Assembly (NCBI GenBank): GCA_029776225.1
Contig: JAKOTR010000043.1
Location: forward strand, 39,195 to 103,194
Length of the DNA stretch: 64,000 bases
Direction of reading: 5' to 3'
Origin: Acidobacteriota bacterium
GTDB taxonomy: Bacteria > Acidobacteriota > Terriglobia > Bryobacterales > Bryobacteraceae
Shown: one piece after another, positions 1-64,000 of the stretch
Layout of the letters: each line of letters begins with the position of its first letter
Position numbering within the stretch: position 1 is the stretch's first letter
Notes under the pieces: model-generated
What the model was told of the DNA's origin: nothing
Databases searched by the model: none
The model's input: the letters and a program-made list of their open reading frames with translations, nothing else
Made by a program: the position numbers and the translations under genes

Positions 1-366
1 CGGATACCAGGGCAACGACCACCCCGGAAAGAAACTGTCCGCGAAAAGCCCGCTGAAGAACGCCGAGCCCGGCGCGTTTACGCCGAGCGATGGAAGCGGC
101 GAGCCGATGGGCGGTATGCCCAGGTTAGCGAAATTCTGCGGCGTGCCGAAACCGATGACAGCCGAGCCAGGGCTGCGTATCCTTCCAAACGCTCCAAAGG
201 GGCCAAACCCGACTACGGCGCTGCTGCGGCCGAAGCCGCCCCTCACTGCCCCCGGACCGAAACCGATGCCGCCCCCAAATCCGCCTCCAAAGCCGCCCCC
301 GCGCTGAGCCCGCGCCGGCAGGACGAGGAGGAGGCATAGACCGAACCCCAAGCACATTCTGCGCAT
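1..366 (-). CDS. Partial (5' portion) secreted glycine-rich protein with GGFGGG repeats; runs off the window start, absent from ORF track
   Basis: Manual minus-strand translation from ATG (revcomp of cat 364-366): MRRMCLGFGLCLLLVLPARAQ then GGGFGGGFGGGIGFGPGAVRGGFG..., no stop down to position 1. Classic signal peptide with positive n-region. G-rich SD-like AGGGGGG ~6 nt upstream. Confidence 0.4.
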   Translation of the reverse strand, partial: MRRMCLGFGLCLLLVLPARAQRGGGFGGGFGGGIGFGPGAVRGGFGRSSAVVGFGPFGAFGRIRSPGSAVIGFGTPQNFANLGIPPIGSPLPSLGVNAPGSAFFSGLFADSFFPGWSLPWYP

Positions 367-457
367 AGCGATCCCCCCTGAGCACAAGCCTAGCGCCCGG
401 AGCGCTCGCAAGCAAGGCCGCGCGGCAGGGCCAAGCAGACCGCGATACAATTGCCGC

Positions 458-1255
458 ATGAATCGGAGAAGATTTCTCCGGCTCGGATCGCTTGGGAGCC
501 TGGGCCTCGGGCTGGAAGCCGCGCCGGCCGCCGCTTCCTGCATCGTGCTCTGGCAGCGCGGCGGAATGAGCCATCTCGACACGTTCGACATGAAGCCGGA
601 TGCTCCCGCGGACGTTCGCGGGGAGTTCCGCGAGATCCCGACGAACGTGCCTGGAATCCGCATTTGCGAGCATCTGCCGCGCACGGCGCGCATCATGGAC
701 AAGCTCACCATTATTCGGTCAATGTGTTCGAGCGAGACGAACCACGAGCGAGCAGGTTGGAAACTGGCGGGAATGCCGCCCGCGCTGCACGCCCCGGACG
801 CGGAGGCGGCGCTGCACATGATCGAGCGCGGCGCGCGCTTCGTCAGCCTGAGCACGGGGCAGGCGGATTACGACACCCACAGCGATAACTTCGGCCGCCT
901 GAAAAACTACTTGCTGCCTGCCTTCGACCGCGCCTTTTCGAAGCTGATCACCGGTCTGGACAGCCGCGGCATGCTTTCCTCCACGCTGGTGGTCGCCTTG
1001 ACCGAGTTCGGGCGCACGCCGCGCATCAACGCGCTCGGCGGGCGGGACCACCACTCGCGCGCGTGGTCGGTGGTGCTGGCCGGGGCGGGGCTGCCCGGCG
1101 GCCGCGTTCTCGGCGCAACCGACAGGACCGGGACCGAGGTCACAGACCTGCCGGTTTCCCCCGAAGACCTGCTCGCAACCATTTACGCAGTCCTGAGAAT
1201 CCGGCCAGAGGGGAAGCTCGCGGCGGGGCGTGTGATCGAGCCGGTGCTCGGCTGA
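458..1255 (+). CDS. DUF1501 family protein (alkaline-phosphatase/sulfatase-like superfamily), Tat signal, unusually short (265 aa)
   Basis: N-term RRRFLRLGSLGSLGLG Tat motif. Motifs LWQRGGMSHLDTFDMKPDAP, IPTNVPGIRICEHLPRTA and C-term TEFGRTP...GRDHH match DUF1501 as I remember it. Confidence 0.65.
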   Translation: MNRRRFLRLGSLGSLGLGLEAAPAAASCIVLWQRGGMSHLDTFDMKPDAPADVRGEFREIPTNVPGIRICEHLPRTARIMDKLTIIRSMCSSETNHERAGWKLAGMPPALHAPDAEAALHMIERGARFVSLSTGQADYDTHSDNFGRLKNYLLPAFDRAFSKLITGLDSRGMLSSTLVVALTEFGRTPRINALGGRDHHSRAWSVVLAGAGLPGGRVLGATDRTGTEVTDLPVSPEDLLATIYAVLRIRPEGKLAAGRVIEPVLG

Positions 1256-1302
1256 GCCGTTGTAGGATAGTAGGTTACCGAAACGCTCATGGGGAGGTGT
1301 GG

Positions 1303-1755
1303 ATGAGGCTGCTTCTGGTCGCTGTGCTGGCGTGCGCCCCTGCTTTGACAGGGGAGGTGAGGCTCGGGAAGCCTTTGGCGCTGAAAGAAGCCACCCCCAT
1401 TGACCAGCTCCTTGCCGATCCCGATCGATACGTCGGAAAGACAGTGCAGGTGAAGGGAACGGTGCGCGACGTGTGCCAGCGGATGGGATGCTGGACAGAA
1501 GTGGCCAACCCCGCGAGTGGACAATCCGTCCGCGTCAAAGTGAAGGACGGCGAAATCGTGTTTCCGAAAAACTCCATCGGCAAGACGATCGTCGTCGAAG
1601 GCACGCTCGCCAAGATTGAGCAGACGAGGGAACAGGCCATCGCGCAGGCTAAGCACGAGGCCGAGGAGAACAACCGCAAGTTCGACCCCTCCTCGATCAC
1701 AAGCGGAAGGACCTACTACCAAATTCAGGGAACGGGAGCGGTCATCCTTGAGTAG
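1303..1755 (+). CDS. DUF4920-like small secreted protein
   Basis: Signal peptide MRLLLVAVLACAPALTG. RBS ggggagg ~8 nt upstream. Motif VRDVCQRMGCWTEV typical of DUF4920. Confidence 0.55.
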   Translation: MRLLLVAVLACAPALTGEVRLGKPLALKEATPIDQLLADPDRYVGKTVQVKGTVRDVCQRMGCWTEVANPASGQSVRVKVKDGEIVFPKNSIGKTIVVEGTLAKIEQTREQAIAQAKHEAEENNRKFDPSSITSGRTYYQIQGTGAVILE

Positions 1756-1756
1756 C

Positions 1757-3058
1757 ATGGCTCTCACAAGAAGGCAATTATTACTTGCCGCGGCGGGCGC
1801 GCCGCTCGTGGCGCAGGCGAACCGGCCGCCAAACATCGTACTGATCATCGTGGACGAGCTGGGCGCCTGGATGCTCGGCTGCTATGGCAACCGCGAGATA
1901 CGGACGCCGAATATCGACCTGCTGGCGCGCGGCGGCACGCGGTTCCATACGCACATAGCCTCGGCGCCGGCGGGATCGCCCAACAGGGCAACGCTGTTCA
2001 CCGGACGCACTCCCCGGCAGCATGGCATCCGCGATTTCCTCACCCCCGAGCCGATCGAAGATCCGCCGCAGGGCCAGGCCGCGCCGCCGCCGTCGTTTCA
2101 AGAGGAGATCATGATTTCGGACGTGCTTGCCCGCGCCGGATACAACTGCGGTTATGCCGGCAAGTGGGACATGGGCGCCGAAGACAAGCCGCAGCACGGC
2201 TTCAAGCACTGGGCCACGCAGTTGAAAACGGCGGATGCGGTCACCGCGAGCGCGCTCGAGTTTCTCGACGCGCAGAAAGCCGGCCAGCCTTTCTTCCTCA
2301 CCGTGAGCTACCCCGGCCCGCAAGCGCCGTACGAGGGACTGGCCGCGAAATATTACGAGATGTACGCCGGCGTCAAATTCGAGACGATCGGCTGGGATCC
2401 CGCCGCGCCGAACGCCTCGCGGGGCAGGGAGATGCTGGGCGACATTGTCGGCAACATCCGCAAGTGCGCCGCCGCGCTCACCGCCATCGACGACCAGATT
2501 CCGCCGCTGATGAAGAGACTCAACGAGCGCGGCCTGCGCGACGACACGCTGATCGTTCTGACTGGCGCGAGCGGGAACCTGCTCGGACGGCACGGATTGT
2601 GGGGTAGCGGGCACGCCTCCAATCCCGTCAACATGTACGAAGAGTCGACGGCCACGCCGATGATCTGGAACTGGCGCGGAAGGTCGCCGGTGGAGGCTGC
2701 GCGGCCGGAACTGGTCGGCTCGTGCGATTTTCTGCCCACGATTTGCGAAGCGGTGGGAGCGCCCGTGCCGCAGCGCAACCTCCCGGGACGCAGCTATCTG
2801 ACCGCCGTCCTCGGCCAGCAGTTCCCCAGGAGCCAACCCTGGCGCAACCTGGTGTTCAGCGAACTGCGCAACACGCTGATGGCGCGCAACAACCGCTACA
2901 AGCTCGTTCTGAGGAACCAGGGGGAAGGGCCGAACGAGCTTTACGACCTCCGCGCGGACCCAGGGGAGAAAGTAAATCAGTATTCCAATCCATCCTTTGT
3001 CAGCGTCCGCGACCAGCTTGCTGCTGAACTCGATCGCTGGCAAAAAGAGTTTAAATAG
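1757..3058 (+). CDS. Sulfatase (alkaline phosphatase superfamily) family protein, Tat signal; formylglycine position is Gly
   Basis: MALTRRQLLLAAAGAPLVAQA Tat signal. NIVLIIVDELG N-term. Signature region reads AGSPNRATLFTGR, against canonical C/S-x-P-x-R-x-x-L-x-TGR. Confidence 0.8.
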   Translation: MALTRRQLLLAAAGAPLVAQANRPPNIVLIIVDELGAWMLGCYGNREIRTPNIDLLARGGTRFHTHIASAPAGSPNRATLFTGRTPRQHGIRDFLTPEPIEDPPQGQAAPPPSFQEEIMISDVLARAGYNCGYAGKWDMGAEDKPQHGFKHWATQLKTADAVTASALEFLDAQKAGQPFFLTVSYPGPQAPYEGLAAKYYEMYAGVKFETIGWDPAAPNASRGREMLGDIVGNIRKCAAALTAIDDQIPPLMKRLNERGLRDDTLIVLTGASGNLLGRHGLWGSGHASNPVNMYEESTATPMIWNWRGRSPVEAARPELVGSCDFLPTICEAVGAPVPQRNLPGRSYLTAVLGQQFPRSQPWRNLVFSELRNTLMARNNRYKLVLRNQGEGPNELYDLRADPGEKVNQYSNPSFVSVRDQLAAELDRWQKEFK

Positions 3059-3159
3059 TTTAAATAGAGTTTGCAGTAAGGTTTCTCGTACGGGACTTCG
3101 GCTTCGGCGGACGCTGGAGGCAAGAAGAGTTTCAGTAAAGTTCAAAGTAAGGTTTCGTC

Positions 3160-3843
3160 GTGTCAGCGCCGCAAAAAATGGAAACGTTCCGGCGCGTGCC
3201 GCTGTTCGCCGGGCTTACAGAAGAGGAACTGGCGTCTCTTGCCAGACGCGCGGTGGAAAAACGCTACTCCGCCGGCGAGGTGCTCTTCTATGAAGGCGAG
3301 CCGTGCACCGGGTTTTTCCTGATCGGGCAGGGATCGGTCAAGATCTACAAGACCTCGGGTTCCGGGCGCGAGATCATGCTGGCGATCGATACCGCCCCGT
3401 CCAGCGTGGCGGAGGTGCCGCTGTTTGACGGTGGTCCTTATCCGGCCACGGTGAGCGCGGTGAATGACGTGGTCGCCTACGTGGTGAGCAAGCAGGATTT
3501 CCATGCCGTGTGCCTGCAAAATCCCAACCTGCCTCTCAAAGTGCTGGCGGTGGTGGGGCGAAGGCTCAGGCACCTGGTGCGGATCGTGGAAAGCGTGACC
3601 TTCGGCAGCGTCCGCCAGAGGCTCGCGAGCGCGCTGCTGGAATTCGGCAACCAGGCCGGCTCGGACGTGTTCTCCCTCCCCGTTACCCACGAGGAACTCG
3701 CTTTGCGCCTCGGCACGGTGCGCGAAGTGGTCTCCCGAAATCTCAGCCGCTTTCAGGCCGAAGGCCTGCTGCGCGTCCAGCGGCGCGAGATCCATTTGCT
3801 GGACCGAGAGGGATTGCTCCGCGAGGCGGAAACCGAGTTGTAA
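3160..3843 (+). CDS. Crp/Fnr family transcriptional regulator (GTG start; alternative ATG at 3178)
   Basis: cNMP-binding-like N domain (LFAGLTEEELASLA...GEVLFYEGEP) and C-terminal HTH (THEELALRLGTVREVVSRNLSRFQAEGLL). Confidence 0.85.
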   Translation: MSAPQKMETFRRVPLFAGLTEEELASLARRAVEKRYSAGEVLFYEGEPCTGFFLIGQGSVKIYKTSGSGREIMLAIDTAPSSVAEVPLFDGGPYPATVSAVNDVVAYVVSKQDFHAVCLQNPNLPLKVLAVVGRRLRHLVRIVESVTFGSVRQRLASALLEFGNQAGSDVFSLPVTHEELALRLGTVREVVSRNLSRFQAEGLLRVQRREIHLLDREGLLREAETEL

Positions 3844-3867
3844 ACCTTTTTTTCGCCCGGAATTCCA

Positions 3868-3881
3868 GTGACTTACGTCAC
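3868..3881. promoter_or_regulatory. Perfect dyad GTGAC-N4-GTCAC (FNR-box geometry), centred ~42 bp upstream of the hemerythrin ATG
   Basis: Sequence gtgacttacgtcac read directly. Same 14-bp dyad type recurs three times at 9059-9265. Confidence 0.5.
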
Positions 3882-3916
3882 TTCACTTGCCTGTATACGC
3901 GGGTTAAGCTGGAAAT

Positions 3917-4471
3917 ATGTACACCGTGGAACGACTGCTGCGCGTCTCACGGGGGGAAGAGAGCGCACGCACCACCATCGACTACCCTTTGGAGCATCTC
4001 GTGGCATGTCACCGGCGTATCGAGGAGCGCCTGGAGATGCTGGAACGCGCCGGCGCCCACCTTGCCGGACGCCCCGACGACGCCCTTGAGGCTATCGATG
4101 CCGCTTTTCGCTACTTCGACTCCAGCGGCGTGCTTCACACGGCCGACGAGGAGCAGAGCCTGTTTCCGCGGCTCCGCCCGCGCCTGCTGCCCGACGAGCT
4201 GGAGATGGTCGCCCGGCTCGACCGGGAGCACCGCGAAGCCGAGGCCCTTTACGCCGAGCTCAAGGCCGCCGTGGCGCGCCTTCGAAAAGATCCTCACAAC
4301 GAGCAGCTCGGAGAGGAGTACCGGAATCTTGTGAAGCGGTTCACCGAGCTGTACAACTCGCACATCAGGCTCGAGGACAACGAGCTCGTCCGCGTGGCGA
4401 AGCGAGACCTCACCCGCCAGGAACTGGACGCGATTTCCCGGGAAATGAAGCAGCGGCGGAATTTGTTCTGA
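3917..4471 (+). CDS. Hemerythrin-like (HHE cation-binding) domain protein
   Basis: H/E-rich helical signature (HLVACHRRIEERLE...DREHREAEALY...HIRLEDNEL). Confidence 0.7.
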   Translation: MYTVERLLRVSRGEESARTTIDYPLEHLVACHRRIEERLEMLERAGAHLAGRPDDALEAIDAAFRYFDSSGVLHTADEEQSLFPRLRPRLLPDELEMVARLDREHREAEALYAELKAAVARLRKDPHNEQLGEEYRNLVKRFTELYNSHIRLEDNELVRVAKRDLTRQELDAISREMKQRRNLF

Positions 4472-4527
4472 AATTCCGAGGCGCTCGTCCGCTGGAACCC
4501 GTTCCGCTGTGGCAGACTGGTCTGGTT

Positions 4528-4959
4528 ATGAGAGTGCTCGTCGCTTTGGGGTTCCTGTTCGGACTTTTCTCGGGCATTGCCCGCGCGCAGGCCAGCCTGG
4601 AATTGCAGGCATGCAACGCCAGAGCCCGCTCCCAGGCCGAATTGAATAAGTGCGCCGAGGAAGAACTCGGGCGCGCCGACGAAGCGATGAACCGCGCGTA
4701 CGAAGCCCTTCTGGCGAAGGCCGCGAAGCACCCGGTGGCTGTGAAGAAAATCAAGGCCGCGCAGCAGGCCTGGCTTGCGTTTCGCGAAGCTCACCTGGAA
4801 GCTGTTTTCCCCGCCGAAGACAAGCTGGCCGCTTACGGAGCAGTCCAGCCGATGTGCGCCGCGCTGCTGCGCGCCGAGCTTGCCTGGGAGCGCGCCCAGG
4901 TCCTGGAATCGATGGCGAATCCCGAGGAAGGCGATGTGTGCTGCGGGCAGCGCTACTAG
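4528..4959 (+). CDS. DUF1311 / LprI-like lysozyme-inhibitor family secreted protein
   Basis: Signal peptide. Conserved Cys pattern and AQQAWLAFREAHLEA motif typical of DUF1311. Confidence 0.6.
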   Translation: MRVLVALGFLFGLFSGIARAQASLELQACNARARSQAELNKCAEEELGRADEAMNRAYEALLAKAAKHPVAVKKIKAAQQAWLAFREAHLEAVFPAEDKLAAYGAVQPMCAALLRAELAWERAQVLESMANPEEGDVCCGQRY

Positions 4960-5847
4960 CTACTCGGGCTCGGGGTGGACGATGACGTCGGCGCCGGGCG
5001 CCACACTCTGAATCGCCCGCTCGATGTCCTCGGTCAATGCGTGCGCCGCGCGAAGCGACTGATCGCCGTCAACGAGCACGTGGACATCGACAAACAACCG
5101 GGGGCCGGAATAGCGAAGCCGCACGTTGTGGCAGTCCTTCACCCCTTCCACGGACTGGGCCGCCCCGGTGATCTTCTCCTCCAGGCCGGCCGGCGCGGTG
5201 TCGATCAGCGATGCAATGCTGCGCACCCCGAGCCTCACGCTGATCAGGATCACGATTCCCGCAACGATGATGGCGGCCACGGCGTCCGCCTGGCGCAGCG
5301 CTCCCAAGGCCGGCACCCGCTCCGAAATCAACACGCAGATGAGGCCGAGGATCACCACCGCCGAGCTCCAGATGTCCGTGCTGAAATGCAGCGCGTCAGC
5401 TTCGAGCGCCTGGCTGTTGTACTTGCGGGCCGCCCGGTAGAGCACACGGGAGCGCGAGGCGTCGACGATGATCGAGGTGATCATAACGGCAAACGACCAG
5501 AACGTCACCTCGATTTCGATTCTCTGTTCGATGAGGCGGCCTGCGGCGCCGTAGATAATCCACACGCACGTCGCCAGCAGCAGCATGGTCTCGAACAGGG
5601 CCGAGAGGTTCTCTACTTTTCCGTGGCCGTAGGTGTGCGAGCGGTCGGCGGGCTTACCCGAGATCCGCACCGAAACCCAGGTCATCAGGGCGGCTACAAG
5701 GTCCAGCCCGGAGTGCGCCGCCTCAGCGAGAATTCCAAGGCTGCCTGTGGCGGCGCCCACCAGGGCTTTGAAGGTAGTTAAACCGATGGCCGCCAGCACC
5801 GAACTCGCGGCGGCCCACCGTTTTTCTTTTTCCGCCCGTTCTGTCAA
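4960..5847 (-). CDS. Cation diffusion facilitator (CDF) family transporter; TTG start overlapping the upstream gene's stop
   Basis: CDF signatures (SLGILAEAAHSGLDLVAAL, HTYGHGKVENL). C-terminal cytoplasmic domain. Four-base overlap with the upstream gene implies co-transcription. Confidence 0.8.
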   Translation of the reverse strand: MTERAEKEKRWAAASSVLAAIGLTTFKALVGAATGSLGILAEAAHSGLDLVAALMTWVSVRISGKPADRSHTYGHGKVENLSALFETMLLLATCVWIIYGAAGRLIEQRIEIEVTFWSFAVMITSIIVDASRSRVLYRAARKYNSQALEADALHFSTDIWSSAVVILGLICVLISERVPALGALRQADAVAAIIVAGIVILISVRLGVRSIASLIDTAPAGLEEKITGAAQSVEGVKDCHNVRLRYSGPRLFVDVHVLVDGDQSLRAAHALTEDIERAIQSVAPGADVIVHPEPE

Positions 5848-8171
5848 GTCGAAAGGCCGATTTGGCAGAGGTGTTTCTCAAGCACCGTCTTTTCTTGGGC
5901 GAGATAGGCGCGGTTCCTGCGCGTGAGCTCGTCGAAATCAACCTTGTGAGCGTCGAACTCCGGTCCGTCCACGCAGGCGAACTTAACCTCCCCGCCTACG
6001 GTAACGCGGCAGCCGCCGCACATGCCAGTACCGTCCACCATGATTGGATTCAGGCTGGCAAAAGTAGGCACACCCCATTCGCGGGTGAGTTCGGCCGCAG
6101 CGCGCATCATCGGGATTGGCCCGATGACGTGGACAACACCGGGAGTGATTCCGCTCTGCTCCTTCCACGCGCGCATAAGCTGAACTACATTCCCATGGAA
6201 CGCGCCCGATCCGTCGTCAGTGGCCCAATGGACTTCATCGGCCACGGAGCGCAATTCTTCATCCAGGATAATATGGGCCGTTGACCGCGCTCCGCAGAGC
6301 GCAATCACGCGGTTGCCGGCCTCATGGAACGCCCGCACGACGGGCAGCAGTTCGGCCGTCCCCACACCGCCGGCGACGCAGAGCGCCGTGCCGACTTTTT
6401 CGATGGTGGCGGGAAGGCCCAGCGGGCCGAGCAGGTCCGCGATGTAATCGCCTGCCTCCAGCGACAGCGTCTGCCGCGAGGTTTTTCCGAGCGCCTGAAC
6501 AACGAGCCTGATGGTGCCCGCCGCGGGGTCGCCGTCCACCAGCGTGAGCGGGATGCGCTCGCTCTCGGGAGTGGGCCGCAGAATGATGAACTGCCCGGCC
6601 TTCCAGTGCCTGGCGATTTCGGGCGCCTCGATTTCCAGGCTGGCGATCTCAGGCGTGAGCAGGCGCTTGGAAACTACGCGGTTGCCGCGGCCATTGGTGG
6701 CGGTGGGTATCCCGGAAACGGCAACGCTCTTTGCTTTCGGGCGCAGTTCGCGGTCGATAGCCTCGGCGGCCGCCCGGCCGTCGCGCATCGCCAGGATCAC
6801 GGTAGCCCCGCCGCGCACAACATCCCCTCCGGCGTAGACGTTCGGCAGGCTGGTCCTGCCGGCCTCGTCGATGACAATCTTACCGCGTTTCGTAATCAGT
6901 GTCGGGGTGGCGCGCTGGACGGTGGGGTTCGGGCTCTGGCCGATTGCCATCACCACGGTATCCACCGGCATGCGGTACTCGGAACCGGGTATCGGAACGG
7001 GCCTGGGGCGCCCGGACTCGTCCGGCTCTCCAAGCTGCATGCGCTGGACTTCCATTTCCTTCAACACGCCGTTTTCGTCCCCGAACAGCCGGACGGGCAC
7101 GGCCAGAAACTCGAACTGGACGCCCTCCTCCTCGGCGTGCTCGATCTCTTCGAGGCGGGCGCGCAGCTCGGCCCGGCCGCGGCGGAACATGATGATGCTT
7201 TCACTGCCCAACCGCTTGGCCCAGCGCGCGGCGTCCATCGCGGAATTGCCGCCGCCGATGACCACGGTCCGCTTGCCCACGAGGACCGGCGTGTCACTCG
7301 CCGGGAATTCGTAGGCCTGCATGAGGTTGATCCGGGTCAAATACTCGTTGGCGGTATACACGCCCACCAGGTTCTCTCCCGGAATGCCCATCAGGTGGGG
7401 CAGGCCGGCGCCGGTGCCGATGAACACGGCGGAGTAGCCCCACTCGAAAAGCTCATCGATCGTGGCGGTCTTGCCCACGATGAAGTTGGTGCGGAACTCG
7501 ACTCCAAGCGCGCGAAGCCGCTCGATCTCCTCGTCGATAATCTGGCGCGGCAAGCGAAATGGCGGGATGCCGTAGGCCAGGACGCCGCCCAGCCTGTGCA
7601 GCGCCTCGAAAACCGTGACGCCGTAGCCTTTGCGCACAAGGTCGAAGGCGGCGATCAGCGAGGCGGGTCCGCTGCCGACCAGCGCTACTTTCAGGCCGTT
7701 GGGCGGTTCCACAGGGGGAAGCCGCCGGTCGCTCGAACTCCGCTGATAATCCGCCAGGAAACGTTCGAGCGAGCCGATCGCCACCGGCTCCAGCTTCGTT
7801 TTCGGATTGCCGAGCAGGCAAGCCTTCTCGCAGAACAACTCGTGCTGGCAAACGCGTCCACAGATGCCCGGAAATGGTGTGTACTTGCTGATGGTTTCAA
7901 AAGCGCCACCGAAGTCGCCCTCCACCATGCGGGCGATCACACTCTTGATATCGATGTGGAGCGGGCAGGCTTCCACGCATTTCGGATCCCTGCAATTCAG
8001 GCAGCGGAGCGCTTCGGTCCAAGCCTGCTCCTGGTCGAACCCCAACGCCACTTCTTCACACGTAGTGGTCCGCTTCACCGGATCCAGCAACGGAAGTTGC
8101 TGGCGCGGAATTTTGGGGTTGCGCTTGCGTTTTACCGTTGGCACAGGGGTCACGTCAGCTTTTTCGGGCAT
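5844..8171 (-). CDS. Fused NfnB/GltD-like (N-term) and NfnA/SudB/PyrK-like (C-term) oxidoreductase, single 775-aa polypeptide
   Basis: N-term: Cys clusters (CEEVALGF..CLNCRDPKCVEACP; CGRVCQHELFCEKAC) and two Rossmann folds (VALVGSGPASLIAAFDL; VVIGGGNSAMDAA) as in GltD/NfnB. C-term: FNR-like FAD/NAD module ending in a 2Fe-2S motif (MCGGCRVTVGGEVKFACVDGPEF). Confidence 0.8.
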   Translation of the reverse strand: MPEKADVTPVPTVKRKRNPKIPRQQLPLLDPVKRTTTCEEVALGFDQEQAWTEALRCLNCRDPKCVEACPLHIDIKSVIARMVEGDFGGAFETISKYTPFPGICGRVCQHELFCEKACLLGNPKTKLEPVAIGSLERFLADYQRSSSDRRLPPVEPPNGLKVALVGSGPASLIAAFDLVRKGYGVTVFEALHRLGGVLAYGIPPFRLPRQIIDEEIERLRALGVEFRTNFIVGKTATIDELFEWGYSAVFIGTGAGLPHLMGIPGENLVGVYTANEYLTRINLMQAYEFPASDTPVLVGKRTVVIGGGNSAMDAARWAKRLGSESIIMFRRGRAELRARLEEIEHAEEEGVQFEFLAVPVRLFGDENGVLKEMEVQRMQLGEPDESGRPRPVPIPGSEYRMPVDTVVMAIGQSPNPTVQRATPTLITKRGKIVIDEAGRTSLPNVYAGGDVVRGGATVILAMRDGRAAAEAIDRELRPKAKSVAVSGIPTATNGRGNRVVSKRLLTPEIASLEIEAPEIARHWKAGQFIILRPTPESERIPLTLVDGDPAAGTIRLVVQALGKTSRQTLSLEAGDYIADLLGPLGLPATIEKVGTALCVAGGVGTAELLPVVRAFHEAGNRVIALCGARSTAHIILDEELRSVADEVHWATDDGSGAFHGNVVQLMRAWKEQSGITPGVVHVIGPIPMMRAAAELTREWGVPTFASLNPIMVDGTGMCGGCRVTVGGEVKFACVDGPEFDAHKVDFDELTRRNRAYLAQEKTVLEKHLCQIGLST

Positions 8172-8309
8172 CTTCTCTATGGGTGTCCTCTACAAAATGG
8201 ATGAAAGCAATTTCAATTCCCATTGTGGCGCACTAAGAGAAATCAGATCAAATTGCCCTTTTTGTGCGCCTGGAGGACACCCGATTGCGTGATATGACCC
8301 GCTCGCCGC

Positions 8310-9008
8310 TTAGAGTTCCCTCAGTGCCCTGGGGAACAGCACGTTGTTTTCCAGGTGAATGTGCTGGTGAAGGTCCGCTTCCAGTTCCTGCAGTCCCGTG
8401 TAGAGGGCGCGGAAGGTCGCGCAGGCATCGGGCGGAAGCGTATAGTCGCTGGTGATTTTGCGCATCTGTGCAAGCGCTTCCCCGGCGCTGTCGTGCTCAT
8501 GGATCATCATCCGGATCGGATTTTCGATATGGCCGAAGGGCATCGGCTCGGGCGGGCGCCCCTCCTGGCGCGCGCGCTCGGCTGACTCGATGGCGGGGAA
8601 CAGGATGAACTCTTCCTTCCTGAGGTGAGTCAGAAGCTCGTTTTGCAGCCCCTCAAAAACTTCTTGGAGCCTCTTCAGCATCTCCCCGTGCGCCGCACTA
8701 TGAGCCTCGATGACGCGGGCGAGCCTGGCATCGAGCGCGGGCAGTTCCGCTTTCAGATATTCGTGGTGTGTCGAGACGATGTGGTCGGTCAGTTCGCAGA
8801 GCGCGGCTTTGGTCCAGTCCTTCTCCGGCGCGCGGGCGGCAGCCGCCTGCACTTCGGCCAGAACGGCTTCGGGTGAGAGGCCTCGCTCGCGGCAGACTTC
8901 CTCGAGCGGCCGGTTCCCGCCGCAGCAGTAATCGATCTTGTACTTCTCAAAGACCCGCACGGATGCCGGCTGTTCAGCCGCAATCTCCCCAACGGTTTGC
9001 CGATTCAT
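8310..9008 (-). CDS. ric: Iron-sulfur cluster repair di-iron protein (RIC / ScdA / YtfE family)
   Basis: N-terminal DYCCGG motif and hemerythrin-like His/Glu repeats (HHEYLKAELP...HEHDSAGE...HQHIHLENNVLFP). Confidence 0.85.
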   Translation of the reverse strand: MNRQTVGEIAAEQPASVRVFEKYKIDYCCGGNRPLEEVCRERGLSPEAVLAEVQAAAARAPEKDWTKAALCELTDHIVSTHHEYLKAELPALDARLARVIEAHSAAHGEMLKRLQEVFEGLQNELLTHLRKEEFILFPAIESAERARQEGRPPEPMPFGHIENPIRMMIHEHDSAGEALAQMRKITSDYTLPPDACATFRALYTGLQELEADLHQHIHLENNVLFPRALREL

Positions 9009-9058
9009 TTACATTCCACCTCCATCCCCATGCTAGGGCGCAAGGGCCGGCGCGCTCA

Positions 9059-9072
9059 GTGACGGCGGTCAC
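9059..9072. promoter_or_regulatory. Perfect GTGAC-N4-GTCAC dyad, ~57 bp upstream of the ric start
   Basis: Sequence gtgacggcggtcac read directly. Confidence 0.45.
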
Positions 9073-9175
9073 AAGGGCGCAAGGGGGCAGCGTGCTCAGG
9101 GACGGGGTCACAAGGCGCAACGCGCGGCGGGGCGCGGTAACAAGGGTCACAAGGGCGCAAAGGACAGCGGGCGCG

Positions 9176-9189
9176 GTGACGAGTGTCAC
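9176..9189. promoter_or_regulatory. Perfect GTGAC-N4-GTCAC dyad
   Basis: Sequence gtgacgagtgtcac read directly. Confidence 0.45.
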
Positions 9190-9251
9190 AAGACCGCAAG
9201 GGATGGCGGGCTTGCTGAGATGGGGCACAAGGCGCCAAGCATGTCGGCGCG

Positions 9252-9265
9252 GTGACGAGTGTCAC
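9252..9265. promoter_or_regulatory. Perfect GTGAC-N4-GTCAC dyad centred 41.5 bp upstream of the radical SAM ATG (9300)
   Basis: Sequence gtgacgagtgtcac read directly. Spacing to the ATG matches the hemerythrin site, suggesting class-II-like activation and short or absent leaders. Confidence 0.5.
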
Positions 9266-9299
9266 AGAAAAGTCCGGCGTTCGGGATTACCCTCAAAGC

Positions 9300-10379
9300 A
9301 TGAGAGACTTCTCGCAGGCGCCCTTTCTGGTGATCTGGGAGGTGACTCAGGCCTGCGATTTGGCCTGCGTGCACTGCCGCGCCTCGGCCGAACCCCGCCG
9401 GCATCCGCTCGAACTCACCACCGAAGAAGGGTTTCGATTGCTAGATGAAGTCCGGGAGTTCGGCGATCCGCTGGTGGTTTTTACGGGCGGCGACCCGCTG
9501 AAGCGCCCGGACCTGTTCGAACTTCTGAAATACAGCGTGGACCTGGGGTTGCGGACCACCGTGACGCCGAGCGCCACGCCGCTGCTGACCGCCGAAGCCA
9601 TCGAGCGGTTTCGCGACTGCGGCGTTTCGCGCATGGCCGTCAGCGTCGACGGACCGGACGCGGCCACGCACGACGATTTCCGCCGCGTGCCGGGGTCCTT
9701 TGACCGCACCATGTTCGCGCTGGAGCACGCCCGGCGCATCGGGCTTGAAACCCAGGTCAACACCACCGTGACCCGGCTGAACAGGGACACGCTGCCGCGG
9801 ATAGCCAATCTGGTCGCCGCGTCGGGCGCCCGTCTATGGAGTGTCTTTTTCCTGGTTGCGACCGGCCGCGCCCTCCGCACCGATGACCTGGACGCGGACG
9901 CCTACGAGGAAGTCTTTGCCTACCTCTACGAACTGTCGAAGACCGCGCCTTTCGACATCAAGACCACCGAAGCGCAGCATTACCGCCGCTACGTCGCGCA
10001 ACAGAGGAAGCGTGAGGGCGGCGCCGCAGGTTCTCCCAAGGCGCCGGCCGGCCCCATCCAGCGCCAGGCGGGCATCAACGACGGCAAGGGGTTTGTCTTC
10101 ATTTCCCACACGGGGGAGATCTATCCCAGCGGCTTTCTGCCCGTGTCAGGGGGAAACGTCCGGCAGGATTCGCTGGTTGAGGTCTACCGGACGTCCCCGC
10201 TGTTTGTGGCGTTACGGAACCCGGACCGGCTGCGGGGCAAGTGCAGAATCTGCGAATACAGGAACTTGTGCGGGGGATCGCGGTCGCGGGCTTACGCGCT
10301 GACGGGGGACTGGCTGGCGGAGGACCCCAAGTGCGCGTACGAGCCGCGCGACAGGCATGTTGCACTTGTTAACAGTTAG
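9300..10379 (+). CDS. Radical SAM / SPASM-domain protein (AhbD/NirJ/PqqE-like architecture), function unknown
   Basis: CDLACVHC (CX3CX2C) after VIWEVTQA. GGDPL SAM-binding motif. C-terminal Cys-rich SPASM region (CRICEYRNLCGGSRSRAYALTG...CAYEP). Start placed at ATG 9300 (the ORF's 9252 start lies inside the dyad site). Confidence 0.8.
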   Translation: MRDFSQAPFLVIWEVTQACDLACVHCRASAEPRRHPLELTTEEGFRLLDEVREFGDPLVVFTGGDPLKRPDLFELLKYSVDLGLRTTVTPSATPLLTAEAIERFRDCGVSRMAVSVDGPDAATHDDFRRVPGSFDRTMFALEHARRIGLETQVNTTVTRLNRDTLPRIANLVAASGARLWSVFFLVATGRALRTDDLDADAYEEVFAYLYELSKTAPFDIKTTEAQHYRRYVAQQRKREGGAAGSPKAPAGPIQRQAGINDGKGFVFISHTGEIYPSGFLPVSGGNVRQDSLVEVYRTSPLFVALRNPDRLRGKCRICEYRNLCGGSRSRAYALTGDWLAEDPKCAYEPRDRHVALVNS

Positions 10380-10614
10380 GATTGTTGCGCTTTGCGACTT
10401 TTGACCCATGGGTGAGGTATTTTGCCCCACTCATTGCGGAGAATCGCACCCGTTCCTCCGAATCCTCATTTGAGGCTCCTCTGCATCCCCATTGAAAAAT
10501 AAAAAGATTCCATACTTTCCGATCTGTATTAAGATGCATGAATGTTGGAGGTACGCCTGCTCGGAATCGCAGCGCACTATTGTGAGTTGGCTAGGTTATC
10601 TGGAGGATGCGTTT

Positions 10615-12657
10615 ATGCGCTCACGGTTTTCTTTTTCGATCGCGGTCAAACTCGTGCTTGTCCTCGCCTTCCTGGCGGGTTCCGCAATTCTGTTAAGTAG
10701 TTCCGATAAGCCCGCGTTCACCGCGATGGACAAGGCGTTCTACGCCGACGCCAATGCTATCAACTTCGTCCGGCCGGGCCTGGACATCAAAATCGAGTCG
10801 GCCAGCATTGAAGCCGACGGCACGATCAAGGCCCGGATCAAGGTGACGGACCCCAAGGGCCTGCCGCTGGACCTCGATGGGGTTACGACGCCGGGAACCA
10901 TTTCGACGCGTTTCGTGATCGGTGTCATTCCGAATGGGCAGAAGCAGTACATCTCCTACATCACCCGGCAGGTGACCAGCACGATCACGAATCAGACCGC
11001 CACCCAGGCCACTTACGATTCCGGCGGCACATTCACCAAAGAGGCCGACGGGGTCTACACATACACCTTCGGGGCGAAAGCGCCGGCCAATTTTGACCGC
11101 AGCGCGACGCACAGCATCGGCGTATGGGCGGCCCGCGACCTGAGCGAGTTCGATCTGGATGCCGTTGCGAATTACGACTCCGACGTGTTCCACTTCGTTC
11201 CCAACGGCAGCCCGGTGACGGTGACGCGCGACGTAATCCGCACCCAGAGCTGCAACAAGTGCCACGATCCGCTGTCGGCGCACGACGAACGGCAGGGCAT
11301 TGAACTGTGCAATATCTGCCACAACCCCCAGAGCAGCGATCCCGACACCGGCAACACAATCGACATGGTTGTGATGACCCACAAGATCCACATGGGCAAG
11401 GATCTGCCGAGTGTGAAGGCGGGCGGCAAGTATCAGCTCATTGGCTACCGCAACACGGTGTACGACTATTCCACTGTGGGCTTCCCGGCCGATGCCCGGC
11501 GCTGCACCTTCTGCCACGAGCAGAACACTGGCGCGGCGCAGGCTACCGCTTATCTGAAGCCGAGCCGCGTGGCCTGCGGCTCCTGCCACGACAACGTGAA
11601 CTTCGCCACGGGCGAGAACCACGTGAACCTTCCGCAGCTCAGCGATAACCTGTGCGCGAATTGCCACATCCCGCAGGGCGAGCTGGACTTCGACGCCTCG
11701 GTTATCGGCGCGCACACGATTCCGGAGTTCTCGAACGAGCTGCCCGGCACGGTCTTTGAGATCGTCGACGTTCGCGACGGCGAGGCGGGCAAGAATCCGA
11801 CCGTAACCTTTACGGTGAAGGATAAGGCCGGCAACCCGGTCACGGACATTTCCGGGATGCGCCTATCGCTCGTTCTGGCCGGGCCGACGACGGACTACTC
11901 CAGCTACGTTTCGGAGACCGCCAACGGCGCGCAGGGCTCGGGCGGAACCTATACCTACACCTTCAAGCAGGCGATCCCGGCTGATGCCAAGGGCACCTTC
12001 GCGGTGGGCATCGAAGGATACCGCACTGTAACCCTGCTCGAGGGGACCACGCGGCAGATGAGCGTTCGCGATGCCGGCATGAACAAGGTGTATTACTTCT
12101 CCGTGGACGGCTCGCCGGTCACTCCGCGCCGGCAGGTGGTGAGCCTGGAGAAGTGCAACTCCTGCCATGCGTCGCTCTCCGCGCACGGCGGCAATCGCAA
12201 CACGATCGAACAGTGCGTGCTTTGCCACAACCCGCTTAAGACCGACGCCGCCGCCCGGCCCGCCGAAGAGAAGCCGGACATGACCATCCAGATGGCCTAC
12301 ATGATCCACCGGATCCACACCGGCGAGGACAGCCCGTCCGAAATCGTGATCTACGGGCACAACAGCACCCGTTACGACTTCGGCCACGTCCGGTATCCGG
12401 GTGACAGGCGCAATTGCAACGCTTGCCACGTCAACGGTTCCGAACAGCTTCCGCTTTCGGAAAGCCTCCTGAACGTCAACAACCCGCGGGGGGTGTTGAA
12501 CCCGATGGGACCGGCTACGGCGGCCTGCACCGGTTGCCACACCAGCATAGCGGCGGCTTCGCACGCTTTGTCGAACACGACCCAGCTTGGGGAAGCCTGC
12601 GCCGCGTGCCACAAGACCGGCAACGAATTCAGCGTGCCGAAGGTACACGCACGTTAG
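10615..12657 (+). CDS. Decahaem c-type cytochrome, OmcA/MtrC-like (outer-membrane/extracellular type)
   Basis: 10 CXXCH motifs arranged 5 + (~150-aa haem-free beta-rich domain) + 5. Signal peptide MRSRFSFSIAVKLVLVLAFLAGSA. GGAGGA RBS 7 nt upstream of ATG 10615. The ORF-track 10492 start is a TTG extension into AT-rich promoter DNA. Confidence 0.75.
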   Translation: MRSRFSFSIAVKLVLVLAFLAGSAILLSSSDKPAFTAMDKAFYADANAINFVRPGLDIKIESASIEADGTIKARIKVTDPKGLPLDLDGVTTPGTISTRFVIGVIPNGQKQYISYITRQVTSTITNQTATQATYDSGGTFTKEADGVYTYTFGAKAPANFDRSATHSIGVWAARDLSEFDLDAVANYDSDVFHFVPNGSPVTVTRDVIRTQSCNKCHDPLSAHDERQGIELCNICHNPQSSDPDTGNTIDMVVMTHKIHMGKDLPSVKAGGKYQLIGYRNTVYDYSTVGFPADARRCTFCHEQNTGAAQATAYLKPSRVACGSCHDNVNFATGENHVNLPQLSDNLCANCHIPQGELDFDASVIGAHTIPEFSNELPGTVFEIVDVRDGEAGKNPTVTFTVKDKAGNPVTDISGMRLSLVLAGPTTDYSSYVSETANGAQGSGGTYTYTFKQAIPADAKGTFAVGIEGYRTVTLLEGTTRQMSVRDAGMNKVYYFSVDGSPVTPRRQVVSLEKCNSCHASLSAHGGNRNTIEQCVLCHNPLKTDAAARPAEEKPDMTIQMAYMIHRIHTGEDSPSEIVIYGHNSTRYDFGHVRYPGDRRNCNACHVNGSEQLPLSESLLNVNNPRGVLNPMGPATAACTGCHTSIAAASHALSNTTQLGEACAACHKTGNEFSVPKVHAR

Positions 12658-12762
12658 TTGATCCGGGTATAACTAGTAAACGTGCGCACACAACCTATGA
12701 AGCACACGGTCTTGCCGCCGTGGCTGTCGAACGCAAACCGCATTCCTCCTCCTCCTCCTCCA

Positions 12763-13737
12763 ATGCCGATCGGGAGGCCCTGGGCGGGCCTCCCGTGTGC
12801 GTTCGCAGCCATGGCGGCTCTTGTACTTTTTTCCGTTTCCCTCGCGGCCCAGCAGGACCAGGAGAGCGAGCAGACTCAGCAGGCCCAACAGACCCAGCAA
12901 CAGTTGCCTCCGGGCTACGCAGGTTCAGACGTCTGTCTGGGGTGTCACGACGACCTTGGAAAAGCGTTCACCAGAAATCCGCACCACCTTGTCGAGACGG
13001 GCAAGGCCAAGACCAAGACGAACTGGCAGGGCATGGCTTGCGAGTCCTGCCACGGGCCGGGCGCCAAGCACGCGGAAACCGTCTCGCCGTCCGACATCAT
13101 CAACCCGGCTAAGCAGACCGCGGCGAAGGCGAGCCAGAGTTGCCTGGCGTGCCATCTGAATAATCCCATCCACGCCGGGTGGGCCCGCAGCAGCCACAAC
13201 AAGAACCAGACTCCCTGTACCTCCTGCCATGCGATTCACAAGGGCCAGGAGGCGCTGCGTCCGGCGAGGTTCATGGAGATCAACAAGCTCTGCGCGAGTT
13301 GCCACACCTCGGTCTGGGCCCAGTTCGCCAAACCTTACAAGCACCGGCTGGACGTAGGGGCGATGTCGTGCACGGATTGTCACAATCCTCACGGGACGTT
13401 TCTGCCGGGCTCCGTCCGGACGGTGGCCGCCAACGAGCGTGCGTGCTACAAGTGCCACCCGGACAAGACCGGCCCGTTCCCGTTCCCGCATGCTCCGGTG
13501 CAACTGGAGGGCTGCGGGACGTGCCATGAGCCGCACGGCTCAGCGAACCCGCGGATGCTGACGCGCTCCGAGGTGCGGTTCGTGTGCCTGGAGTGCCACT
13601 CGAATATCACCGCGGGTAAAACGATTGGCGGGGTGCCGCCGGCATTTCACGATATCAGGAGCCCGCGTTTCCAAAACTGCACCATATGCCACACCAAGAT
13701 TCACGGTTCCTATGTGGATCCGGGGCTGGAGCGATAG
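12763..13737 (+). CDS. Periplasmic decahaem c-type cytochrome, MtrA/DmsE/PioA-like (start uncertain: 12697, 12763 or 12811)
   Basis: 10 closely spaced CXXCH motifs in ~300 aa. Signal peptide. Low-complexity Q-rich linker after the signal. Confidence 0.75.
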   Translation: MPIGRPWAGLPCAFAAMAALVLFSVSLAAQQDQESEQTQQAQQTQQQLPPGYAGSDVCLGCHDDLGKAFTRNPHHLVETGKAKTKTNWQGMACESCHGPGAKHAETVSPSDIINPAKQTAAKASQSCLACHLNNPIHAGWARSSHNKNQTPCTSCHAIHKGQEALRPARFMEINKLCASCHTSVWAQFAKPYKHRLDVGAMSCTDCHNPHGTFLPGSVRTVAANERACYKCHPDKTGPFPFPHAPVQLEGCGTCHEPHGSANPRMLTRSEVRFVCLECHSNITAGKTIGGVPPAFHDIRSPRFQNCTICHTKIHGSYVDPGLER

Positions 13738-13739
13738 CG

Positions 13740-15743
13740 ATGAGAGCACTTCTGATTATCCTGATCGCGCTTCCGCTTGCGGCCCAGGCGCCGGTCGGTT
13801 CGCAGGCGCCCGTACCGCCGCCGCCGAAGGACGCCATTCCTCTGGTGCAGCAGCCGGACCTCACCGCTCCGCCCGACGAGCCTTTCCTCACCGGCAACCT
13901 GGATGTCGGCTACCGCTGGGTCAGTGGCGTGGGCGGCGACTTCAACACCTATCGCAGCGTCGTGAACCTCGGCGACGGACCCAGGCTGTTCAACCTCGAC
14001 GCGGTCATCGTGCCGCCGGCGTGGAAGTTTGCCGACCGGATCCAGGTGAACGCGAACAACTGGGGCGGGGATCCGTATAACTTCGCCCGGGTGAGCGCGC
14101 GCAAGCTGGGTGTCTACGACTTCTACTGGAACTACCGCAACATCGCGTACTTCAATTTCCTGCCGTCGTTCGCCAATCCGAACCTGGAGCGCGGCATTTT
14201 TCTCAACCAGCGGGGCTTCGACACCTTCAAGCGGATCAACGACGCCGAGCTGGTGCTGAGGCCGGGGCGGAGCATCACTCCGTACGTCGCCTACAGCCGC
14301 AGCGGCGACCGCGGCACGGGCACCACGAACATTGTTCTGGAAAGCAACGAATACACCGTGCCGGACCGGATCGATAACAACGTCAATATCTACCGCGCCG
14401 GCAGCAGGTTCCAGTTCAACCGGTACAACCTGACGCTGGAAGCCGGCGGGATCTCCTACGACAACGACCAGCGCGTTGAGATCGGAGATACGCCGAATTT
14501 CGGCAACCGCACGACTCCCTTCTTGGGGCAGACTCTGTTTCTGACGCAGGGTTTGCAGAGCTACAACGTCAGCGGCAGCGGCGTCTTCACGCGGGGGATG
14601 TTTGCCGCGAACCCGGTGAATTGGGCCGATGTGTTCGGGCAATTCGAGTTCAGCCAACTGAAGAGCACGACCCGCTTCAGCGAGAACGCCGCCGGGAACC
14701 TGGTGAACCTGGCGGCGGTATCGTTCTTCAACGAACTGATCCGGACGGCGGACTCGCGCGTCAAGCAGCCGCACCCGTCGGGCCAGATCGGGGCCGAATT
14801 GCGGCCCACGCGATGGCTGCGCATCCTGGAGTTCGCCTCCACCAACCGCCTGCACAACGCCGGTACAGAACTGCTGATTGACCGCATGCTGTTTGCGGGC
14901 CTTCCGCCGACGGAAGAGGTCGTGAACCTGGCCGAGCGGCTGGAAGTGACCTACAACCAGCAGCAGGTGAACTTCCTGTTCGACGTCACGCCGAGGCTCA
15001 TGCTTCGAGCCGGGCACCGGTACGTCTGGGGAGAAGCGGAGGCGCCCGCCGCCCTTATCCTGGGGGGCGTGGGAACGGAATCGGCCAAACTGCGCAGGAA
15101 CGTGGCGCTGGCCGGAGCCACCTGGCGCAGCCCGCGCAAGCTGCGCGTCACGGTGGAGTACGAAGGCTCGCCGGGCGACCGTTCGTTCTTCCGCACCAGT
15201 GTGAACGAGTACCAGAAGGGGCGCGTGATGGCGCGCTATCAGGCGCTGCCCTCGCTGGCGCTAACCTTCAATTTCGGAATCTTCGACAACCACAACCCGG
15301 CGCCGAGCCAGTACGATTTCCAGAGCCGGGACGCCTCGCTTTCCGCCTACTGGGCGCCCCAGGGAGGCAAGCGGGTGAGTTTCATTGCCGAATACGCGCG
15401 GGCAACCGTGAGCTCGGATATCAGTTTCGTGGTGCCGAACACGCTTCAGGAGGCGCTCTCGGTTTATCGGGAACGTTCGCACACGGGACTGCTGCTTGCG
15501 GAATTCCCGCTTCCGGGGCGCGGGGTGTTCCAGCCCAGGCTGGATGTCGGGGGATCGCTGTTCTATTCGACGGGCACGCGTCCCTCGCGGTACTACCAGC
15601 CGTTCGGCAGGTTCCGCCTGCCCCTCGGCGAGCACGTCGCCTGGTACGGCGAGTGGCGGTGGTACGGCTTCACCCAGCCGACGTTCCTGTTTGAGGGATT
15701 CCGCTCCAACCAGGTGATCACCGGCCTGCGGTTCTTCATGTAG
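13740..15743 (+). CDS. Putative outer-membrane beta-barrel porin, MtrB/PioB-like (~667 aa)
   Basis: Signal peptide MRALLIILIALPLAAQA. No Cys. Rich in Y/F/N/G/S/T/R with aromatic C-terminus (GLRFFM). Sits directly downstream of two decahaem genes in mtrC-A-B order. Confidence 0.55.
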   Translation: MRALLIILIALPLAAQAPVGSQAPVPPPPKDAIPLVQQPDLTAPPDEPFLTGNLDVGYRWVSGVGGDFNTYRSVVNLGDGPRLFNLDAVIVPPAWKFADRIQVNANNWGGDPYNFARVSARKLGVYDFYWNYRNIAYFNFLPSFANPNLERGIFLNQRGFDTFKRINDAELVLRPGRSITPYVAYSRSGDRGTGTTNIVLESNEYTVPDRIDNNVNIYRAGSRFQFNRYNLTLEAGGISYDNDQRVEIGDTPNFGNRTTPFLGQTLFLTQGLQSYNVSGSGVFTRGMFAANPVNWADVFGQFEFSQLKSTTRFSENAAGNLVNLAAVSFFNELIRTADSRVKQPHPSGQIGAELRPTRWLRILEFASTNRLHNAGTELLIDRMLFAGLPPTEEVVNLAERLEVTYNQQQVNFLFDVTPRLMLRAGHRYVWGEAEAPAALILGGVGTESAKLRRNVALAGATWRSPRKLRVTVEYEGSPGDRSFFRTSVNEYQKGRVMARYQALPSLALTFNFGIFDNHNPAPSQYDFQSRDASLSAYWAPQGGKRVSFIAEYARATVSSDISFVVPNTLQEALSVYRERSHTGLLLAEFPLPGRGVFQPRLDVGGSLFYSTGTRPSRYYQPFGRFRLPLGEHVAWYGEWRWYGFTQPTFLFEGFRSNQVITGLRFFM

Positions 15744-15806
15744 GGTGGGGGACCGCCGGCCGGGGCGGCGTTGGGCAGACGCCTCAACTCTGCCAAAATA
15801 AGGAAT

Positions 15807-16880
15807 ATGCGAGCGAAGTTGGCGCTCCTGGTGTTCGTGGCGTCGCTGTTGTGCCCCGCGCAAAACAAGCTGACCGTAGAGCAAGTCGTCAAATTTATCC
15901 GGTCCGCCATCGAGCTGAAACAATCCGACAGAGAGGTCGCCGACTACCTTCGCAGACAGGCGATGCGCGAGCGCCTGGACGACCGCACTATAGAAGAGCT
16001 CGAAGGTCTGGGAGCCGGTCCCAGAACGGTGGAGGCGCTGCGGCGGCTGCGCGACGCTTCGAAAAATTTGCCCGCTCCGGAGACCCCGCCGGCGCAGGAG
16101 GCGCCCGCTCCGGCGCCGATGCCGCCGCCCAGCCCGGAAGAGCAGCGCAGAGTCATCGAGCAGGCGCGCGATTACGCGCTCAGCTACACAAAGAACCTGC
16201 CGAACTTTATCTGCACGCAGGTTACGCGCCGCTACTTCGATCCGAGCGGGCTGGAATTCTGGAAACAGCACGACGTGCTGACCGCGCGGCTCAGCTTCTT
16301 CGAGCAGAAGGAAGACTACAAGCTGGTGATGGTGAACAACCGCGCCATCACCACCGAAGTCCCTTACCTTTCGGTGGGCGGCGCTATTTCCACCGGCGAG
16401 TTCGGCACCATGATGAAGGAGCTGTTCGAGCCGGAAACCCAGGCGGACTTCCGCTGGGAGCGCTGGGGCAAACTGCGCGGGCGCATCGCACACGTGTTCT
16501 CCTACCGCGTGGCGCAAGAGCGCTCGAAGTGGCACGTCTCTTACGAGAACTCAAATGAAATCGTGCCCGGCTATCACGGCTTGGTCTATGTCGATCGTGA
16601 CACCAACATGGTGCTGCGGATCACGCTGGTAGCGGATCTCCCGCCGACGTATCCGCTCCAGGAAGTCAGCGACACGCTGGATTACGACCTCGCCCCCATC
16701 GGCACGCAAGAGTATATGCTGCCGTTGAAAGCGGTCGTGCGCACGAGGCAGGGAAGACTGCTCGCCAGGAACGACGTTGAGTTCCGCATGTACCGCCGGT
16801 TCACCGCCGAGGCTGAAATCAAGTTCGAAACTCCCGACCCGCTTCCCGAGGAGAAAACAACCGAGCAGCCGCCGCAATAG
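15807..16880 (+). CDS. Hypothetical secreted protein with Pro/Ala-rich linker (no family recognised)
   Basis: Signal peptide MRAKLALLVFVASLLCPAQ. AAGGA RBS. Follows the mtrB-like gene with a 64-bp gap. Confidence 0.5.
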   Translation: MRAKLALLVFVASLLCPAQNKLTVEQVVKFIRSAIELKQSDREVADYLRRQAMRERLDDRTIEELEGLGAGPRTVEALRRLRDASKNLPAPETPPAQEAPAPAPMPPPSPEEQRRVIEQARDYALSYTKNLPNFICTQVTRRYFDPSGLEFWKQHDVLTARLSFFEQKEDYKLVMVNNRAITTEVPYLSVGGAISTGEFGTMMKELFEPETQADFRWERWGKLRGRIAHVFSYRVAQERSKWHVSYENSNEIVPGYHGLVYVDRDTNMVLRITLVADLPPTYPLQEVSDTLDYDLAPIGTQEYMLPLKAVVRTRQGRLLARNDVEFRMYRRFTAEAEIKFETPDPLPEEKTTEQPPQ

Positions 16881-16897
16881 TTTGCGAATTTGCCGGC

Positions 16898-18571
<1,674 letters not shown>

Positions 18572-18630
18572 CGGTACCCCGTCGCCCTGTCAAACTCACC
18601 CAGTAATTGTACAACAGCCGCCCACCGCAT

Positions 18631-20361
18631 TCAGTTCCTGTCAAGGCGGCTCAGTTCCTCTGTAATTCGCAAAGCTTCTTCCAGCATACCAGCACGCTCG
18701 GCTTCCTTGATCCGAGTCTTAAGCTCGCTCCGCCGCGCCTCGCGCTCCGCTTCTTCGAGCGTGCGGATGCAGGCCAGCGCCTGCTCCAGCGAATACTCCT
18801 CGTCTTCCGGCTTATCGGCGAAGACTACGGCCGCGAGCGCTTCCTTATCGGAATCGGCCAGCCGCGCCTCGAGTTCCGCGAACCGGAAAGGCGCGCCCGA
18901 TTCTTCGATTTGAATCAGCGTTTCGAAAATGCGCCGCGTTGCAAAACGCTTCCACTCGGAAATTCCCTTGAGTTTCGGCAATACCGCCTTCCGCACCTCT
19001 TCGCTCGCCAGCAGCGCGTTCAACAGAATTTGCTCCACCGGCCGCGGCAGCTCCCGGACTTTCTCCAGCGTCTCGCGCCGCCCCGCGGCAGCTTTGCGGA
19101 AATGCTCGAGCACGAGCCCGCGCTCGATGTGCAGATAGTTGGCCACCTCTTCGGCTATCGCCGCGCGCTCCAGTTTGTCGTTGACGCGCCGAATGGCCGG
19201 GAGCAGAAATTGCAGGCCCGCGATGCGCCCTTCCGCGGTCTGCATATCAAAGCGCGCCCGCGCCCGGTCCGCCAGCCATTGAAAATACCCCGGAGCTTGT
19301 TCCACCCGCGCGCGGTACATCTCCGCGCCGTTCTTCTTGATGTACTCGTCGGGGTCGTCGCCCCCTTCGAGTTCGAGAACGCGCACGCGCACATTCTCTT
19401 CCAGCAGGATTTCGATCGACCGCTCCGCCGCGGCCACGCCCGCCTGGTCGGGATCGAAATTTACGACCACGCGCTCGGTGTGCCGCCGCAGCGAGCGCAC
19501 CTGGTCCGATACCAGCGCCGTTCCGCAGGATGCCACCACCTCGCGCACGCCGGCCGCCCATACGCCGATCACATCCATGTATCCTTCGACCAGCACCGCG
19601 CGGTTCGATTTCCGGATCGCTTCTTTGGCGCGGTGCAGATTAAACAGGACACGCTTCTTGTGATAGATCTCCGTGTCCGAGGAGTTCAGGTATTTCGGCT
19701 CCTGGCCGTCGGCCAGCGCCCGCCCGCCGAAGGCGATCACTTTCCCCTGTTCGTTGTGTATGGGAAACATCAGCCGGCCGCGGAAGCGGTCGTAAAACCT
19801 GCCGTCCTCCTGGCGCCTGATCACCAGGCCGGACGCCTCCATCTGCTCGGCATTGAAACCTTCCTTTTCGAAGGCGCGGGTAAGCAGGTGGCCCGAGGCG
19901 TCCGCATAGCCGAGTTCAAACTCCTGAACGAGGGCGGCGCTCACTCCGCGTTTTGCCAGGTACGCGCGCGCGGCGGCGCCCTCGCTCGACCTCAACGCCG
20001 CCCGGAACAGGTCGCGCGCGATTTCGTGCATCCAGTACAGCGCCGCCCGCAGTTTCGTTTCGGGGTCCGAATACTCGGCGCGTTTCGGCATGGGAATGCC
20101 GTATCGCTCGGCCAGCGACTTCAGCGCCTCGTAGAACGTGAGCCCCTCGATCTCCATCACGAACTTGATCACGTCGCCGCCTGCGCCGCAGCCGAAGCAC
20201 TTGTAGAACTGGTGAACGCTGTGAACGCCGAAGGAAGGTGTTCTTTCCGTGTGGAACGGGCACAGCCCGATGTACCGCGTGCCCGCTTTGCGCAGGCGCA
20301 CATACTGCCCGACGACATCGACAATATCGATCGAGGACTTGAGCTGGTCGACGAAGTCCAT
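18631..20361 (-). CDS. dnaG: DNA primase DnaG
   Basis: Zinc-binding CPFHTERTPSF...CFGCGAGGD. Toprim EGYMDVI. dnaG-rpoD synteny. Confidence 0.9.
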   Translation of the reverse strand: MDFVDQLKSSIDIVDVVGQYVRLRKAGTRYIGLCPFHTERTPSFGVHSVHQFYKCFGCGAGGDVIKFVMEIEGLTFYEALKSLAERYGIPMPKRAEYSDPETKLRAALYWMHEIARDLFRAALRSSEGAAARAYLAKRGVSAALVQEFELGYADASGHLLTRAFEKEGFNAEQMEASGLVIRRQEDGRFYDRFRGRLMFPIHNEQGKVIAFGGRALADGQEPKYLNSSDTEIYHKKRVLFNLHRAKEAIRKSNRAVLVEGYMDVIGVWAAGVREVVASCGTALVSDQVRSLRRHTERVVVNFDPDQAGVAAAERSIEILLEENVRVRVLELEGGDDPDEYIKKNGAEMYRARVEQAPGYFQWLADRARARFDMQTAEGRIAGLQFLLPAIRRVNDKLERAAIAEEVANYLHIERGLVLEHFRKAAAGRRETLEKVRELPRPVEQILLNALLASEEVRKAVLPKLKGISEWKRFATRRIFETLIQIEESGAPFRFAELEARLADSDKEALAAVVFADKPEDEEYSLEQALACIRTLEEAEREARRSELKTRIKEAERAGMLEEALRITEELSRLDRN

Positions 20362-20487
20362 GTGACGCGCTTTTCATCGTAACGCACGCGAAACGGTGGA
20401 ACTACCGCCCGCGGGACGCCGTTCATCCGGGTGTAAAATGGACTCAACACTGGAAAGGTCTGGGGCGAACGATTCCGAGGGGCGATC

Positions 20488-21663
20488 ATGCGGCATTCGA
20501 ACGCACCGAAAAGCGCGACTTCCCACGAAACTGTCCCCCGATATTACGAATGGAAAGTTGAGGGGCGTGTTCCGTCGATTCAGCTAAGCCTGGCCGTTGT
20601 TGAGCGAATGGAAGCCGACATCATGAAAGGCTTCTGGGCCGTCCCCAAGCGCGGCATGGAGGTGGGCGGCGTCCTCCTCGGACGCGTCGAAACGAACGGC
20701 GATCCGGTGGTCATTGTCGACGACTATGAGGCCGTTCCCTGCGAACACCGGCGCGGTCCTTCCTACGTGCTTTCCGAACCCGACCGCAAGCGGCTCGAAA
20801 AGGTGCTGCGGCGGGCAACCGGGAGCAAGCAGGTCGTGGGTTTCTACCGCAGCCACACGCGTCTCGGGCTCTATCTCGACCAGGACGACATGGCCGTGAT
20901 CGACAACTACTTCGCCGGCCCGAACCATGTTTTTCTCCTCGTCCGGCCGGACGCCACCAAGCCGGGCGCGGCTGGCTTCTTCATCCGCGAGGAAGGGGAT
21001 ATACACAGACAGTCCACCTACCTGGAATTCCCGTTCAGCCGCAGGGAGCTCCTGAAACAGAGCGGGGCCGCGATCGAGCAATTGGAAGAACCCGCTCCCG
21101 CGCCGCCGCCGCCCCCTACGCGGATTTCACTCCCGCGTCCTGTCGCGCTGCCCGCACTACCGCTGCGCATGCCGCGGGTGAAGTGGGGGCTGGTTGGAAA
21201 GATCGCGGCGGGCCTGGCCGCATTCGCCTTCCTCGAATACCAGGTGCTCACTCAGACCCGCTCTCCGGAAATTGTTCTTGTGGACTTCGCACCCTCGCTT
21301 TCGGTTGCGCCGAGCGGCGCCTACCTGCAAGTGAGCTGGAACCGCAACGCCCCGGCGGTGCTCAAGGCGGAACGCGGCATCCTGCACATTACCGAAGGCG
21401 GATTCCGGAAAGAATTGAACCTGGACGAACAGCAGCTCCGCACCGGCGCGGTGATCTACGCGCCCCGAAGCAACGAGGTGAACTTCCGGCTCGACCTTCT
21501 GAAAGGGCGGACAACGGTGACCGAATCGCTGCACTTCCTTTCGGCGCGCAAAGAGCCGGTGGAGGTTGCCGCGGCGCCCCCGCCGGAAGAGCCCAAGAAG
21601 CCCAGCTCCGTGGAGGTCAAAACGCCGCCGCGGCAGCGGGTGTTTTTCGATGACGGCCTGTAA
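20488..21663 (+). CDS. MPN/JAMM-like domain protein with one TM segment and long C-terminal extension; JAMM metal motif degenerate
   Basis: EVGGVLLG...VVGFYRSHTRLGLYLDQDD resembles the MPN fold but has HxR in place of HxH. Hydrophobic segment WGLVGKIAAGLAAFAFL. Confidence 0.5.
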   Translation: MRHSNAPKSATSHETVPRYYEWKVEGRVPSIQLSLAVVERMEADIMKGFWAVPKRGMEVGGVLLGRVETNGDPVVIVDDYEAVPCEHRRGPSYVLSEPDRKRLEKVLRRATGSKQVVGFYRSHTRLGLYLDQDDMAVIDNYFAGPNHVFLLVRPDATKPGAAGFFIREEGDIHRQSTYLEFPFSRRELLKQSGAAIEQLEEPAPAPPPPPTRISLPRPVALPALPLRMPRVKWGLVGKIAAGLAAFAFLEYQVLTQTRSPEIVLVDFAPSLSVAPSGAYLQVSWNRNAPAVLKAERGILHITEGGFRKELNLDEQQLRTGAVIYAPRSNEVNFRLDLLKGRTTVTESLHFLSARKEPVEVAAAPPPEEPKKPSSVEVKTPPRQRVFFDDGL

Positions 21664-21699
21664 TCGCGGCGCAAACGCCGCGTGATCGAGGGCGGGGAA

Positions 21700-23349
21700 C
21701 TACCCCAGTTGAACCAGGACCGGCTTTTCGGTCTTCAGCCCCAGCATCTCCAACTGCTTCTCGAACGGCATCGAATACTTGCGCTCGATCTTTTCCCGGT
21801 AGGTCGGCCCGGCGTTGTAGGCGCAGAACGGATAGATCAACCCGTTCGGGGCCGCATAGTGGATCACGCAGCGCTTCACCCGCTCGATGTCGTAGTTGTA
21901 GGCATCCATGAAGTGCATGCCCGCAACCATCAGCGTCTTGTAGGTGTAGCCTTGCTCCTCCATCTTGCCGCGGCCGTATTCCTTGTCCATCAGCCCCTGA
22001 AGCGTCTCCAGGAATTTGGCGAACGTAAGGCCCTCGGGCGCGCGGTCCTCGTGATAGTGCTTGCGCAGCGAGTTCCACGCCTTCATCTTGGAGAAGAACT
22101 TGATCCGCTGTTTGCCGAGGGTCCGCGACATCATGTCGAGATCCTGGAGAAACGCGCCGATGTCGACAAACCGGGTGATCGGCGTGGCCTTCTTGTTCTT
22201 GTCCACGAAGAGGTAGGTGCCCATCGAACAGTGCGGGTTCGGCGTCAGAGTGGGAATTTCCTCTCCGCGCAGCGCGCCGAGGAACTTGGAGAACGGCGCC
22301 ACGCAGGACAGCGGGAACCAGTCGTCGAACGGATCGCAGATGCCCGTCTGCTCGTGCACCGCCCGCGCTACGTCCGACATCGTGAACCGCTTGGCCTCCA
22401 GCTCCTTGCGCGAAATCCGCCCCGTGAAGGAAACCGGCTGGTAGCTGATGGCGCTCACCACGTCGATATTCTCCAGAGCGAGCCGGAGAATGTCGCCGAT
22501 CTGGTGATCGTTGAATCCCTTCACGATCGTCGGCACGAAGCAGATCTTCATCCCGGCCTTGCGGACGTTCTCGATGCACTTGAGTTTCTTGTCCAGCAGG
22601 GACTCGCCGCGGGTGCGCTGGTAGATGTCCTCGCAAACGCCGTCGAACTGAAGGTACAGCGTGTGCAGGCCGGCCTCTTTCGCCTTCATGGCGAACTCGA
22701 GGTCCGTGAACATGATGCCGTTGGTGGCGCACTGGATGTGCGAGAAGCCCATCTCCTTGGCCATCCTCAGGACTTCGAAGAAGTGCGGATAGATGGTCGG
22801 TTCGCCGCCTGAGAACTGTACGATGCGGTTCGCTACCGGTTTTTCGTTGCGGAGCGCGGTGAGCATGCGGCGGACCTGCTCCAGGCTCGGCTCATAGAGG
22901 TACCCTGCCGCGTTGGCATTGGCGAAGCAGACCGGGCAGGTCAGGTTGCAGCGGTTCGTCAGGTCCACGTTCGAGAGCACCGTGTGGCTCATGTGCATCG
23001 AGCACAGGCCGCACTGGTCCGGGCAGCGGCTCGCGTTGGGAATCGCCGGGTTGCTGACCCCCCGGTTGTCTCCGAAGCTCCAGTTCTCCATCTTGAGATA
23101 CAGCCGGACGTCCGAGTAGACCATGTCCTTGAAATAGCCGTGCTGCGGGCAGGTCTTCTCCATCATGACCTTCCCGTCCTCCTCGAACACCCGGGCGTCA
23201 ATGACCCGTATACACTCCGGGCACAGCGACTGCGTAATCTTCGGCAGACCGCGGCGGATCGGCTCGATCGGCGAGCCTCCGAAGGTGGTTTCCGGCTGGA
23301 TGATCTTGAAATCCTTCGCTGTCTCCGGCGAAAAGGTTTGGGTACTCAA
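21700..23349 (-). CDS. Radical SAM protein with N-terminal Cys-rich/zinc-ribbon region and tandem CX3CX2C motifs; candidate tetraether/membrane-spanning lipid synthase (Tes/GDGT-MAS)-like
   Basis: CPEC...CPQH, then CPDQCGLC and CNLTCPVC 20 aa apart. VQFSGGEPTIYPHF SAM motif. TTG start with AGGAGG 8 nt upstream. Confidence 0.7.
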   Translation of the reverse strand: MSTQTFSPETAKDFKIIQPETTFGGSPIEPIRRGLPKITQSLCPECIRVIDARVFEEDGKVMMEKTCPQHGYFKDMVYSDVRLYLKMENWSFGDNRGVSNPAIPNASRCPDQCGLCSMHMSHTVLSNVDLTNRCNLTCPVCFANANAAGYLYEPSLEQVRRMLTALRNEKPVANRIVQFSGGEPTIYPHFFEVLRMAKEMGFSHIQCATNGIMFTDLEFAMKAKEAGLHTLYLQFDGVCEDIYQRTRGESLLDKKLKCIENVRKAGMKICFVPTIVKGFNDHQIGDILRLALENIDVVSAISYQPVSFTGRISRKELEAKRFTMSDVARAVHEQTGICDPFDDWFPLSCVAPFSKFLGALRGEEIPTLTPNPHCSMGTYLFVDKNKKATPITRFVDIGAFLQDLDMMSRTLGKQRIKFFSKMKAWNSLRKHYHEDRAPEGLTFAKFLETLQGLMDKEYGRGKMEEQGYTYKTLMVAGMHFMDAYNYDIERVKRCVIHYAAPNGLIYPFCAYNAGPTYREKIERKYSMPFEKQLEMLGLKTEKPVLVQLG

Positions 23350-23515
23350 TGCTTACGTCCTCCTGGAACTTCGTCTTGGACAGGGCCAGTGTGATTATAA
23401 GGATAACAAGATCCTCTATACACCATAAGTACAGCAGAATGCGAGGTTTCCCGGTTGTACGGTGATATTTGGGATTGAACGGGGCGCCCCTCCGGCGGAA
23501 GCGCCCCCGCTGCGG

Positions 23516-24016
23516 CTAGGACACTGCTTTCCGTTTCACCGGAATGTAGAGAAACATGGGGCCGCCGGCGTCGAACTCCGGCGTGTAGTACTCAAAGCAG
23601 GGATGCGTCGCGCACTCGCACCCGGCTGGACCGCAGTACGGCTCCCACTCCGTGAGCCGGCTGAGCGTTTCCGGCGCTGAGCCCCATGCCTGGCCCAGTT
23701 CCCCCAGCCCGGAGACCGGGATCACCACGTAATCACCCCGGGGGATATCGACCGCCACCATCCCGGCCGGCGGCGCCGCGCCCGGTTTGGCCTCCACCGC
23801 GGCCACGTACTCGAACGTGCCGTCCCTGGCTCCGGGGACGCAGCGGCATATCCCGAACGCGGCGGGGCGCTCCGGCATGTCGATTTCATGCCGCCGCGGC
23901 ATAAACTGCTGTTCCCACAACCGTGCGACCTCCTGGTTTTCGTTCTTGCCGGTATAGGACAACCCGATAATGCGGCATGGCCCGAATTCTTTGATTTCGA
24001 CCTGACCCTGGCTCAT
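23516..24016 (-). CDS. GyrI-like small-molecule-binding domain protein
   Basis: IKEFGPCRIIGLSYTG...WEPY...FEYY pattern typical of GyrI-like/AraC effector domains. ATG 24016 with GGAGGG RBS preferred over the ORF's TTG at 24031. Confidence 0.55.
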   Translation of the reverse strand: MSQGQVEIKEFGPCRIIGLSYTGKNENQEVARLWEQQFMPRRHEIDMPERPAAFGICRCVPGARDGTFEYVAAVEAKPGAAPPAGMVAVDIPRGDYVVIPVSGLGELGQAWGSAPETLSRLTEWEPYCGPAGCECATHPCFEYYTPEFDAGGPMFLYIPVKRKAVS

Positions 24017-24100
24017 TGGAAGACCCTCCAAGAGCCACTGTGGGCGAAAAGGAGGCGAAAATCAAGGGGAAAATACACTGCCCGGCGGGCCGGCCGGCTA

Positions 24101-25702
24101 TCAAGCCAGCCGGACTATCGCCGTGCTCATCGATATCGGCGGCAGATTGAGCCGGACGCGCGAGCCTTCCACCGACACCGGGTGGTCCTTCGGCACGATC
24201 ACGTTCGGATTTTCGAAGGTATTGCAGGCGTTGTAGTCCGGATGGGAGAGCAGTTGCGCCTTCGCGGAGACCGCCGAAGCGCCCACCAGCGCGCAGTCCA
24301 CCCTCATCTCCACGTCGTGCTTCGGGTTGCAGAAGGTGAGCACCAGTTCGTTATCCTTCCGCGAGGCCGATACCGAAATGCCCAGCGGCGAGGTGTCGTT
24401 CGTCTCCACCCGCAGCGCGGTCTTCGAGCGGTGCGGCTTCTGCAGCAGGAACGCGTAGTAGCTGGAAGTCCGGACGCAGTTGTTCCGGTGGGCCAGGATA
24501 ACGGAATGGAGCACGTTCACCGTCTGCGCGATGTTGCACATGTAGAGCTTGTCGGCCTGGCGGTGGAACACGTTCAGTCCCATTCCCGCCGCCACCGCGC
24601 TGCGCATTGTGCTCTGCATCCAGAGCCGGCCGTAGGTCTTTTCCTCCTCCGGAACCATTCGGTCCCACACGCCCCACTCGTCCACGAGCAGGTGGACCTG
24701 GGGCCGCGGCCGGCCGGGCGCCGTCTGCGCGCGCACGTAGCTGTCCAGAAGCCCGCGCTGCACCACGATGGCATTTTCCAGTTCCGCGAACGAGGACAAT
24801 TGCTCCCGCATGTTCTCGACGGTGAACTTTGTGGGCACGTCCCTGCCGTTCGAGTAGAAGTGCATCGCCCAGCCGTGCGGGTACAAGCCGGGTCCGCCGC
24901 GCGCCGAGAGAGCGTCAAAGAACCGGCGCGTCCAGTTCACATCGTTGCGGTTCGGCCCGCAGGCGATCATGAACGGGCGCGTTCCCCCGAAGTCCCGGAC
25001 GTAGGTGCGGAACCGGCGGTAGAGGTCGGCGTAATACTCCGGAGTCATGTTGCCTCCGCAGCCCCAGTTTTCGTTGCCGACGCCCCAATATCGCACGTTG
25101 AACGGCTCGGGAGAACCGTTCGCGGCGCGCTCGTCGGAAAGCGTGCTTCCGGAGGGATAGTTGCAGTACTCGACCCAGTCGCGCAGTTCCTGGGGGGTGC
25201 CGCTGCCGACGTTACCGGCCAGGTAGGGTTCCGCGCCGATGAGCCGGCACAGCCGGATAAACTCGTGCGTGCCGAAGCTGTTGTCTTCCGTGTAGTTGCC
25301 CCAGTGGATGTTGACCGTCTTCGGGCGTTTGTCGGCGGGGCCGATGCCGTCGCGCCAGTGATAATCGTCGGCAAAGCAGCCGCCCGGCCAGCGGAGCACC
25401 GGAATGCCGAGCTCCTTAAGCCAGTCGACCGCCTGTTTGCGGAAGCCCTCGACGTTAGGAACCGAAGAGTCCTTCCCTACCCAGAGACCGCCGTAGACGC
25501 AACTGCCCAGATGCTCGGCGAACGACCCGTGGAGCAGCGGGCTGATGGTTCCGATCTCGGCGGTGGCGTGGACGGCCACGCGCTGGTCCTGAGCTGGAGC
25601 CGAAAAGCCCTTGCGGGAGGTGATCACGGAGAAAAGCGCTGCGCCAGCGCCGCCGGCAAAGGCACGGCGGGAAAGAGTCTTATTCATAAGCCACCTCTTC
25701 AT
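24101..25702 (-). CDS. Alpha-L-arabinofuranosidase (GH51), Tat signal
   Basis: LRWPGGCFADDYHWRDGIGP and NENWGCGG motifs. SRRAFAGGAGAALF Tat signal. Start ATG 25702 or 25687, duplicated by a 15-bp tandem repeat. Confidence 0.8.
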   Translation of the reverse strand: MKRWLMNKTLSRRAFAGGAGAALFSVITSRKGFSAPAQDQRVAVHATAEIGTISPLLHGSFAEHLGSCVYGGLWVGKDSSVPNVEGFRKQAVDWLKELGIPVLRWPGGCFADDYHWRDGIGPADKRPKTVNIHWGNYTEDNSFGTHEFIRLCRLIGAEPYLAGNVGSGTPQELRDWVEYCNYPSGSTLSDERAANGSPEPFNVRYWGVGNENWGCGGNMTPEYYADLYRRFRTYVRDFGGTRPFMIACGPNRNDVNWTRRFFDALSARGGPGLYPHGWAMHFYSNGRDVPTKFTVENMREQLSSFAELENAIVVQRGLLDSYVRAQTAPGRPRPQVHLLVDEWGVWDRMVPEEEKTYGRLWMQSTMRSAVAAGMGLNVFHRQADKLYMCNIAQTVNVLHSVILAHRNNCVRTSSYYAFLLQKPHRSKTALRVETNDTSPLGISVSASRKDNELVLTFCNPKHDVEMRVDCALVGASAVSAKAQLLSHPDYNACNTFENPNVIVPKDHPVSVEGSRVRLNLPPISMSTAIVRLA

Positions 25703-26059
25703 AAGCCACCTCGCTGAAATTGAGAGCGGCTCGCGCCGTCCTGAAATCGGATCGAGTATATTGCAATGGCGGCCAGCCGTGCAAGCGCTTTCAGCGCCCT
25801 TTTCGCCCGAGTTCTGCCCGCCGGTCATCGTCGCCAGGGGAATTGGAATGAAGTGTTGAGGGAGATGGGAGAAGGCCGAGGTGGCCGGCGAGTGCGCCGC
25901 CTGCGTGCCGGCCCGAAAACCTCCTGACTAAACCGTCCGCAACTCATCACCGGCCGGTTTGCTCCTGTGCGCGTTCGCTATTGATGGGTGACGGTCCTGC
26001 CCGGGACTGCACGGAAGCGTGCTCTGCCGCGTCTTGCTGGTGTGGGAGAATTTGGTTGT

Positions 26060-26686
26060 ATGCGCGTCTGGCTTGCTGGAGCGGTTCTCGCGCTGGCGGG
26101 ACAGGCGTGTGCGGGAGAGTACGCGGTTTTGTCCAACGGCTTCGTGCTCCGGATAGAGCGGCACGAAACCGCGGGGTCCTTCGTCCGCCTTTATGCGAAC
26201 GGCGGATTCATGGAACTGCCGGCCTCTGAAGTAGTCCGCTTCGAGCCGGAATATGTCCCCAAGGAAACCACGCCCGTAGCCGCAGCAGATCCCGCGCCGG
26301 CGAATCCCGAGCAACTGATCGACGAGGCCGCCCGGCGCCACGGACTGCCGGCATCCTTTGTGCGTAGCGTCGCGAAGGCCGAATCCGGGTTGCGCCAGGA
26401 CGCAGTCTCCCCGAAGGGGGCTATCGGCATTATGCAGCTCATGCCGGAGACGGCCCGCATGCTCGGAGCCGATCCGGCGGATCCGCGGCAGAACGTGGAC
26501 GCGGGCACACGCTATCTCCGGGAGCTGCTCATCAAATATAAAGACGATCCCTACCAGTTGCGGAAGGCGCTTGCGGCCTACAACGCCGGGCCGGGAGCGG
26601 TGGAGCGCTACAACGGCGTCCCGCCCTATCGCGAGACGATCAAGTACGTCGAGCGCGTGATCAAGCAGGCCGGTTTGGGAAAATAG
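26060..26686 (+). CDS. Lytic transglycosylase (SLT domain) protein
   Basis: AKAESGLRQDAVSPKGAIGIMQLMPETA...AYNAGPGAV SLT motifs. Signal peptide. Confidence 0.75.
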   Translation: MRVWLAGAVLALAGQACAGEYAVLSNGFVLRIERHETAGSFVRLYANGGFMELPASEVVRFEPEYVPKETTPVAAADPAPANPEQLIDEAARRHGLPASFVRSVAKAESGLRQDAVSPKGAIGIMQLMPETARMLGADPADPRQNVDAGTRYLRELLIKYKDDPYQLRKALAAYNAGPGAVERYNGVPPYRETIKYVERVIKQAGLGK

Positions 26687-26749
26687 CCCCCCGAAGTCGG
26701 GGAAAGGCCGCCCGAAAGCCTCTGATATACTGGCAACAGAGCTTTTTTT

Positions 26750-28003
26750 ATGAGCAGCCGCTTAAGAAACCGCGTGGTGGTAGTGTCCACGGTTCTGGTC
26801 GCCGTGCTGTTGATGGGCGCTTTGCTGGGCAAGAGCGCCGCCGAAGACGGGGCTTACAGACAACTTGCTGTCTACACCGAAGTGCTGTCGCACATCAAGA
26901 GCGACTACGTCGAGGAACCGGACCTGAAAAGCGTGACTTTGGGAGCGGTGAACGGCTTGCTCGAATCGATCGATCCGTTTGCCAGCTATCTGAACGCCGA
27001 GCAGTATAAGGAGTATCAGAAGAACAAGGGCACCCACCAGGGCGGAGTCGGGCTGGTGCTCTCCAAGCGATTCGGCTACGTGGGAGTGGTGGCCGCCATA
27101 CCCGGATCGCCCGCGGCGAAAGCCGGCCTGACCACCGGCGACATGGTGGAGAGCATCAACGGCGTCGCCACACGCGACATGCCGCTGGCATATGCGGAGT
27201 TGCTCCTGCAAGGCAAGCCGGGCACGACGGTGGAACTCTCGGTGCTTTCCGTCCGCCACCCCGAACCCAAGAAGATCACGCTCACGCGGGCGGTGATCGA
27301 GTACCCGAAGGTCGAGTCCAAGATGCTTCCGGGCGAGATCGGGTATCTGAAGGTCCAGGCGATGGTGCCGGGCACCGCCGCGGACCTGGCCGCCGCCATC
27401 AAGAAACTTGAGCAGGAGGGCGCCAAGAGGTTGATTCTGGACCTGCGGAATTCCGGCGCGGGCACGCCGGAGGAAGGGATACAGGCAGCCAACCTCTTTC
27501 AGGAGAGCGGCCTGATTTCGTACCTGCAGGGCCAGAGGGTGCCGCGCCGTGACTTTGAGGCGGATCCCGCCAAAGCCGTCACGAAGCTGCCCATGGTCGT
27601 GCTGACCAACCGCGGAACGGCCAACGGCGCTGAAATCGTTGCGGCTGCTCTGCTCGAGAGCAAACGCGCCGAAGTCGTGGGCGAGCGCACCTACGGCGAT
27701 GCAGCGCTTCGCCGCCCCATCCCGATGGACGACGGCGGCGCGATCATTCTCTCAGTGGCGAAGTATTACTCGCCAGGCGGCAAGGCGATCCAGGACACCG
27801 GCGTGACGCCCACTCACCAGGTGAGCGAGTCCGAACCGCTGGGTGAGCCCGGCGAGGAAGAAGTGCCCGAGGAGGCGCTTCCACCCAGTTCGCCGGAAGA
27901 CGATCCAATTCTCAAGAAAGGAATTGAAGTCCTCACGAAGAACGCGCAGGCGAAGGATGATTCGCAGCGGGCTGCTCTGGCTGCGCCGCAGCCCGGACCG
28001 TAG
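26750..28003 (+). CDS. S41 family C-terminal processing peptidase (Ctp/Prc-like)
   Basis: PDZ domain (GLTTGDMVESINGV) and S41 catalytic region (VVLTNRGTANGAEIVAAAL). Confidence 0.85.
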   Translation: MSSRLRNRVVVVSTVLVAVLLMGALLGKSAAEDGAYRQLAVYTEVLSHIKSDYVEEPDLKSVTLGAVNGLLESIDPFASYLNAEQYKEYQKNKGTHQGGVGLVLSKRFGYVGVVAAIPGSPAAKAGLTTGDMVESINGVATRDMPLAYAELLLQGKPGTTVELSVLSVRHPEPKKITLTRAVIEYPKVESKMLPGEIGYLKVQAMVPGTAADLAAAIKKLEQEGAKRLILDLRNSGAGTPEEGIQAANLFQESGLISYLQGQRVPRRDFEADPAKAVTKLPMVVLTNRGTANGAEIVAAALLESKRAEVVGERTYGDAALRRPIPMDDGGAIILSVAKYYSPGGKAIQDTGVTPTHQVSESEPLGEPGEEEVPEEALPPSSPEDDPILKKGIEVLTKNAQAKDDSQRAALAAPQPGP

Positions 28004-28042
28004 CCGCAGCGCTCTTCTGGTTCTGACTCTTTGGATTCTGAT

Positions 28043-28321
28043 ATGCCGATTTACGAGTACAAATGCAGTAAATGTAATACCACCTTTGAAGTGTTGCAGA
28101 GGTTTACCGATCCTCCGCTGACGACCCACGATGGGTGCGGCGGCGCGGTAGAGCGTCTGATCTCTCCAGCCGGATTGCACTTCAAGGGAAGCGGCTGGTA
28201 CATCACCGATTACGCCCGCAAGTCTGGCGGCAACGGCGGTTCCGCGAAGAAGGGCGAGTCCAAAGAGCCCGCCGCAAAGAGTGAAAAAGCGGACGCCTCC
28301 GCCGAGTCTTCCAAGAGCTGA
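28043..28321 (+). CDS. FmdB-family zinc-ribbon protein
   Basis: MPIYEYKCSKCNTTFE...HDGCGG signature. Low-complexity K/E-rich C-terminal tail. Confidence 0.6.
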   Translation: MPIYEYKCSKCNTTFEVLQRFTDPPLTTHDGCGGAVERLISPAGLHFKGSGWYITDYARKSGGNGGSAKKGESKEPAAKSEKADASAESSKS

Positions 28322-28342
28322 GCGCGCTCCACGGATGGCGCG

Positions 28343-29044
28343 CTAGTCTTTCTCAGGGCCGCGCACCATGGGAACAAACATGACCGGGAGGACGGATTTC
28401 TTCCTGGTCTTCCCATCCGCGGCCTTTTCAATCACCACCAGTTCCTGGCCAAACACAGACGCGCCCTCGGGCGCCACGAGCCTCCCTCCCGGTTTGAGCT
28501 GGTCGATCAATTCCTGAGGCACCTTGGGCGGCGCGGCGGTAAGGATGATGCGGTCGAACGGCGCTTGTTCCGGCCAGCCCTTGTATCCGTCGCCGAGCCG
28601 GACGGTGATGTTGTCGTAGCCTAACTTCTTCAGCGTGGCTGCCGCCGAACGCGCCAGTTCGGGCACGATTTCAATGGTGTAAACGTGGCCCACGAGCGGG
28701 GAAAGCACGGCCGCCTGGTAGCCCGACCCGGTTCCGATTTCGAGCACCTTGTGGGTTCGCTCCGGCGCTAGAAGCTCCGTCATGAAAGCGACGATATAGG
28801 GCTGGGAGATGGTCTGGCCGTATCCCACCGGCACCGGCTGGTCCGCGTAGGCCAGCGCGCGGACGTTCTCGGGCATGAACAGGTGGCGCGGCACCCGGCG
28901 CATCACGTCCAGCACGGCGGGATTGCGCACGCCGCGCGCCTCGATCTGCGTGCGAACCATGTGTTCGCGCTTCCCGGCGTACGGGTCCTGCGCCCAGACG
29001 AGCGCCGGCGCCGCCAGCGACGCGGCCAAAGTCCAGAACAGCAT
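28343..29044 (-). CDS. pcm: Protein-L-isoaspartate O-methyltransferase (Pcm) with signal peptide
   Basis: VLEIGTGSGYQAAVL SAM motif. QTISQPYIVA. DRIILTAAPP. Confidence 0.85.
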   Translation of the reverse strand: MLFWTLAASLAAPALVWAQDPYAGKREHMVRTQIEARGVRNPAVLDVMRRVPRHLFMPENVRALAYADQPVPVGYGQTISQPYIVAFMTELLAPERTHKVLEIGTGSGYQAAVLSPLVGHVYTIEIVPELARSAAATLKKLGYDNITVRLGDGYKGWPEQAPFDRIILTAAPPKVPQELIDQLKPGGRLVAPEGASVFGQELVVIEKAADGKTRKKSVLPVMFVPMVRGPEKD

Positions 29045-29083
29045 TTCCGACCTCTCGATCAGTATTCAAGATACAATGCGAAG

Positions 29084-30493
29084 GTGCCAGAGAGGACATC
29101 GGCTATCAGGCAATCGGGTATCGATAAGGCCGGCAAGCCGGCTCTATTGCGTCAAATCGGGATCGTCAGCGCCACGGCGCTGGTGATTTCGAACATGGTG
29201 GGGACCGGGATTTTCACCACCACGGGTTTTCTCGCGGGCGATCTCGGCGACCCCAAAGTGGTGTTGTTCATCTGGGTGGTGGGTGCGATGATCGCGCTTG
29301 CGGGCGCGTTCTGCTACTCCGAGCTGGGGATCAACTTCCCGAGTTCGGGAGGCGAGTACGTCTACCTCACCCGCGCATACGGACCCACGTGGGGTTTTAT
29401 GACCGGCTGGGTATCGCTGTTCGCGGGCTTTTCCGCGCCCATCGCCGCTACTTCGCTGGCTTTCTCCGACTACCTGGGATACTTCTTTCCGGCGCTGCGG
29501 CAGGACCAGACGCTCGTGACGATCGGCTCGGGCGCGTTCTCGATCAGGCTGGGCGGCGCGCAGGCGGCGGCCTGCTGCCTGATCGCCGTGCTGACGCTGC
29601 TGAATTTCATCGGCGTGCGGCGCGTGGCCCGCGTGCAGAATCTGCTGACCGCGACCAAGGTGGGCGTTCTGCTGGCCTTCATCGGCCTGGCTTTTCTGTC
29701 GGGCACGGGGAACTGGGACCACTTTTCGCAGCCGGCGCAGCGCACCTCCACGCTTCCCCTCGCCGGGCAGTTCGCCATTTCCCTCTTCTGGATTTACGTC
29801 TGCTACAGCGGCTGGAACGCCGCCACCTACGTCGCCGAGGAGTTGAAGAAACCCGAACGGACGCTTCCGATCGCGCTGACGCTGGGCACGGCCCTCGTGG
29901 CGCTGTTCTACGTGCTGCTGAACGTGGTGTTCATTTACGCTCTGCCGCTTGAGCAGATGAAGGGCGTGGTCGCGATCGGTTCGCTGACGGCCACGCACCT
30001 GTTCGGTCCGGAAACGGCCGGCATCTTTAGTGCGCTCATGGCGCTGTCGCTCGTGGCGACAGTGAACGCCGAAGTCACCATCGGTCCGCGCGTCTATTAC
30101 GCCATGGCCCAGAACGGCGCATTTTTCAAGTGGGCCGCGCACGTCCACCCGCGCTGGCACACGCCGGTTTACGCGATTCTCTGCCAGGGAGTCTGCTCGG
30201 TGCTGATGTGCCTCACTCCGTTTCCCGCGCTGATGGTTTACATCGGATTTACTCTTACCTTCTTCGCGGTACTCTCGGTTTCTTCGCTGTTCTTCTTCCG
30301 CCGGCGTCCGGAGTGGCAAAAGCTGCGCGTAGTAAGTTTCGCGTTCCCGCTGATCCCGGTCGCATTTATTCTCGTCGGCGGTTGGACTATCATTTACGGC
30401 GTGATGCTGGCTCCGAAAGTTTCCGTGGCCGGCATCATCACGATTGCAGCCGGAGCGGTCATTTACCATTTCCGCCGCAGCCGCCGCGCATAG
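29084..30493 (+). CDS. Amino acid permease (APC superfamily); non-ATG start (GTG 29084 or TTG 29147)
   Basis: 12-TM profile. N-term ATALVISNMVGTGIFTTTGF consensus. No in-frame ATG before the first TM segment. Confidence 0.75.
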   Translation: MPERTSAIRQSGIDKAGKPALLRQIGIVSATALVISNMVGTGIFTTTGFLAGDLGDPKVVLFIWVVGAMIALAGAFCYSELGINFPSSGGEYVYLTRAYGPTWGFMTGWVSLFAGFSAPIAATSLAFSDYLGYFFPALRQDQTLVTIGSGAFSIRLGGAQAAACCLIAVLTLLNFIGVRRVARVQNLLTATKVGVLLAFIGLAFLSGTGNWDHFSQPAQRTSTLPLAGQFAISLFWIYVCYSGWNAATYVAEELKKPERTLPIALTLGTALVALFYVLLNVVFIYALPLEQMKGVVAIGSLTATHLFGPETAGIFSALMALSLVATVNAEVTIGPRVYYAMAQNGAFFKWAAHVHPRWHTPVYAILCQGVCSVLMCLTPFPALMVYIGFTLTFFAVLSVSSLFFFRRRPEWQKLRVVSFAFPLIPVAFILVGGWTIIYGVMLAPKVSVAGIITIAAGAVIYHFRRSRRA

Positions 30494-30568
30494 TACCCGC
30501 GGACAGCCTTTTCGGACTAGCGCAAATTAGACTGCCCACTGCCGGTCTAAATAGCCGGACTAAATTGG

Positions 30569-30597
30569 TTGACTTGCAGTACCGGCTCATATAGACT
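30569..30597 (+). promoter_or_regulatory. Putative sigma-70 promoter (TTGACT -35 ... TAGACT/TATAGA -10) for the nfeD-flotillin operon
   Basis: TTGACT at 30569-30574; TATAGACT at 30590-30597; AAGGAGGG RBS before ATG 30629. Confidence 0.35.
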
Positions 30598-30628
30598 ACG
30601 CACGAACCGCGTAAGGAGGGTGGCGCCT

Positions 30629-31201
30629 ATGCCTGAATGGCTGTCGCAGGTTTCCGCCTTCACCGTCTTTCTATCTATTGCCGGGGTTGGGTTCTTATTC
30701 CTGCTGATTTCGCTTATCTTCGGAGAAATTTTCGAGCACTTCGAAGGCGGCTTCGATCACGACATCGATGACGGAGGTCCGGGCTTCCTGAGCACCCGCG
30801 TGCTCAGCGTGTTTGTCACCGCTTTCGGAGGCTCCGGCGCCGTCGCCACGCATTACGGGCTCTCGGCGGTTGCGGCGTCGGGCGTGGGATTCGCCAGCGG
30901 CATGCTCTTTGCCTCGATGATCTATGCGTTCGCGCGGTTCCTCTGGGCGCAGCAGGCCACCAGCGAAATGCGGGTTGCGGACCTGGTGGGGCAGACAGCG
31001 CGGGTGGTTGTTGGCATTCCAAGCGGCGGTGTCGGGCAGGTGCGCTGCCGCATTGGCGAACAACTGATCGATAAGATTGCGCGCGCGGCCGACGGCGGCG
31101 CGATCGCCGAGCATAGCGTCGTTCGAATTCTCGAAGCGCTTGGCGAAACCGTAATCGTGGTGCGCGCGGACGCAGCGCAGCAGAGTGGAACGGAGGGTTG
31201 A
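30629..31201 (+). CDS. NfeD-family membrane protein (stomatin/flotillin partner)
   Basis: N-terminal TM segments followed by OB-fold-like C-terminus (GQTARVVVGIPSGGVGQVRC). Immediately upstream of the flotillin gene. Confidence 0.7.
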   Translation: MPEWLSQVSAFTVFLSIAGVGFLFLLISLIFGEIFEHFEGGFDHDIDDGGPGFLSTRVLSVFVTAFGGSGAVATHYGLSAVAASGVGFASGMLFASMIYAFARFLWAQQATSEMRVADLVGQTARVVVGIPSGGVGQVRCRIGEQLIDKIARAADGGAIAEHSVVRILEALGETVIVVRADAAQQSGTEG

Positions 31202-31207
31202 TACAAG

Positions 31208-32794
31208 ATGTCGCTCTTTTCCGAATCCTCGGGTTTACTGCTTCCCTTTGTGGTTCTTCTGGTCGTCCTGGCGCTGTCTATCGCGGTCTGGCTGTTCAGC
31301 CGGAATTACCTGAAAGTCTCACCAAATACCGTGGCGGTGCTCAGCGGGCGCAAGCGCAAGCTCCCCGACGGCCGCATCGTCGGCTACCGCATGGTGCGGG
31401 GCGGCGCGGCTCTCAAGTTCCCTCTGCTGGAGAAGGTGGATTATCTCTCGCTCAACGTCATGACGATCCCGCTCGAAATCAGGCGGGCGTACACGGCGAA
31501 AGGCGTGCCCGTATCGGTCAAAGCGGTGGCGAACGTGAAAGTGCGCGGCGACGACACCTCTTTGCAAGCGGCGGCCGAGCGCTTCCTTGGCATGACCCAC
31601 GACGAGATGCGGAAGGTCGTGTTTCAGACGCTCGAAGGCCACCTGCGGTCGATTCTTGGCACCCTCACTGTCGAGGAGATCAACTGCGACCGCCAGAGCT
31701 TCGCCCAGAAACTGACGAGTGAAGCTGCCCTCGATTTGGAGAAGATGGGCCTCGGCGTGGACGTGCTCACCATCCAGGAGATCAGCGACGACGAGGGCTA
31801 CCTCGACGCGCTCGGCAAGCGCCGCACAGCGGAAGTGAAGCGCGACGCCACCATTGGCGAGGCCGAAGCGACCCGCGACGCGAAGATGCGTTCCGCCGTG
31901 GCGCTTCAGGAAGGCGAGCAGGCGCGGCTGGCGGCCGACGCCGAAATCGCCCGGGCGCAACGGGATTTCGAGATTCGCCAGGCACAGTACCAGGCCGAAG
32001 TGGAAACCCAGAGGGCGCGGGCCGCGCAGGCCGGCCCGCTCGCGGAAGCGCAGGCGAAACAGGCGGTAGTGGCGGAAGAGGTGAAGGTCGAGCGCACGCG
32101 CACGCAGGAAATGATCTCCGTGCAGGAGCAGGAGGTCCTGCGCAAGCAGAAGGAGCTCGAAGCCACCGTCATCAAGCCGGCCGATGCGGAACGAACGGCG
32201 GCGATCATGCGCGCCGAGGCGGCCAAGCAGGCCGCAATCCTGGAAGCCGAAGGCCGGCGTGCCGCCCTAATCGCAATCGCCGAAGCCGAGCAGGAGAGAC
32301 TTCGTAAGGAGGGCATCGGGCGGGCGGCGGCGGTGGAAGCCGAAGGCAAGGCCGAAGCCGCCAGGATCGAGGCCGTCGGCATCGCGCAGGCCAAAGCCAT
32401 CGAGGCGCAGGGCATCGCCGAAGCCACCGCCATTCTCCGCAAGGCGCAAGCATGGAAGGAGTTCAACGAAGCCGCGCGGTTGCAGACCATTTTGGAAAAG
32501 CTGCCTGCCATCCTCCAAGCTTCCACCGGCGTCTTCGGCGCTGTGGCCGCCCCGCTCGGCAATATCGACAAGCTCGTCATGATCGACCAGAGCGGGGGAA
32601 CGGACGCGGCCGGCGGGCTCGCGCGGCTGGCTAAGGTTGCTCCCGCCGTAGTGTTCAATCTGCTCCAACAACTGGAGGCGCTCGGCTTGAACCTGCCGGC
32701 GCTGATGCAGCAACTCGGCGTGAAGGACGCCGCCGCTTCTGCCGACGGGCACAGCGTGAAAGTCGAGGAAGAGACGAAACCAGCGGCCGTGTGA
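31208..32794 (+). CDS. Flotillin-like SPFH/Band-7 domain protein
   Basis: SPFH domain. Long Ala/Glu-rich coiled-coil (EAEGKAEAARIEAVGIAQAKAIEAQGIAEA). Confidence 0.85.
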   Translation: MSLFSESSGLLLPFVVLLVVLALSIAVWLFSRNYLKVSPNTVAVLSGRKRKLPDGRIVGYRMVRGGAALKFPLLEKVDYLSLNVMTIPLEIRRAYTAKGVPVSVKAVANVKVRGDDTSLQAAAERFLGMTHDEMRKVVFQTLEGHLRSILGTLTVEEINCDRQSFAQKLTSEAALDLEKMGLGVDVLTIQEISDDEGYLDALGKRRTAEVKRDATIGEAEATRDAKMRSAVALQEGEQARLAADAEIARAQRDFEIRQAQYQAEVETQRARAAQAGPLAEAQAKQAVVAEEVKVERTRTQEMISVQEQEVLRKQKELEATVIKPADAERTAAIMRAEAAKQAAILEAEGRRAALIAIAEAEQERLRKEGIGRAAAVEAEGKAEAARIEAVGIAQAKAIEAQGIAEATAILRKAQAWKEFNEAARLQTILEKLPAILQASTGVFGAVAAPLGNIDKLVMIDQSGGTDAAGGLARLAKVAPAVVFNLLQQLEALGLNLPALMQQLGVKDAAASADGHSVKVEEETKPAAV

Positions 32795-32826
32795 ACGTGT
32801 CAAGGGTGGAGTGTGTTTGAAGCGCT

Positions 32827-33732
32827 ATGATTACGCGGCGTGCATTCATTGCGGGCGCGGCCGGCGCCGCGCTCCAAGGGATTGAGGGAAGCACCCTGGT
32901 CCACGAGCACATTCTGGTCGACTTCGGCGGCATCGTGTCCCCGGGCCGGTACAGCCGCGCGGAAGTCGTCCGGATTGCCCGCCCCAAACTGGAAGAGGTC
33001 AAAAAACTCGGCTGCCAGCGCTTCCTCGAATGCACCCCCAACTACCTTGGCCGCGATCCGGAACTGCTGGCGCGGCTCTCCGACGCCGTGGGCATCGAGA
33101 TCTGGACCAACACCGGCATCTACGGCGCGGCGGACCGCAAGGCCGTGCCGTCTTTCGTCCATAGCCTGACAGCCGAGCGGCTCGCCCGGCGCTTCATTTC
33201 AGAAGCAACCAACGGTATTGGTGCGATGAAGCCCCGCTTCATCAAGACCGGCGTCCAGACCTCGCCGCTCGATGAGCTGGACCGCAAGCTGGTGCGCGCC
33301 GCCGCCATCGCCTCGCGCGAAACCGGGCTCACCGTGGCCTCCCACACGGGGACGGGCAGGGCAGCGCTCGAGGAGTTGGAGATCTTTGCCGACGAAAAGG
33401 TAAGCGCGGAAAAATTCGTCTGGGTCCACGCAAACGCCGAAAAGGACCGCTCGATTCACGAAAAAGTGGCGCGCGCGGGCGGCTGGGTGGAGTTCGACGG
33501 CGTGTCGGAAAGCGGCGCCGCGTGGCATCGCGACTGCATACGGTGGATGGCCGAACGCAACCTGCTGGGCAAGGTCCTCATCTCCCAGGATTCCGGCTGG
33601 TACAACGTAGGCGAACCCGGCGGCGGCAACTTCAGGGGCTACACGTACATTTACACGGGGTTTCTGCCGCTGCTGGAACCGGCCTGGCGCCGGCAGTTGA
33701 TGGTGACGAATCCGAAGGCCGCTTTCGGATAG
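32827..33732 (+). CDS. Phosphotriesterase-family (PTE/aryldialkylphosphatase-related) protein, Tat signal
   Basis: TLVHEHILVDF HxH metal site. Tat-like N-term MITRRAFIAGAAGAAL. Confidence 0.7.
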   Translation: MITRRAFIAGAAGAALQGIEGSTLVHEHILVDFGGIVSPGRYSRAEVVRIARPKLEEVKKLGCQRFLECTPNYLGRDPELLARLSDAVGIEIWTNTGIYGAADRKAVPSFVHSLTAERLARRFISEATNGIGAMKPRFIKTGVQTSPLDELDRKLVRAAAIASRETGLTVASHTGTGRAALEELEIFADEKVSAEKFVWVHANAEKDRSIHEKVARAGGWVEFDGVSESGAAWHRDCIRWMAERNLLGKVLISQDSGWYNVGEPGGGNFRGYTYIYTGFLPLLEPAWRRQLMVTNPKAAFG

Positions 33733-33745
33733 GAGGGACGGCCTT

Positions 33746-34630
33746 CTATCCCTTCAAATCTTTGAACGCGGCTTCGATCTCTTTCTGAGCCTCGGGGCTG
33801 GGCGGCGTCAGCGGGAGCCGCGGCGGTCCGCCATAGTAGCCGTTCAAGTCCATCGCGTATTTCAAGCCGGGCACGCCGTAGCGCGATGTGACCAGCACCG
33901 CTGCATGCGCGATGCGGTTCTGCCAGTCTTGCGCCGCCTCCTGCTCCCGCGCGCGGAATGCTTCCCAGAGCGCCACGGTCGCGTAAGGTGCGGCGTTCGC
34001 AAACGCAAGCACGGCGCCCACCGCTCCTACAACCAGCGACGGCCACAGCGTCGGCGCCGACCCCACCAGCACCTGGAAGCCCGGCTTCACTTCCCGGATC
34101 ATCTGCATCACCTTCTCAAGGTTCCCCGAGCTCTCCTTGATGGCGATGATGTTGGGGTGCTCGGACAACTCGGCAACCGTGCTCGCCGGGATATCGACGC
34201 CGGTGGTCTGCGGCCAGTTGTAGATCATGATGGGGATCTTCGACTGGTCGGCCACGGCGCGGAAATACAGCGCCTGCGCGGCGGAGTTGTTCACCAGGTT
34301 CTTGTAGTAGTGCGGCGTCCGCACCATTGCGGCCTTGTAGCCCATTTCCGCGGCCCGGTTGGTAAGCGCTACGGTCTCGCGTACGCTTTCCATTCCGGTG
34401 CCCGCGATGAGGAGCTTGCCGGGAGCCGCGTACTCCGCTACCCACTCCCACATGCAGTACTTTTCCTCGGGCGTGAGCATCACGCTTTCGCCCGTCGAAC
34501 CGCAGACCACGTAGCCCGCAAGGCCCGTCTGGTTCCACTTTTCGATGTTGTGCTTCACCTTGGCCCGGTACAGCTCACCGTCACGGGTGAAGGGAGTGGT
34601 AATCGGAGGGAAAATTCCTTGGAGTTTCAT
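33746..34630 (-). CDS. Dihydrodipicolinate synthase/N-acetylneuraminate lyase family (DapA-like) protein
   Basis: TTPF...GYVVCGSTGE...IMIYN...AIKESSG signatures. Confidence 0.8.
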   Translation of the reverse strand: MKLQGIFPPITTPFTRDGELYRAKVKHNIEKWNQTGLAGYVVCGSTGESVMLTPEEKYCMWEWVAEYAAPGKLLIAGTGMESVRETVALTNRAAEMGYKAAMVRTPHYYKNLVNNSAAQALYFRAVADQSKIPIMIYNWPQTTGVDIPASTVAELSEHPNIIAIKESSGNLEKVMQMIREVKPGFQVLVGSAPTLWPSLVVGAVGAVLAFANAAPYATVALWEAFRAREQEAAQDWQNRIAHAAVLVTSRYGVPGLKYAMDLNGYYGGPPRLPLTPPSPEAQKEIEAAFKDLKG

Positions 34631-34676
34631 GAGAATAGCAGGGGCCGGGCAGTGCCCGGCCCGTATGATGCCTAAC

Positions 34677-34988
34677 CTAAGCTGCGACCTTGATGAAGAT
34701 GATCACCAGCGTGTAGAGCGCCAGCGATTCAATCAGCACCAGACCGAAAATCAGAGCGAAACGGATGGAAGCCGCGGCGCCCGGATTGCGCGCCATGCCC
34801 TCGCAGGCCTTTCCGACAGCCAGTCCCTGGGCCAGACCGCAGACCGCCGAAGCGATCGCCATCGCAAAACCCGAAGTGATCCACACCCAGGGAACAGCCG
34901 GCGCGGCAGCCGCGCCCTCAGCCTGGGCGAACATGGGGGTGGCGAGCAGGAACATCGCCGCCATCAACACCAACAGCTTTGTCTTCAT
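34677..34988 (-). CDS. atpE: F0F1 ATP synthase subunit c with N-terminal signal-like extension and Na+-binding-type signature
   Basis: GLAQGLAVGKACEGMARNPG loop. LVLIESLALYTLV has the Q/E-S/Y positions as in the Ilyobacter Na+ c-ring. ATG 34988 with AAGGAG RBS preferred over GTG 34994. Confidence 0.8.
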   Translation of the reverse strand: MKTKLLVLMAAMFLLATPMFAQAEGAAAAPAVPWVWITSGFAMAIASAVCGLAQGLAVGKACEGMARNPGAAASIRFALIFGLVLIESLALYTLVIIFIKVAA

Positions 34989-35095
34989 CTGCACTTTTCT
35001 CCTTGAATGAATGGCTCCCAGGAGGTGGTTCCCAACATCCCTTGGGAGAAATGCGGGCTCACACTGGCAGCCGATAAAGCCGGTATAAAACGGAA

Positions 35096-35836
35096 TCAGT
35101 GCTCGCCGTGGGGAAGCACGTCTCCCACGTAAATCATCGTCATCAACATGAAAACGTACGCTTGTAAGAATGCGACGAAGATATGAAGCCCCATGAAAGG
35201 CAACGGCAGCAGCACCGGGAAAATCGCCATGAACGCCAGGGTGACCTGCTCGCCCGCGAACATGTTCGCGAAGAGACGAACGGTGAGCGAGAGCGGCCGC
35301 GCCAGGTTGCTTATGATTTCGATGGGAAACATCAGCGGGGCCAGCGCCGGCAGCGGCCCGGCAAAATGCTTTATGTAATGGAAGACCCCCTGCGCCCGGG
35401 CGCCCGCGTAGTTGTAATAGCCAAAGGCGGCCAGGGCACAGCCGAGCGGAACCGCGGCAAACATGGTCGGGGATTCAAACGTGGGAATAATGCCGATCAG
35501 GTTGCCGAACAGGATGAAGATGAAAATCGTGCCGAAGAAAGCCATGTGTCGCCGGCCTTCGGGTCCGACGACATCGGTGGACTGCCCCCGCAGAAACTCG
35601 TAAATCATTTCGAAGATGTGCTGGAACTTTCCCGGCCGGTCCACGGAAAGCCGCGGGCGCAGCAACGCGAACACCACAATGATGACGAGCGCCACCACGA
35701 TTTCCATGGTGACGAAGTTGGACCACGGGTGCGCCGGGTTTTCAGCCGGCATCCCCGCCCAGTTCCGCACGGCGTTGGCAGGTCCCGCCAGGTACTGGTT
35801 GAATAAGGCCGTTATCCAAAGTTCATGTTCGGTCAT
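35096..35836 (-). CDS. atpB: F0F1 ATP synthase subunit a
   Basis: Conserved LSLTVRLFANMFAGE (Arg) and LQAYVFMLMT motifs. Confidence 0.85.
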   Translation of the reverse strand: MTEHELWITALFNQYLAGPANAVRNWAGMPAENPAHPWSNFVTMEIVVALVIIVVFALLRPRLSVDRPGKFQHIFEMIYEFLRGQSTDVVGPEGRRHMAFFGTIFIFILFGNLIGIIPTFESPTMFAAVPLGCALAAFGYYNYAGARAQGVFHYIKHFAGPLPALAPLMFPIEIISNLARPLSLTVRLFANMFAGEQVTLAFMAIFPVLLPLPFMGLHIFVAFLQAYVFMLMTMIYVGDVLPHGEH

Positions 35837-36206
35837 GGATCAGCTCGTAGAAGATCTCCCCTATCACCGCAGCAACAGGTACGAATAAGCCCGAAAGGGC
35901 GGCTATCACGTTCAGACCAAAGACTTTCACTATAACATAGCCGGCCCCGCCCAAAAGCAGATACCGCAGGGAGGCCAGCCAGAACACGCGCTTGCGCGTC
36001 GGGCGGGCATTCGGGCCAAGCGCATTCACCACCTGGTGCAGCCAGACGAAGTTCAGGTACGATGCCGCCGCGCCCAGCAGGAACGCCAGCGCCCACAGGC
36101 CGCCCAAAAACGGCAGCGCCGCAAGCGCAACCGCCCCCGCCAGCCACTTCATGCCGCGGTAAATGCGCCCGACTGCCTGCTCGTAGATGAGTTCTTCAGC
36201 TTCCAT
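35823..36206 (-). CDS. ATP synthase protein I-like (AtpI) small membrane protein
   Basis: Hydrophobic, 127 aa. Directly upstream of atpB with 14-bp overlap. Confidence 0.45.
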   Translation of the reverse strand: MEAEELIYEQAVGRIYRGMKWLAGAVALAALPFLGGLWALAFLLGAAASYLNFVWLHQVVNALGPNARPTRKRVFWLASLRYLLLGGAGYVIVKVFGLNVIAALSGLFVPVAAVIGEIFYELIHDRT

Positions 36207-36417
36207 CTCTTTTCGTGGCGATGTTCAACTCACGGAAAAACTGAACGAAGCCCGCCACAATCCCCAGTACCAGGAAAGGAATGTAGAAGAAATCGGTGTG
36301 GAACAGCCGGTCCAGCAGATAGCCGATCAGGTAGCCGACCAGCGTGCTCACCGGCAGGATGAAGGCAAGCGACGTGTAGCGGCCGACCTGCGCCCAGATG
36401 TTGTTGTTGCGGTTCAT
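36196..36417 (-). CDS. AtpZ/AtpI-family small membrane protein
   Basis: 73 aa, two TM. Overlaps the atpI-like gene start. Typical leader position of atp operons. Confidence 0.4.
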   Translation of the reverse strand: MNRNNNIWAQVGRYTSLAFILPVSTLVGYLIGYLLDRLFHTDFFYIPFLVLGIVAGFVQFFRELNIATKRDGS

Positions 36418-36549
36418 GGGCGGGGCAGATGCCCATATTCATCATATCGATCCCCGGGGAGACCGGCTCAGCAGCACTCTTCACCAGTGGCTTCGGGCCC
36501 GGCCCCGGCGCAGGCCGAAGAGTCTCCCGGCGCTGAGGTATGCTGAGAG

Positions 36550-37515
36550 TTGCGGCTAGATTCAGTCTGTTCGATCCCTTTAGAGGAATTTCTCGCCACG
36601 CGGCTGGCTTTTACCCCGGACGGCCAGCATCTTGTAATCGGTCACCGTAGTCTAACGCAATACCAGATTCTCTCCGGCAAGACGGTACGCACATTCCCCT
36701 TCGAAGCGTTCGCGGGCGCCATCGATTTCTCGCCGGACGGCCGCTATCTGGGCTGCGTCAACGCCGATGACCGCCAGCCGCAATCGCGCGGCCTCGCCAA
36801 GATTTTCGATACGGAAACCGGCAGCGAACTATGGCGGCAGGAAACAGCGCGCCCGATCGAAACCGGATGCTTTATCCAGGACCGCGACGGGCTCGCTTTT
36901 CTCTACCGGGATACGGGCTGCCTGGCTGGGGTCCGGGTCCCCTCGTTCGAACCGCTGCCGCCAGTCGAACTTCCCGATTGGAACCTGCGGGAACTGACGG
37001 CCAACGGAGAATCCCTCATCCTTTTCGGTCAGGACCGCGAGCCCACGGTCTGCCAGATCGAGGGCGCCGCGCTGAACTATTACGCGTTCAAAGTAGGAAC
37101 GCTCGATTACCCCGCCAACGGCCGGGCGCGAGTGCGTAAAGTGGCCGTTGGGGCGGGGCAGTCGAAGCTATCGCCCGGCGGGCGGCTGCTCGCCATCGAG
37201 TGGATCGACTTCGCCGCGGGCGCCCATGTTCTTTCGCTCATCGCCGTGGAAACCGGAGCCGAGGGCCGCCTGACGCTCCCCGTGGATTCGGTTCCGGCTT
37301 TCGCATTTTCGGACGACGGTGGGCAGTTCCTCTGCCTGGTCGACGATGAAGAAAGCGGCGGCGGGCTTCTGCGCCTGTGGGAGACCCGGACTATGAAGCT
37401 GCTCGGGCGGACGCCGTTCCCTTCGCACTATCACACGCTGGCCCTGCACTGGCCGACGCGCAGGCTGGCGGCTATCGGCGGCGGCCGCTGCGACATCGGC
37501 CTGATTCAGATCTGA
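36550..37515 (+). CDS. Hypothetical beta-propeller-like protein (TTG start)
   Basis: Repeated FSPDG/FSDDG motifs. No signal peptide. Start codon uncertain. Confidence 0.35.
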   Translation: MRLDSVCSIPLEEFLATRLAFTPDGQHLVIGHRSLTQYQILSGKTVRTFPFEAFAGAIDFSPDGRYLGCVNADDRQPQSRGLAKIFDTETGSELWRQETARPIETGCFIQDRDGLAFLYRDTGCLAGVRVPSFEPLPPVELPDWNLRELTANGESLILFGQDREPTVCQIEGAALNYYAFKVGTLDYPANGRARVRKVAVGAGQSKLSPGGRLLAIEWIDFAAGAHVLSLIAVETGAEGRLTLPVDSVPAFAFSDDGGQFLCLVDDEESGGGLLRLWETRTMKLLGRTPFPSHYHTLALHWPTRRLAAIGGGRCDIGLIQI

Positions 37516-37614
37516 CTCCGTAAATCAAGCACTTGAGCGGACCTGCCGCTCGCGTAGTGCGCGGTTGCCTGAGTCCCTTGACGCTCATGACGCAGTGCGT
37601 TATAACGGTAGCGG

Positions 37615-38040
37615 ATGCCTCGCCCCATTAAGCGGTATGAAAACCGGAAGCTCTACGACACCGTCGCTAAGAAATACATTTCGCTGGAAGAGATAGCGAG
37701 ACTCGTCCGGGCGGGCGAGGAAGTCACGGTCACCGATAACGCAACCGGGGCCGACCTGACGGCCGAAACCCTGACCAAGGTCATCCTGGAGGAGCAGGCG
37801 AGCCGGCGCCGGCCGCTTCCGCCGCAGTTTCTCCACGACCTGCTGCGCGGAAGCGGGAAATTCGTCAACCGCAATCTGGACCTCCTGATCGAAGCCTCGC
37901 TGCGGCGCCTGGGACCCGTCAGGGAAACCCTCGAGGAGCTGGCCCGGTTGCGGGAGCGGTTGGACAAACTGGAAAAACTCATCGAGTCGTTCGAGAGGGA
38001 GGAGCAACATGGGGACGACACCAAACAACACACCCAATGA
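37615..38040 (+). CDS. phaR: PHA synthesis repressor PhaR
   Basis: N-terminal IKRYENRKLYDTVAKKYISLEEIARLV motif diagnostic for PhaR. Confidence 0.8.
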   Translation: MPRPIKRYENRKLYDTVAKKYISLEEIARLVRAGEEVTVTDNATGADLTAETLTKVILEEQASRRRPLPPQFLHDLLRGSGKFVNRNLDLLIEASLRRLGPVRETLEELARLRERLDKLEKLIESFEREEQHGDDTKQHTQ

Positions 38041-38443
38041 GCAGGGCGGCGCGCGCGACAAGCGCTTCGAGGAGCCGCTGCTGGACGCGCTACGTCACGT
38101 GTGGTGGGCCGGGCTCGGCCTTGCCGCCGTGGCCGGCGAACAGACGGGGCGCGTTATCGACGCGCTCGTGGAACGGGGCAAGCAGGTCGAGCCTACCGTG
38201 ATCGAGCAGGGCAAGAAAGCCGGCCAGGAGGTTTCCGAAGCGGTCAACGACGTAGGGGAGAAGCTCAAGGCGTTCATCGACAGGGTGGGCCGCAGCGCCG
38301 GGGCCGCCGAAGCCGCTCTCGATGAGCGGGCCGCGGCGGCGCTGGAGCGTTTGGGCTTCCCAAAGAAAGCGGATCTTGATGCGCTTGCGGCGAAGATTGA
38401 TGCGCTGACCGCTCGGCTTGAGGAGTTGCAGAAGCGGGCGTAA
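38009..38443 (+). CDS. Phasin-family (PHA granule-associated) protein
   Basis: Strong RBS GAGAGGGAGGAG. Amphipathic Ala/Glu-rich helices. Overlaps the phaR end by 32 nt. Confidence 0.6.
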   Translation: MGTTPNNTPNEQGGARDKRFEEPLLDALRHVWWAGLGLAAVAGEQTGRVIDALVERGKQVEPTVIEQGKKAGQEVSEAVNDVGEKLKAFIDRVGRSAGAAEAALDERAAAALERLGFPKKADLDALAAKIDALTARLEELQKRA

Positions 38444-38446
38444 CCG

Positions 38447-39249
38447 CTAGCGGCGGTTTCCGGCCATCGGCTCCTCGGCGGGCTGATCCTCGCGGAAGCC
38501 CGGTTTTTGCCTGCCTGTCCACGCGGCATGCAGGTAGTCACGGTGCATCCGCGCGATCACATCCAGCTTGATCTCCTTGGGGCAGACCGCTTCGCACTCG
38601 CCGATGTTGGTGCAGTGCCCGAAGCCTTCTTTGGTCATCTGAACCACCATAGCGACGGCGCGGCGGTCCCGCTCCGGCTGGCCCTGCGGCAGCAATCCGA
38701 GATGGGCGATCTTGGCGCCCGTGAACAGCGCGGCCGACCCGTTAGGGCACTGGGCGACGCAGGCGCCGCACGCGATGCACGCGGCCGCATCCATGGCCAG
38801 CTCGGCGTTCTCCTTGGGGACCGGAATCGCGTTGGCGTCCGGGGCGCTGCCGGTACGTACGGAGATGTAGCCGCCCGCGGCGATGATGCGGTCGAACGCG
38901 CTCCGGTCCACCACCAGGTCCTTGATCACCGGGAAAGCGCGGGAGCGCCAGGGCTCGATGTAAAGCTCGTCGCCGTCTTTGAAGTGGCGCATGTGGAGCT
39001 GGCAGACGGTGGTGCCGCGCTCCGGACCGTGCGCCACGCCGTTGATCATGAAGCCGCACATGCCGCAGATGCCTTCGCGGCAGTCGTGATCGAAGGCGAT
39101 CGGCTCCTCTCCCCGGGCGATGAGCTCTTCATTCACCACATCAAGCATCTCCAGAAAAGACATGTGGGCGCTGATGTTTCTGGCTTCGTAGCGGACCATT
39201 CTGCCCGGATCTTTCGCGTTCTTCTGGCGCCACACGTGGAGAATCAGGT

Positions 39250-39253
<4 letters not shown>
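38447..39253 (-). CDS. sdhB: Succinate dehydrogenase/fumarate reductase iron-sulfur subunit
   Basis: 2Fe-2S ([10 protein letters not shown]), 4Fe-4S ([12 protein letters not shown]) and 3Fe-4S ([12 protein letters not shown]) motifs. Confidence 0.9.
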
Positions 39254-41162
<1,909 letters not shown>

Positions 41163-41166
<4 letters not shown>

Positions 41167-41876
41167 TTCACTCCAAATCGGATCATCACGTAGACCGGGA
41201 TCGAGATGTAGCCCGCCGCGATCGCGATCGAGAACACGTGGGCCAGACTTTTCAGCAGCGGCGTGTACCGCGGATGGCTGATCCCGACCGACTGGAACAT
41301 GCTCCACATCCCGTGATACAGGTGCATGGTCAGCAGTGCAATCGCGAAGATGTACGCCGCCGAAACCGCCGGATACCGGAACCCGTTCACCACGTTCTCG
41401 TACGCATAGAAGGCCTCGCCTGTGGGGCCTGCCGTGGGCGGCTGAAAGCCGAGACCCACATCGCCGGTGGTCAGGTGCAGGACGTGGAAGACAACGAATG
41501 CGGCGATGATCGGCCCGCTCCACATCATCGTGCGCGAGGCGTACGATGCCGGGATGTCATCCTTCTTGACGTAGCCGATGGGCCGCGCGCGGCGCTTATC
41601 CCGCCACAGGAGAAACGAAGACCAGATATGCGCCCCTACAGCCGCCAGCAACACGATGCGTGCCGTCCACAGCAGCCCCGGCTGGCTGTGGAGAAACGCT
41701 GCGTACTGGTTCATCTGCTCGGGACCGGCATAGATTTGCAGGTTCCCCAACAGGTGCCCAATGATATAGAGCACCAGGACCACCCCGGTCCCGGCCATAA
41801 CCAGCTTCTTGCCGATATAGACCTCGTAAAGGCCCCAGGTGCGTTTCAAACGGGGTTCAACCGCGGCTGTGCTCAT
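41163..41876 (-). CDS. sdhC: Succinate dehydrogenase cytochrome b subunit (single-subunit, b558-type)
   Basis: 5-TM profile with conserved His. ATG 41876 with AGGAAA RBS preferred over TTG 41915. Confidence 0.7.
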
Positions 41877-42036
41877 TCCGAGTTTCCTCTGGGTGTGAAT
41901 TTTCTCCGGCGACAAAGAACGGTGGAGAAGCAGGTGTCAGGAATTCGCTCATTGGAGATCGTAAGGTCATTATTATAGGCGTATACCAAAGCAGAGGGGA
42001 AAAAGACAACAGTATCTTTAAACACTCCCCCCGGCT

Positions 42037-42555
42037 TTACGGCGTCTTTTCTCCATGCGCTGCCGCCTTCAGATGCCGGTAATAGCCCAGATCCTCGCCT
42101 GTTAACAACTTAGTTGCGAAGATAATCTGGCCCGTGTGCTGCGCGAAGTGCTCCGTAACATGGCCGATGGCTTCCAGAACCGAAACGTCGTACCCCTGGA
42201 TGCGCACGCGTTCCAGCAGCCGTTCGGCTGTTGTGTTTTTGATCACCCCTACCGCTTCGGCCACAGTGGATTCGAGTTGTGCCGCCAGCTCGGGACCGGA
42301 AACGCCCCCACGCGCCGCGAACTCGGCGTCCCGCTGGCGAACGTCCGGCTGGCCGGCAACGCCCGACAGAATCCACTGGCGCACGTTTCCGCAGAGATGC
42401 AGCACCAGGTTCCCCACGGCGTTCTGATTCTCGCTGCCGCGCGCCCAGATCTGCTCGGTGGAAAGGCGCCCAAGACAGTCCACGATCCGCGAGGCGAGTT
42501 GGTTCAGTTTTCCGGCAGCAAATTTCAGGAACAGCCCCTCCGCCGTGGTCGCCAT
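42037..42555 (-). CDS. DinB-family (DUF1572/DinB_2) protein
   Basis: NLVLHLCGNVRQWI...HVTEHFAQHTGQIIF His-triad pattern. Confidence 0.65.
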   Translation of the reverse strand: MATTAEGLFLKFAAGKLNQLASRIVDCLGRLSTEQIWARGSENQNAVGNLVLHLCGNVRQWILSGVAGQPDVRQRDAEFAARGGVSGPELAAQLESTVAEAVGVIKNTTAERLLERVRIQGYDVSVLEAIGHVTEHFAQHTGQIIFATKLLTGEDLGYYRHLKAAAHGEKTP

Positions 42556-42674
42556 ACGATTCGAGTATAGAACCGCGGCCCGGCCGGTGAAAGAAGCGGT
42601 GACAGCGCCCCCAAAGTGCGTTTTCCTCCCCGTGTGGGGCAGTCCCGCGGACCGGCGTCAGATTCCTGAAATTT

Positions 42675-42863
42675 TCAGGATTTTACGCCGAGTTTTCTCA
42701 GGAAGGTCATCATCGGGCACCAGTTGGTGAATGCCGACTGAAACAGGTTCAGCCCGACAAAGGCAGTGAAGTAGTACCAGTTATGATCGACCCAGGTTCC
42801 CAGCGCCAGGCTGAGCAGAATAAACAGCCCGGCTATCATTCTCAGGTAACGCTCCACGGTCAT
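42675..42863 (-). CDS. DUF2892 (YgaP-like) small membrane protein
   Basis: RYLRMIAGLFILLSLALG...NWCP motif. ATG 42863 preferred over TTG 42869. Confidence 0.55.
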   Translation of the reverse strand: MTVERYLRMIAGLFILLSLALGTWVDHNWYYFTAFVGLNLFQSAFTNWCPMMTFLRKLGVKS

Positions 42864-42952
42864 AGACAAGACTCCTTCACCAGGATAGATTCAAAAAATG
42901 TCTTGATGTCACAGTCCGCGCGCGCAGTTTTTCGGAGAGAATAGACCTACCC

Positions 42953-44695
42953 ATGACCGCAAAAGTTTCGATGAGGAGGCGCTGGCATTGGGCGCTCGCC
43001 TGGGTGGACCCCGGCGTGCCGGCAGCCGGGCCTTCACCGCAGACACTGCGTGCCATAACGACGAGCGCAATGGCGTTGGTGCTGGCGATGCTAACCATAG
43101 CGGTGCCGTTTCTGAGCGCCGCCAAACTAATCGCCGCGACCCTCTGCCTGGCCGAAGTGATCATCGGGATTGCGGTCATGTTTTTCGTTCACCTCGGGCG
43201 CGTCCGGCTGGCTACCTGGGTTTTCCTGGCCGGCACCTGGTGTGTCATCACGGCGGTGACGTTCCTGAGTGGGGGCCTGAGAAGCGTCGGGCCCGTGTCC
43301 TACCTCGGGCTAACGGTAATGGCGGGGTGTTTTCTCGGCCAGAGAGCCGCGCTTGCGGTCGCGGGGTTCAGCACGGCGGTGACCCTCGTTTTCGCGATTC
43401 TCGAGAATCGCGGCAATCCCTTACCGCGCTACCTGCTTTCCAGCCCGTTTGCCGCCTGGTTGCTCCTGTGGTTCGCGGTGGCAATCACCGTGATCCCGAT
43501 GAGCCAGATGCTACGCAGGCTTGACAAGTCCCTACGCCTCAGCAGCCGGAGAATCGAAGAATTGAGGATCACCCAGGAGGCTCTGAGGGAGGGCGAGGAG
43601 AAGTACCGGGAACTTTTTGAAATGGTGTCCGACGCCCTCTTCCTCATCGACAACCGGGATGGCCGGTTGCTTGAGGTCAATCCCAGCGCGGCCAACATGT
43701 ACGGCTACTCCCGCGAGGAACTGCTCGGCATGAAAAACACCGATCTGTCCGCCGAACCGGAGTCCACCCGCACCGCCACCGTTACGGGCAAGACGTTTGT
43801 TCCCTTGCGCTGGCACCGGAAGAGGGACGGCACCGTGTTTCCGGTGGAAATCACCGCCCGACATTTCACTCGTCAGGGGCGCCCCGTCCACATCGCCGCC
43901 ATCCGGGACATAACGGACCGCGTGCGGGCGGAGGAGGAGCACAGCCGGATCGAAGAGCAGCTACGGCAGTCCCAGAGGCTCGAAAGCGTCGGCCGGCTGG
44001 CCGGCGGCGTCGCGCACGACTTCAACAACCTGCTCACCGTCATCAACGGCTACGCCGACATGCTGCGTTACGATCTGGCCGAAGGCGATCCGCTGCGCGC
44101 CGGGCTGGATGAAATCAAAAAAGCCGGGGAGCGGGCCGCGAGCCTCACGCAGCAATTGCTCGCTTTCAGCCGCAAGCAGATGATCGAGCCCAGACCGATC
44201 GATCTCAACGCCATCGTGGCGGAGTCCGAAAAGATGCTGCGGCGGCTGGTGGGCGAGGATATCCAGTTCGTCACCACCCTGCGCGCCTCACCCGGCACGG
44301 TGATGGCCGATCCCGGCCAGATCCACCAGATCCTCATGAACCTCGTCGTGAACGCGCGCGACGCCATGCCCAGCGGCGGCGTGCTTTGCGTCGAGACCGC
44401 GAACGTCGATCTCTCGGAAGAAGACGTGGCGGGACGCCAGGACGCAGAGCCGGGGGCCTACGTCCGGCTGAGCGTGCGCGACAGCGGCTCCGGCATGGAC
44501 CACGAGACCTTGCAGCGCATTTTCGAGCCCTTCTTCACCACGAAAAAGCAGGGCGAAGGCACCGGTCTCGGTCTTTCCGTGGTTTACGGAATCCTGAGGC
44601 AGAGCGGCGGTTGGATACAGGTCTCCAGCGAAGTGGGCAAGGGATCGGTTTTCGATATTTACCTGCCCAGGCTGAATGGTACAGCTGCGGCATGA
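42953..44695 (+). CDS. PAS-domain sensor histidine kinase with N-terminal multi-TM sensor region
   Basis: ~5 TM helices. PAS domain (FEMVSDALFLID...NPSAANMYGYSREEL). HisKA (VAHDFNNLL). HATPase (NLVVNARDAM...GTGLGLSVV). Confidence 0.85.
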   Translation: MTAKVSMRRRWHWALAWVDPGVPAAGPSPQTLRAITTSAMALVLAMLTIAVPFLSAAKLIAATLCLAEVIIGIAVMFFVHLGRVRLATWVFLAGTWCVITAVTFLSGGLRSVGPVSYLGLTVMAGCFLGQRAALAVAGFSTAVTLVFAILENRGNPLPRYLLSSPFAAWLLLWFAVAITVIPMSQMLRRLDKSLRLSSRRIEELRITQEALREGEEKYRELFEMVSDALFLIDNRDGRLLEVNPSAANMYGYSREELLGMKNTDLSAEPESTRTATVTGKTFVPLRWHRKRDGTVFPVEITARHFTRQGRPVHIAAIRDITDRVRAEEEHSRIEEQLRQSQRLESVGRLAGGVAHDFNNLLTVINGYADMLRYDLAEGDPLRAGLDEIKKAGERAASLTQQLLAFSRKQMIEPRPIDLNAIVAESEKMLRRLVGEDIQFVTTLRASPGTVMADPGQIHQILMNLVVNARDAMPSGGVLCVETANVDLSEEDVAGRQDAEPGAYVRLSVRDSGSGMDHETLQRIFEPFFTTKKQGEGTGLGLSVVYGILRQSGGWIQVSSEVGKGSVFDIYLPRLNGTAAA

Positions 44696-44802
44696 GCGGC
44701 CGGAGGGAGTGTCCGGCCAGAAGATCCCGGGCCTTAGGATCCGTTCGCGCCCGGGCAACCGGTGCGAAAAGTGCGCGAGCTGCCCGGGCTGTAAATCGAG
44801 AC

Positions 44803-45828
44803 TCACTGCGGCTTCGGCGCCGGCAGCGTGATTACCCCCATATCGTCCGGCGACGAGTGAACCGTCACGCCGGAATCCTGCGGTTTCGCCCCCTGGATCA
44901 CGACTCCGGAGGAGCCTGCCGTAGCGCGCTCGCGCTTGCGCGCCTGCTCGATCGCGGTGATCACGTGCTCTTCCGGAATCGGCAGATCGAGCTTCACCAT
45001 GTTTGCGTCCACCCGGAGTTCGAGGCCGTCGAGCATCGGCCGGATTTGCTGCGCATTCTTTCCTGAAACCGCCAGCCCGATGAGCATTTTCAGCGCGTCC
45101 CCCATGGCCGCGGCCTCCTTCTGGGTGCGCATCGCCAGGTTCACGGAGATTCGCATCATCGGACCGAAGGCCAGCCCGGCGCCGATCTGCTCGATCGATT
45201 TTTCCATCCCGCCCGCCAGCGTGTTGAATTCCGGCCGCGGCGCGTGCCGCGCAAGGTCCATCAATGAGGCGCGGGCCACCAGCCACGCATCGTACGATGC
45301 GTTCATCTCGCGCGCTTGCGCCATCAGCACGGGGTCGGGGGCGCCGGACGATCCGCGGCGCGCGATGAAGGCGCGCACGGTCTCCGGGTCGCCGCCCACA
45401 AGCAGCGAGGGTTCCCAGAAAGCGACAGCGACCGGCTGCTTCTGCTGCTTCGTGAAAATGCGGACGCCCTGAAAGCTGGATTCCACGGCCCCCGCGGCGA
45501 ACGTCTGAAGGGCGGCGGGAGGGAAAGAGCCGCGGACCAGCACAAGGCCGCGCCCCCCACGGTTGTTCGCCGGTGCGGCAAGCAGAATACCGCGAATGCC
45601 GCGGATAAATTCGAGCTGCGCGTTGCTGGCGTCCCCGATGAGACTCCGGCTCTCCTCTTCGATCTGGCGGCGAATCGTCTGTCCGAAGCGCGTGGAGGCG
45701 ATCCTTTCCAGGTCGATGCCAATGATTACTCCCGAATCGGCCGGAACCATATCCAGCAAGGCAGGGTCAGCCGCGGCCGCCAGTGAAACGGCAAAAAGAG
45801 CGCAAATACACCCAGTGAGGAGGCGCAT
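44803..45828 (-). CDS. Hypothetical secreted protein (paralog A of tandem pair)
   Basis: Signal peptide. Shares ADPxLL...RFGQ...GDPxxVRxAIxRR blocks with the adjacent gene. Confidence 0.5.
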   Translation of the reverse strand: MRLLTGCICALFAVSLAAAADPALLDMVPADSGVIIGIDLERIASTRFGQTIRRQIEEESRSLIGDASNAQLEFIRGIRGILLAAPANNRGGRGLVLVRGSFPPAALQTFAAGAVESSFQGVRIFTKQQKQPVAVAFWEPSLLVGGDPETVRAFIARRGSSGAPDPVLMAQAREMNASYDAWLVARASLMDLARHAPRPEFNTLAGGMEKSIEQIGAGLAFGPMMRISVNLAMRTQKEAAAMGDALKMLIGLAVSGKNAQQIRPMLDGLELRVDANMVKLDLPIPEEHVITAIEQARKRERATAGSSGVVIQGAKPQDSGVTVHSSPDDMGVITLPAPKPQ

Positions 45829-45849
45829 ATTGCCTGATTATACAGGCGA

Positions 45850-46749
45850 TTAGCGCCGGGCCGGTTGCAAAATTCCGGCGTTCGGTTCTATTACTTCGCT
45901 GGGGATCATCAGGGCGATCGTCACCACGTTTTCCAGCGCCTTGATGTCCAGGCTGTTCCACACCGGCCGGAGGCGTTCCGCGGCTGGATTGCGCGCCGAC
46001 TGTGCGAGAGTGGCCAAAAGACGCGCTGCGCCGGCAAGCTCGGCGGCGCCCTGCGGCGTGCGGGAAATGATTTCGACCTTCACGTCCGCCGTGTTCCCGA
46101 ATGCCGCTCCGCCGCTGGCCCCCTCGACTTCGTTCACGACGTTGCCCAGCGCCGGATTCGCTTGATGCCGGGGCAGGTTCAGCTCGGACACCGGAATCTT
46201 CGAAACGAACCACACCTGCTGGGCGGCGCTGAGGGCCTGGATTCGGGCGGTGAGGTCGGGATCCAGCGCGGATCCGCCGGTACGGCGGTCGATAGCATCG
46301 CGCACGCTGCCGGGATCGCCGGCCACCGCCGTCGTGCTGTCGAGGAACGCAAGAGCCGATTGCCGTGTTTCGATGATGTCCACGCCACCGTAGTGGGTAA
46401 GCCGTGCGCCGTGGTTGACAGCGTAACTGATGAAACGGGGCGGGTCGAACCAGCCGCGGGCCAGGATCAGCTTGCCCGCGTTTCGATCAGCGCCGGTCGC
46501 GACAACGACGATCTCTTCCACGTCGCGCCGCGGGTCGAATCCGGTGCCGGCGATGAAACGGCGAAAATGCTCGTCTTCCCGCGCTGACAAGCGGTCCAGC
46601 AGGAGCTGTCCGAACGGCGATTTGCGGATTTCGGCTACGTTGAGTCCCGCAACCACGCGGGCATCCGGCATGGCCAGGCCCAGTAAGCCGGGATCCGCGG
46701 CAGGCGCGGCAAGCGCTGCCGCCAGCATCAGTCCCAGGTGTTTGGTCAT
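45850..46749 (-). CDS. Hypothetical secreted protein (paralog B of tandem pair)
   Basis: ATG 46749 with GGAGGGG RBS matches the paralog length better than ATG 46770. Conserved blocks shared with 44803-45828. Confidence 0.5.
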   Translation of the reverse strand: MTKHLGLMLAAALAAPAADPGLLGLAMPDARVVAGLNVAEIRKSPFGQLLLDRLSAREDEHFRRFIAGTGFDPRRDVEEIVVVATGADRNAGKLILARGWFDPPRFISYAVNHGARLTHYGGVDIIETRQSALAFLDSTTAVAGDPGSVRDAIDRRTGGSALDPDLTARIQALSAAQQVWFVSKIPVSELNLPRHQANPALGNVVNEVEGASGGAAFGNTADVKVEIISRTPQGAAELAGAARLLATLAQSARNPAAERLRPVWNSLDIKALENVVTIALMIPSEVIEPNAGILQPARR

Positions 46750-46989
46750 TGCCCCTCCACTTAACAGCATACGACCGCGGTGGGAACGGGGTTCCGGGGT
46801 GCGAACCGGAGGACAAAGGGGGGTAGATTCCTTGCACAGAGGCGCCGATCCCGGTTACCCGCGAGTGAGGTATGCGCGGTACGAAAGTTTGGCTCTCTGT
46901 TGCAGCGGCTTGGTACTAAAAGAATGGTAGTCCTAGGGCTTGACGGGCGAATATTCGGATTGGGAAAGATTTTTAATTATTACTTCCGT

Positions 46990-47019
46990 TGACTCAGTAC
47001 TAACCTGCAATTTAGAATC
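46990..47019 (+). promoter_or_regulatory. Putative sigma-70 promoter (TTGACT -18- TAGAAT) ~12 bp upstream of the response-regulator ATG
   Basis: TTGACT at 46990-46995; TAGAAT at 47014-47019. AT-rich island in a GC-rich region. Confidence 0.4.
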
Positions 47020-47030
47020 TACTCATCCCA

Positions 47031-47759
47031 ATGACAGAGGATACTGCAGCGCTCCAGTGCGAGAGCCCACGTACTAGTTCTGCCGGTCAAGCTCCTATTC
47101 GGATCGTCATCGCCGATGACCATCCGATTTTCCGCGATGGTTTGCGAAAGCTGCTGAGTCTTAAGCCGGATTTTGAAGTGGTCGGCGAGGCGCGTGACGG
47201 CGCCGAAGTGCTCGAGTTGATGCGCGAGAAGGAGCCTGACATCCTGCTGCTCGACTTGCGCATGCCGGGAATGGATGGCCTGTCGGTGCTCCAAAGCCTG
47301 AAATGCTCGGGCTGCCGGAGCAAGATCATCATTCTCACCGCTTCGGAAGACAAGAATGAGTTCGTGCAGGCGATGAAGCTTGGGTGCTCGGGTATAGTAC
47401 TCAAGCAGACGGCGACCGAACTCCTGTACAAGAGCATCCGGAAGGTGAACGCCGGCGAGATCTGGCTGGACTCGCACACCACCGCCGCGGTGATGCGGCA
47501 GTTCGCCTCACCCGGCCGCGTCGGCGCCGCCGAGCGCAAGGGGCGGGAACGCAGCTCTCTGAGCCAGCGCGAGCGGGAAATCGTAGCGCTGGTCGCGCAG
47601 GGCTTCAAGAACAAGGAAATCGCCGAAAAAATCTTCATCAGCGAGCAGACGGTCAAGAACCACCTGCACAACATTTTCGACAAGCTCGGTGTTTCCGACC
47701 GCCTGGAGCTGGCGCTCTACGCCATTCACAAAGGCCTCCACAGCGACCTGGACGCCTGA
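47031..47759 (+). CDS. LuxR/FixJ-family response regulator
   Basis: REC domain (IVIADDHPIFRDGL...DILLLDLRMPGMDG) plus C-terminal LuxR HTH (LSQREREIVALVAQGFKNKEIAEKIFISEQTVKNH). Confidence 0.85.
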   Translation: MTEDTAALQCESPRTSSAGQAPIRIVIADDHPIFRDGLRKLLSLKPDFEVVGEARDGAEVLELMREKEPDILLLDLRMPGMDGLSVLQSLKCSGCRSKIIILTASEDKNEFVQAMKLGCSGIVLKQTATELLYKSIRKVNAGEIWLDSHTTAAVMRQFASPGRVGAAERKGRERSSLSQREREIVALVAQGFKNKEIAEKIFISEQTVKNHLHNIFDKLGVSDRLELALYAIHKGLHSDLDA

Positions 47760-47886
47760 GCCTTATTTTTCATTAATTTCCCCGGAATCCCGGTGTGTCC
47801 GAGGAGGGCTACGGGGTTTTCGGGCGCGCCACTACAGCGCTCAGGGGATAGGACCAGAGCTGGTTTCCGCCTATCTTGAAAGTGTC

Positions 47887-48699
47887 ATGAAAATCGTGTT
47901 CAGCGACCTCGACGGTACCCTGCTGCATTTGCAGAGCTACTCCTGCGAAGCGGCGAAACCAGCTCTTGACGCCTTGAAGGAGCGCGGGATCCCGCTGGTT
48001 TTCTGTACCAGCAAGACGCGCGTGGAAGTCGAGGGCTGGCGCGAGCGGCTTGGTAATACGCACCCGTTTATTGTCGAAAACGGCGGGGCGATTTACATTC
48101 CGAAAGGCTATTTCGGCAAGCCGGTCGAGGGCGCGGTGCAGCGCGGCGAATACGAGGTGATCGAGTTTGGAACGCCCTACGCCCAGTTGGTGGAAGACCT
48201 CCGGGCGGCATCCCAGGAAAGCGGATGCCAGGTGCTTGGGTTCAACGAGATGACGGTCGCCGAGATCGCCGTTCGCACGCTGCTTCCCGTCCAGCAGGCG
48301 GAACTTGCCAAGATCCGCGAGTACGACGAGCCGTTCGTCATTCTCGGGCAGGGGACCCACAGCCTGCTGCTGGAAATCGAGAAGCGAGGCCGAACCTGGA
48401 CGCGAGGGAACCGCTTCTACCACATCACGGGAAAGAACGACAAGGTCGAAGCAGTGAAGCGGTTGACCGCCTTGTACCGGGAGAAATACGGGGAGATCGA
48501 GACAATCGGCTTGGGAGACGGGCACAACGACGCCGGTTTCCTGGGCGCTGTCGACATGCCGGTCATCGTCCGGTCGCCATTCGCCACGGTACTGAAGAAG
48601 CTGGTGCCGAAGGGCATGGTGACAAATGCGCCGGGGCCCCACGGCTGGAACGAGGCGATTCTGCAACTGCTCAAAGGCGCTGCCGCGCTGGCGGTGTAA
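47887..48699 (+). CDS. HAD-IIB hydrolase (mannosyl-3-phosphoglycerate phosphatase / YedP-like)
   Basis: MKIVFSDLDGTLL motif I. TSKTR motif II. GLGDGHNDAGFL motif IV. Confidence 0.75.
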   Translation: MKIVFSDLDGTLLHLQSYSCEAAKPALDALKERGIPLVFCTSKTRVEVEGWRERLGNTHPFIVENGGAIYIPKGYFGKPVEGAVQRGEYEVIEFGTPYAQLVEDLRAASQESGCQVLGFNEMTVAEIAVRTLLPVQQAELAKIREYDEPFVILGQGTHSLLLEIEKRGRTWTRGNRFYHITGKNDKVEAVKRLTALYREKYGEIETIGLGDGHNDAGFLGAVDMPVIVRSPFATVLKKLVPKGMVTNAPGPHGWNEAILQLLKGAAALAV

Positions 48700-48706
48700 G
48701 TTCCCC

Positions 48707-49945
48707 TTACAGCTTTGACGTCTGCACGACCGCCGCGGGGTGGTTCCACACCTCGGGCTTGACCAGCATTCCGAAGCCGGGCAAATCCGGAGCGCGCACA
48801 AACCCTTTTTGTGGCACGATGGGGTTTTCCAGCATGTGGCCCCAGTCCGATTCGTAGAAACGCTGGACGCTCTCCTGGATCCAGACGTTGGTGGACGCAG
48901 TGGTGAGATGCGTCGAAGCGTAAAAGAGCAGGGGCCCGCCCGCGGTGTGCGGCGCGATGGGGAGCTGATACCCTTCGGCCAGGGTCGCGATCTTGCGCGC
49001 CTCGCTCAATCCTCCGCACCAGCAGACGTCGAACATCACGTACTTGGCCGAGCGCGATTCCATCAGGTCTATGAACTGGTAGCGGCCGGCCATGCGCTCG
49101 CTGATACAGAGCGGGAGTGAGGTGGCCTGCGCCAGCTCGCGGTACTGCGCGAAGTTGCCGGGCAGCAGCATGTCTTCCAGCCACATCGGCTTGTAGGGCT
49201 CCAGCGCCTGGGCGATGCGGATGGCCGACGTGAGATTCCAGTTGCAGTGGAACTCCATGGCGATCTCGATGTCGTCGCCGAAGGCGTCGCGCAGCTTGCG
49301 GACCGGCGCGAGCCCTTCCTCGATATCCGCCTTGCCGATGTACTCGTGCCGGTTGCGCGCAGCTGCCCGGTCGAACGGCCAGATTTTGATCGCCTTCACG
49401 CCGCGCGTGTCGATCAGTTCGCGCATGATCTTTTCGGGCTCGGTCATGAAGTTGTACTTGTACGGAAAGCACGTGTTGTAAACGCGCACTTCGGGATTCG
49501 AACGGCCGCCGATCAGGCGATACACCGGCGCTCCCAGCATCTTTCCCAGCAGGTCCCATAAGGCCAGGTCGATGGCGCTGATGGCGCGCATCTCGGCGCC
49601 GCCGGTCACCTGGTAATCGAATGTCCGGTAGAGGGTGGCCCAGATGCGGTCGATATCGCGAGGGTCGCGGCCCAGCAGAGCGGGAGCGGCGCCCGCGTGA
49701 ATGGCCGCGGCCTCTACGGGACTGCGCGGGTAGGTCTCGCCGATGCCGACGTGGCCGGAATCGGTATGGATGCGCACCCAGGTCCAATGCGGCCAGAACG
49801 GCGCGTCGTCGCGGCTCTTCCAATACACGGTATCGATGCGGGTGATCTTTGTGCCCTTGACCTGGCTCCAGGCGGCCCGGAGCGCCAGCGGGACTCCCAG
49901 CAGGAACGAACGGCGTGCGATGCGGCGTGAATCGCGAGCTGTCAT
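48707..49945 (-). CDS. Enolase-superfamily (mandelate racemase/muconate lactonizing enzyme-type) protein, Tat signal
   Basis: SRRIARRSFLLG Tat motif. MR/MLE N-terminal and TIM-barrel metal-ligand regions. First in-frame ATG at 49945 (ORF-track start is TTG). Confidence 0.75.
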   Translation of the reverse strand: MTARDSRRIARRSFLLGVPLALRAAWSQVKGTKITRIDTVYWKSRDDAPFWPHWTWVRIHTDSGHVGIGETYPRSPVEAAAIHAGAAPALLGRDPRDIDRIWATLYRTFDYQVTGGAEMRAISAIDLALWDLLGKMLGAPVYRLIGGRSNPEVRVYNTCFPYKYNFMTEPEKIMRELIDTRGVKAIKIWPFDRAAARNRHEYIGKADIEEGLAPVRKLRDAFGDDIEIAMEFHCNWNLTSAIRIAQALEPYKPMWLEDMLLPGNFAQYRELAQATSLPLCISERMAGRYQFIDLMESRSAKYVMFDVCWCGGLSEARKIATLAEGYQLPIAPHTAGGPLLFYASTHLTTASTNVWIQESVQRFYESDWGHMLENPIVPQKGFVRAPDLPGFGMLVKPEVWNHPAAVVQTSKL

Positions 49946-50025
49946 ACGGTTGAGAATACCCAGGCAGCCGCGCCTGGGCAAGCGCTATGGTGTCTAATAG
50001 AAGTCAACAGGGGTAGTGGGGAGAC

Positions 50026-51312
50026 ATGGGACAACTCAGACAATTCAGAAATGGCAAGCTTTCGATCTGGCAATCGGCCGCTGACTCCGTAGTAGCGGCA
50101 CGCACCGGCGCGCCGGGCAGGCCGGATCCGGAAGACCCCATCATGGGCGCCGCCATTGAACTCGCGGCGAGGATCGACGCAGGGGAGACGCTGCGGGTCG
50201 CGTCTCTGGCGAGTCCAGCCATGATGGACCCGGCGGAGGGCGTGCTCTACTGCGCGCGCCTGGCGATGGCGCTGGGCGAAGCCAAGGCCGCCGCGCGCGT
50301 CCGCGACGTAGAGCGCTTCCAGGAAGAACTGGACCCTGAAACCGGCCTCTGCGATGCGGAATGGACCGAGATTGCCGAAAAGTACGCCGCCGGGCTCGTT
50401 TTCCATTTCGGCGACGTCCCCTACCGCCGGCACCGGTCGCTCAGCGATTTCGTCATCGAGGACCAGTTGCCGGCCAACGCGCGGGTTGCCATAGTCTCCC
50501 AACTGGGAACCGGATCGAGCGGCGCCATACGGGTGCTGAAGCAGATCGCGGCAAAGAAGCCCGACGTGCTGATCCACCTCGGCGACATTTACTACTCCGG
50601 CACGCCTTACGAGGTCGAGCGGTATTTTCTTGCGCCGCTGCGCGAACACCTGGATCTGTCTCAGGCGCGCTGCTTCTCCCTTTGCGGGAACCACGACGTT
50701 TATTCGGACGGAGCGGGATACTATGACACGCTGCTTCCGGCTCTTTCACAGCCGGCAAGCTATTTCTGTCTCCGGAACGACTACTGGCAGTTCATCGCCC
50801 TCGATACCGGATTGCGCGCGCGCGTCCCGGGCCGCAGCCCGACGTACCTCGAGCATTCGGAGGCCGAGTGGCTGCGCGACAAAATGCGGACCGCAGGAAA
50901 CCGGCAAACGGTGCTCCTGTCGCACCACCAGCTTTTTTCGGCGTTCGAAAGCACCGGCGAGACGTACTACAACGACACCCTCTACGCACAGATGGCGGAC
51001 GTGATCGAGCATGTCGCCCTGTGGTTCTGGGGACACGAGCACCGGCTGACGATCTACGACGCCTTCGATCCGCTCAAACCCGGCCTGGAGCGGGCCCGTT
51101 CGATCGGCCGGGGCGTCGAGGGATCCGCAGCCGCCCCGGTATTCCCCGAAGTGCGCATCCGGCATCACGAGGAACTGCCGGAGGACGCCTACGGCTACGC
51201 GATCATGGAACTCCAGGACGCAGGAGCGCGCATCGAATACTTTATCGACACCGGCGAGGGCAAGCCTCTGTTCGAAGAGACTATCGGGGCGGTCGCGCTG
51301 CGGGCCACTTAG
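50026..51312 (+). CDS. Metallophosphoesterase (calcineurin-like) family protein
   Basis: GDIYYSG, GNHD and GHEH motifs. GGGGAG RBS. Confidence 0.7.
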   Translation: MGQLRQFRNGKLSIWQSAADSVVAARTGAPGRPDPEDPIMGAAIELAARIDAGETLRVASLASPAMMDPAEGVLYCARLAMALGEAKAAARVRDVERFQEELDPETGLCDAEWTEIAEKYAAGLVFHFGDVPYRRHRSLSDFVIEDQLPANARVAIVSQLGTGSSGAIRVLKQIAAKKPDVLIHLGDIYYSGTPYEVERYFLAPLREHLDLSQARCFSLCGNHDVYSDGAGYYDTLLPALSQPASYFCLRNDYWQFIALDTGLRARVPGRSPTYLEHSEAEWLRDKMRTAGNRQTVLLSHHQLFSAFESTGETYYNDTLYAQMADVIEHVALWFWGHEHRLTIYDAFDPLKPGLERARSIGRGVEGSAAAPVFPEVRIRHHEELPEDAYGYAIMELQDAGARIEYFIDTGEGKPLFEETIGAVALRAT

Positions 51313-51366
51313 AGAGCCGCGCCGATTGCTACTCTGCGTGATCGTGTGTTATACGTCGGTTTTTCC

Positions 51367-52524
51367 ATGGACCGGCGTAAATTCCTTGGGCTCACCGCTG
51401 CGGCCGCCGTGGCCGCGTCAGCGCAGCAGAAGGAGGAGACCGCTATAGCATCGGCCACGCGCGATGAGACCCCGCGTGTGGCGATTGTTCTTTCCAGCTT
51501 CACCGGCGGCGAGGATCACGACGGCACCAAGTATAGCGGCCTTGCGGACCCGCAACCCGTGACCGCGAATCTCACCGCGGCGCAGATCGATGCGATGGTG
51601 CGCAAGGCCATCGAACTCGGCGTGACTCCGCAAGGCACGTTGGGCGACATCATCGCCGAGGACGAATGGGTTGTGATCAAGCCCAACATCGTCGCCTGTC
51701 ACGGACTTGGCCCGGAGGACAAGGACGGCGGCGCACACCACCGTTACATAAAGGGCACGGTGACCGATTTGCGCGTCGTGCAAAGCCTGATCGCGTATCT
51801 GGTGGAGCACAAGTGCGGGGCGCGCATCACCATCGCCGAGGGCTCGGGGGAATGGCTGCCTAAGGAGCGCTCGAAATCCCCCGTGGACGGATGGACCACG
51901 GAATGGGGTGGCGAGTTCGGCGGCCTGAGCTACCGCAAGATGGTGGACGAGTTCTCCAAAAAGCATCCCGGGATTCAGTTCGACATTGTCGATCTCAACT
52001 TCGACGGCACGGTCGAAATGCCCGCGCCTGCGAACCCGGAGCGTACTTACCACATACCGAAGACAATCCAGCAGTGCGACCGCCTGATCAGTGTCTGCCC
52101 GCTCAAGACGCACACCGGAACGGGCATTTCGGCGGCCATGAAAAACTACATCGGGATCGCGCCCGGCTCGCACTATGGATTCCCGAAAATGGCGCTGCAC
52201 AAGCTCGGCCCGCTGGAGCAGACCATCGTGGATTTGTACAGCATCCATCCGGCGGATTACGCGATCGTCGGGGGCTGCTGGGGCATCGGCGGCAAGGGAC
52301 CGTTCTATCCGGGCGGGGTCAGCGTTCATCACAACCTGATTCTGGCGGGCGCGAGCACAGTGGCCGTCGACGCTGTCGCGGCGGCCATCATGGGCTTCAA
52401 GCCGGAAGAGATCAAGTACTTCGCAATCGCGGAACGCAGGGGATTCGGCGGTTCCGATACCGACCTGATCTGGACGCGCGGCAACGAGATCGAGCAGGCG
52501 CGGCGCGATTTCCGCAATCCCTAA
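51367..52524 (+). CDS. DUF362 domain protein, Tat signal
   Basis: MDRRKFLGLTAAAAVAASA Tat signal. DUF362-like core (VCPLKTHTGTGISAAMKNYIG). Confidence 0.6.
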   Translation: MDRRKFLGLTAAAAVAASAQQKEETAIASATRDETPRVAIVLSSFTGGEDHDGTKYSGLADPQPVTANLTAAQIDAMVRKAIELGVTPQGTLGDIIAEDEWVVIKPNIVACHGLGPEDKDGGAHHRYIKGTVTDLRVVQSLIAYLVEHKCGARITIAEGSGEWLPKERSKSPVDGWTTEWGGEFGGLSYRKMVDEFSKKHPGIQFDIVDLNFDGTVEMPAPANPERTYHIPKTIQQCDRLISVCPLKTHTGTGISAAMKNYIGIAPGSHYGFPKMALHKLGPLEQTIVDLYSIHPADYAIVGGCWGIGGKGPFYPGGVSVHHNLILAGASTVAVDAVAAAIMGFKPEEIKYFAIAERRGFGGSDTDLIWTRGNEIEQARRDFRNP

Positions 52525-52576
52525 GCTCCAGAGCGCGCGCGGCCGGGGGCCTGTGCGATAAAAGAGAGAGGCCCTC

Positions 52577-53437
52577 ATGCAAATCGGTTTCCACACGGAC
52601 GCATTCAACAGCAGCTACTGGAACTTCGAGCAGTGCCTTCGGTGGGCGAACCGGAATGGGGTGCGTTTCATTGAGTGCGGCAGCATCGACGGCGTGAGCT
52701 GGATTCACGGGCTCGGATACCAGCCCCACATCGCGCTGTGGGAAGACCCGCTGATGGTTCGCCGGAAAATGGAAAGCTACGGCGTGAGCTTTTCGCAGCT
52801 CGATGCGGCATTCCCGCTCTCGCGGCCGGAGGGTGCGACGCTCGGGGTTGAATACATCCTCCACACCATGCGCTGGGCCAAGCTGGCCGGATGCCCGCGC
52901 ATCGACACCACGGACGACCGCGACAAACCCGCCGGCGCGACCGACCGCGAGGTGCTCGACCACATGCGCCGCATTTACCGCCAGGTGCTCCCGTTCGCCG
53001 AGGCGTACGGCATCGTCATTAACATCGAACCGCACGGCTACTATACAACGCGCCCCGAGTTCATGGCCGAGATGCTGTCTTTCTCCGATTCGCCGTTCCT
53101 GCGCATGAACATGGACACCGGCAACACTTTCATCGCCGGGCAGGACCCTGTGGCGTTCCTCGAGCGCTTCAAGGACAAGGTGGACCACGTACACATCAAG
53201 GACGTTAGCAAGAGCCTGGCCGCCGCCATGCGGGGCGAGCTGACAGGGATCGCCGTAAGCCAGTGTGCCGTCGGGGAGGGCGTGAACGCGGAGAACATCC
53301 GCCGCTGCCTCGCGATTCTTGCGGCTAGCGGCTATGACGGCGTGCTCAGCCTGGAGTGCGAAGGCCATGGAGGTCCGATGATTGAGCGCAGCCTCGCCTG
53401 GCTTCGGAGCGCAATATGCGCGGCTACCACGGGATAG
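52577..53437 (+). CDS. Sugar phosphate isomerase/epimerase (xylose isomerase-like TIM barrel)
   Basis: AP-endonuclease-2/xylose-isomerase-like fold residues (NIEPHGYY, HVHIKD). Confidence 0.7.
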   Translation: MQIGFHTDAFNSSYWNFEQCLRWANRNGVRFIECGSIDGVSWIHGLGYQPHIALWEDPLMVRRKMESYGVSFSQLDAAFPLSRPEGATLGVEYILHTMRWAKLAGCPRIDTTDDRDKPAGATDREVLDHMRRIYRQVLPFAEAYGIVINIEPHGYYTTRPEFMAEMLSFSDSPFLRMNMDTGNTFIAGQDPVAFLERFKDKVDHVHIKDVSKSLAAAMRGELTGIAVSQCAVGEGVNAENIRRCLAILAASGYDGVLSLECEGHGGPMIERSLAWLRSAICAATTG

Positions 53438-55368
53438 GGAGAGCGGACCGGCCGGTTCATTCAAGAGGAGTCAGAGGGGCGGAAACTCAAAAACAAGAGA
53501 AGGAGGCCCCCACCTCCGAGCGGTTACGCGCGCTGTGGCCCGACATCTGGGAGCTCCTCAGGCCGCGGCGGTGGTCGCTCGCGCTGGGCTTTGTCCTGAT
53601 CGCGATCAACCGCGCCGCCGGGCTGGTTCTGCCCGCCTCGACGAAATATCTGGTTGACGACGTCATCGGCAAGCGCCAGACCGAAATGCTCGTCCCGCTG
53701 GTAGCGGCGGTGCTGGCGGCGACGGCGGTGCAGGGCATCACGTCGTTTTCGCTCACACAGTTGCTCGCGAAATCCGCGCAGCGGCTGATTGCGGAGCTTC
53801 GCCGCAAGGTGCAGGCGCACGTTGGCAGGCTGCCCGTCGCCTACTACGATTCGAATAAGACCGGCACGCTCGTGTCGCGGATCATGACCGACGTGGAGGG
53901 CATACGGAACCTGATGGGCACGGGCCTGATCGAGTTCCTCGGCGGGCTGGTCACGGCGGCGATCGCGCTGGTGGTGCTCCTGCACATCAACGTGCTCATG
54001 ACGGCGATCGCCATTGTGCTGATCGGCGGGTTCATGTTCTTCCTGAGGCGCGCCTTTCGCACCATACGTCCTATCTTCCGCGAGCGCGGGCGCATCAATG
54101 CCGAGGTGACCGGCCGGCTCACCGAATCGCTCGGCGGAGTTCGCGTGGTGAAGGGCTACCATGCGGAAGCGCGCGAGGCCGAGGTTTTTTCGCGCGGCGT
54201 GCAGCGGCTGCTCGATAACATCCTGCGGACGCTCACCGCAACGTCGCTGATGAGCCTGAGCGCCACTCTGCTGCTCGGCGTTGTGGGCGGACTCATGATG
54301 TACGCCGGTGCGCGCCAGATCTTCGCGGGCGCCCTCACGCTGGGCGGGTTCGTCACTTTCACCGCCTTCCTCGCTTTCCTGGTGGCGCCAGCGTTCCAGA
54401 TCGTCGGCATCGGCACGCAGCTAACGGAAGCGATTGCCGGGCTCGAGCGCACGCGCGAAGTGCTCCGCGAAGCGCCCGAGGACAGCGACCCGCGGCGTAC
54501 GGTCGAGATGGGCCGGATACGCGGCGAGGTGGTGTTCGATCAGGTCAGCTTCGGTTATGAGGACGGCAAGCCTGTGCTGCACGACGTATCCTTCGAGGCC
54601 AATCCGGGCACGGTGACGGCGCTGGTGGGCTCGTCGGGATCGGGCAAGTCCACCATCATCGGCCTGATCGCGGCTTTCTATACGCCGTCGAGCGGCATGG
54701 TGCGGGTGGATGGCGTGGATCTGTCGACCGTGCGGTTAAGTTCTTACCGCACGCAGCTCGGCGTGGTGCTCCAGGACACCTTCCTGTTCGACGGAACCAT
54801 CCGGGAAAACATCATGTTCGGGCGGCCCGGCGCGAGCGAGGAAGAGTTCCTGGAAGCCTGCCGCATCGCGCGCGTGGACGAGTTCGCCGAAGGCTTCGCG
54901 GAGAAATACGACACGATAGTCGGCGAGCGCGGCGTCAAGCTTTCCGGCGGCCAGCGCCAGCGCGTTTCCATCGCGCGCGCGATCCTTGCAAGGCCGCGCA
55001 TCCTGATTCTCGACGAGGCTACTTCCAGCCTCGATTCCGAATCCGAGGCCTCGATCCAGCAGGGGCTGGCCTACCTCATGCAGGGGCGGACCACGTTCGT
55101 CATCGCGCACCGGCTTTCGACGATCCGCCGCGCCGACCAGATTCTGGTGGTGGAAGCGGGACGCATCGTCGAGCGCGGGACGCATGAATCGCTGCTTGCC
55201 GCGGGCGGCCGCTACTACGATCTCTACACCCGGCAGCACGGCATCGAGCAAAACCTGTTCCTCGCGCCGGGCGAGGGTGAACCGCCGCCCGCGGAAGAGG
55301 CGGTCCCGGCGCCGCCTCCGGATGGCAAGACCTCGCTCAGCGACGCGATGCGCCTGCTCGAAAACTGA
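53416..55368 (+). CDS. ABC exporter, fused permease + ATPase (MsbA-like)
   Basis: 6-TM domain. Walker A GSSGSGKST. Signature LSGGQRQRVSIARA. Walker B ILILDEATSSLD. Start ATG 53416 overlaps the previous gene by 22 nt; an internal AGGAGG RBS at 53501 has no nearby canonical start codon. Confidence 0.85.
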   Translation: MRGYHGIGRADRPVHSRGVRGAETQKQEKEAPTSERLRALWPDIWELLRPRRWSLALGFVLIAINRAAGLVLPASTKYLVDDVIGKRQTEMLVPLVAAVLAATAVQGITSFSLTQLLAKSAQRLIAELRRKVQAHVGRLPVAYYDSNKTGTLVSRIMTDVEGIRNLMGTGLIEFLGGLVTAAIALVVLLHINVLMTAIAIVLIGGFMFFLRRAFRTIRPIFRERGRINAEVTGRLTESLGGVRVVKGYHAEAREAEVFSRGVQRLLDNILRTLTATSLMSLSATLLLGVVGGLMMYAGARQIFAGALTLGGFVTFTAFLAFLVAPAFQIVGIGTQLTEAIAGLERTREVLREAPEDSDPRRTVEMGRIRGEVVFDQVSFGYEDGKPVLHDVSFEANPGTVTALVGSSGSGKSTIIGLIAAFYTPSSGMVRVDGVDLSTVRLSSYRTQLGVVLQDTFLFDGTIRENIMFGRPGASEEEFLEACRIARVDEFAEGFAEKYDTIVGERGVKLSGGQRQRVSIARAILARPRILILDEATSSLDSESEASIQQGLAYLMQGRTTFVIAHRLSTIRRADQILVVEAGRIVERGTHESLLAAGGRYYDLYTRQHGIEQNLFLAPGEGEPPPAEEAVPAPPPDGKTSLSDAMRLLEN

Positions 55369-55449
55369 CGCGTTCCACTTGTTAATTCTCCGTTAAAGCA
55401 AGCCTCTCCCGCGCGCCGCTGGCTGTATTCTGATACGCACGGAGGGGCG

Positions 55450-58218
55450 GTGCGAAGTCCGGGATCGCATAGACTGCTGGCCGGCGGCGCCCTTGTGCTG
55501 CTCATCAACACCGCGTACGTGTGGGCGTTCGCCTCGCCGACGATCTTCTACATGGGGAATGTGCTGTTGCACGTCGTGCTGGGAACGGCGGTTGTGGCGG
55601 GCTTTCTCGTGTTGTGGCGCCAGCGCGTCCCCACGCTTGCCGCCGCGGCGCTCATCGTCTCCCTTGCGCTCGGCCTTTTTCTCACCTGGGCCGGCGCGAC
55701 CACGCCGAACCGCTGGGCCTTGTGGGCGCACATCCTCGCTGCCGCGCTGGCGCTTGGCGCTCTCGGCCGTTTCGTGGCGAAGCACGCCACGCGGGGCTAT
55801 GCGCGCGCGTTCCGGCTCTGCCTGGTTCTGTTTGTCGCGCTGCCGCTTTCGGCGCGGCTTTACGAAAAATTTTTTCCCGATCCGGCTCACCGCATCGTGA
55901 ACTCGCGCCCCGCGCCCACGAGCATGGAAGGCGAAGGGGGCGGCCCGGATTCGCCGTTTTTCCCGTCCTCGGCCCGGACCAACACCGGCGGGTTCATCCC
56001 CGCCAGCTTCTTTCTGGATTCGGAGACCTGCGGCGAGTGCCACAAGGACATCTACGAGCAGTGGCGGAGCTCAATGCACCACTTCGCCAGCTTCAATAAC
56101 CAGTTCTACCGGAAGTCCATCGAGTACATGCAGGAGGTGGTGGGCACGCGTCCGAGCCGGTGGTGCGCCGGATGCCACGATCACGCGATGCTCTTCAGCG
56201 GCCGGTTCGACCAGCCTGCGGTGGAACAGATCGACACGCCCGAGGCGCAGGCTGGCCTGGGCTGCGTCTCCTGCCACGCCATAACGCACGTCGACAGCAC
56301 CATGGGCAACGGCGGATTCACGATCAGCTATCCGCCGCTTCACGAGCTGGCAAGCAGCCGCAACAAGTATCTTCGCGCGCTCGACCGCTTCCTTACTTAT
56401 CTCGATCCGGAACCCCACCGCCGCACGTTTATGAAGCCCTTCATGCGCGAGCAGCCCGCCGAGTTCTGCTCCGCTTGCCACAAGGTGCACCTGGACGTTC
56501 CAGTGAACAGTTATCGCTGGATCCGCGGATTCAACGATTACGACAACTGGCAGGCCAGCGGCGTCTCGGGCCAGGGCGCGCGCTCTTTCTATTACCCGGC
56601 AACACCCATGCACTGCTCCACATGCCACATGCCGCTTGTGCCGTCACGCGATCCGGGCAATGTGAACGGCATGGTCCACTCGCATCGCTTTGCGGCGGCG
56701 AACACGGCAGTGCCGCACGTCAACCGGGACGCCGAGCAGTTGCGCGCGGTCGAAGAGTTTTTGAAATCCGGCTTCATCACGGTGGATATTTTCGCCGCGG
56801 CGCCGGCGGAAGAAGCGCCACCCGCGCCTATGTGGCGGCGGCGCGGCGAAACACCGCAACTGAGTTCCACCTTCGCGGTGGGCGAGGAAGCCGAGCAGAC
56901 CGGGCACGTATTCCTTCGCGATCCCGGCCAGGTGGCAGCGCCGCTGGACCGCGCGGACCTCGTGCTTCGTCCGGGCGCGACCGTGCGCCTCGATGTGGTG
57001 GTGCGCACCCGCGCCATCGGTCACTTTTTCCCGGCCGGCACAGTGGATGCGTTCGACGTCTGGCTCGAACTGAAAGGGGAGGACGCCGAGGGCCGCGTCA
57101 TTTTCTGGAGCGGCGCGGTCGAGGACGGCGGCCGCGGCCCGGTGGAGCGCGGCGCGCACTTCTACCGCTCGTTCCTGTTGGATGGCGAGGGCAATCCGAT
57201 CAACAAGCGCAACGCCTGGATGGCGCGCAGCACTCTCTACGTGCGTTTGATCCCGCCCGGCGCTGCCGATTGCGTGCACTACCGGGTGAAAATTCCCGAC
57301 AACGCGCGCGGGCCCATTCACTTCACCGCGAAGCTCAACTATCGCAAGTTCTCGCACTACTACACCGAGTTCGCCTACGCCGGCAAGCCCGGAGCGGGAA
57401 GCGTCGCAGCGGACCACGATAACCGCGAATTCACCTTCCATCCGGCCGCGATCCCAAAGAACGTTTCCGGGGATGTCCGGGGCGAGATTCCGAATTTGCC
57501 CATCGTCACTCTCGCCCGCGCCGAGGCCGTGCTGCGGGTCGGGGATCGCATGACTGAAACGTCGTGGCGGCCCGTGGTGCGCAAAGAGGACCGCGAGCGG
57601 TGGAACGACTGGGGCATCGGCCTGCTGCTTCAGGGCGATCTGAAGGGCGCCGGCTTCGCTTTCAAAAAAGTCACCGAGGCCGAACCGGAATACGCCGACG
57701 GCTGGCTGAACGTCGCACGCGCGCTCATACAGGAAGGCGAAACGGAAGCGGCCAAGCCCTATATAGGGCGCGCCCTCGCCATCGATTCCACGCTCCCCCG
57801 CATACACTTCTTTAAGGCCATGATCGAGAAGGCCGAGGGCGACTACGACGCCGCAATCGCCTCGTTGCGCCGGGTTGAGAAAAGTTTTCCGCGCGACCGC
57901 GTGGTGTTGAACCAGTTGGGACGCCTGCTGTTCCTGAAGCGGCAGTACGCCGAAGCCGTCGCGGTGTTCGAAAGGACGCTGAGCGTGGACCCCGAAGACC
58001 TCCAGGCGCACTACAACCTCATGCTCTGCTACCGCGGGCTCGGCGATATCGAGCGCGCCCGCCGCGCCGAAGCGCTCTTCAAGCGGTTCAAGGCCGACGA
58101 AGACGCGCAGGAGATCACCGCGAAACCGCGCATGCTCAGCCCCGAAGACAACAACGAGCGGCAGATCATTCACGAGCACGTCAGCATTCCGCTCAGAGAA
58201 ATTGGAGGCGGGCTGTGA
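55450..58218 (+). CDS. Membrane-anchored pentahaem c-type cytochrome with C-terminal TPR repeats (GTG start)
   Basis: 4 N-terminal TM helices. 5 CXXCH motifs. TPR-like C-terminus (AEPEYADGWLNVARALIQEGE...). Confidence 0.75.
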   Translation: MRSPGSHRLLAGGALVLLINTAYVWAFASPTIFYMGNVLLHVVLGTAVVAGFLVLWRQRVPTLAAAALIVSLALGLFLTWAGATTPNRWALWAHILAAALALGALGRFVAKHATRGYARAFRLCLVLFVALPLSARLYEKFFPDPAHRIVNSRPAPTSMEGEGGGPDSPFFPSSARTNTGGFIPASFFLDSETCGECHKDIYEQWRSSMHHFASFNNQFYRKSIEYMQEVVGTRPSRWCAGCHDHAMLFSGRFDQPAVEQIDTPEAQAGLGCVSCHAITHVDSTMGNGGFTISYPPLHELASSRNKYLRALDRFLTYLDPEPHRRTFMKPFMREQPAEFCSACHKVHLDVPVNSYRWIRGFNDYDNWQASGVSGQGARSFYYPATPMHCSTCHMPLVPSRDPGNVNGMVHSHRFAAANTAVPHVNRDAEQLRAVEEFLKSGFITVDIFAAAPAEEAPPAPMWRRRGETPQLSSTFAVGEEAEQTGHVFLRDPGQVAAPLDRADLVLRPGATVRLDVVVRTRAIGHFFPAGTVDAFDVWLELKGEDAEGRVIFWSGAVEDGGRGPVERGAHFYRSFLLDGEGNPINKRNAWMARSTLYVRLIPPGAADCVHYRVKIPDNARGPIHFTAKLNYRKFSHYYTEFAYAGKPGAGSVAADHDNREFTFHPAAIPKNVSGDVRGEIPNLPIVTLARAEAVLRVGDRMTETSWRPVVRKEDRERWNDWGIGLLLQGDLKGAGFAFKKVTEAEPEYADGWLNVARALIQEGETEAAKPYIGRALAIDSTLPRIHFFKAMIEKAEGDYDAAIASLRRVEKSFPRDRVVLNQLGRLLFLKRQYAEAVAVFERTLSVDPEDLQAHYNLMLCYRGLGDIERARRAEALFKRFKADEDAQEITAKPRMLSPEDNNERQIIHEHVSIPLREIGGGL

Positions 58219-59876
58219 GGACCGGGCTCGCACTGGCGGCGGCAATCGTGTTCGCCGCCGCGGTTCCCGACGCGCCGCCGAAGATTCGCTTCACCGACGT
58301 CACCGCCGCGGCGGGCATCAGGTTCACGCACAACAGCGGCAGGGCGGGGAAGAAGTGGCTTCCCGAAACCATGGGCGCCGGCTGCGCGTTCTTCGATGCC
58401 GACGGCGACGGCTGGCCGGACATCCTGCTTGTCAACGGCAAGGACTGGACGCCGCGCGGCCGCAAGTCGCTGCCCGCGCTCTACCGCAACAACCGCGACG
58501 GCACGTTCACGGATGTCACGAGAGCAAGCGGCCTGGCGATCGAAATCTACGGATTCGGCGTCGCGATCGCCGACTACGACAACGATGGCCGCGAGGACAT
58601 CTACCTCACCGCGCTCGGCGGCGACCGCCTGTTCCACAACGAGGGCCAGTTCAAGTTTCGCGACGTGACCCGGGAATCCGGCATCGACAACAACACGTTC
58701 TCATCCAGCGCCGCGTGGTTCGATTATGACCGCGACGGAAAGGCGGACCTGTTCGTCGCGAACTACGTCCAGTGGACGCCGAAGACTGACCTCTGGTGCT
58801 CGCTCGACGGCGCGACGAAATCCTACTGTACGCCCGAATCCTACAAGGGCACGTCATCGAAGCTCTACCGCAATCTGGGCGGCGGCAAATTCCAGGACGT
58901 CACGGAAAAGGCCGGCCTGGCCGACCCCACCAGCAAGTCGCTCGGCGTCGCCGTGCTCGACTACAACAACGACGGCTGGCTCGACCTGTTCGTCGCCAAC
59001 GACACGCAGCCCAACAAGCTCTATCGCAACCGGGGCGACGGCACGTTCGCCGAGGAAGGACTCGCCGCCGGAGTCGCTTACGGTGAGGACGGCGCGGCGC
59101 GCGGCGCGATGGGCGTCGACGCCGCCGATTACGACCGCTCGGGCCGCGAGCACCTGCTGGTCGGCAACTTCTCCAACGAGATGCTCGCCCTCTACCACAA
59201 CGAAAGCAACGGGCTGTTCGTCGATGAGGCCCCGCGCTCCACCGTCGGCCGGGCCAGCCTGCTCTCGCTGACCTTCGGTGCGTTCTTTTTCGATTACGAC
59301 CTCGACGGTTACCCCGACATCTTCGCCGCAAACGGCCATATCGATGAGGAGATCAACCGCGTGCAGCCAACCGTGCAATTCCGGCAGCCGCCGCTGCTGC
59401 TCCGCAACATGGGAAAGGGCCGCTTCGAAGATGTCTCGCGAGTCGTGGGAGAGGATTTTCAGCTCCCGATGGTCGCGCGCGGCGCCGCCCACGGCGATTA
59501 CGACCGCGACGGCGATCGCGATATCCTCGTGACCACGAATCACGGCCCGGCGCGGCTGCTTCGCAATGACGGCGGCAATCGCAACCGCTGGCTCGCCATT
59601 AAGCTCGAAGGCACGCGTTCAAATCGCAGCGCCCTGGGCGCGCTCGTGACCGTGCGGAGCGCCTCCGGAACGCAATCGCAGCGCGTGCGCAGCGGTTCGA
59701 GTTACTGCTCGCAAAGCGATCTCACTCTCACCTTCGGCCTCGGTCGCGATGCGAAGGCTGACGAGATCGTTATCAACTGGCCGAACGGCGTCATCGAGCG
59801 CCTGACGAATGTCGCCGCCAACCAGCACTTGACGGTGCGCGAAGGGCAGGGCATCGTCGTGCCGCGTACACGCTAA
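58215..59876 (+). CDS. CRTAC1-family protein (FG-GAP/VCBS repeats + ASPIC/UnbV domain); GTG start overlapping the upstream stop (GTGA)
   Basis: Repeated DxDxDGxxD FG-GAP motifs. C-terminal ASPIC/UnbV-like region. GGAGG RBS 8 nt upstream. Confidence 0.8.
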   Translation: MRTGLALAAAIVFAAAVPDAPPKIRFTDVTAAAGIRFTHNSGRAGKKWLPETMGAGCAFFDADGDGWPDILLVNGKDWTPRGRKSLPALYRNNRDGTFTDVTRASGLAIEIYGFGVAIADYDNDGREDIYLTALGGDRLFHNEGQFKFRDVTRESGIDNNTFSSSAAWFDYDRDGKADLFVANYVQWTPKTDLWCSLDGATKSYCTPESYKGTSSKLYRNLGGGKFQDVTEKAGLADPTSKSLGVAVLDYNNDGWLDLFVANDTQPNKLYRNRGDGTFAEEGLAAGVAYGEDGAARGAMGVDAADYDRSGREHLLVGNFSNEMLALYHNESNGLFVDEAPRSTVGRASLLSLTFGAFFFDYDLDGYPDIFAANGHIDEEINRVQPTVQFRQPPLLLRNMGKGRFEDVSRVVGEDFQLPMVARGAAHGDYDRDGDRDILVTTNHGPARLLRNDGGNRNRWLAIKLEGTRSNRSALGALVTVRSASGTQSQRVRSGSSYCSQSDLTLTFGLGRDAKADEIVINWPNGVIERLTNVAANQHLTVREGQGIVVPRTR

Positions 59877-59896
59877 GCGGGTACAATAACTCCGTA

Positions 59897-60760
59897 ATGA
59901 AAACGAAACTGCGAACCGCTGCAATTACAGATGAATTCTGCCCGGATATCGAAGCCGCCGCGCAGGCGATGGCCGATATCGGCATGACCGGCGCCGAGTT
60001 GCGCGTTGTTTTCGGAAAAAACATTCTCGATCTGACGGACTCCGAGGTCGAGGCCGCCAAAGCCGCGGTGAACGCTAAAGGCCTCGAGGTTGTTTCGCTC
60101 TCCTCCCCGCTGCTGAAGTGCGTGCTGCCGGACTCCCCGCCGGTGGACACCCGGTTCCAGCACGATGTTTTCGCCTCTCAGCATACCTTTGAGGACCAGC
60201 CGCGCCTGGCCCGCCGCGCGTTCGAGATTGCCCACAAGACCGGCGCGCGCGTGATCCGCGTCTTTTCCTACTGGCGGACCGTCGAACCCGAAAAGTGTTT
60301 TGACCGCATCGCGGAAGCGCTCGGCTGCCTCGCCCGGGACGCCGCCAAAGAAGACCTCATTATCGGCGTTGAGAACGAGCACGCGTGTAACATCTCGACC
60401 GGCGCGGATACCGCACGCCTGCTGGCCGCCGTCGATCATCCGAATTTACAAGTGGTTTGGGACCCGGCCAACGCCTACGTGGCGGGCGAGATTCCGTTCC
60501 CCGATGGTTACCGCGCATTGCCCGCGAATCGCATTGCCCACGTGCACGCCAAAGACTGCCGCATCCTCGAGCAGCACAAGCCCATCTGGGGCCCGCTCGG
60601 CACCTGCGACATTGATTGGAAAGGCCAGATCGCCGCGCTGCTCGCCGACGGCTACAGCGGCTGGGTGAGCCTCGAAACCCACTGGCCCGGCCCGCAGGGA
60701 AATAAATTACAGGCCAGCATCATTTGCGGTTGCAACCTTCAGAGCCTGCTTTCCGTCTGA
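59897..60760 (+). CDS. Sugar phosphate isomerase/epimerase (xylose isomerase-like TIM barrel)
   Basis: TIM-barrel AP-endonuclease-2-like motifs (IGVENEH, HVHAKD). Confidence 0.7.
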   Translation: MKTKLRTAAITDEFCPDIEAAAQAMADIGMTGAELRVVFGKNILDLTDSEVEAAKAAVNAKGLEVVSLSSPLLKCVLPDSPPVDTRFQHDVFASQHTFEDQPRLARRAFEIAHKTGARVIRVFSYWRTVEPEKCFDRIAEALGCLARDAAKEDLIIGVENEHACNISTGADTARLLAAVDHPNLQVVWDPANAYVAGEIPFPDGYRALPANRIAHVHAKDCRILEQHKPIWGPLGTCDIDWKGQIAALLADGYSGWVSLETHWPGPQGNKLQASIICGCNLQSLLSV

Positions 60761-60862
60761 AGACCTGTTGATCGCACCGCCGGATGGCGCCGGCCACATC
60801 TCTAACGCTGTGGCCGGCGGAGACGCCATGGTATTCTGAATGCAATCGGGCGGAGCACCGCA

Positions 60863-61651
60863 ATGCGCAAACTGGGCTGGGCACTTCTCGCTGTCTTCTT
60901 GTTGGGGGGCGCGCTGTCGGCTTGGCAGGTGGGTTTTCGTCCTCCGGACGAATACGACGACGACGCGCCTATCCCTCCCGACGCCAATGAAAAAACCGAG
61001 TGGGCGTTCGCCCGCCTGAAGTATCCTTCGATTTGGCGCCGGCGCTGGCGCGGCGGAAGTTGGACGACCGACTACCCCCGCGCGGACCGCCAGTTTGTCC
61101 AGGGCGTCCGCCGCCTTTCGCGCGTTCATGCTTGCTCGGCGGAGCGCGTTATCGACCTTTCCACCGACGAAATCTTCTACTGGCCGTGGGTGTACGCAGT
61201 CGAAGTCGGGCAGTGGGACCTTGGAGAAGCCGAGGCCGCCCGCTTGCGGGAATACCTGCTTCGCGGCGGCTTCCTCATGGTGGACGACTTCCACGGCACC
61301 TATGAGTGGCAGACTTTCATGGCCAGCATGAGGCGCGTCTTTCCGGACCGTCCCGTCGTGGATATCGACGACAAGGATCCTATCTTCCACGTGATCTACG
61401 ATCTTGACGAACGTTTCCAGGTTCCCGGGGTTCAATATCTCTACAGTGGAAGACTTTACGAAAGAGATGGGATCGAGCCGAAGTGGCGCGGCATCTACGA
61501 TGATAAGGGCCGCATTATGGTGGCCATCTGCCACAACATGGATCTTGGCGACGCGTGGGAATGGGCGGACGATCCGCGCTATCCCGAGCGTTTCGCGTCG
61601 CTCGCTTATCGCATAGGGGTCAACTACATCGTATATGCCATGACGCACTGA
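60863..61651 (+). CDS. DUF4159 domain protein
   Basis: Signal anchor. Conserved FYWPWVYAV...GGFLMVDDFHG block. Followed by a BatA-like gene as in aerotolerance-type operons. Confidence 0.65.
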   Translation: MRKLGWALLAVFLLGGALSAWQVGFRPPDEYDDDAPIPPDANEKTEWAFARLKYPSIWRRRWRGGSWTTDYPRADRQFVQGVRRLSRVHACSAERVIDLSTDEIFYWPWVYAVEVGQWDLGEAEAARLREYLLRGGFLMVDDFHGTYEWQTFMASMRRVFPDRPVVDIDDKDPIFHVIYDLDERFQVPGVQYLYSGRLYERDGIEPKWRGIYDDKGRIMVAICHNMDLGDAWEWADDPRYPERFASLAYRIGVNYIVYAMTH

Positions 61652-61663
61652 GGCGCGCCGCCG

Positions 61664-63892
61664 ATGTTCGAGTTTCTGTTCAAATATCCGGCAACGGTCT
61701 TTGCCAAGGGCAACCTCGTGCTGCTCTCGGGATGGCCGGTGTGGATTCTGGGCGCTGCCGTCGCGGCGCTGGCGGCGGTCCTCGGCTGGCAAGTCTGGCG
61801 GAATAGCACTCTCGGCGCGCGGCGCGTTGCGGTCTGGCTGCTCGAAACGGCGTTCGCCGCGCTGCTGTTGCTGCTGCTCTGGCATCCCGCCATCAGCATC
61901 GCGAGTCTCAAGCCGCAGGAAAATATCGTGGCCGTGCTGGTGGACGATTCGCGGAGCATGGGGATCCGCGAGGACGGCAAAACGCGCATCGAGCAAGCGC
62001 TCGCGACCCTGAACGGCGGCCTGCTCTCGGATTTGAAGCAGAAATTTCAGGTGCGCATCTACCGCTTCGGCGCGGATTTGGAGCGCGTGGACAATACCGA
62101 ATCGCTCACCGCGGCCCAGCCCGCGTCGCATCTGGCGGCGAGTCTCCGGCAGATGGCTGCCGAAGCTTCCAGCCTGCCCATCGGCGCAGCCATCGTGCTG
62201 AGCGATGGAGCGGAGAATTCCGGAGGCATCGAACTCGACACCATCTCGCAGCTCAAACGGCGCCGCTTGCCCGTGCATACCATCGGCTACGGCCGCGAGC
62301 ATCCGGCGCGCGACGTGGAGATTCAGGACGCCGTGCTGCCCGAGCGGGCTTTGGCAAATTCGAATGTAGTCGCCGTGGTCACGCTCCGCCAGTATGGCTA
62401 CGACCGGCAGAAGACGCGGCTGGTTGCGCGGGATGGCGGAAAGACGCTCGCCAGCAGGGAGATCACGCTCAAGGGAGCGGGCGTCGACCAGACCGAAACG
62501 CTCATGATTGAGGCCGGCGCCGCCGGCGCGCGCAGCATCGAAATTACGGTGGAATCCCTGCCGGACGAGGAGAACGTGCGCAACAACAAGCTCACGCGCG
62601 TGGTGAACGTGAGCGCGCAGAAGCCGCGCATCCTTTACGTCGAGGGCGAGCCGCGCTGGGAGATGAAATTTATCCGGCGCGCGCTCGAGGAAGACACGGC
62701 GCTTCGTCTCGTCTCGATTCTGCGCACTACCGAAAACAAGATTTACCGGCAGGGCATCGATCATCCCTCGGAGCTGGAAAAGGGGTTCCCCTCGAAGGCT
62801 GAGGAGCTTTTCGCGTTTCACGGCCTGATTTTCGGCAGCGTGGACGCGAACTACTTCACTCCCGGCCAGCAGGAACTCATCCGCGATTTCGTCGACCGCC
62901 GCGGCGGCGGCGTGCTCTTTCTCGGTGGCCGGGCCGCGCTTGCCGAGGGTGGCTACTCGCGGCCGCCGTTTTCCGATTTACTGCCGGTCACGCTGCCGGA
63001 CCGCAAGGGCACGTTCCATCGCGATCCGGCCGTTCTCGAAATGACTCCCATGGGCCGCGAGAGCGTCATTCTACGGCTGGTCGAGGACCCGGAAGCGAAC
63101 GTCGAGCGGTGGAAGAAGATGCCGCCGCTGGCGGATTACCAGGAGGTGGGCGAACCGAAACCTGGCGCCATCACGCTGGCCGTGCGCGGGCGCCATCCGC
63201 TGCTGGTCACGCAGAACTACGGGCGCGGCCGCACTGCCGTGTTCGCCACCGGCGGAAGCTGGCGCTGGCGCATGCTCCAGGATCACAAGGACCGCACGCA
63301 CGAGATTTTCTGGCGCCAGTTCCTGCGCTGGCTCGTAGCCGGCACTCCGGGCACGGTGACCTCCTCGACGCCGAAGCCCGTGCTCTACGACGAGGGCGCG
63401 GTGACGCTGGCGGCTGAGGTGCGCGACAAGTCCTTCCATCTCGTCTCGGACGCGCGCGTTGAGGCGCGAATCATCGGCCCGGGCGGCGCTACCGCTACTG
63501 TCGAGCTGACGCCCAACCCACAGGAGCAGGGCGCCTACACCGCTGCGTGGAGCGCGGATGAGCCCGGTTCCTATCTCGCCGAGATTATCGCCACCCGCGG
63601 CGGCGAGGAGTTGGGGCGCGACGTGGTGACCTTCAGCCGCGAGGACAGCGTCGCCGAGAACTTCCGCACCGGGCAGAATCGCGAGCTGCTAACCCGGCTT
63701 TCGGCCGAAACCGGCGGGCGCTACTACAGGCCCAATGAAGTCGCGAAGCTCGCCGAGGAAATTCAGTACTCCGAGGCCGGCATCACCGTCCGCGAGACGC
63801 GCGACCTTTGGGACATGCCCGCCGTGTTCTTGCTTGCGCTGATGTTGCGCGCGGCCGAATGGCTGCTGCGCCGGAAGTGGGGTGCGGTATGA
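61664..63892 (+). CDS. BatA-like membrane protein with N-terminal double-TM domain (TIGR02226-type), vWA-like region and C-terminal glutamine-amidotransferase-like fold
   Basis: N-term FKYPATVFAKGNLVLLSGWPVWILGAAVA double-TM. Large extracytoplasmic remainder. Confidence 0.6.
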   Translation: MFEFLFKYPATVFAKGNLVLLSGWPVWILGAAVAALAAVLGWQVWRNSTLGARRVAVWLLETAFAALLLLLLWHPAISIASLKPQENIVAVLVDDSRSMGIREDGKTRIEQALATLNGGLLSDLKQKFQVRIYRFGADLERVDNTESLTAAQPASHLAASLRQMAAEASSLPIGAAIVLSDGAENSGGIELDTISQLKRRRLPVHTIGYGREHPARDVEIQDAVLPERALANSNVVAVVTLRQYGYDRQKTRLVARDGGKTLASREITLKGAGVDQTETLMIEAGAAGARSIEITVESLPDEENVRNNKLTRVVNVSAQKPRILYVEGEPRWEMKFIRRALEEDTALRLVSILRTTENKIYRQGIDHPSELEKGFPSKAEELFAFHGLIFGSVDANYFTPGQQELIRDFVDRRGGGVLFLGGRAALAEGGYSRPPFSDLLPVTLPDRKGTFHRDPAVLEMTPMGRESVILRLVEDPEANVERWKKMPPLADYQEVGEPKPGAITLAVRGRHPLLVTQNYGRGRTAVFATGGSWRWRMLQDHKDRTHEIFWRQFLRWLVAGTPGTVTSSTPKPVLYDEGAVTLAAEVRDKSFHLVSDARVEARIIGPGGATATVELTPNPQEQGAYTAAWSADEPGSYLAEIIATRGGEELGRDVVTFSREDSVAENFRTGQNRELLTRLSAETGGRYYRPNEVAKLAEEIQYSEAGITVRETRDLWDMPAVFLLALMLRAAEWLLRRKWGAV

Positions 63893-64000
63893 GGACGTTC
63901 CATCGGCTGCTTCTTGAATCCGCCGCCGTGCTCTGGCTGGCCGCTCTGCCGGCATCCGCCGCAACCTATTACGTCACCGTGGCGGGACTCGGCGGCGAAC
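63889..64000 (+). CDS. Partial (5' end) hypothetical secreted protein, translationally coupled to the previous gene (ATGA)
   Basis: MRTFHRLLLESAAVLWLAALPASAATYYV... signal peptide. Runs off the window end. Confidence 0.4.
   Translation, partial: MRTFHRLLLESAAVLWLAALPASAATYYVTVAGLGGE

Follow-up and report, generated by a model that had tools for sequence, protein, structure and literature searches.

The locus and its putative operator sites

The window, that is, the whole 64-kb stretch of DNA analysed, contains a gene for a Crp/Fnr-family regulator (hereafter REG), genes for a hemerythrin-like and an LprI-domain protein and, on the opposite strand, genes for a CDF transporter, an NfnBA-like fusion protein and the Fe-S repair protein RIC, the last lying divergent to a radical SAM gene (Table 1). 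The identities assigned in the initial annotation to REG, the hemerythrin, RIC, the radical SAM protein, the fusion protein and the CDF transporter hold by domain and family profiles. REG is the sole Crp homologue in the window; its longest open reading frame begins at GTG 3160, and external gene callers give a product of 221 aa. A 71-bp duplication, unrelated to the 39-bp array described below, is found upstream of REG. The radical SAM gene has the same 359-aa product in three external gene calls.

The palindrome GTGAC-N4-GTCAC is present in four exact copies, one preceding the hemerythrin gene and three in the RIC/radical SAM spacer, and nowhere else in the window. As had been claimed from the initial reading, all four are intergenic, in promoter regions, and such a dyad is expected well under once in 64 kb (0.07 copies expected, with none of 100 shuffles reaching four). 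When up to two mismatches were allowed, no enrichment was found in the window (26 sites vs 24.9 expected). The placements proposed for two of the copies were also correct, with a centre at 3874.5, 42.5 nt before the hemerythrin ATG at 3917, and at 9258.5, 41.5 nt before the radical SAM ATG at 9300. The sister genome L001 has a hemerythrin-promoter dyad of the same sequence. The number of independent occurrences in the window is two and not four, since the trio at 9009-9299 consists of paralogous copies inside one tandem array.

Table 1. Genes, operator dyads, promoter elements and repeat units of the REG locus (positions in the window).
Feature	Position	Strand	Details
Crp/Fnr-family regulator REG	3178..3843	+	221 aa from ATG 3178; cNMP_binding and HTH_Crp_2 domains
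Operator dyad GTGACTTACGTCAC, hemerythrin promoter	3868..3881		centre 42.5 nt before ATG
Predicted -10 hexamer TAAGCT	3905..3910	+	23 nt past dyad
Hemerythrin-like (HHE) protein, 184 aa, predicted direct target	3917..4471	+	Pfam PF01814; same length in external gene calls
LprI-domain protein	4528..4959	+	Pfam PF07007; 56 nt after hemerythrin gene
CDF transporter	4960-5847	-	domain profiles; 4-nt overlap with fusion gene
NfnBA-like fusion, GltD-like and PyrK-like	5844-8171	-	domain profiles
RIC/YtfE/ScdA di-iron Fe-S repair protein, predicted direct target	8310..9008	-	TIGR03652, 251.5 bits (cutoff 204.7)
Predicted RIC -10 hexamer TAGCAT	9030..9035	-	23 nt past dyad
Tandem array	9035..9266		six 37-39-bp units, each AGGGCGCAAGG-N13-dyad-A
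Unit U1	9035-9073
U1 dyad, exact	9059..9072		predicted class II operator of RIC promoter; centre ~42.5 nt upstream of predicted start ~9023
Unit U2	9074-9112
Unit U3	9113-9151
U3 dyad GTAACAAGGGTCAC, one mismatch	9137..9150		inner copy, no -10 box at right spacing
Unit U4	9152-9190
U4 dyad, exact	9176..9189		inner copy, no -10 box at right spacing
Unit U5	9191-9229
Unit U6	9230-9266
U6 dyad, exact	9252..9265		predicted class II operator of radical SAM promoter; centre 41.5 nt before ATG
Predicted radical SAM -10 hexamer TACCCT	9288..9293	+	22 nt past dyad
TIGR04053-family radical SAM/SPASM protein, related to AhbD/NirJ, predicted direct target	9300..10379	+	NCBIfam, 475.6 bits (cutoff 395)

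The tandem array in the divergent region

The array was detected by TRF with a period of 39, 5.4 copies and 68% matches, while a repeat search gave spacings of 78, 39 and 39 nt, and it is identical in three independent assemblies. The dyad has been lost from two of the four inner units (U2 and U5), and the inner dyads lie at about -117 to -235, outside the classical positions of class I or class III. No comparable array was present among 80 related loci. In relatives the RIC/radical SAM spacer is compact (83-98 bp). The sister genome carries just one unit, whose centre is 57.5 nt away from the start codon of RIC and 41.5 nt from that of the radical SAM gene; L005 has one dyad, placed 42.5 and 41.5 nt from two start codons that are themselves 84 nt apart, and in L011 one dyad in the divergent spacer has a TAnnnT box 22 nt away on either side. 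An orphan dyad between convergent genes was also observed in L011.

The array derives from one ancestral bidirectional operator. The ancestor would have had one operator in the middle of the spacer serving both divergent promoters, and in the lineage of the window genome the 39-bp unit bearing it would have been amplified to six copies, the two outer ones retaining class II spacing, each to its own promoter, and the inner ones decaying in part. The three sites initially counted as separate are exact copies indeed, but they represent one ancestral site amplified in tandem.

Promoter architecture

In 30 of the 74 site-gene orientations a TAnnnT sequence begins at a set distance past the dyad, 22 nt in 24 cases and 23 nt in 6, and almost none is found at other offsets. 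This spacing corresponds to class II (-41.5) geometry. With 21 nt separating it from the -10 box, the promoter-proximal GTCACA is too distant to serve as a -35 box; therefore, these promoters, being devoid of a -35 element, should need an activator. Half of the promoters (15 of 30) have a predicted leader of 0-4 nt, so that the earlier suggestion of class II activation with short or leaderless transcripts gains support from both the fixed spacing and the leader lengths. In Acidobacteria, TANNNT situated about 12 nt ahead of the start codon has been described for genes predicted to be leaderless (PMC3160421). Transcription is predicted to start at the A of the ATG for both the hemerythrin and the radical SAM genes, while RIC would have a leader of ~15 nt with GGAGG before its ATG at 9008. 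The LprI-domain gene has no dyad of its own and is possibly co-transcribed with the hemerythrin gene.

As for the genes downstream of RIC, the 138-nt gap between it and the NfnBA-like gene contains neither a dyad nor a terminator, and L001, L006 and L009 share the gene order REG-CDF-NfnBA(-RIC). L006 does have a dyad in front of NfnBA, but no -10 box stands at class II distance from it. The NfnBA-like and CDF genes, which in the initial reading seemed operonic with RIC, are only possible members of the regulon.

Orthologous loci

The comparative set comprised 80 loci with REG orthologues (60-95% identity, 1.09 Mb). They contain 31 exact copies of the dyad, whereas 59 control palindromes of the same composition have a median of 1 copy and reach 7 at most, which upholds the link between dyad and regulator put forward at the outset. 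When the window was added (about 1.15 Mb altogether), 28 of 35 exact dyads (80%) were intergenic, as against about 14% of non-coding DNA; often, the dyad lies 30-60 nt past the REG stop codon.

Targets were assessed by the presence of a dyad with at most one mismatch within 250 nt upstream, 2% of random 280-nt background windows being positive. Among genes near REG, such a dyad preceded all 11 NapH-like ferredoxin genes, RIC in 8 of 9 cases among relatives and TIGR04053 radical SAM orthologues in 5 of 7; it also preceded 7 of 10 genes for the quinol NO reductase qNorB and both NarK-like transporter genes. NnrS and hemerythrin were further targets in relatives. No hcp, hmp, nir or nos genes were seen among the targets. 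Only 26 of 81 loci have a dyad with its -10 box within 8 kb of REG, so that in most genomes the larger part of the regulon is unseen.

The regulator

The recognition helix of REG, GTVREVVSRNL, aligns with R180/E181/R185 of CRP, and R-E-x-x-S-R is kept in each of the 75 helices that the 80 loci yielded (5 loci gave none). The extended operator consensus is TGTGAC-N4-GTCACAG. According to the rule by which R180/E181 correspond to a TGTGA-type half-site (PMC1274295), the motif TGTGAC-N4-GTCACA is CRP-type and fits the invariant helix of REG. Of the FNR/CRP-family geometry originally ascribed to the dyad, the CRP part stands (TGTGA-N6-TCACA), but the dyad is not an FNR box.

The effector domain lacks both the cAMP site of CRP and the Fe-S site of FNR. 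In the alignment to CRP, the cAMP-binding residues are replaced (Arg82/Ser83 by Tyr/Pro, Thr127/Ser128 by Leu/Val), and there are no conserved cysteines in the REG family, so that an FNR-type [4Fe-4S] sensor is absent. A haem-NO mechanism is without direct support, because no His or Cys of the sensor domain is invariant and the equivalents of DNR His139/His187 are not conserved in the family. By sequence, DNR is no nearer to REG than are actinobacterial or Thermus CRPs.

Discussion

The dyad is probably the operator of the adjacent REG, acting as a class II activator of an NO-stress regulon. A REG dimer would bind at about -41.5/-42.5 of sigma-70-type promoters that have a TAnnnT -10 box but lack a usable -35 box, activating transcription in a class II manner. 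In the window genome, that of a soil acidobacterium, it would drive leaderless hemerythrin (possibly hemerythrin-LprI) and TIGR04053 radical SAM transcripts, as well as a short-leader RIC/YtfE transcript possibly extending into the NfnBA-like and CDF genes. This regulator and operator would, in related Bryobacterales, also control quinol NO reductase, NnrS, the NapH-like membrane ferredoxin, the NarK-like transporter and the Mrp/ApbC Fe-S carrier. Judging purely from regulon content, in the window genome and in these relatives, the physiological signal is most likely nitric oxide or a related nitrosative stress; dnrN (RIC), nnrS and nor genes belong to the core of nitrogen-oxide-responsive regulons (PMC1274295). 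Regarding the NO/O2-stress regulon initially proposed, its NO part is favoured by the dyads before qNorB, NnrS, RIC, NarK-like, hemerythrin and radical SAM genes, but its O2 part has no specific support.

The same operator-regulator pair could instead respond to oxygen limitation or to redox/iron status, as an FNR-like anaerobic switch. Hemerythrins bind O2, the NfnBA-like oxidoreductase, the CDF metal exporter and the Fe-S carriers (Mrp/ApbC is a target in L010) would fit equally, the window targets alone do not discriminate, and no haem ligand was identified in REG; nevertheless, this is unlikely given the missing cysteines, the NO-specific nature of the recurrent targets (qNorB, NnrS, NarK-like) and the lack of terminal oxidase or fermentation genes among the targets seen. 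More improbable still is that REG represses, with polymerase blocked at the -35 region until an effector releases the protein. The dyad spans about -48 to -35, making occlusion feasible, and there are functional analogues, NsrR among them, that act on ytfE as repressors (PMC1274295), but a spacing fixed in 30 promoters of many species is the signature of a protein-polymerase contact rather than of occlusion, promoters without a -35 element should need activation, and the characterised Crp/Fnr NO sensors DNR, NnrR, HcpR and NssR are activators (PMC1274295, PMC12750200). Finally, it is hardly credible that the dyads are bound by another factor or form hairpins or terminators, their vicinity to REG being coincidental. 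Acidobacterial genomes do have several Crp/Fnr paralogues (a second one, with 40% identity, in L080), and in RNA the dyad could fold into a 5-bp stem with a loop of 4 nt; yet the dyad co-localises with REG orthologues across 60-95% identity, precisely such a half-site is expected from the recognition-helix residues (PMC1274295), the dyads are not followed by a T-run, a -10 box at a fixed distance downstream points to promoters and no Rfam family matches in the window.

Somewhat less remote, albeit still doubtful, is the view that the six-unit array is adaptive rather than neutral, either uncoupling promoters which once competed for one dimer or raising the local REG concentration and sharpening the response. 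Both outer copies keep exact dyads at the correct spacing, the inner U4 remains exact and U3 deviates at one position only, the array is the same in three samples, two dyads are found at some qNorB promoters of relatives, and E. coli has divergent pairs with one CRP dimer serving both promoters (11 pairs) and others with separate sites (PMC3105977). Against this, the array is unique among the loci compared, half of its inner units have lost the dyad, the inner sites are at non-canonical distances and out of helical phase (39 bp being about 3.7 turns), and the duplication upstream of REG suggests a lineage-specific tendency to tandem duplication.

Compared with known systems, REG as the probable NO-stress activator shares with DNR (Pseudomonas) and NnrR (alpha-proteobacteria), NO-responsive Crp/Fnr activators, the superfamily fold (29% identity to DNR), the absence of the FNR cysteine cluster, a Tyr at the cAMP-binding Arg position, a sigma-70 activator architecture and targets overlapping the nor, nnrS and dnrN/RIC sets (PMC1274295). 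It differs in its motif (TTGAT-N4-ATCAA for DNR, TTGCG-N4-CGCAA for NnrR), in the DNR histidines, in the lack of nir or nos targets seen and in its host phylum, Acidobacteriota. The predicted nitrosative-stress activators HcpR (Desulfovibrio HcpR1; HcpR2 of Bacteroides, Clostridia and Porphyromonas) are also alike, the Desulfovibrio protein having the CRP-like consensus wTGTGAnnnnnnTCACAw with R180/E181, and HcpR regulons frequently contain ferredoxin-like, hemerythrin-like and cytochrome genes, with dnrN or norB in some of them (PMC1274295). Nevertheless, their defining target hcp was seen next to no dyad here, HcpR2 has a GTAAC-N4-GTTAC site and Pro instead of Glu at 181 (PMC1274295), and P. 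gingivalis HcpR has 20% identity to REG, while its haem ligand Met68 (PMC12750200) matches, by manual alignment, an invariant Lys in the REG family. The enterobacterial NsrR-ytfE/hmp/hcp regulon is a functional analogue, nitrogen-oxide-responsive and comprising RIC (ytfE/dnrN), nnrS and sometimes norB or narK-like genes (PMC1274295), but NsrR is an Rrf2-family [Fe-S] repressor of unrelated fold, motif and mechanism. The E. coli cAMP-CRP class II promoters are similar in the R180/E181/R185 residues, the TGTGA-N6-TCACA core and sites centred near -41.5; REG departs from them in its replaced cAMP-binding residues, its many predicted leaderless target transcripts and an operator duplicated within a 39-bp tandem array. 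The REG circuit is a solid new example, in Bryobacterales, of a well-known type, functionally like DNR/NnrR/HcpR.

The dyad and its gene neighbourhood

The exact dyad GTGAC-N4-GTCAC occurs four times in the 64-kb window, which is part of a Bryobacteraceae (Acidobacteriota) MAG, against 0.07 copies expected, and none of 100 dinucleotide-preserving shuffles gave four. The initial annotation, made from the sequence alone, had placed four dyads at these positions, with a chance expectation well below one, and had taken them to tie a Crp/Fnr regulator (REG) to genes of NO/O2 stress. The dyad-to-ATG distances which it gave are exact, namely 42.5 nt from the dyad centre for the hemerythrin gene and 41.5 nt for the radical SAM gene, with the same start codons being called in three external assemblies. 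When up to two mismatches are allowed, 26 sites are found versus 24.9 expected, which is no excess. Since the excess in the window is thus limited to the near-exact dyad, the near-perfect form alone is informative.

The gene identities initially proposed (Crp/Fnr regulator, hemerythrin, RIC, radical SAM protein, NfnBA-like fusion and CDF transporter) agree with domain and family-model matches. The RIC (YtfE/ScdA, dnrN) product combines PF04405 (ScdA_N) with PF01814 (di-iron hemerythrin-like) and scores 251.5 bits with TIGR03652 (cutoff 204.7), which makes it a member of the RIC/YtfE/ScdA family. The family of the radical SAM/SPASM protein, TIGR04053, is absent from the literature searched. The NfnBA-like fusion has its GltD-like module first and its PyrK-like module second, the reverse of NCBIfam PRK12778, with which it scores 939 bits, below the cutoff of 1103.

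Positions of genes, predicted promoters and other elements (window coordinates unless another locus is named)
Feature	Position	Strand	Remarks
Direct duplication, ~71 bp	3039-3156		between sulfatase stop and regulator start
Crp/Fnr regulator (REG)	3178-3843	+	domain match
Exact dyads	3868; 9059; 9176; 9252
Hemerythrin promoter	3905-3910		-10 TAAGCT; predicted +1 at A of ATG 3917; no leader
HHE hemerythrin	3917-4471	+	domain match
LprI-domain protein	4528-4959	+	domain match
CDF transporter	4960-5847	minus	domain match
NfnBA-like fusion (GltD-like + PyrK-like)	5844-8171	minus	domain match
RIC/YtfE	8310-9008	minus	above TIGR03652 cutoff
RIC promoter	9035-9030	minus	-10 TAGCAT; predicted +1 ~9023; leader 15 nt with GGAGG, ATG 9008
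Operator array	9035-9266		six units
Radical SAM promoter	9288-9293		-10 TACCCT; predicted +1 at A of ATG 9300; no leader
Radical SAM/SPASM protein	9300-10379	+	above TIGR04053 cutoff
Conserved ~45-nt element	10385-10425; L001 ~15015-15060; L006 ~4625-4665
OmcA/MtrC-family decahaem cytochrome	10492-12657
Dyad cluster, L080 (JAXLQN010000019.1)	3549-16440		five exact dyads in 16.6 kb
Two-dyad qNorB promoters	L017 9319/9353; L018 9307/9341; L046 9818/9841; L053 9819/9842		34 or 23 bp apart
Orphan exact dyad, L011	8714-8727
Minimal bidirectional promoters	L005 5557-5639; L011 ~9510-9592
24-mer of the radical SAM promoter, L082 (JGI 3300010271)	13090-13130		exact

The regulator and its predicted DNA recognition

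REG belongs to the Crp/Fnr superfamily, whose members join an N-terminal beta-roll of the cNMP-binding type, a long dimerisation helix and a C-terminal winged HTH (HTH_Crp_2); it matches PF00027 (1.2e-22) and PF13545 (2e-19), and its AlphaFold model (mean pLDDT 88) matches GlxR, Thermus CRP, Mtb CRP and Clr best in Foldseek (E ~1e-18). Structure prediction and Foldseek nevertheless confirmed the fold only, without discriminating among CRP, DNR, HcpR and FNR as the nearest neighbour, and no NCBIfam equivalog model was reached. The nearest solved proteins are the actinobacterial, Thermus and rhizobial CRPs (26-30% identity); the values are 27-29% for DNR, 25% for E. coli CRP, 21% for FNR and 20% for HcpR.

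The effector pocket of REG is unlike those of the known sensors. In E. coli CRP, cAMP is contacted by Glu72, Arg82, Ser83, Thr127 and Ser128. REG carries Tyr88/Pro89 in place of Arg82/Ser83 and Leu/Val in place of Thr127/Ser128, and so lacks the residues of a cAMP receptor; the Tyr-Pro pair is invariant in 19 orthologues, and the counterparts in REG of the Arg/Thr pair of Mtb CRP are likewise substituted. FNR ligates a [4Fe-4S] cluster through an N-terminal Cys cluster and a central Cys, and recognizes the FNR box TTGAT-N4-ATCAA. REG has two Cys, neither of them invariant among the 19 orthologues, so that a cluster of the FNR type is not to be expected, and its motif has G, not T, at the position which discriminates FNR boxes by the rule of PMC1274295.

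The recognition helix of REG, GTVREVVSRNL, aligns R182/E183/R187 with R180/E181/R185 of E. coli CRP, and the R-E-x-x-S-R pattern is kept in all 75 helices recovered from 80 loci encoding orthologues (none was recovered in the other 5). The consensus of 35 promoter-linked sites, TGTGAC-N4-GTCACAG, is equivalent to TGTGA-N6-TCACA, and R180/E181 goes with half-sites of the TGTGA type (PMC1274295). The motif is therefore of the CRP type and not an FNR box, and this match between protein and DNA gives independent support for the reading of the dyad by REG, the sole Crp homologue in the window. The dyad is very probably the operator of REG; that a different factor binds it, or that it is a structural element, seems extremely improbable.

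Promoter layout

A TAnnnT box starts 22 nt after the dyad in 24 of 74 dyad-gene orientations and 23 nt after it in 6, and is found at almost no other offset in the range of 0-49 nt. Counted from the start site that the -10 box predicts, the dyad centre would accordingly be at -41.5 to -42.5, where the sites of class II Crp/Fnr activators overlap the -35 position, so that the fixed spacing in these 30 orientations speaks for the class II placement suggested initially from two genes. With 21 nt between it and the -10 box, the promoter-proximal GTCACA is too distant to act as a -35 element, and these promoters should therefore need an activator. The same distance led to rejection of the dyad as a -35 box. 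Its reading as an intrinsic terminator of the regulator gene was also discarded, as the dyad is followed by a conserved -10 box and not by a T-run. A generic promoter/terminator scan did not detect these promoters, which have no -35 box.

For half of these 30 promoters, 0-4 nt separate the predicted +1 from the first in-frame start codon; in the others the leader is 8-26 nt long and typically contains GGAGG. In the window the -10 box ends 6 nt before the ATG of both the hemerythrin and the radical SAM gene, whose mRNAs are predicted to be leaderless. This aspect is to be expected for the phylum, since all three Acidobacteria genomes examined in PMC3160421 were reported to have genes predicted to be leaderless, with TANNNT ~12 nt ahead of the start codon.

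The proposed regulon across related loci

A scan with one genome per species yielded the 80 loci, whose REG orthologues are 60-95% identical; nearly all are Bryobacterales/Solibacteraceae MAGs, and together they cover 1.09 Mb. The record of the sister genome L001 (JBLNCW010000086.1) is titled 'Rhodospirillales bacterium', yet its locus is syntenic with the Bryobacteraceae window and encodes proteins that are 88-96% identical, and this MAG is probably mis-binned or mislabelled.

These loci contain 31 exact dyads, as against 1 (median) and at most 7 for 59 other 5-N4-5 palindromes of the same composition. When the window is included, 28 of 35 exact dyads are intergenic versus ~14% non-coding DNA, a share derived from crude gene calls. 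Gene families near the regulator were examined for a dyad, with at most one mismatch, within 250 nt upstream. It was found before 11 of 11 genes for a NapH/MauN-like membrane ferredoxin, 8 of 9 for RIC, 7 of 10 for the quinol NO reductase qNorB (NorB_cytochrome_c-like + COX1), 5 of 7 for the TIGR04053 radical SAM protein and both of those for a NarK-like transporter, compared with 2% of random 280-nt windows. The values were 1 of 8 for the MtrC-type cytochrome and 0 of 3 for the CDF transporter. Rarer targets, seen once or a few times, were NnrS-DUF1858, an Mrp/ApbC Fe-S carrier, an HAO/HDH-like multihaem cytochrome, hemerythrin and the regulator gene itself. Within 8 kb of the regulator, the related loci showed no nir or nos target, and no Hcp/prismane gene was present among the dyad-adjacent target clusters of the loci analysed.

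The genes dnrN (RIC), nnrS and nor belong to the core of all known nitrogen-oxide-responsive regulons, according to a study in which Acidobacteria were not covered (PMC1274295), and no acidobacterial NO regulator is described in the literature searched. The dyads of the relatives precede qNorB, NnrS, RIC and NarK-like genes, content which points to an NO-stress regulon as initially proposed. In addition, both the tie between regulator and dyad, which the recognition helix also fits, and the promoter bias of the motif hold in these loci, and on this comparative evidence the finding is real and its first interpretation essentially right.

The NfnBA-like and CDF genes, which share a 4-nt overlap, lie downstream of RIC beyond a gap of 138 nt, in which neither a dyad nor a terminator-like hairpin was found. 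The order REG-CDF-NfnBA(-RIC) is kept in L001 and in two further loci (L006, L009); in L006, which is without RIC, NfnBA is preceded by a dyad that has no -10 box at class II spacing. Membership of both genes in the regulon is plausible.

Several features of individual loci deserve mention. The dyads of L080 precede RIC, NnrS-DUF1858, the HAO/HDH-like multihaem cytochrome, a fused E1 dehydrogenase and small ORFs, and a second Crp paralogue (40% identity) is found at the contig end. The qNorB promoters often have two dyads, the promoter-proximal one ending in GTCAT, not GTCAC. The orphan dyad of L011, located where the regulator and RIC genes converge, has neither -10 box nor target, and is probably the remnant of a lost downstream gene, since NnrS-DUF1858 occupies the equivalent position in L005. 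The decahaem cytochrome gene is within 8 kb of the regulator in ~30 of the 80 loci, which looks like conserved synteny without direct control, as so few of its testable copies have a dyad upstream. It is preceded in three genomes by a conserved element of ~45 nt, TTGCG..TTTTGACCCAyGGGyGAGGTrTTT, which may be a promoter or the site of another regulator.

The probable operator array

The 291-bp spacer between the RIC and radical SAM genes contains a head-to-tail array of six units of 37-39 bp, each consisting of AGGGCGCAAGG, ~13 nt, the dyad and A. The dyad is exact in units U1, U4 and U6, has one mismatch in U3 (GTAAC...), one mismatch and a 3-nt spacer in U2, and three mismatches in U5. The three separate dyads initially described in this divergent region are correctly positioned, but they are copies of one amplified site. 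L001, in which the regulator is 95% identical and the gene order unchanged, has a 98-bp spacer containing a single unit; the centre of its only dyad is 57.5 nt away from the start codon of RIC and 41.5 nt away from that of the radical SAM gene. The more distant L005 and L011 also have a single dyad there; in L005 the two start codons are only 84 nt apart, at 42.5 and 41.5 nt from it. These single dyads indicate that the ancestral state was one shared bidirectional operator, of which the array would almost certainly be a tandem duplication. The promoters of L005 and L011 are minimal, RIC and radical SAM being separated by only ~83 bp, with the dyad in the exact middle and TAnnnT 22 nt off on both sides; for both genes little or no leader is predicted.

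The array is identical base for base in three assemblies of different samples (two ENA, one JGI), which excludes an assembly artefact. A CRISPR-like array was rejected because the units are contiguous, without spacers, and a known RNA because Rfam and tRNA scans of the window gave no match. TRF found no further tandem repeat with dyads in the 80 loci. A metagenome scan for copy-number variants with the 24-mer GATTACCCTCAAAGCATGAGAGAC, from the radical SAM promoter, gave no match; the collection scanned lacks L082, a contig retrieved by a different route in which this 24-mer is present, so that the coverage of the scanned and look-up collections differs. Metagenome matches to the unit junction GGTCACAAGGGCGCAA (at least 119, all single) had no dyad nearby and were dismissed as chance. 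An exact-protein look-up with the RIC of the window returned no record, and no intermediate state was seen via P0003 (95%-identity regulator), whose contigs stop inside the NfnBA-like gene, before the spacer.

One CRP dimer serving two divergent promoters, as well as separate sites for each promoter, has precedents in E. coli (PMC3105977). That the array is an adaptive device, a reading compatible with tandem duplication, seems doubtful: the outer copies both retain an intact dyad at the right spacing, but the dyad is gone from two of the four inner ones, the positions of the inner sites (about -117 to -235) show no helical phasing, and this lineage has undergone another 71-bp duplication, unrelated to the array, ahead of the regulator gene. 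This second element (GGCAAaAAGAGTTT...AGTAAGGTTTC), AT-rich by the standards of this genome, likewise tandem and in regulatory DNA, is single in the sister genomes L001 and L203, where the gap is 40 bp compared with 119 bp in the window.

Mechanism, signal and known NO sensors

As a whole, the proposed chain, in which REG would activate an NO-stress regulon from class II positions and the array would have arisen by amplification of an ancestral bidirectional operator, is considered likely. Repression by REG is a very unlikely alternative given the fixed spacing between dyad and -10 box and the missing -35 box. NO is the somewhat favoured signal, as suggested by regulon content only, while O2, redox or iron would be unlikely in view of the qNor, NnrS and NarK targets and of a regulator with no Fe-S sensor.

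The haem ligands of DNR are His139 and His187. DNR shares a Tyr with REG (DNR PNYVATAQA, REG GPYPATVSA), but its haem histidines are not conserved, His187 being replaced by Arg and His139 by Arg131 with a variable adjacent His (the DNR sequence aligned was verified as identical to PDB 3dkw). The DNR and NnrR operators, TTGAT-N4-ATCAA and TTGCG-N4-CGCAA, differ from the REG motif. Their regulons are built on nor, nir, nnrS and dnrN; in the relatives of the window dyads lie at qNorB, NnrS and RIC, with no nir or nos target seen within 8 kb of the regulator. HcpR controls hcp (and frdX), usually adjacent. HcpR2 combines a GTAAC-N4-GTTAC operator with Pro at position 181, whereas REG has a GTGAC-type operator and Glu; the HcpR haem ligand Met68 (PMC12750200) corresponds to an invariant Lys58 in a manual, low-confidence alignment of the flap.

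A more far-reaching reading is speculative and of low probability. It would comprise an undescribed, Acidobacteria-specific clade of nitrosative-stress Crp regulators, joining CRP-type DNA reading to a new effector pocket (an invariant FDGGPYPA(T/S) loop, without cAMP, Fe-S or known haem ligands); an NO-stress role for the uncharacterised TIGR04053 radical SAM/SPASM and NapH-like membrane ferredoxin families; and the six-unit array as an adaptive rather than neutral expansion, by which the shared bidirectional operator was split into two private ones and further copies were added.

Significance

In kind the finding is ordinary, another Crp/Fnr nitrosative-stress regulon, and existing knowledge of Crp/Fnr mechanisms is unchanged by it. 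What is new is the phylum, the regulator clade and several targets, and the unusual local feature is the six-unit operator array. The sister genomes with a one-copy and a six-copy operator offer a natural comparison for the effects of operator duplication on divergent promoters. Moreover, the TIGR04053 radical SAM enzyme and the NapH-like ferredoxin, two families without an assigned role, would be linked to NO stress. Acidobacteria, especially Bryobacterales, rank with the most abundant bacteria of soil, and to our knowledge their gene regulation is almost unstudied. With the promoter grammar described (dyad, 22 nt, TAnnnT, start codon), any acidobacterial genome or metagenome can be searched in order to predict the NO-stress response, including targets such as qNor, which is relevant to the fluxes of NO and N2O from soil.

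Follow-up and report, generated by a model that had tools for sequence, protein, structure and literature searches.

Tandem amplification of a putative CRP-type operator segment between divergent RIC and radical-SAM genes in a Bryobacteraceae lineage

Introduction

Intergenic minisatellites (VNTRs) occur in bacteria, as exemplified by the mycobacterial MIRU. For divergent promoters, Saunders and co-workers reportedly described in 1999, for the nirI-nirS pair of Paracoccus denitrificans, an intergenic NNR box that is shared by both promoters and located at −41.5. Within the Crp/Fnr family, HcpR was predicted to regulate dnrN in some taxa (Rodionov et al., 2005; PMC1274295). The residues R180, E181 and R185 of CRP are the positions that read GTGA, and they were used to explain the HcpR motifs, including the HcpR2 motif GTAAC-N4-GTTAC (Rodionov et al., 2005; PMC1274295). 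For Drosophila, statistical evidence was obtained that clusters of binding sites formed by local duplication; none was obtained for yeast, and bacteria were outside the analysis (Nourmohammad and Lassig, 2011; PMC3188502). This mode of local duplication was treated as specific to higher eukaryotes (PMC3188502).

The locus described here lies in a window of 64 kb, which is the whole stretch of DNA that was analyzed (64,000 nucleotides), from a metagenome-assembled genome of the Bryobacteraceae. Its components are all of known kinds, namely predicted class II Crp/Fnr promoters, a putative HcpR-like regulon and intergenic tandem repeats. As such, the locus represents a clear but fairly commonplace tandem duplication of regulatory DNA rather than a system of a new type.

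Organization of the locus

The repeats are located in a spacer of 291 nt (9009-9299) between a divergent gene pair. The gene on the reverse strand (8310..9008) encodes a RIC/YtfE/ScdA-type di-iron Fe-S repair protein of 232 aa, which matched TIGR03652 with 251.5 bits (cut-off 204.7) as well as the Pfam families ScdA_N and Hemerythrin. The gene on the forward strand (9300..10379) encodes a radical SAM/SPASM protein of 359 aa, assigned by TIGR04053 (475.6 bits, cut-off 395) and Pfam matches. It is the first gene of an operon, which continues on the same strand with MtrC-like, multihaem and MtrB/PioB-like genes according to Pfam (10492-15743). The gene order of the operon is equal in the relatives L083, L087, L089 and L090.

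The products of this conserved operon (9300-15743) are, in order, the TIGR04053 radical SAM/SPASM protein (AhbD/NirJ-like), an MtrC/MtrF-like multihaem cytochrome, an NrfB/c7-like multihaem cytochrome and a weakly matching MtrB/PioB-like porin. The operon resembles an extracellular electron conduit of the Mtr type, and it seems to share with RIC the control by one Crp-family box. On the other side of the spacer, two genes in the orientation of RIC come after it, one for a 775-aa fusion protein (5844-8171, reverse strand) and then one for CDF cation efflux (4960-5847, reverse strand). The fusion joins an NADPH-dependent glutamate-synthase-like (GltD/NfnB-like) module to a DHOD-B/sulfide-dehydrogenase-like FAD/NAD-binding module and may be a redox partner linked to RIC. 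The order RIC, fusion, CDF is kept in L083 and L089.

Periodicity and units of the array

The spacer is filled by six head-to-tail units of 39, 39, 39, 39, 39 and 37 nt (9035-9266). Tandem Repeats Finder reported a period of 39 with 5.4 copies, 68% matches and a score of 123 for positions 9059-9266, together with a second call of period 40 and score 121 for positions 9035-9120. No other array scoring above 60 was found in the 64-kb window by the same program. A perfect 15-nt tandem duplication (TTCATAAGCCACCTC, twice) with a score of 60 is located at 25683-25712.

The autocorrelation of the spacer was 0.456, 0.446 and 0.477 at offsets of 39, 78 and 117 nt, respectively. As a null, 2000 dinucleotide-preserving shuffles of the 291-nt spacer were analyzed using the best value over all offsets, which resulted in a mean of 0.375 and a maximum of no more than 0.452. 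The periodicity of the spacer is beyond chance. The comparison of two-unit and three-unit blocks resulted in identities of ~70-74% throughout and revealed no clear hierarchy of higher order, though the autocorrelation was highest at offset 117.

The core GTCACAAGG(G)CGCAAGG starts at 9068, 9107, 9146, 9185, 9224 and 9261. These starts reproduce the spacings of 39, 39, 39, 39 and 37 nt given in a first-pass annotation of the window, and the Tandem Repeats Finder run that it had suggested returned the significant period of 39 described above. Its array boundaries of 9059-9290 had to be revised, since the single-copy relatives give the register 9035-9266.

In this register, unit 1 (9035..9073, 39 nt) carries a perfect dyad at 9059-9072, is identical to the single unit of L083 at 36 of 39 positions and has the same distance to RIC as in the relatives. 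It is the putative working RIC operator plus promoter spacer. Unit 2 (9074..9112, 39 nt) has a broken dyad, GGGAC-GGG-GTCAC, with a spacer of 3 nt. Unit 3 (9113..9151, 39 nt) carries the dyad GTAACAAGGGTCAC (GTAAC-AAGG-GTCAC) at 9137-9150 with one mismatch. Unit 4 (9152..9190, 39 nt) has the perfect dyad GTGACGAGTGTCAC at 9176-9189, and in unit 5 (9191..9229, 39 nt) the dyad is lost (GAGAT-GGG-GCAC). Unit 6 (9230..9266, 37 nt) carries a perfect dyad at 9252-9265 and is the candidate working operator of the radical-SAM operon; between its dyad centre and the A of the start codon of that operon there are 41.5 nt. Units 4 and 6 have in common the exact 21-mer GGCGCGGTGACGAGTGTCACA, which is located at 9170 and 9246. 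Pairwise, the units are 65-85% alike.

The full GTGAC-N4-GTCAC dyad is thereby confirmed for units 1, 4 and 6, as had been annotated, and unit 5 contains the described GGCAC variant. The description of units 2, 3 and 5 as keeping only the right half-site does not apply to unit 3 with its nearly complete dyad, and unit 2 differs by its shortened spacer in addition to GGGAC. The duplicated oligomer was correctly described as exact and 76 bp apart; it is a 21-mer and not a 20-mer. A CRISPR array, already dismissed in the first-pass annotation, was rejected as well: the units abut head to tail without unique spacers, they are imperfect copies of one another, and the neighboring genes encode RIC, a radical SAM protein and cytochromes.

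Outside of the array, the core was not found in the 64 kb with up to three mismatches. A metagenome scan with the repeat core returned 11 unrelated loci, which lack dyads and RIC, radical-SAM or Crp genes; these correspond to chance matches plus (CAAGGGCG)n microsatellites. A scan with the left-flank pattern resulted in 0 matches in that collection, from which the species is absent. A dispersed repeat family (REP/MIRU/MITE) was rejected on the grounds of the confinement of the core to the array within the window and the unrelatedness of the metagenome matches.

Unrelated metagenome contigs contain 8-nt microsatellites of the type (CAAGGGCG)n or (CARGGNCG)n with up to ~18 copies (L103:1436-1454, L105:2172-2190 and L106:454-497, including the surrounding 100-200 nt). 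The 5′ part of the 39-nt unit contains this octamer twice in tandem (CAAGGGCG CAAGGG). At offset 8, the autocorrelation of the spacer is weak (0.357; shuffle mean of 0.283, measured at offset 39). The octamer in the unit may be either a coincidence or a slippage-prone motif.

The dyad as a CRP-type box and its presumed regulator

The dyad GTGAC-N4-GTCAC is equivalent to GTGA-N6-TCAC, a CRP-type box. Perfect boxes were found in the window at 9059, 9176, 9252 and 3868. The last of these, GTGACTTACGTCAC (3868..3881), is a single dyad between a regulator gene and a hemerythrin gene. The regulator gene (3160..3843, forward strand) is an ORF of 227 aa (221 aa in public assemblies) with the domains cNMP_binding and HTH_Crp_2, and its product, a Crp/Fnr-family regulator, is presumed to bind the dyad. 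The hemerythrin gene (3917-4471, forward strand) is preceded by TAAGCT at 3905-3910, and the dyad centre is located 42.5 nt from its ATG. Of the NO-stress genes that characterize HcpR/DNR/NnrR-type regulons (hcp, dnrN/RIC, nnrS, hmp and nor), RIC carries the box, as does the hemerythrin gene; none of hcp, hmp and nor was identified beside a box of the window.

The recognition helix of the regulator, TVREVVSRNL (T-V-R-E-V-V-S-R), contains the R, E and R of the CRP type. Since R-E-x-x-x-R is kept, the regulator retains the three CRP positions that read GTGA. The pair that binds the cyclic phosphate is R82-S83 in E. coli and R-T in M. tuberculosis. This Arg-Thr/Ser pair is replaced by Tyr-Pro in the regulator ('pgpRTssat' in the M. 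tuberculosis Crp versus 'ggpYPatvs'), and the NCBIfam CRP model was matched with 61 bits at a cut-off of 266. Due to these two findings, an identity as cAMP-CRP proper was ruled out.

For the conservation of the box, 80 RIC-homolog loci of Acidobacteriota (plus a few of Planctomycetota) were surveyed, allowing one mismatch at most and a maximal distance of 350 nt upstream of RIC. The box was found upstream of RIC in ~70 of the 80 loci; it mostly occurs once, with 60-110 nt between it and the start codon. A homolog of the regulator adjoins RIC in ~45 of the 80. Here (among L003-L082), the Crp-family gene is located directly upstream of RIC with GTGAC-N4-GTCAT/C in between, the commonest form being GTGACAAAAGTCAT. 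The scan of genome contigs with RIC returned only relatives of up to 56% identity and was used for the conservation of the motif, not for the history of the array. By this conservation, the box is a phylogenetically conserved cis-element of a putative Crp-family/RIC regulon, and the acidobacterial regulon motif is apparently widespread and undescribed. In one Acidobacteriaceae MAG (L039), a 96-nt unit is repeated twice (81% matches, Tandem Repeats Finder score 257). This repeat comes after the Crp homolog and lies ~312-500 nt upstream of RIC (~5471-5658 of that locus); its sequence is unrelated to the 39-nt unit.

Promoter geometry

The RIC Shine-Dalgarno sequence GGAGGTGG (9016..9023, reverse strand) was read from the sequence and is conserved in L083 and L087. 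The predicted −10 hexamer of RIC is TAGCAT (9030..9035, reverse strand), which is located 23 nt from the dyad of unit 1 and gives a predicted start at ~9023-9024. This start is ~42 nt from the dyad centre and just ahead of the Shine-Dalgarno sequence. The hexamers at the −10 position in L083, L087, L089 and L090 are TAGTAT, GAACAT, TACTAT and TACCAT, respectively, and a −10-like element was found at a distance of 22-23 nt from the dyad in five orthologs.

For the radical-SAM gene, the predicted −10 hexamer is TACCCT (9288..9293, forward strand), which ends 6 nt before the ATG. A TAnnnT hexamer was found at the same place in L083, L087, L089, L090 and L003. The hexamers at −12..−7 are TACCCT, TACCTT, TAAGCT, TAACCT or TAGGCT, and no Shine-Dalgarno sequence is present. 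The distance between the dyad centre and the A of the ATG is 41.5 nt in five of six close orthologs and 42.5 nt in the sixth. The same geometry was observed in the Acidobacteriaceae loci L019, L024 and L034, where the hexamer, identified by eye, is TGAAAT. Since the dyad would be at the class II position, with the predicted start on the start codon, the radical-SAM mRNA is probably leaderless. Genes of this kind with TAnnnT ~12 nt upstream were predicted to be common in Acidobacteria (13% of the genes; PMC3160421), so a leaderless radical-SAM gene would not be unusual.

Like the radical-SAM gene (region 9252-9302), the hemerythrin gene (region 3868-3919) seems to be leaderless: TAnnnT precedes the ATG by exactly 6 nt, a Shine-Dalgarno sequence is absent, and 41.5-42.5 nt separate the dyad centre from the A. 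This leaderless pattern is kept across two acidobacterial families (L083, L087, L089, L090, L003, L019, L024 and L034).

A full sigma-70 promoter was not found by a consensus scan, which is expected for activator-dependent promoters. In the relatives, the single dyad is located ~42 bp from both predicted start sites, which would correspond to a shared back-to-back class II arrangement. In the window, the geometry of RIC is kept by unit 1 and that of the radical-SAM gene by unit 6. Reading the sequence beside the interior units revealed no −10-like element at the matching distance on either side. Between RIC and the radical-SAM gene, L019, L024 and L034 have two separate and unrelated dyads 57 bp apart, which indicates that one box per promoter is a viable architecture.

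Single-copy relatives and origin of the array

Relatives of the locus were found at radical-SAM protein identities of 92% (L083-L086), 84% (L087, L088), 82% (L090), 81% (L089) and 72% (L003). Their gene order is as in the window, namely RIC and, divergently, the radical-SAM, MtrC-like, multihaem and porin-like genes. The spacers between RIC and the radical-SAM gene have a length of ~92-110 nt (98 bp in L083), and exactly one unit is present in each of them, which is AGGGCGCAAGGCGCGGCGCGCTCAGTGACGGGGGTCACA in L083. The flanks are colinear with and nearly identical to those in the window. In the MAFFT alignment, every relative shows one gap of 193 nt; this equals 39×4+37, that is, the five extra units. 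Intermediate relatives of 92-100% identity were not found among 5.8 billion proteins.

Tandem Repeats Finder, applied to ~97 RIC-upstream regions, detected the array in this species only. Given the five single-copy outgroup lineages, a gain in the lineage of this species is the parsimonious reading. The comparison with the relatives shows that a resident 39-bp segment, a putative operator/promoter, was amplified in tandem from one to six copies and thereby gave rise to the array. The first-pass annotation had proposed a locally amplified operator array and a comparison of orthologous regions for copy number, and both proved well founded: there is one unit in the relatives and six here.

The contig of L083, the closest relative (GCA_050261015.1, JBLNCW010000086.1), is labelled 'Rhodospirillales bacterium' in NCBI. 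Since the locus is syntenic with this Bryobacteraceae locus and 92% identical in protein sequence, L083 is probably a mis-binned or mis-labelled MAG contig.

Within the species, nine assemblies from JGI, ENA, NCBI and Logan were compared, which represent different samples and assemblers (SPAdes and MEGAHIT among them); seven further loci had been fetched via RIC and radical-SAM protein variants. The 291-nt spacer is identical in all nine, with no difference in copy number or sequence, a comparison of low power as the strains are near-clonal (99.8-100% nucleotide identity of the radical-SAM gene). The assemblies show that the array is real and fixed in the species. Together with the divergence between the units, this argues for an old and stable array and against a hypervariable repeat or an artefact.

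Age and decay of the copies

The identity of units 1 to 6 to the L083 unit is 92%, 85%, 78%, 77%, 68% and 71%, respectively. The falling identity fits the assumption that unit 1 would serve as the whole RIC promoter spacer, whereas unit 6 would need the box only. The 21-mer common to units 4 and 6 points to a later two-unit duplication or to gene conversion.

At third codon positions, the divergence from L083 was 16.7-17.6%, and the divergence from unit to unit was of this size or larger (15-35%). This would be compatible with an amplification near the split from L083, with fast evolution inside the array, or with the collapse of an older array in L083. The last of these is unparsimonious because four further outgroups are single-copy.

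Mismatches in the interior units were less frequent in the dyad columns (12%) than in the other columns (23-32%), with a Fisher p of 0.02 using L083 as the reference and 0.17 using the consensus. At best, this difference speaks weakly for selection acting on the interior sites.

Proposed history and alternative explanations

The following history is proposed. In the ancestral state, as seen in the relatives, RIC and the divergent radical-SAM gene have a single CRP-type box between them, which is located ~42 bp from either predicted start. A single dimer of the nearby Crp-family regulator would thereby have served two physically overlapping class II-type promoters with starts ~84 bp apart. The segment that starts just within the −10 element of RIC and extends to the right-hand boundary of the box was then duplicated repeatedly, by which 193 bp were added. 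In this process, the box of unit 1 kept its ancestral spacing to the −10 element of RIC, and the box of unit 6 kept its ancestral spacing to the −10 element and the ATG of the radical-SAM gene. Each promoter would have gained a private operator, 193 bp apart from the other, and the promoters would have ceased to overlap. The interior copies seem to be decaying, with units 2 and 5 dead, one mismatch in unit 3 and unit 4 intact. Most likely, these copies are remnants that contribute little or nothing, and the regulator may still bind at units 3 and 4. Judged from the sequence comparison, the locus is best described as a fixed, decaying duplication that would have split one shared operator into two private ones. 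As a whole, this explanation by lineage-specific tandem amplification, with the interior copies as relics, is considered probable.

The first-pass annotation had left the function open between cooperative sites, decoy sites and a minisatellite. In an adaptive operator cluster, units 3 and 4, and perhaps weak half-sites in units 2 and 5, would bind extra dimers, resulting in higher occupancy, cooperative or ultrasensitive induction or titration, and the cluster would be maintained by selection. The perfect dyad of unit 4, the nearly perfect one of unit 3, the lower divergence of the interior dyad columns relative to L083, a possible renewal of a site by the later duplication or conversion of the 21-mer and the fixation in nine out of nine assemblies are consistent with such a cluster. 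However, the dyad is gone from two of the four interior units, and the excess of conservation is borderline (p = 0.17 with the consensus as the reference) and varies with the alignment. In addition, the non-dyad motif AGGGCGCAAGG is kept about as well as the dyad, yet is unconserved in other species. Relative to the predicted start of the radical-SAM gene, the intact interior sites are at upstream distances of 117.5 and 156.5 bp, beyond the range of −60 to −103 in which tandem CRP/FNR sites are known to synergise. Furthermore, no such array was found in other lineages among ~88 surveyed. An operator cluster is therefore regarded as unlikely. A further reading is an adaptive amplification, in which the separation of the overlapping, mutually exclusive promoters would let RIC and the radical-SAM/Mtr-like operon fire independently, with units 3 and 4 as extra regulator sites that sharpen the response. 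This version is rather doubtful, and we would give it little weight; if true, a regulatory module would have been built in a bacterium through duplication in place, a mode that was proposed as typical of higher eukaryotes (PMC3188502).

A hypervariable minisatellite (VNTR or contingency locus), in which frequent changes in copy number tune or switch the flanking genes, has in its favor the head-to-tail repeats in a promoter region, which is the general architecture of promoter VNTRs. It is opposed by the nine independent assemblies, which are identical in copy number and sequence, by the divergence of the units (65-85% alike), which makes them poor substrates for slippage, and by the lack of dispersed units elsewhere in the 64 kb. 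A minisatellite of varying copy number is thus very improbable. The options that had been left open are refined by the end copies, which are at the ancestral positions relative to each gene, by the two dead interior copies and by the constant copy number in the nine assemblies. Only its repetitiveness would suggest that the array is a foreign or unrelated element, such as a CRISPR remnant, a REP/MITE insertion, iterons, a structured RNA or an assembly artefact. Against this, every unit has its homolog in the sequence that the relatives carry there in single copy, unique spacers are lacking, Rfam gave no match at E ≤ 1, no replication genes are nearby, and the sequence was reproduced by SPAdes, MEGAHIT, JGI and Logan assemblies. 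Such an origin has next to no credibility. The tandem amplification of the resident segment is hence retained as the preferred reading.

Comparison with known systems

The arrangement resembles class II Crp/Fnr promoters, since a palindromic 5-N4-5 box is located ~41.5 bp upstream of the predicted starts, a Crp/Fnr-family gene is nearby and there is no −35 consensus. It is also like shared-box divergent promoters, as the relatives of this locus have one box midway between two divergent genes. In contrast to these, the box of this species is six-fold, with one copy per promoter, 193 bp apart; both the starts and the binding are predicted here. One shared operator in one species and six tandem copies in its sister species (92% protein identity) form a natural before-and-after pair. 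The locus is chiefly of value as a natural experiment that sets shared operators against private ones and bears on whether back-to-back class II promoters interfere and whether duplication relieves this or changes the dose response.

As in the HcpR, DNR and NnrR regulons of nitrosative stress, a Crp/Fnr-family regulator is linked to dnrN/RIC. The geometry of the box is identical to that of HcpR2, GTAAC-N4-GTTAC (PMC1274295), and the regulator has a helix with the CRP-like R180/E181/R185, as in the Desulfovibrio HcpR. Unlike in HcpR, the half-site is GTGAC and not GTAAC, and the likeness is one of motif and helix. The putative regulon also differs from HcpR regulons in taking in a hemerythrin and the radical-SAM/Mtr-like cytochrome operon. 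With the box, a conserved Crp-family element is defined for the RIC regulon of the Acidobacteriota.

The array is similar to intergenic minisatellites with respect to the imperfect tandem units of ~40 bp in an intergenic region. It is unlike the MIRU type in being a single locus in which no copy-number polymorphism was found and the unit of which is derived from the local promoter/operator. As in the regulatory modules of Drosophila, neighboring sites for one factor share descent via local duplication and then diverged by point mutation. Unlike in Drosophila, the duplication is still visible here as a clean tandem array, and it is found in a bacterium.

What the first reader, a model, noticed from the sequence alone, without database searches (positions are those of the whole stretch)
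9300..10379. Orphan radical SAM/SPASM enzyme under the putative NO/O2-stress promoter
An AhbD/NirJ/PqqE-style radical SAM (CDLACVHC plus GGDPL plus C-terminal multi-Cys SPASM domain) with no neighbouring precursor peptide or ahb/nir/pqq partners. It is instead driven by a promoter carrying the same dyad as hemerythrin and RIC. A radical SAM/SPASM enzyme in a nitrosative-stress regulon is not an established pairing. It could act in repair, alternative haem handling or cofactor remodelling under stress.
Basis: partly seen in the sequence, partly recalled or inferred. Interest (0 to 1): 0.5.

Follow-up and report, generated by a model that had tools for sequence, protein, structure and literature searches.

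The report
Anaerobic haem synthase under NO-stress control
The "orphan" radical SAM gene is very probably an oxygen-independent enzyme for the last step of haem synthesis (an AhbD-type coproheme decarboxylase), switched on with nitric-oxide defence genes; relatives in a salt-loving archaeon and in Thermus are already known to be wired this way, so it is a useful re-annotation rather than a new kind of system.

Summary
The ORF at 9300-10379 encodes a 359-aa radical SAM enzyme, standing alone and divergent from a RIC/YtfE gene. Its promoter carries the dyad GTGAC-N4-GTCAC, which also precedes RIC and a hemerythrin gene next to a CRP/FNR-family regulator (4 perfect copies; 0.07 expected).

The protein is a member of NCBIfam TIGR04053 (475.6 bits, cut-off 395). 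It is 57% identical over its full length to Haloferax volcanii HVO_2144 "AhbD", also a TIGR04053 member. Deleting that gene abolishes only anaerobic growth, and protohaem rescues it. HVO_2144 sits between nirK and norB. The Thermus thermophilus orthologue ("nirJ") lies between nirS and nirM and needs DnrS, DnrT and NsrR for expression.

In 80 Bryobacterales relatives the neighbouring genes vary, but regulation is conserved. One clade keeps the dyad, which there also precedes qNOR, NnrS-like, RIC, hemerythrin, DUF438 and DUF2249 genes. The other clade uses a sigma-54 promoter with a fixed upstream palindrome.

Its "alternative haem handling" guess is about right.

This is a new member of a known kind, of modest interest.

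The parts
9300..10379 (+). Gene for a TIGR04053-family radical SAM enzyme, an AhbD-type putative O2-independent coproheme decarboxylase (haem b synthase)
   Evidence: TIGR04053 scores 475.6 bits against a cut-off of 395. AhbD TIGR04545 scores 364 against 500. It is 57% identical over 350 aa to H. volcanii AhbD P0303. Invariant residues are C19/C23/C26 and C315/C318/C324/C345, with S277 and S327 at AuxI positions. The AF2 model (pLDDT 82.9) has the SPASM/twitch fold of PqqE, SuiB and BlsE.
9252..9265 (.). Operator dyad GTGACGAGTGTCAC of the rSAM promoter; its centre lies 41.5 nt upstream of the ATG
   Evidence: The same dyad sits at the same distance in relatives. There is no SD-like motif upstream, which suggests a leaderless, class-II-type activated promoter (inference).
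9035..9266 (.). Tandem array of a 39-nt unit (about 5.4 copies) carrying dyads at 9059-9072, 9137-9150 (1 mismatch), 9176-9189 and 9252-9265, plus degenerate copies
   Evidence: The closest relative has one dyad in a 98-nt spacer, so the array is a window-specific expansion of 195 nt (5 units).
9059..9072 (.). Operator dyad serving the divergent RIC promoter; its centre lies 57.5 nt from the RIC ATG
   Evidence: The single shared dyad in L092 has the same 57.5-nt geometry.
8310..9008 (-). RIC/YtfE/ScdA di-iron protein for Fe-S cluster repair, transcribed divergently
   Evidence: TIGR03652 scores 251.5 bits against a cut-off of 204.7. Pfam finds ScdA_N and Hemerythrin.
3160..3843 (+). CRP/FNR-family transcription factor, the candidate regulator that binds the dyad. 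It has no FNR-type Cys cluster, and its recognition helix reads R-E-x3-R as in CRP.
   Evidence: Pfam finds cNMP_binding and HTH_Crp_2. It matches no specific equivalog. DNR and CooA are among its PDB relatives. Orthologues lie next to the rSAM gene in L004-6, L019, L035, L039, L070 and L080.
3868..3881 (.). Dyad GTGACTTACGTCAC upstream of the hemerythrin gene; its centre lies 42.5 nt from the ATG
3917..4471 (+). Hemerythrin-domain (HHE) protein, a member of the same regulon
   Evidence: Pfam Hemerythrin, E = 1.6e-17. A related hemerythrin carries the dyad in L035.

Best explanation
The gene encodes an AhbD-type radical SAM haem b synthase.

Proposed chemistry (inferred from AhbD):
- The N-terminal [4Fe-4S] cluster (C19/C23/C26) cleaves SAM.
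- The resulting 5'-deoxyadenosyl radical abstracts a hydrogen from the propionates on rings A and B of Fe-coproporphyrin III (coproheme).
- Each propionate loses CO2 and becomes a vinyl group, giving protohaem without O2 or H2O2.
- A single C-terminal auxiliary cluster (C315/C318/C324/C345) carries away the surplus electron.

Proposed role (inferred): in this acidobacterium (Bryobacterales), a phylum reported to make haem by the coproporphyrin-dependent route, the enzyme would replace the peroxide-dependent ChdC when oxygen is absent and NO is present.

Proposed regulation: transcription is activated by a CRP/FNR-family regulator (3160-3843) bound to GTGAC-N4-GTCAC centred 41.5 nt upstream of the start codon. 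This is a class-II-like position and the mRNA is probably leaderless. The same operator drives RIC and a hemerythrin here. In relatives it also drives qNOR, NnrS-like, DUF438 and DUF2249 genes.

Shown: family membership, orthology to H. volcanii AhbD, conservation of the operator, and the regulon content.

Inferred: the enzymatic activity, the source of coproheme, NO as the signal, and the identity of the regulator.
For: Protein identity:
- TIGR04053 is above its cut-off and AhbD is the next best model.
- The protein is 57% identical over its full length to HVO_2144 = P0303 (UniProt D4GUU1, "Coproheme decarboxylase AhbD"), which is itself TIGR04053 at 500 bits.
- The delta-ahbD mutant fails only in anaerobic growth, and protohaem rescues it (PMC5746218).
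- The CX2CX5CX20C motif, with Ser at AuxI positions (S277, S327) and E224 in TTEA (my mapping, not aligned to M. barkeri AhbD), matches the AuxI-less AhbD type of non-methanogenic archaea (PMC10452713).

Context in other lineages:
- Haloferax and Halogeometricum: nirK and norB.
- Thermus: norCBH-nirS-[gene]-nirM plus an Rrf2 regulator.
- Bacillus: DUF438, DUF1858, nrdDG and FprA.

Operator:
- 30 of 81 loci have the dyad (29 of the 80 relatives plus the window), against a background of 0.08 per kb.
- All 6 members of the window's clade that lack a nearby dyad have one farther upstream, ahead of a cupin gene or norB.
- In the 80 related loci, perfect dyads are 33 intergenic against 6 intragenic. 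They precede RIC, qNOR, NnrS-like, DUF438-hemerythrin-PAS, DUF2249 and hemerythrin genes.

Precedent and literature:
- hemN is a predicted member of the DNR/NnrR regulons (PMC1274295).
- Reviews propose an AhbD-like enzyme as the anaerobic substitute for ChdC (PMC10114771, PMC13564367).
- ChdC is reported in most Acidobacteria genomes (PMC10991733).

Supporting context: decahaem MtrCAB-like genes lie immediately downstream, which implies a high haem demand under anoxia.
Against: - No TIGR04053 member has been assayed in vitro, and NCBI still names the family as uncharacterised.
- The score against the curated AhbD equivalog model is below its cut-off (364 against 500).
- I could not check whether this genome has ChdC/CpfC/CgoX, or alternatively AhbABC, so the coproheme supply rests on literature about the phylum.
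- Thermus workers treat the orthologue as a haem d1 (NirJ) factor.
- In haloarchaea a CGCGG-family "rSAM-modified RiPP" gene lies near the orthologue.
- The signal sensed by the regulator (NO or anoxia) is inferred only from the regulon content.
- About half of the Bryobacterales orthologues use an unrelated sigma-54 control whose signal is unknown.
Confidence: 0.65

Rival explanations
1. A NirJ-type enzyme for haem d1 biosynthesis serving a cd1 nitrite reductase, as the Thermus orthologue is annotated.
For: In T. thermophilus the orthologue lies between nirS and nirM and is called NirJ (PMC5748679, PMC7694296). The protein shows clear but weaker similarity to the NirJ and NirJ2 models.
Against: NirJ TIGR04051 scores 171.8 against a cut-off of 515, and NirJ2 scores 225 against 500. 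No nirS or nirK lies near the gene in the window or in the 80 related loci. H. volcanii is a nirK-type denitrifier without cd1, yet it needs the orthologue, and protohaem rescues the mutant (PMC5746218). The Thermus assignment rests on homology only.
Confidence: 0.06
2. A peptide- or protein-modifying SPASM maturase, for example acting on a CGCGG-family (TIGR03995) target as the NCBIfam name of that family suggests.
For: The closest solved folds are RiPP maturases and PqqE. CGCGG-family genes lie close to the orthologue in H. volcanii and Halogeometricum.
Against: No CGCGG-motif protein or other conserved small ORF occurs in the window, the 80 Bryobacterales loci, or the Thermus, Bacillus and Deinococcus loci. 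The immediate neighbours are not conserved. The AuxI site typical of peptide maturases is missing. The haloarchaeal mutant is rescued by haem.
Confidence: 0.07
3. A lipid-bridging enzyme of the Gms (GMGT synthase) type. Gms is an AhbD homologue found in Acidobacteria next to tes.
For: Gms proteins are AhbD homologues present in Acidobacteria (PMC11214058). The window holds a Tes-like rSAM at 21700-23349.
Against: The defining N-terminal COG4001 domain of about 100 aa and the length of at least 400 aa are absent: the protein is 359 aa and the rSAM core starts at residue 10. The gene is 11 kb from the Tes-like gene and is not clustered with it. The NO-regulon context is unrelated to lipid synthesis.
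Confidence: 0.02
4. Another tetrapyrrole or cofactor reaction specific to NO stress, for example anaerobic removal or remodelling of nitrosylated haem, rather than de novo haem synthesis.
For: The gene is co-regulated with repair and detoxification genes (RIC, hemerythrin, qNOR) rather than with haem biosynthesis genes. The family falls below the AhbD equivalog cut-off.
Against: The protohaem rescue of the H. volcanii mutant, also under DMSO respiration without nitrogen oxides, points to synthesis rather than repair (PMC5746218). There is no precedent for such chemistry in this clade.
Confidence: 0.12

Closest known systems
Haloferax volcanii AhbD (HVO_2144, UniProt D4GUU1), a member of TIGR04053
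   Same: 57% identity over the full length. Same family model, same Cys pattern, and the same lack of AuxI cysteines. Both are stand-alone genes inside an NO/denitrification gene set with a shared palindromic operator (PMC5746218).
   Different: The host is an archaeon that makes coproheme through AhbABC, whereas here the source is presumably the coproporphyrin-dependent pathway. The operator (CGAA-N4-TTCG) and the regulator type differ. The neighbours there are nirK, halocyanin and norB; here they are RIC and MtrCAB-like genes.
Thermus thermophilus "NirJ" of the nirS-nirJ-nirM nic cluster
   Same: TIGR04053 member (482.8 bits), 52% identical. It has its own promoter that requires DnrS, DnrT and NsrR, with a palindrome whose core is TGAC-N4-GTCA about 42-50 nt upstream of the start codon, the same core and position as here (PMC5748679).
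   Different: It is embedded in a cd1 nitrite reductase operon and is assumed to act in haem d1 maturation. The site is attributed to an Rrf2 (NsrR) protein, not to a CRP-family one.
AhbD haem b synthase of Methanosarcina barkeri and Desulfovibrio (TIGR04545)
   Same: Radical SAM core and the CX2CX5CX20-38C auxiliary motif. It is the best-scoring characterised family (364 bits).
   Different: The score is below the equivalog cut-off. [quoted passage not shown] The window protein has only the AuxII site.
hemN (CgdH) under DNR/NnrR in denitrifying proteobacteria
   Same: The regulatory logic is the same: a radical SAM, O2-independent haem biosynthesis enzyme placed in an NO-responsive CRP/FNR-family regulon (PMC1274295).
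   Different: It is an unrelated radical SAM family with a different substrate (coproporphyrinogen III) and a different haem pathway (protoporphyrin-dependent).
HcpR/DNR/NnrR NO-responsive CRP/FNR regulators
   Same: Same domain architecture, a 5-4-5 palindromic operator (HcpR2: GTAAC-N4-GTTAC), and a regulon holding RIC (dnrN), norB and nnrS (PMC1274295).
   Different: It matches no specific equivalog model. The half-site GTGAC and the acidobacterial host are not described in the sources I read. The sensing mechanism is unknown.

Membership tests
TIGR04053 radical SAM/SPASM family | Whole-protein score above NCBIfam's curated cut-off (395 bits) with full-length coverage | tested here: met
   475.6 bits, residues 3-349 on profile positions 2-366 of 366. 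An identical protein, P0001, is named TIGR04053 by NCBI.
AhbD haem b synthase (TIGR04545 equivalog) | Score above the curated cut-off of 500 bits | tested here: not met
   364.4 bits. The genetically characterised H. volcanii AhbD also fails it, at 338.6 bits, so that model covers only the full-SPASM subtype.
AhbD (functional class) | CX3CX2C radical SAM motif plus the C-terminal CX2CX5CX20-38C auxiliary-cluster motif | tested here: met
   C19-X3-C23-X2-C26 and C315-X2-C318-X5-C324-X20-C345 are invariant across Bryobacterales, haloarchaea, Thermus, Bacillus and Deinococcus. The motif is as defined in PMC10452713.
AhbD (functional class) | Converts coproheme to protohaem with SAM, without O2 | not testable with these tools
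   Only genetic evidence exists, for the 57%-identical orthologue (PMC5746218).
AhbD (functional class) | The host genome provides coproheme (CPD enzymes CgoX/CpfC, or AhbABC) | not tested
   The window and the 80 loci hold no such genes. Literature reports ChdC in most Acidobacteria (PMC10991733).
NirJ (haem d1 biosynthesis, TIGR04051) | Score above the cut-off of 515 bits, and linkage to nirS and other nir d1 genes | tested here: not met
   171.8 bits. No NirS or NirK hit in the window or the 80 loci.
PqqE (TIGR02109) | Score above the cut-off of 381 bits, and pqqABCD neighbours | tested here: not met
   119.1 bits. No pqq genes nearby.
Full SPASM-domain maturases | Seven or eight C-terminal cysteines forming the AuxI and AuxII clusters | tested here: not met
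   Only four C-terminal cysteines are present. AuxI positions are Ser (S277, S327). Pfam SPASM is not reported.
Gms GMGT synthase | N-terminal COG4001 domain of about 100 aa, length of at least 400 aa, clustering with tes or mss | tested here: not met
   The protein is 359 aa with no extension. The Tes-like rSAM is 11 kb away and not adjacent. Criteria are from PMC11214058.
rSAM paired with a CGCGG-family RiPP (TIGR03995) | A CGCGG-family gene in the neighbourhood | tested here: not met
   tblastn and a six-frame motif search found none in the window, the 80 Bryobacterales loci, or the Thermus, Bacillus and Deinococcus loci. It is present only in the haloarchaeal loci.
NO-responsive CRP/FNR regulators (DNR/NnrR/HcpR type) - regulator 3160-3843 | cNMP-binding domain plus Crp HTH, no FNR Cys cluster, palindromic operator upstream of NO-detoxification genes | tested here: met
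   Domains. The protein has only two Cys (C49, C118), read from the sequence. The dyad lies upstream of RIC, qNOR, NnrS-like, hemerythrin, DUF438 and DUF2249 genes.
NO-responsive CRP/FNR regulators | Binds the dyad and responds to NO | not testable with these tools
   Inferred only from co-localisation of the regulator gene with dyad-bearing loci.

The most novel reading that the evidence does not exclude
TIGR04053 enzymes as a whole are the missing oxygen-independent coproheme decarboxylase of organisms that use the coproporphyrin-dependent pathway (Acidobacteria, Deinococcus-Thermus, Bacillus). They have been recruited again and again into NO-response regulons through unrelated regulators: a CRP-type dyad, a sigma-54 promoter with its enhancer-binding protein, Rrf2/NsrR, and a haloarchaeal HTH regulator. 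If so, the Thermus "NirJ" and the NCBI label "uncharacterised TIGR04053" are mis-assignments or under-assignments. It would also mean that anaerobic haem supply is treated by cells as part of NO defence rather than of the oxygen (FNR) response.
Probability: 0.5. Interest if true: 0.55.

Novelty: new member of a known kind. Interest (0 to 1): 0.35.

Why it matters
- A 2024 paper states that the oxygen-independent substitute for ChdC in the coproporphyrin-dependent pathway is "yet unknown" (PMC10965808). Reviews only suggest an AhbD-like enzyme.
- Linking TIGR04053 to the genetically characterised H. volcanii ahbD gives a concrete candidate. TIGR04053 is a large family: more than 8000 database hits and 1288 50%-identity cluster representatives at E <= 1e-30.
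- The consistent placement of this family in NO/denitrification gene sets, across two domains of life, makes the candidate easy to test.
- The same link suggests that the Thermus "nirJ" annotation should be revisited.
- It defines a CRP-family NO regulon and its operator in Bryobacterales, abundant soil and peat Acidobacteria whose regulation is little studied.
- It does not reveal a new type of system.

Tried and rejected
- The longer GTG start at 9252 was rejected. It would place the operator inside the coding region, and homologues align from residue 1-3 of the ATG-9300 product.
- No riboswitch or other RNA element lies around the gene: Rfam found nothing at E <= 1.
- The simple scan found no sigma-70 consensus promoter and no terminator between the genes. 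Its one terminator-like hit, at 9460-9474, lies inside the ORF.
- The 39-nt repeat is not a dispersed element; its copies are confined to the spacer.
- Conserved gene neighbours as a clue to function led nowhere. The neighbours are highly variable, and tmk/holB/aroA are the commonest.
- A search for a sigma-54 enhancer-binding protein near the sigma-54-type loci found none that recurs.
- The upstream palindrome has GT-N6-AC spacing, not the NorR GT-N7-AC spacing.
- A literature search for TIGR04053, TIGR03995 or "CGCGG family" returned nothing.
- The PQQ, mycofactocin, anSME and sactipeptide families all score far below their cut-offs.
Full report
**1. What is in the sequence**

The ORF at 9300-10379 (+) starts at ATG 9300 and encodes 359 aa. 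It carries CDLACVHC (C19/C23/C26), TGGDPL, and a C-terminal motif C315-X2-C318-X5-C324-X20-C345. A RIC/YtfE gene at 8310-9008 (-) is transcribed divergently (TIGR03652, 251.5 bits against a cut-off of 204.7).

Further upstream lie three more elements:
- a CRP/FNR-family regulator at 3160-3843 (+);
- a dyad at 3868-3881;
- a hemerythrin gene at 3917-4471.

The dyad GTGAC-N4-GTCAC occurs perfectly four times in the 64 kb, at 3868, 9059, 9176 and 9252. The chance expectation is 0.07, and 0 of 100 shuffles reached 4.

Two refinements apply:
- The C-terminal domain has only four cysteines, so there is one auxiliary-cluster site, and Pfam's SPASM model does not report it.
- The 291-nt RIC-rSAM spacer is a tandem array of a 39-nt unit that carries the dyad.

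**2. Family assignment**

Scores against NCBIfam:

| Model | Bits | Cut-off |
|---|---|---|
| TIGR04053 | 475.6 | 395 |
| AhbD, TIGR04545 | 364 | 500 |
| NirJ2 | 225 | 500 |
| NirJ | 172 | 515 |
| PqqE | 119 | 381 |

Solved structures are only distant relatives: PqqE, BlsE and SkfB. An AF2 model (pLDDT 82.9) matches PqqE, SuiB, BlsE and anSME, as reported for AhbD models (PMC10452713). The window comes from a Bryobacterales acidobacterium.

**3. A characterised orthologue exists**

A tblastn against annotated plasmids found TIGR04053 genes in several lineages:
- Thermus thermophilus megaplasmids;
- haloarchaeal replicons;
- Deinococcus ficus;
- Bacillus cereus-group plasmids.

The Haloferax larsenii gene led to P0303. 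P0303 is H. volcanii DS2 ADE02283.1, UniProt D4GUU1, "Coproheme decarboxylase AhbD". NCBI names it TIGR04053, and it scores 500 bits on that model and 338.6 on TIGR04545. Its locus holds nirK, HVO_2142, DUF2249, the rSAM gene, a halocyanin and norB, which identifies it as HVO_2144.

Kosugi et al. 2017 (PMC5746218) report three things about this gene:
- Protohaem restores DMSO-respiring growth fully; denitrifying growth was restored only partially, and only when haem was supplied from a DMSO stock.
- The gene shares the palindrome CGAA-N4-TTCG with the denitrification promoters.

The window protein is 57% identical to P0303 over 350 residues (E = 4e-130). Across Bryobacterales, haloarchaea, Thermus, Bacillus, Deinococcus, Eremiobacterota and Elusimicrobia the same residues are invariant. 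These include S277 and S327 at positions where full-SPASM AhbDs have AuxI cysteines. This pattern (Ser at two AuxI positions; E224 in the TTEA motif may be the third, though I did not align to M. barkeri AhbD) fits the AuxI-less AhbD subtype that Fix et al. describe for non-methanogenic archaea (PMC10452713).

**4. Context in other lineages**

- In T. thermophilus JL-18 the gene lies in norC-norB-norH-nirS-[TIGR04053]-nirM, next to an Rrf2 regulator and DUF542 and cupin genes.
- This gene is the published "nirJ". Its own promoter needs DnrS, DnrT and NsrR. The proposed site, CTTGACCNNGGTCATGG, lies about 50 nt upstream of the start codon (PMC5748679).
- In the sequence the Thermus palindrome TTGACC-CC-GGTCAT is centred 42.5 nt from the ATG. 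It shares the core TGAC-N4-GTCA with the window dyad.
- In Bacillus mycoides the neighbours are DUF438 and DUF1858 (divergent), nrdDG, a YwiC-like gene and FprA.
- In Halogeometricum they are nirK, norB, two DUF2249 genes, a halocyanin and a CGCGG-family gene.
- In Eremiobacterota they are a second rSAM and a GAF-hemerythrin.
- In D. ficus the neighbours are unrelated to NO or denitrification: UvrA, a cytochrome P450, sirohaem genes (CbiX/SirB, CobA) and sulfate-assimilation genes.

So the family is linked to NO, denitrification or anaerobiosis genes in several lineages of both domains, though not in every one.

**5. Regulation in Bryobacterales**

In 80 related loci the neighbouring genes are not conserved, but the upstream region is.

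The window's clade keeps the dyad:
- 29 of the 80 related loci, 30 of 81 with the window, have the dyad within 300 nt. The background is 0.08 per kb.
- The six members of this clade without a nearby dyad have one 400-750 nt upstream, or upstream of norB in L003. In L007 it sits ahead of a small cupin gene that overlaps the rSAM start; in L003 it sits ahead of norB.
- The dyad centre lies 40.5-42.5 nt from the start codon in 13 of 27 loci.
- SD-like motifs are rare in this clade, 7 of 27, against 28 of 29 in the other clade.
- I read this as class-II-type activation of leaderless transcripts. That is an inference.

Perfect dyads in these loci are 33 intergenic against 6 intragenic. Besides the rSAM gene they precede these genes:
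- RIC;
- qNOR;
- an NnrS-like protein with a weak DUF1858 match;
- DUF438-hemerythrin-PAS;
- DUF2249;
- hemerythrin;
- a Fer4_5 membrane protein;
- the CRP-family regulator gene itself.

This content matches the NO-responsive DNR/NnrR/HcpR regulons reconstructed by Rodionov et al. (PMC1274295). That paper also places hemN, the radical SAM O2-independent haem enzyme, under DNR/NnrR. It describes the HcpR2 operator GTAAC-N4-GTTAC, which has the same 5-4-5 layout.

The window regulator has R-E-x3-R in its recognition helix, as CRP does. It has no FNR cysteine cluster (sequence).

The other clade, at least 31 loci, has a -24/-12 sigma-54 promoter about 40 nt upstream of the start codon. It also has a palindrome, TGGGKSA-N2-TSMCCCA, fixed at -119.

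**6. Interpretation**

The most economical reading is an AhbD-type, O2-independent coproheme decarboxylase that supplies protohaem when the peroxide-dependent ChdC cannot work.

- Acidobacteria are reported to carry ChdC, that is, the coproporphyrin-dependent pathway (PMC10991733, PMC5095920).
- Reviews propose an AhbD-like enzyme for the anaerobic step (PMC10114771, PMC13564367).
- A 2024 paper still calls that enzyme unknown (PMC10965808).
- Co-expression with RIC makes sense for an enzyme with NO-sensitive Fe-S clusters.
- Decahaem MtrCAB-like genes lie directly downstream, here and in L092, L093, L069 and L030. They imply a high anaerobic demand for haem.
- I could not verify the haem pathway of this genome.

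**7. Rivals**

- NirJ/haem d1: the model score is far below its cut-off, no nirS or nirK lies near the gene in Bryobacterales, and a nirK-type haloarchaeon needs the orthologue for protohaem.
- RiPP maturase with a CGCGG target: the partner is absent outside haloarchaea.
- Gms lipid synthase, an AhbD homologue present in Acidobacteria (PMC11214058): the defining N-terminal domain is absent.
- A different NO-specific tetrapyrrole reaction cannot be excluded without biochemistry.

**8. Verdict**

The finding is real and the dyad link is strong. However, the gene falls into a family with a genetically characterised member, and the pairing of an anaerobic radical SAM haem enzyme with NO or denitrification regulons has clear precedents.

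It is a new member of a known kind. Its value lies in annotation (TIGR04053 = AhbD-type haem synthase; Thermus "nirJ" re-examined) and in defining an acidobacterial NO regulon. Interest is 0.35.

Noticed in passing
window 9035-9266; compare L092 6903-7000 and L093 1177-1268: The RIC-rSAM spacer holds about 5.4 tandem copies of a 39-nt unit that includes the operator dyad. The closest relative (92% identical rSAM, same synteny) has a 98-nt spacer with one shared dyad, 41.5 nt from the rSAM ATG and 57.5 nt from the RIC ATG. The window has therefore gained 195 nt (5 units). Each promoter now has its own operator copy at the original distance, and spare copies lie in between.
   Followed up: partly
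L014-L078 (about 31 or more of the 80 related loci), upstream of the rSAM orthologue: A second regulatory class: a sigma-54 -24/-12 promoter (TGGYN-N7-TGCW) about 40 nt upstream of the start codon, plus a palindromic upstream site TGGGKSA-N2-TSMCCCA fixed at -119. No enhancer-binding protein gene lies nearby, and the spacing differs from NorR sites. A Fer4_5 membrane protein carries this site in L052 and the CRP-type dyad in L008.
   Followed up: partly
window 10492-15743 (+): An OmcA/MtrC-family decahaem cytochrome (TIGR03507, 535 bits), a DmsE/MtrA-type decahaem cytochrome and a weak MtrB/PioB-like porin lie directly downstream of the rSAM gene. Together they look like an extracellular electron-transfer conduit in an acidobacterium. 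The same adjacency to the rSAM gene is seen in L092, L093, L069 and L030.
   Followed up: partly
window 21700-23349 (-): A second radical SAM protein (549 aa) has an HMPTM N-terminal zinc ribbon (PF23545). I noted it as possibly Tes/GDGT-MAS-like, the kind of enzyme implicated in membrane-spanning lipid synthesis in Acidobacteria, but did not compare it directly.
   Followed up: no
window 5844-8171 (-) and 4960-5847 (-): Downstream of RIC on the same strand lie a 775-aa fusion and a CDF cation-efflux transporter whose gene overlaps it. The fusion joins a GltD/NADPH-glutamate-synthase-like part to a PyrK-like FAD/NAD and [2Fe-2S] part. The same order is seen in L092. It is unclear whether they form an operon with RIC; the gap is 138 nt.
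   Followed up: no
L085 12845-13165 (H. volcanii) and L091 9081-9407 (Halogeometricum): A CGCGG-family "putative rSAM-modified RiPP" protein (TIGR03995, 135.5 bits) is encoded inside haloarchaeal denitrification clusters, close to the TIGR04053/ahbD gene. Its rSAM partner and its function are unknown. It is absent from the bacterial loci examined.
   Followed up: partly
L007 7636-8004, and similar positions in L011 and L024: In L007 a small cupin gene lies between the dyad and the rSAM gene and overlaps its start by 4 nt. L011 and L024 have near-identical sequence immediately upstream of the rSAM start, so they probably share this arrangement. Thermus also has a cupin ("AraC ligand-binding") gene in its nsrRST cluster. 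A cupin may be a recurrent partner in this regulon.
   Followed up: no
L057 and L059, upstream of the rSAM orthologue: The CRP-type dyad (GTGAYCGTGGTCAC) overlaps the -24 element of a sigma-54 promoter (TGGTCAC-N6-TGCA). This could be chance or an intermediate between the two regulatory classes.
   Followed up: no

Follow-up and report, generated by a model that had tools for sequence, protein, structure and literature searches.

A probable MtrCAB-type porin-cytochrome gene cluster in an Acidobacteriota bacterium

Gene content and layout of the locus

The locus lies in a 64-kb window, that is, the whole stretch of 64,000 nucleotides of acidobacterial DNA that was analysed. It comprises four consecutive ORFs, all on the + strand, in agreement with the co-oriented genes of the original prediction. 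The first, mtrC (10615-12657), encodes a decahaem c-type cytochrome of 680 aa, expected at the outer surface, and its ATG is preceded by a GGAGG located 8 nt upstream. It is followed by mtrA (12697-13737), encoding a predicted periplasmic decahaem c-type cytochrome, by mtrB (13740-15743), encoding a predicted outer-membrane β-barrel of 667 aa, and by a fourth gene (15807-16880) for a protein of 357 aa, the ORF of which opens at 15771. The mtrA ORF opens at 12682, and its likeliest start would be the ATG at 12697, giving a protein of 346 aa, because the resulting N-terminus, MKHTVLPPWL, is common to relatives; an alternative ATG at 12764 would yield 324 aa.

A leader of 235 nt stands ahead of mtrC, the gap between mtrC and mtrA is 39 nt, and only 2 nt separate the mtrA stop from the mtrB start. 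Together with a direct-repeat motif conserved upstream in the clade, this spacing makes it most likely that mtrC, mtrA and mtrB constitute a single operon. No terminator-like site was found on the + strand within the three-gene cluster.

In the upstream element (10400-10429, + strand), the motif TTTCACCCA is present as two direct copies, TTTGACCCA at 10400-10408 and TTTGCCCCA at 10421-10429, which are spaced by about 21 bp and precede the mtrC start by about 200 nt. The motif is clade-wide: 34 of 65 non-redundant related loci carry it on the coding strand, 135-260 nt 5' of mtrC, and it is often directly repeated with a spacing of 21-22 bp. Across the approximately 1.2 Mb of loci scanned, TTCACCCA occurs 87 times, 38 of them within 330 nt 5' of mtrC. 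The repeat is a candidate for a promoter element or for the binding site of a regulator. In relatives, a Crp/Fnr regulator, a hemerythrin and a RIC Fe-S repair protein are encoded in synteny with the cluster, a neighbourhood that would agree with low-oxygen or NO-responsive control.

The original prediction had pointed out that no CymA/NapC-type gene adjoins the cluster, and this absence extends to the whole 64-kb window, in which no NapC/CymA-type quinol dehydrogenase gene was found. The window is also devoid of genes for a periplasmic shuttle, type II secretion and ccm. It holds a single OmcA/MtrC-type gene, with no omcA or mtrDEF paralogue near the cluster. The only other multihaem protein encoded in the window is an unrelated one with five CXXCH motifs and TPR repeats (55450-58218).

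The two decahaem cytochromes and the predicted barrel

MtrC belongs to the OmcA/MtrC family, matching TIGR03507 with 535.4 bits (cut-off 209.3) over profile positions 4-672 of 672, and PF22113, which covers domains II and IV of MtrC and MtrF, matches it twice. Among solved structures, its best matches are MtrF (3PMQ, E 2e-36), OmcA, UndA and MtrC. The protein carries exactly ten CXXCH motifs, starting at residues 213, 232, 297, 321 and 347, then at residues 514, 534, 601, 638 and 662, so that two pentahaem groups span residues 213-351 and 514-666. All 20 Cys residues belong to these motifs, none being spare, and 14 His residues are found outside them. The original prediction had assigned to this protein five plus five haems, as found, around a single haem-free domain, of which there are in fact two, within residues 1-212 (a domain of about 180 aa) and at residues 352-513 (about 160 aa). 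The four-domain layout is therefore matched even better, with, as read from the sequence, a putative signal peptide followed by haem-free domain I, pentahaem domain II, haem-free domain III and pentahaem domain IV.

Unlike Shewanella MtrC, this protein has neither a lipobox nor the CX8C disulphide motif of domain III, which is conserved in the Shewanella clade. As foreseen, its first 45 residues contain no Cys. A lipobox pattern is present in only two of 67 members of the MtrC clade, and a conserved N-terminal site (...GSAxLLSSS / ...LVSAP) resembles a signal peptidase I site.

MtrA is a member of the MtrA/DmsE family, the type to which it had been assigned, reaching 250.3 bits with TIGR03508, whose cut-off is 192.2, and covering positions 1-257 of the 258 in the profile. 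Its residues 40-344 match MtrA of the solved Mtr complex (6R2Q_A, E 8e-39) in an alignment of 305 residues. Its ten CXXCH motifs lie between residues 85 and 337 (numbered from the ORF at 12682-13737), and the mature part contains 12 extra His residues. Thus, both cytochromes have enough additional His for bis-His ligation of ten haems each. By analogy with the solved complex, MtrA is expected to be the haem wire seated inside the barrel. The Geobacter GSU2203-type assignment was also considered for MtrA and rejected, NF041028 giving 200.1 bits, below its cut-off of 325.

As TIGR03508 is named for DmsE, MtrA-type wires do serve systems whose conduit is dedicated to one particular terminal reductase, extracellular or facing the periplasm, and not to mineral or humic reduction in general. 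Such a DmsEF-like role is very improbable for the present cluster. No molybdopterin or other terminal reductase gene lies beside it, nor is one found among the ORFs examined just 3' of mtrB in related loci, and the position of the terminal component is taken by a full OmcA/MtrC-family cytochrome.

MtrB has a signal peptide, MRALLIILIALPLAAQA, is rich in G, F, N, R and Y and contains no Cys at all. These features and its length had been correctly described, whereas the protein is not aromatic-terminated as claimed: its C-terminus is ...GLRFFM, Met being last after two Phe. Profile searches, which had been proposed to check its identity, gave a mixed outcome. TIGR03509 does not match MtrB, and PF11854 does so with 24.1 bits, just above its gathering score (23), the match being confined to residues 451-512. 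Among 56 homologues, 24 match PF11854 (best 5.8e-9) and 14 match TIGR03509 (best 3.3e-6), and no rival family is represented, since only MtrB/PioB models match. A search of PDB sequences with the MtrB family profile returned no match.

The structural model supports the MtrB/PioB-type barrel that had been proposed. The AlphaFold2 model (pLDDT 82.3, pTM 0.73) has 26 strands and no plug domain, and its fold is MtrB-like, the top Foldseek match in the PDB being 6R2Q_B, that is MtrB itself (E 9e-12, TM 0.63/0.64). The next matches are TonB-dependent or SusC barrels, with TM values of 0.3-0.47. The homology of the third gene to MtrB would rest on this modelled fold, on marginal Pfam scores and on gene context.

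The missing TIGR03509 match, the borderline Pfam score and the failure of the family profile to retrieve any PDB sequence could be taken to mean that the third gene encodes an unrelated large porin or transporter, that the cytochromes act without a barrel and that the synteny is coincidental. We regard this as highly unlikely. Indeed, mtrB starts 2 nt after mtrA here and directly follows an mtrA-family gene in every related locus, the plug-less 26-strand model is far closer to MtrB than to 22-strand transporters, and the homologues match MtrB/PioB models exclusively. A barrel of the MtrB type, acting as a putative sheath for MtrA, is thus preferred. None of the observations that the original prediction had named as contrary to an Mtr-like reading was made.

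Being Cys-free, the barrel has no N-terminal CXXC, a motif of which C42 is required in MtrB of S. oneidensis (Wee et al. 2014, as cited in PMC12175506).

Relatives and known systems

The barrel has relatives in 512 species genomes, almost all of them from Bryobacterales, and the closest homologues are found in MAGs of Bryobacterales, Bryobacteraceae and Solibacteraceae, in line with the Acidobacteriota-like origin that had been guessed from the sequence. The mtrC-mtrA-mtrB synteny is conserved across Bryobacterales, the order being the same in each of the 70 related loci that have sufficient upstream sequence and are not truncated by a contig end. Two further cytochromes can accompany the cluster: a tetrahaem protein made of four class-I cytochrome c domains adjoins mtrB in 38 of 79 related loci, and a NapC/NirT-type membrane pentahaem lies beside the cluster in 15 of the 79.

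The acidobacterial MtrCAB has been described as 'Group 5' by Baker et al. 2022 (PMC8805035), and the same group as the 'EET2' Mtr-like conduit transcribed in peat Bryobacterales (Fiorito et al. 2026 preprint, bioRxiv 10.64898/2026.05.27.727921). The present cluster shares with it the Bryobacterales host lineage, the gene order, a single mtrC and the lack of an inner-membrane quinone oxidoreductase beside the cluster. However, a periplasmic tetrahaem cytochrome is encoded directly 3' of mtrB in all five genomes of Baker et al. (PMC8805035), whereas no tetrahaem gene was found in the window by tblastn, and a gene for a LolA-like fold takes its place. This form of MtrCAB is already published and common in Bryobacterales, and the locus is a well-supported, fairly ordinary find.

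That fourth gene encodes, as predicted, a secreted protein with a Pro/Ala linker, which joins an N-terminal helical domain to a C-terminal LolA/RseB-like open barrel. No family profile matches it, and its model (pLDDT 83) is closest to the folds of MucB/RseB, DUF1329, LolA/LolB and LprG (E 2e-5 to 1e-3). It contains no CXXCH. More than 2,245 homologues exist at about 60% identity, and the three examined sit in unrelated gene contexts. As it adjoins mtrB only in the two closest relatives (L005 and L010), it is not a conserved part of the Mtr system and probably plays no role in the conduit.

Comparison with the Shewanella MtrCAB, known from the S. baltica complex (6R2Q) and from crystal structures of MtrC, MtrF and OmcA, reveals the same three components in the same gene order, with ten haems per cytochrome, a four-domain MtrC (deduced here from sequence) and a 26-strand barrel (modelled here). 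The differences are a low sequence identity, about 12% for the barrel in the structural alignment, the motifs missing from MtrC and MtrB, the absence of nearby paralogues and of cymA, and the acidobacterial host. MtoAB and PioAB also place an MtrA-family decahaem beside an MtrB/PioB-family barrel without CXXC, but they consist of A and B only, whereas a full OmcA/MtrC-family gene precedes mtrA here, which upholds the C-A-B order that had been distinguished from the PioAB/MtoAB type. The Geobacter Pcc systems (GSU2203-type) are alike in principle, combining a periplasmic multihaem, a barrel and an outer multihaem, but the outer cytochrome here is of the OmcA/MtrC family and not of the Geobacter Omc family.

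Proposed function and direction of electron flow

We estimate at roughly 80% the probability that the locus encodes a porin-cytochrome complex of the MtrCAB type. The threaded architecture, the surface exposure of MtrC and the electron flow are proposed by analogy with the structure and biochemistry of the Shewanella complex. MtrB would span the outer membrane as a barrel of 26 strands, and MtrA, threaded through it, would provide an insulated row of bis-His haems connecting the periplasm with the cell surface. MtrC would dock onto the barrel at its outer side, and electrons would spread over the two pentahaem domains of MtrC and pass to partners that are insoluble or macromolecular, for example Fe(III)/Mn(IV) oxides, organic matter in humic or particulate form, or electrodes. 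The genes for the donors in the periplasm and inner membrane would lie elsewhere in the genome.

Both the function and the direction of the acidobacterial MtrCAB are extrapolated from Shewanella. Mtr conduits are reversible in vitro, so direction is not decidable from sequence. The same complex might run inwards, bringing electrons from Fe(II), reduced humics, minerals or partner cells to the periplasm, as proposed for MtoAB/PioAB; we hold this to be unlikely, if by no means negligible. It would suit a barrel without the N-terminal CXXC, which is reportedly restricted to MtrB of metal-reducing Gammaproteobacteria, and a cluster without an adjacent CymA-type quinol dehydrogenase. The tetrahaem adjoining mtrB in many relatives is built of class-I domains, and class-I cytochromes c typically work in high-potential chains. 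Moreover, the MtrC of one iron-oxidising member of the Gallionellales clusters with acidobacterial MtrCs (Baker et al., PMC8805035). However, the full MtrC encoded here is lacking from PioAB and classical MtoAB, and the NapC/NirT-type pentahaem of some relatives belongs to a class that in Shewanella delivers electrons in the outward direction. In anoxic deep peat, expression has likewise been read as respiration of extracellular acceptors (2026 preprint, 10.64898/2026.05.27.727921). Outward transfer is the likeliest direction, and the MtrCAB-type complex of this acidobacterium would serve to respire extracellular acceptors under low oxygen.

The three conduit genes and their families

Four co-oriented ORFs lie on the plus strand at 10615-16880, and their third-position GC is high, as in real genes of a 63% GC window. 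The first, mtrC (10615-12657, +), is preceded by a 235-nt intergenic leader, displays a GGAGG 8 nt before its ATG, and encodes a protein of 680 aa. Its ten CXXCH motifs are arranged as two groups of five (residues 213-351 and 514-666), with 14 histidines beyond the haem motifs and no cysteine outside CXXCH. The haem-free parts consist of about 160 residues between the pentahaem groups and of an N-terminal domain ahead of them. The match of MtrC to the NCBIfam model TIGR03507 (OmcA/MtrC) spans the full length (535 bits, cut-off 209). MtrC also includes two matches to the Pfam model of MtrC/MtrF domain II/IV, the nearest solved structures being those of MtrF, OmcA, UndA, and MtrC.

The second ORF, mtrA (12682-13737, +), encodes ten CXXCH within about 250 residues. 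Its likeliest start is the ATG at 12697, because the resulting N-terminus, MKHTVLPPWL, is common to relatives. The product scores 250 bits against TIGR03508 (MtrA/DmsE, cut-off 192) and aligns over 305 residues (E 8e-39) with chain A in the solved structure of the Mtr complex, whereas it does not reach the model of Geobacter GSU2203 (200 vs 325). A Gln-rich low-complexity insert, QQDQESEQTQQAQQTQQQ, is found at MtrA residues ~57-76 (window 12850-12900), just past the predicted signal-peptide cleavage site; it is present neither in the related locus L010, whose barrel is 93% identical, nor in other relatives.

The third ORF, mtrB (13740-15743, +), opens 2 nt past the mtrA stop and encodes 667 aa with a signal peptide, no cysteine, and the C-terminus ...GLRFFM. 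The original prediction of an Mtr-like porin-cytochrome cluster in C-A-B order described these three ORFs accurately overall, except that the last residue of the barrel is Met rather than an aromatic residue and that the haem-free domains of MtrC are two.

By sequence, the assignment of the third protein to MtrB is weak. It does not match TIGR03509, and it reaches PF11854 with 24.1 bits for a gathering score of 23 over a 60-residue stretch. A search of PDB sequences with a profile of 56 barrel homologues returned nothing, even at E = 1, so that sequence alone cannot tie the barrel to the solved MtrB and a fold search is needed. Three independent lines nevertheless place the protein with MtrB. 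Among the 56 homologues, 24 match PF11854 and 14 match TIGR03509, with no competing family. The AlphaFold2 model built on the alignment of these homologues (pLDDT 82.3, pTM 0.73) is all-beta with 26 strands, which is the strand number of MtrB. Searched against the PDB with Foldseek, the model retrieves 6R2Q_B, the MtrB of the Mtr complex, in first place (E 9e-12, TM 0.63/0.64), followed by TonB-dependent and SusC barrels with TM values of 0.3-0.47.

A probably resident cluster of a known acidobacterial kind

Scoring of barrel homologues yielded 481 sequences, of which the few named ones belong to Acidobacteriota or Bryobacteraceae and are in some cases labelled MtrB/PioB by NCBI. Relatives of the barrel are encoded on 512 stretches of GTDB contigs (one genome per species), and the best 79 of these 512 loci come almost entirely from Bryobacterales, Bryobacteraceae, Solibacteraceae, or Terriglobia MAGs. 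Among these 79, the order mtrC-mtrA-mtrB on one strand is found in all 70 loci that are uncut by a contig end. The analysis thereby shows the family membership of MtrC and MtrA, an MtrB-like fold of the barrel, and conserved synteny. Contigs from 61 blocks of the public collection of assemblies also carry a barrel sequence identical to that of the window. The closest relative in the genome collection, L010 (JBLNCW010000086.1), is labelled 'Rhodospirillales bacterium MAG115', whereas all other relatives are Acidobacteriota. Its synteny with the window is complete, including rpoD (96%) and dnaG (93%), and an error of taxonomy or binning probably accounts for the label.

The GC content of the cluster (0.60-0.63) stays within the range of the window (0.60-0.66). 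Upstream of it, genes for an NfnAB-like oxidoreductase of 775 aa with fused GltD-like/FNR-like parts (5844-8171, -), the RIC/YtfE Fe-S repair di-iron protein (8310-9008, -), and a CDF protein are syntenic in many relatives. A horizontal-transfer signal was therefore rejected, and the cluster looks resident, with no sign of recent acquisition.

Clusters of this kind have been reported. Baker et al. 2022 (PMC8805035) delineated a 'Group 5' of MtrCAB from Acidobacteriia/Bryobacterales in which mtrC is single and CymA is not encoded nearby. For Bryobacterales, a preprint of 2026 (10.64898/2026.05.27.727921) reports an Mtr-like conduit, 'EET2', and its transcription in peat. An earlier survey of cultured acidobacteria (PMC5900883) had found partial mtr homologues only. 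The window cluster thus belongs to a known kind: the capacity for extracellular electron transfer (EET) was already inferred from genomes, and what the present locus contributes is a further example, not a new idea.

Several features separate this cluster from the Shewanella type. Shewanella MtrC has a lipobox, whereas the window MtrC has none, and the lipobox pattern occurs in only 2/67 members of the clade. Domain III of MtrC is devoid of CX8C, MtrB is devoid of CXXC, and no omcA or mtrDEF paralogue is present in the window. These absences are failures of Shewanella-type sub-definitions and not of the family definitions. As judged from its sequence, MtrC is probably processed by signal peptidase I, with the barrel as its only hold, or it may be partly released.

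Accessory cytochromes and the fourth gene

Within the 64-kb window, no NapC/CymA-type cytochrome, small periplasmic multihaem, type II secretion, or ccm gene was found. Related loci offer a more varied picture. A tetrahaem protein of ~368 aa with four class-I cytochrome c domains, which is 'c-cyt group 5' in Baker et al. (PMC8805035), is encoded usually directly after mtrB, as in the related locus L049 (L049:9965-11098). In some loci, a pentahaem with a membrane anchor, 450-480 aa long and of NapC/NirT type in its N-terminal region (PF03264, 34.5 bits vs 24.1), is encoded beside mtrCAB, within 8 kb. Because many of the 79 loci end at contig ends, their counts, at least 38/79 for the tetrahaem and at least 15/79 for the pentahaem, are lower bounds. 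The pentahaem is exemplified by L049:11100-12527 and L071:10016-11374, with homologues also in L026, L030, L046, L061, L067, L072, L076, L077, L078, and L081, and it is a candidate quinol dehydrogenase of these relatives. According to published work, quinol dehydrogenases are missing from the vicinity of acidobacterial mtr clusters, which is true for the window but not for the whole clade. The sub-clade of the window includes neither the tetrahaem nor the pentahaem and carries an unrelated gene of LolA-like fold in the place of the tetrahaem.

A 922-aa protein with five CXXCH, encoded at 55450-58218 (+), was considered as the missing quinol dehydrogenase. It combines N-terminal transmembrane helices, a c554-like domain, and C-terminal TPR repeats, is directly followed by an FG-GAP/ASPIC-UnbV gene (58215-59876, +), and is not similar to the relatives' NapC-like pentahaem. 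On the available evidence, it was dismissed as a partner of the Mtr system. A weak similarity (24%, E 2e-8) links it to a 362-aa pentahaem adjoining the mtr cluster in two related loci, L006 and L008.

The fourth gene (15807-16880, +), located 3' of mtrB, encodes 357 aa, and its product matched no model in family searches. Among the related loci compared, it adjoins mtrB only in the two closest relatives. Its family is large, with more than 2,245 matches at ~60% identity, and the three homologues examined in their context all stand among unrelated genes. The predicted structure (pLDDT 83) begins with a helical domain that a linker joins to an open beta-barrel, and its nearest folds, all with weak scores, are MucB/RseB, DUF1329, LolA/LolB, and LprG. 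Its position and a length about the same as that of the tetrahaem raised the option of a haem-less relative of that protein, which was rejected since phmmer at E up to 10 retrieves only its own orthologues. We regard the gene as a neighbour of the mtr genes rather than as part of the conduit.

Regulation, direction of electron flow, and meaning

A motif, TTTCACCCA, is located 135-260 nt upstream of mtrC in 34/65 non-redundant loci, always on the coding strand, and is often paired as a direct repeat with a spacing of 21-22 bp. The two copies of the window, at 10400-10408 and 10421-10429 (+), are arranged as TTTGACCCA-N12-TTTGCCCCA. The 8-mer occurs 87 times in ~1.2 Mb of loci, and 38 of these 87 occurrences fall within 330 nt upstream of mtrC. 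From this distribution, the motif resembles a regulatory site specific to the clade, and it is a candidate for an operator or a promoter element in front of the acidobacterial mtr operon. The related loci that carry it upstream of mtrC are among L005-L082. A classical FNR box (TTGA-N6-TCAA, at most one mismatch) was rejected as the conserved element, as it occurs in 7/69 upstream regions of mtrC and not in that of the window. Searches of Rfam with the whole window and with the mtrC leader gave no match, so this conserved leader belongs to no known RNA family. Scanning of 9000-17200 revealed no sigma-70-like promoter, and terminator-like sites there are no commoner than in shuffles, which says nothing on co-transcription.

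A Crp/Fnr-family protein is encoded at 3160-3843 (+) and is a possible regulator of the cluster. In at least 17 relatives, an orthologue of it (59-83% identity) belongs to the mtr locus, and in several of these loci its gene comes right behind the mtrB-tetrahaem pair. A hemerythrin gene (3917-4471, +) is likewise syntenic with mtrC in many relatives, and the neighbourhood has a flavour of oxygen, NO, and redox stress. Directly upstream of mtrC, a radical SAM/SPASM protein of TIGR04053 (9252-10379, +; 475 bits, cut-off 395) resembles the haem b synthase AhbD yet falls below the cut-off of the AhbD model; its gene also adjoins mtrC in L005, L010, and L014. It may possibly have a part in supplying the 20-haem cluster with haem.

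By analogy with the Shewanella complex, we infer a threaded assembly in which MtrB would be the outer-membrane sheath and MtrA the insulated ten-haem wire within it, with MtrC exposed at the surface and handing electrons to insoluble or macromolecular partners. Inward electron flow through the same conduit is unlikely, even if a barrel without CXXC and the class-I tetrahaem of relatives would both fit it. Outward flow, that is anaerobic respiration of extracellular acceptors, is more likely because a full MtrC is present, because NapC-type genes stand beside the cluster in some relatives, and because the neighbourhood includes a Crp/Fnr regulator, hemerythrin, and RIC.

Tentatively (probability about 0.35), Bryobacterales may run a distinct Mtr variant. 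Its outer cytochrome would not be lipid-anchored, being held by the barrel only or released, and its barrel would have no need for CXXC. The periplasmic and inner-membrane feed would be modular: some lineages would use the class-I tetrahaem and/or the NapC-like pentahaem, and the present one a component encoded elsewhere. The whole unit would perhaps be under a clade-specific TTTCACCCA direct-repeat operator. The comparison adds to the published picture a non-lipoprotein MtrC as a clade-wide trait, an accessory tetrahaem limited to about half of the relatives sampled, a NapC-type gene next to the cluster in some relatives, and a conserved upstream motif as a handle on regulation.

In soils and peat, where Bryobacterales are abundant, a working Mtr conduit would let these bacteria respire iron/manganese oxides or humic matter without oxygen, or take up electrons, which bears on the carbon turnover of anoxic soils. 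If the distinct variant holds true, abundant acidobacteria of soil, peat, and wastewater would respire humic/particulate organic matter or minerals with a wiring and a regulation unlike those of Shewanella.
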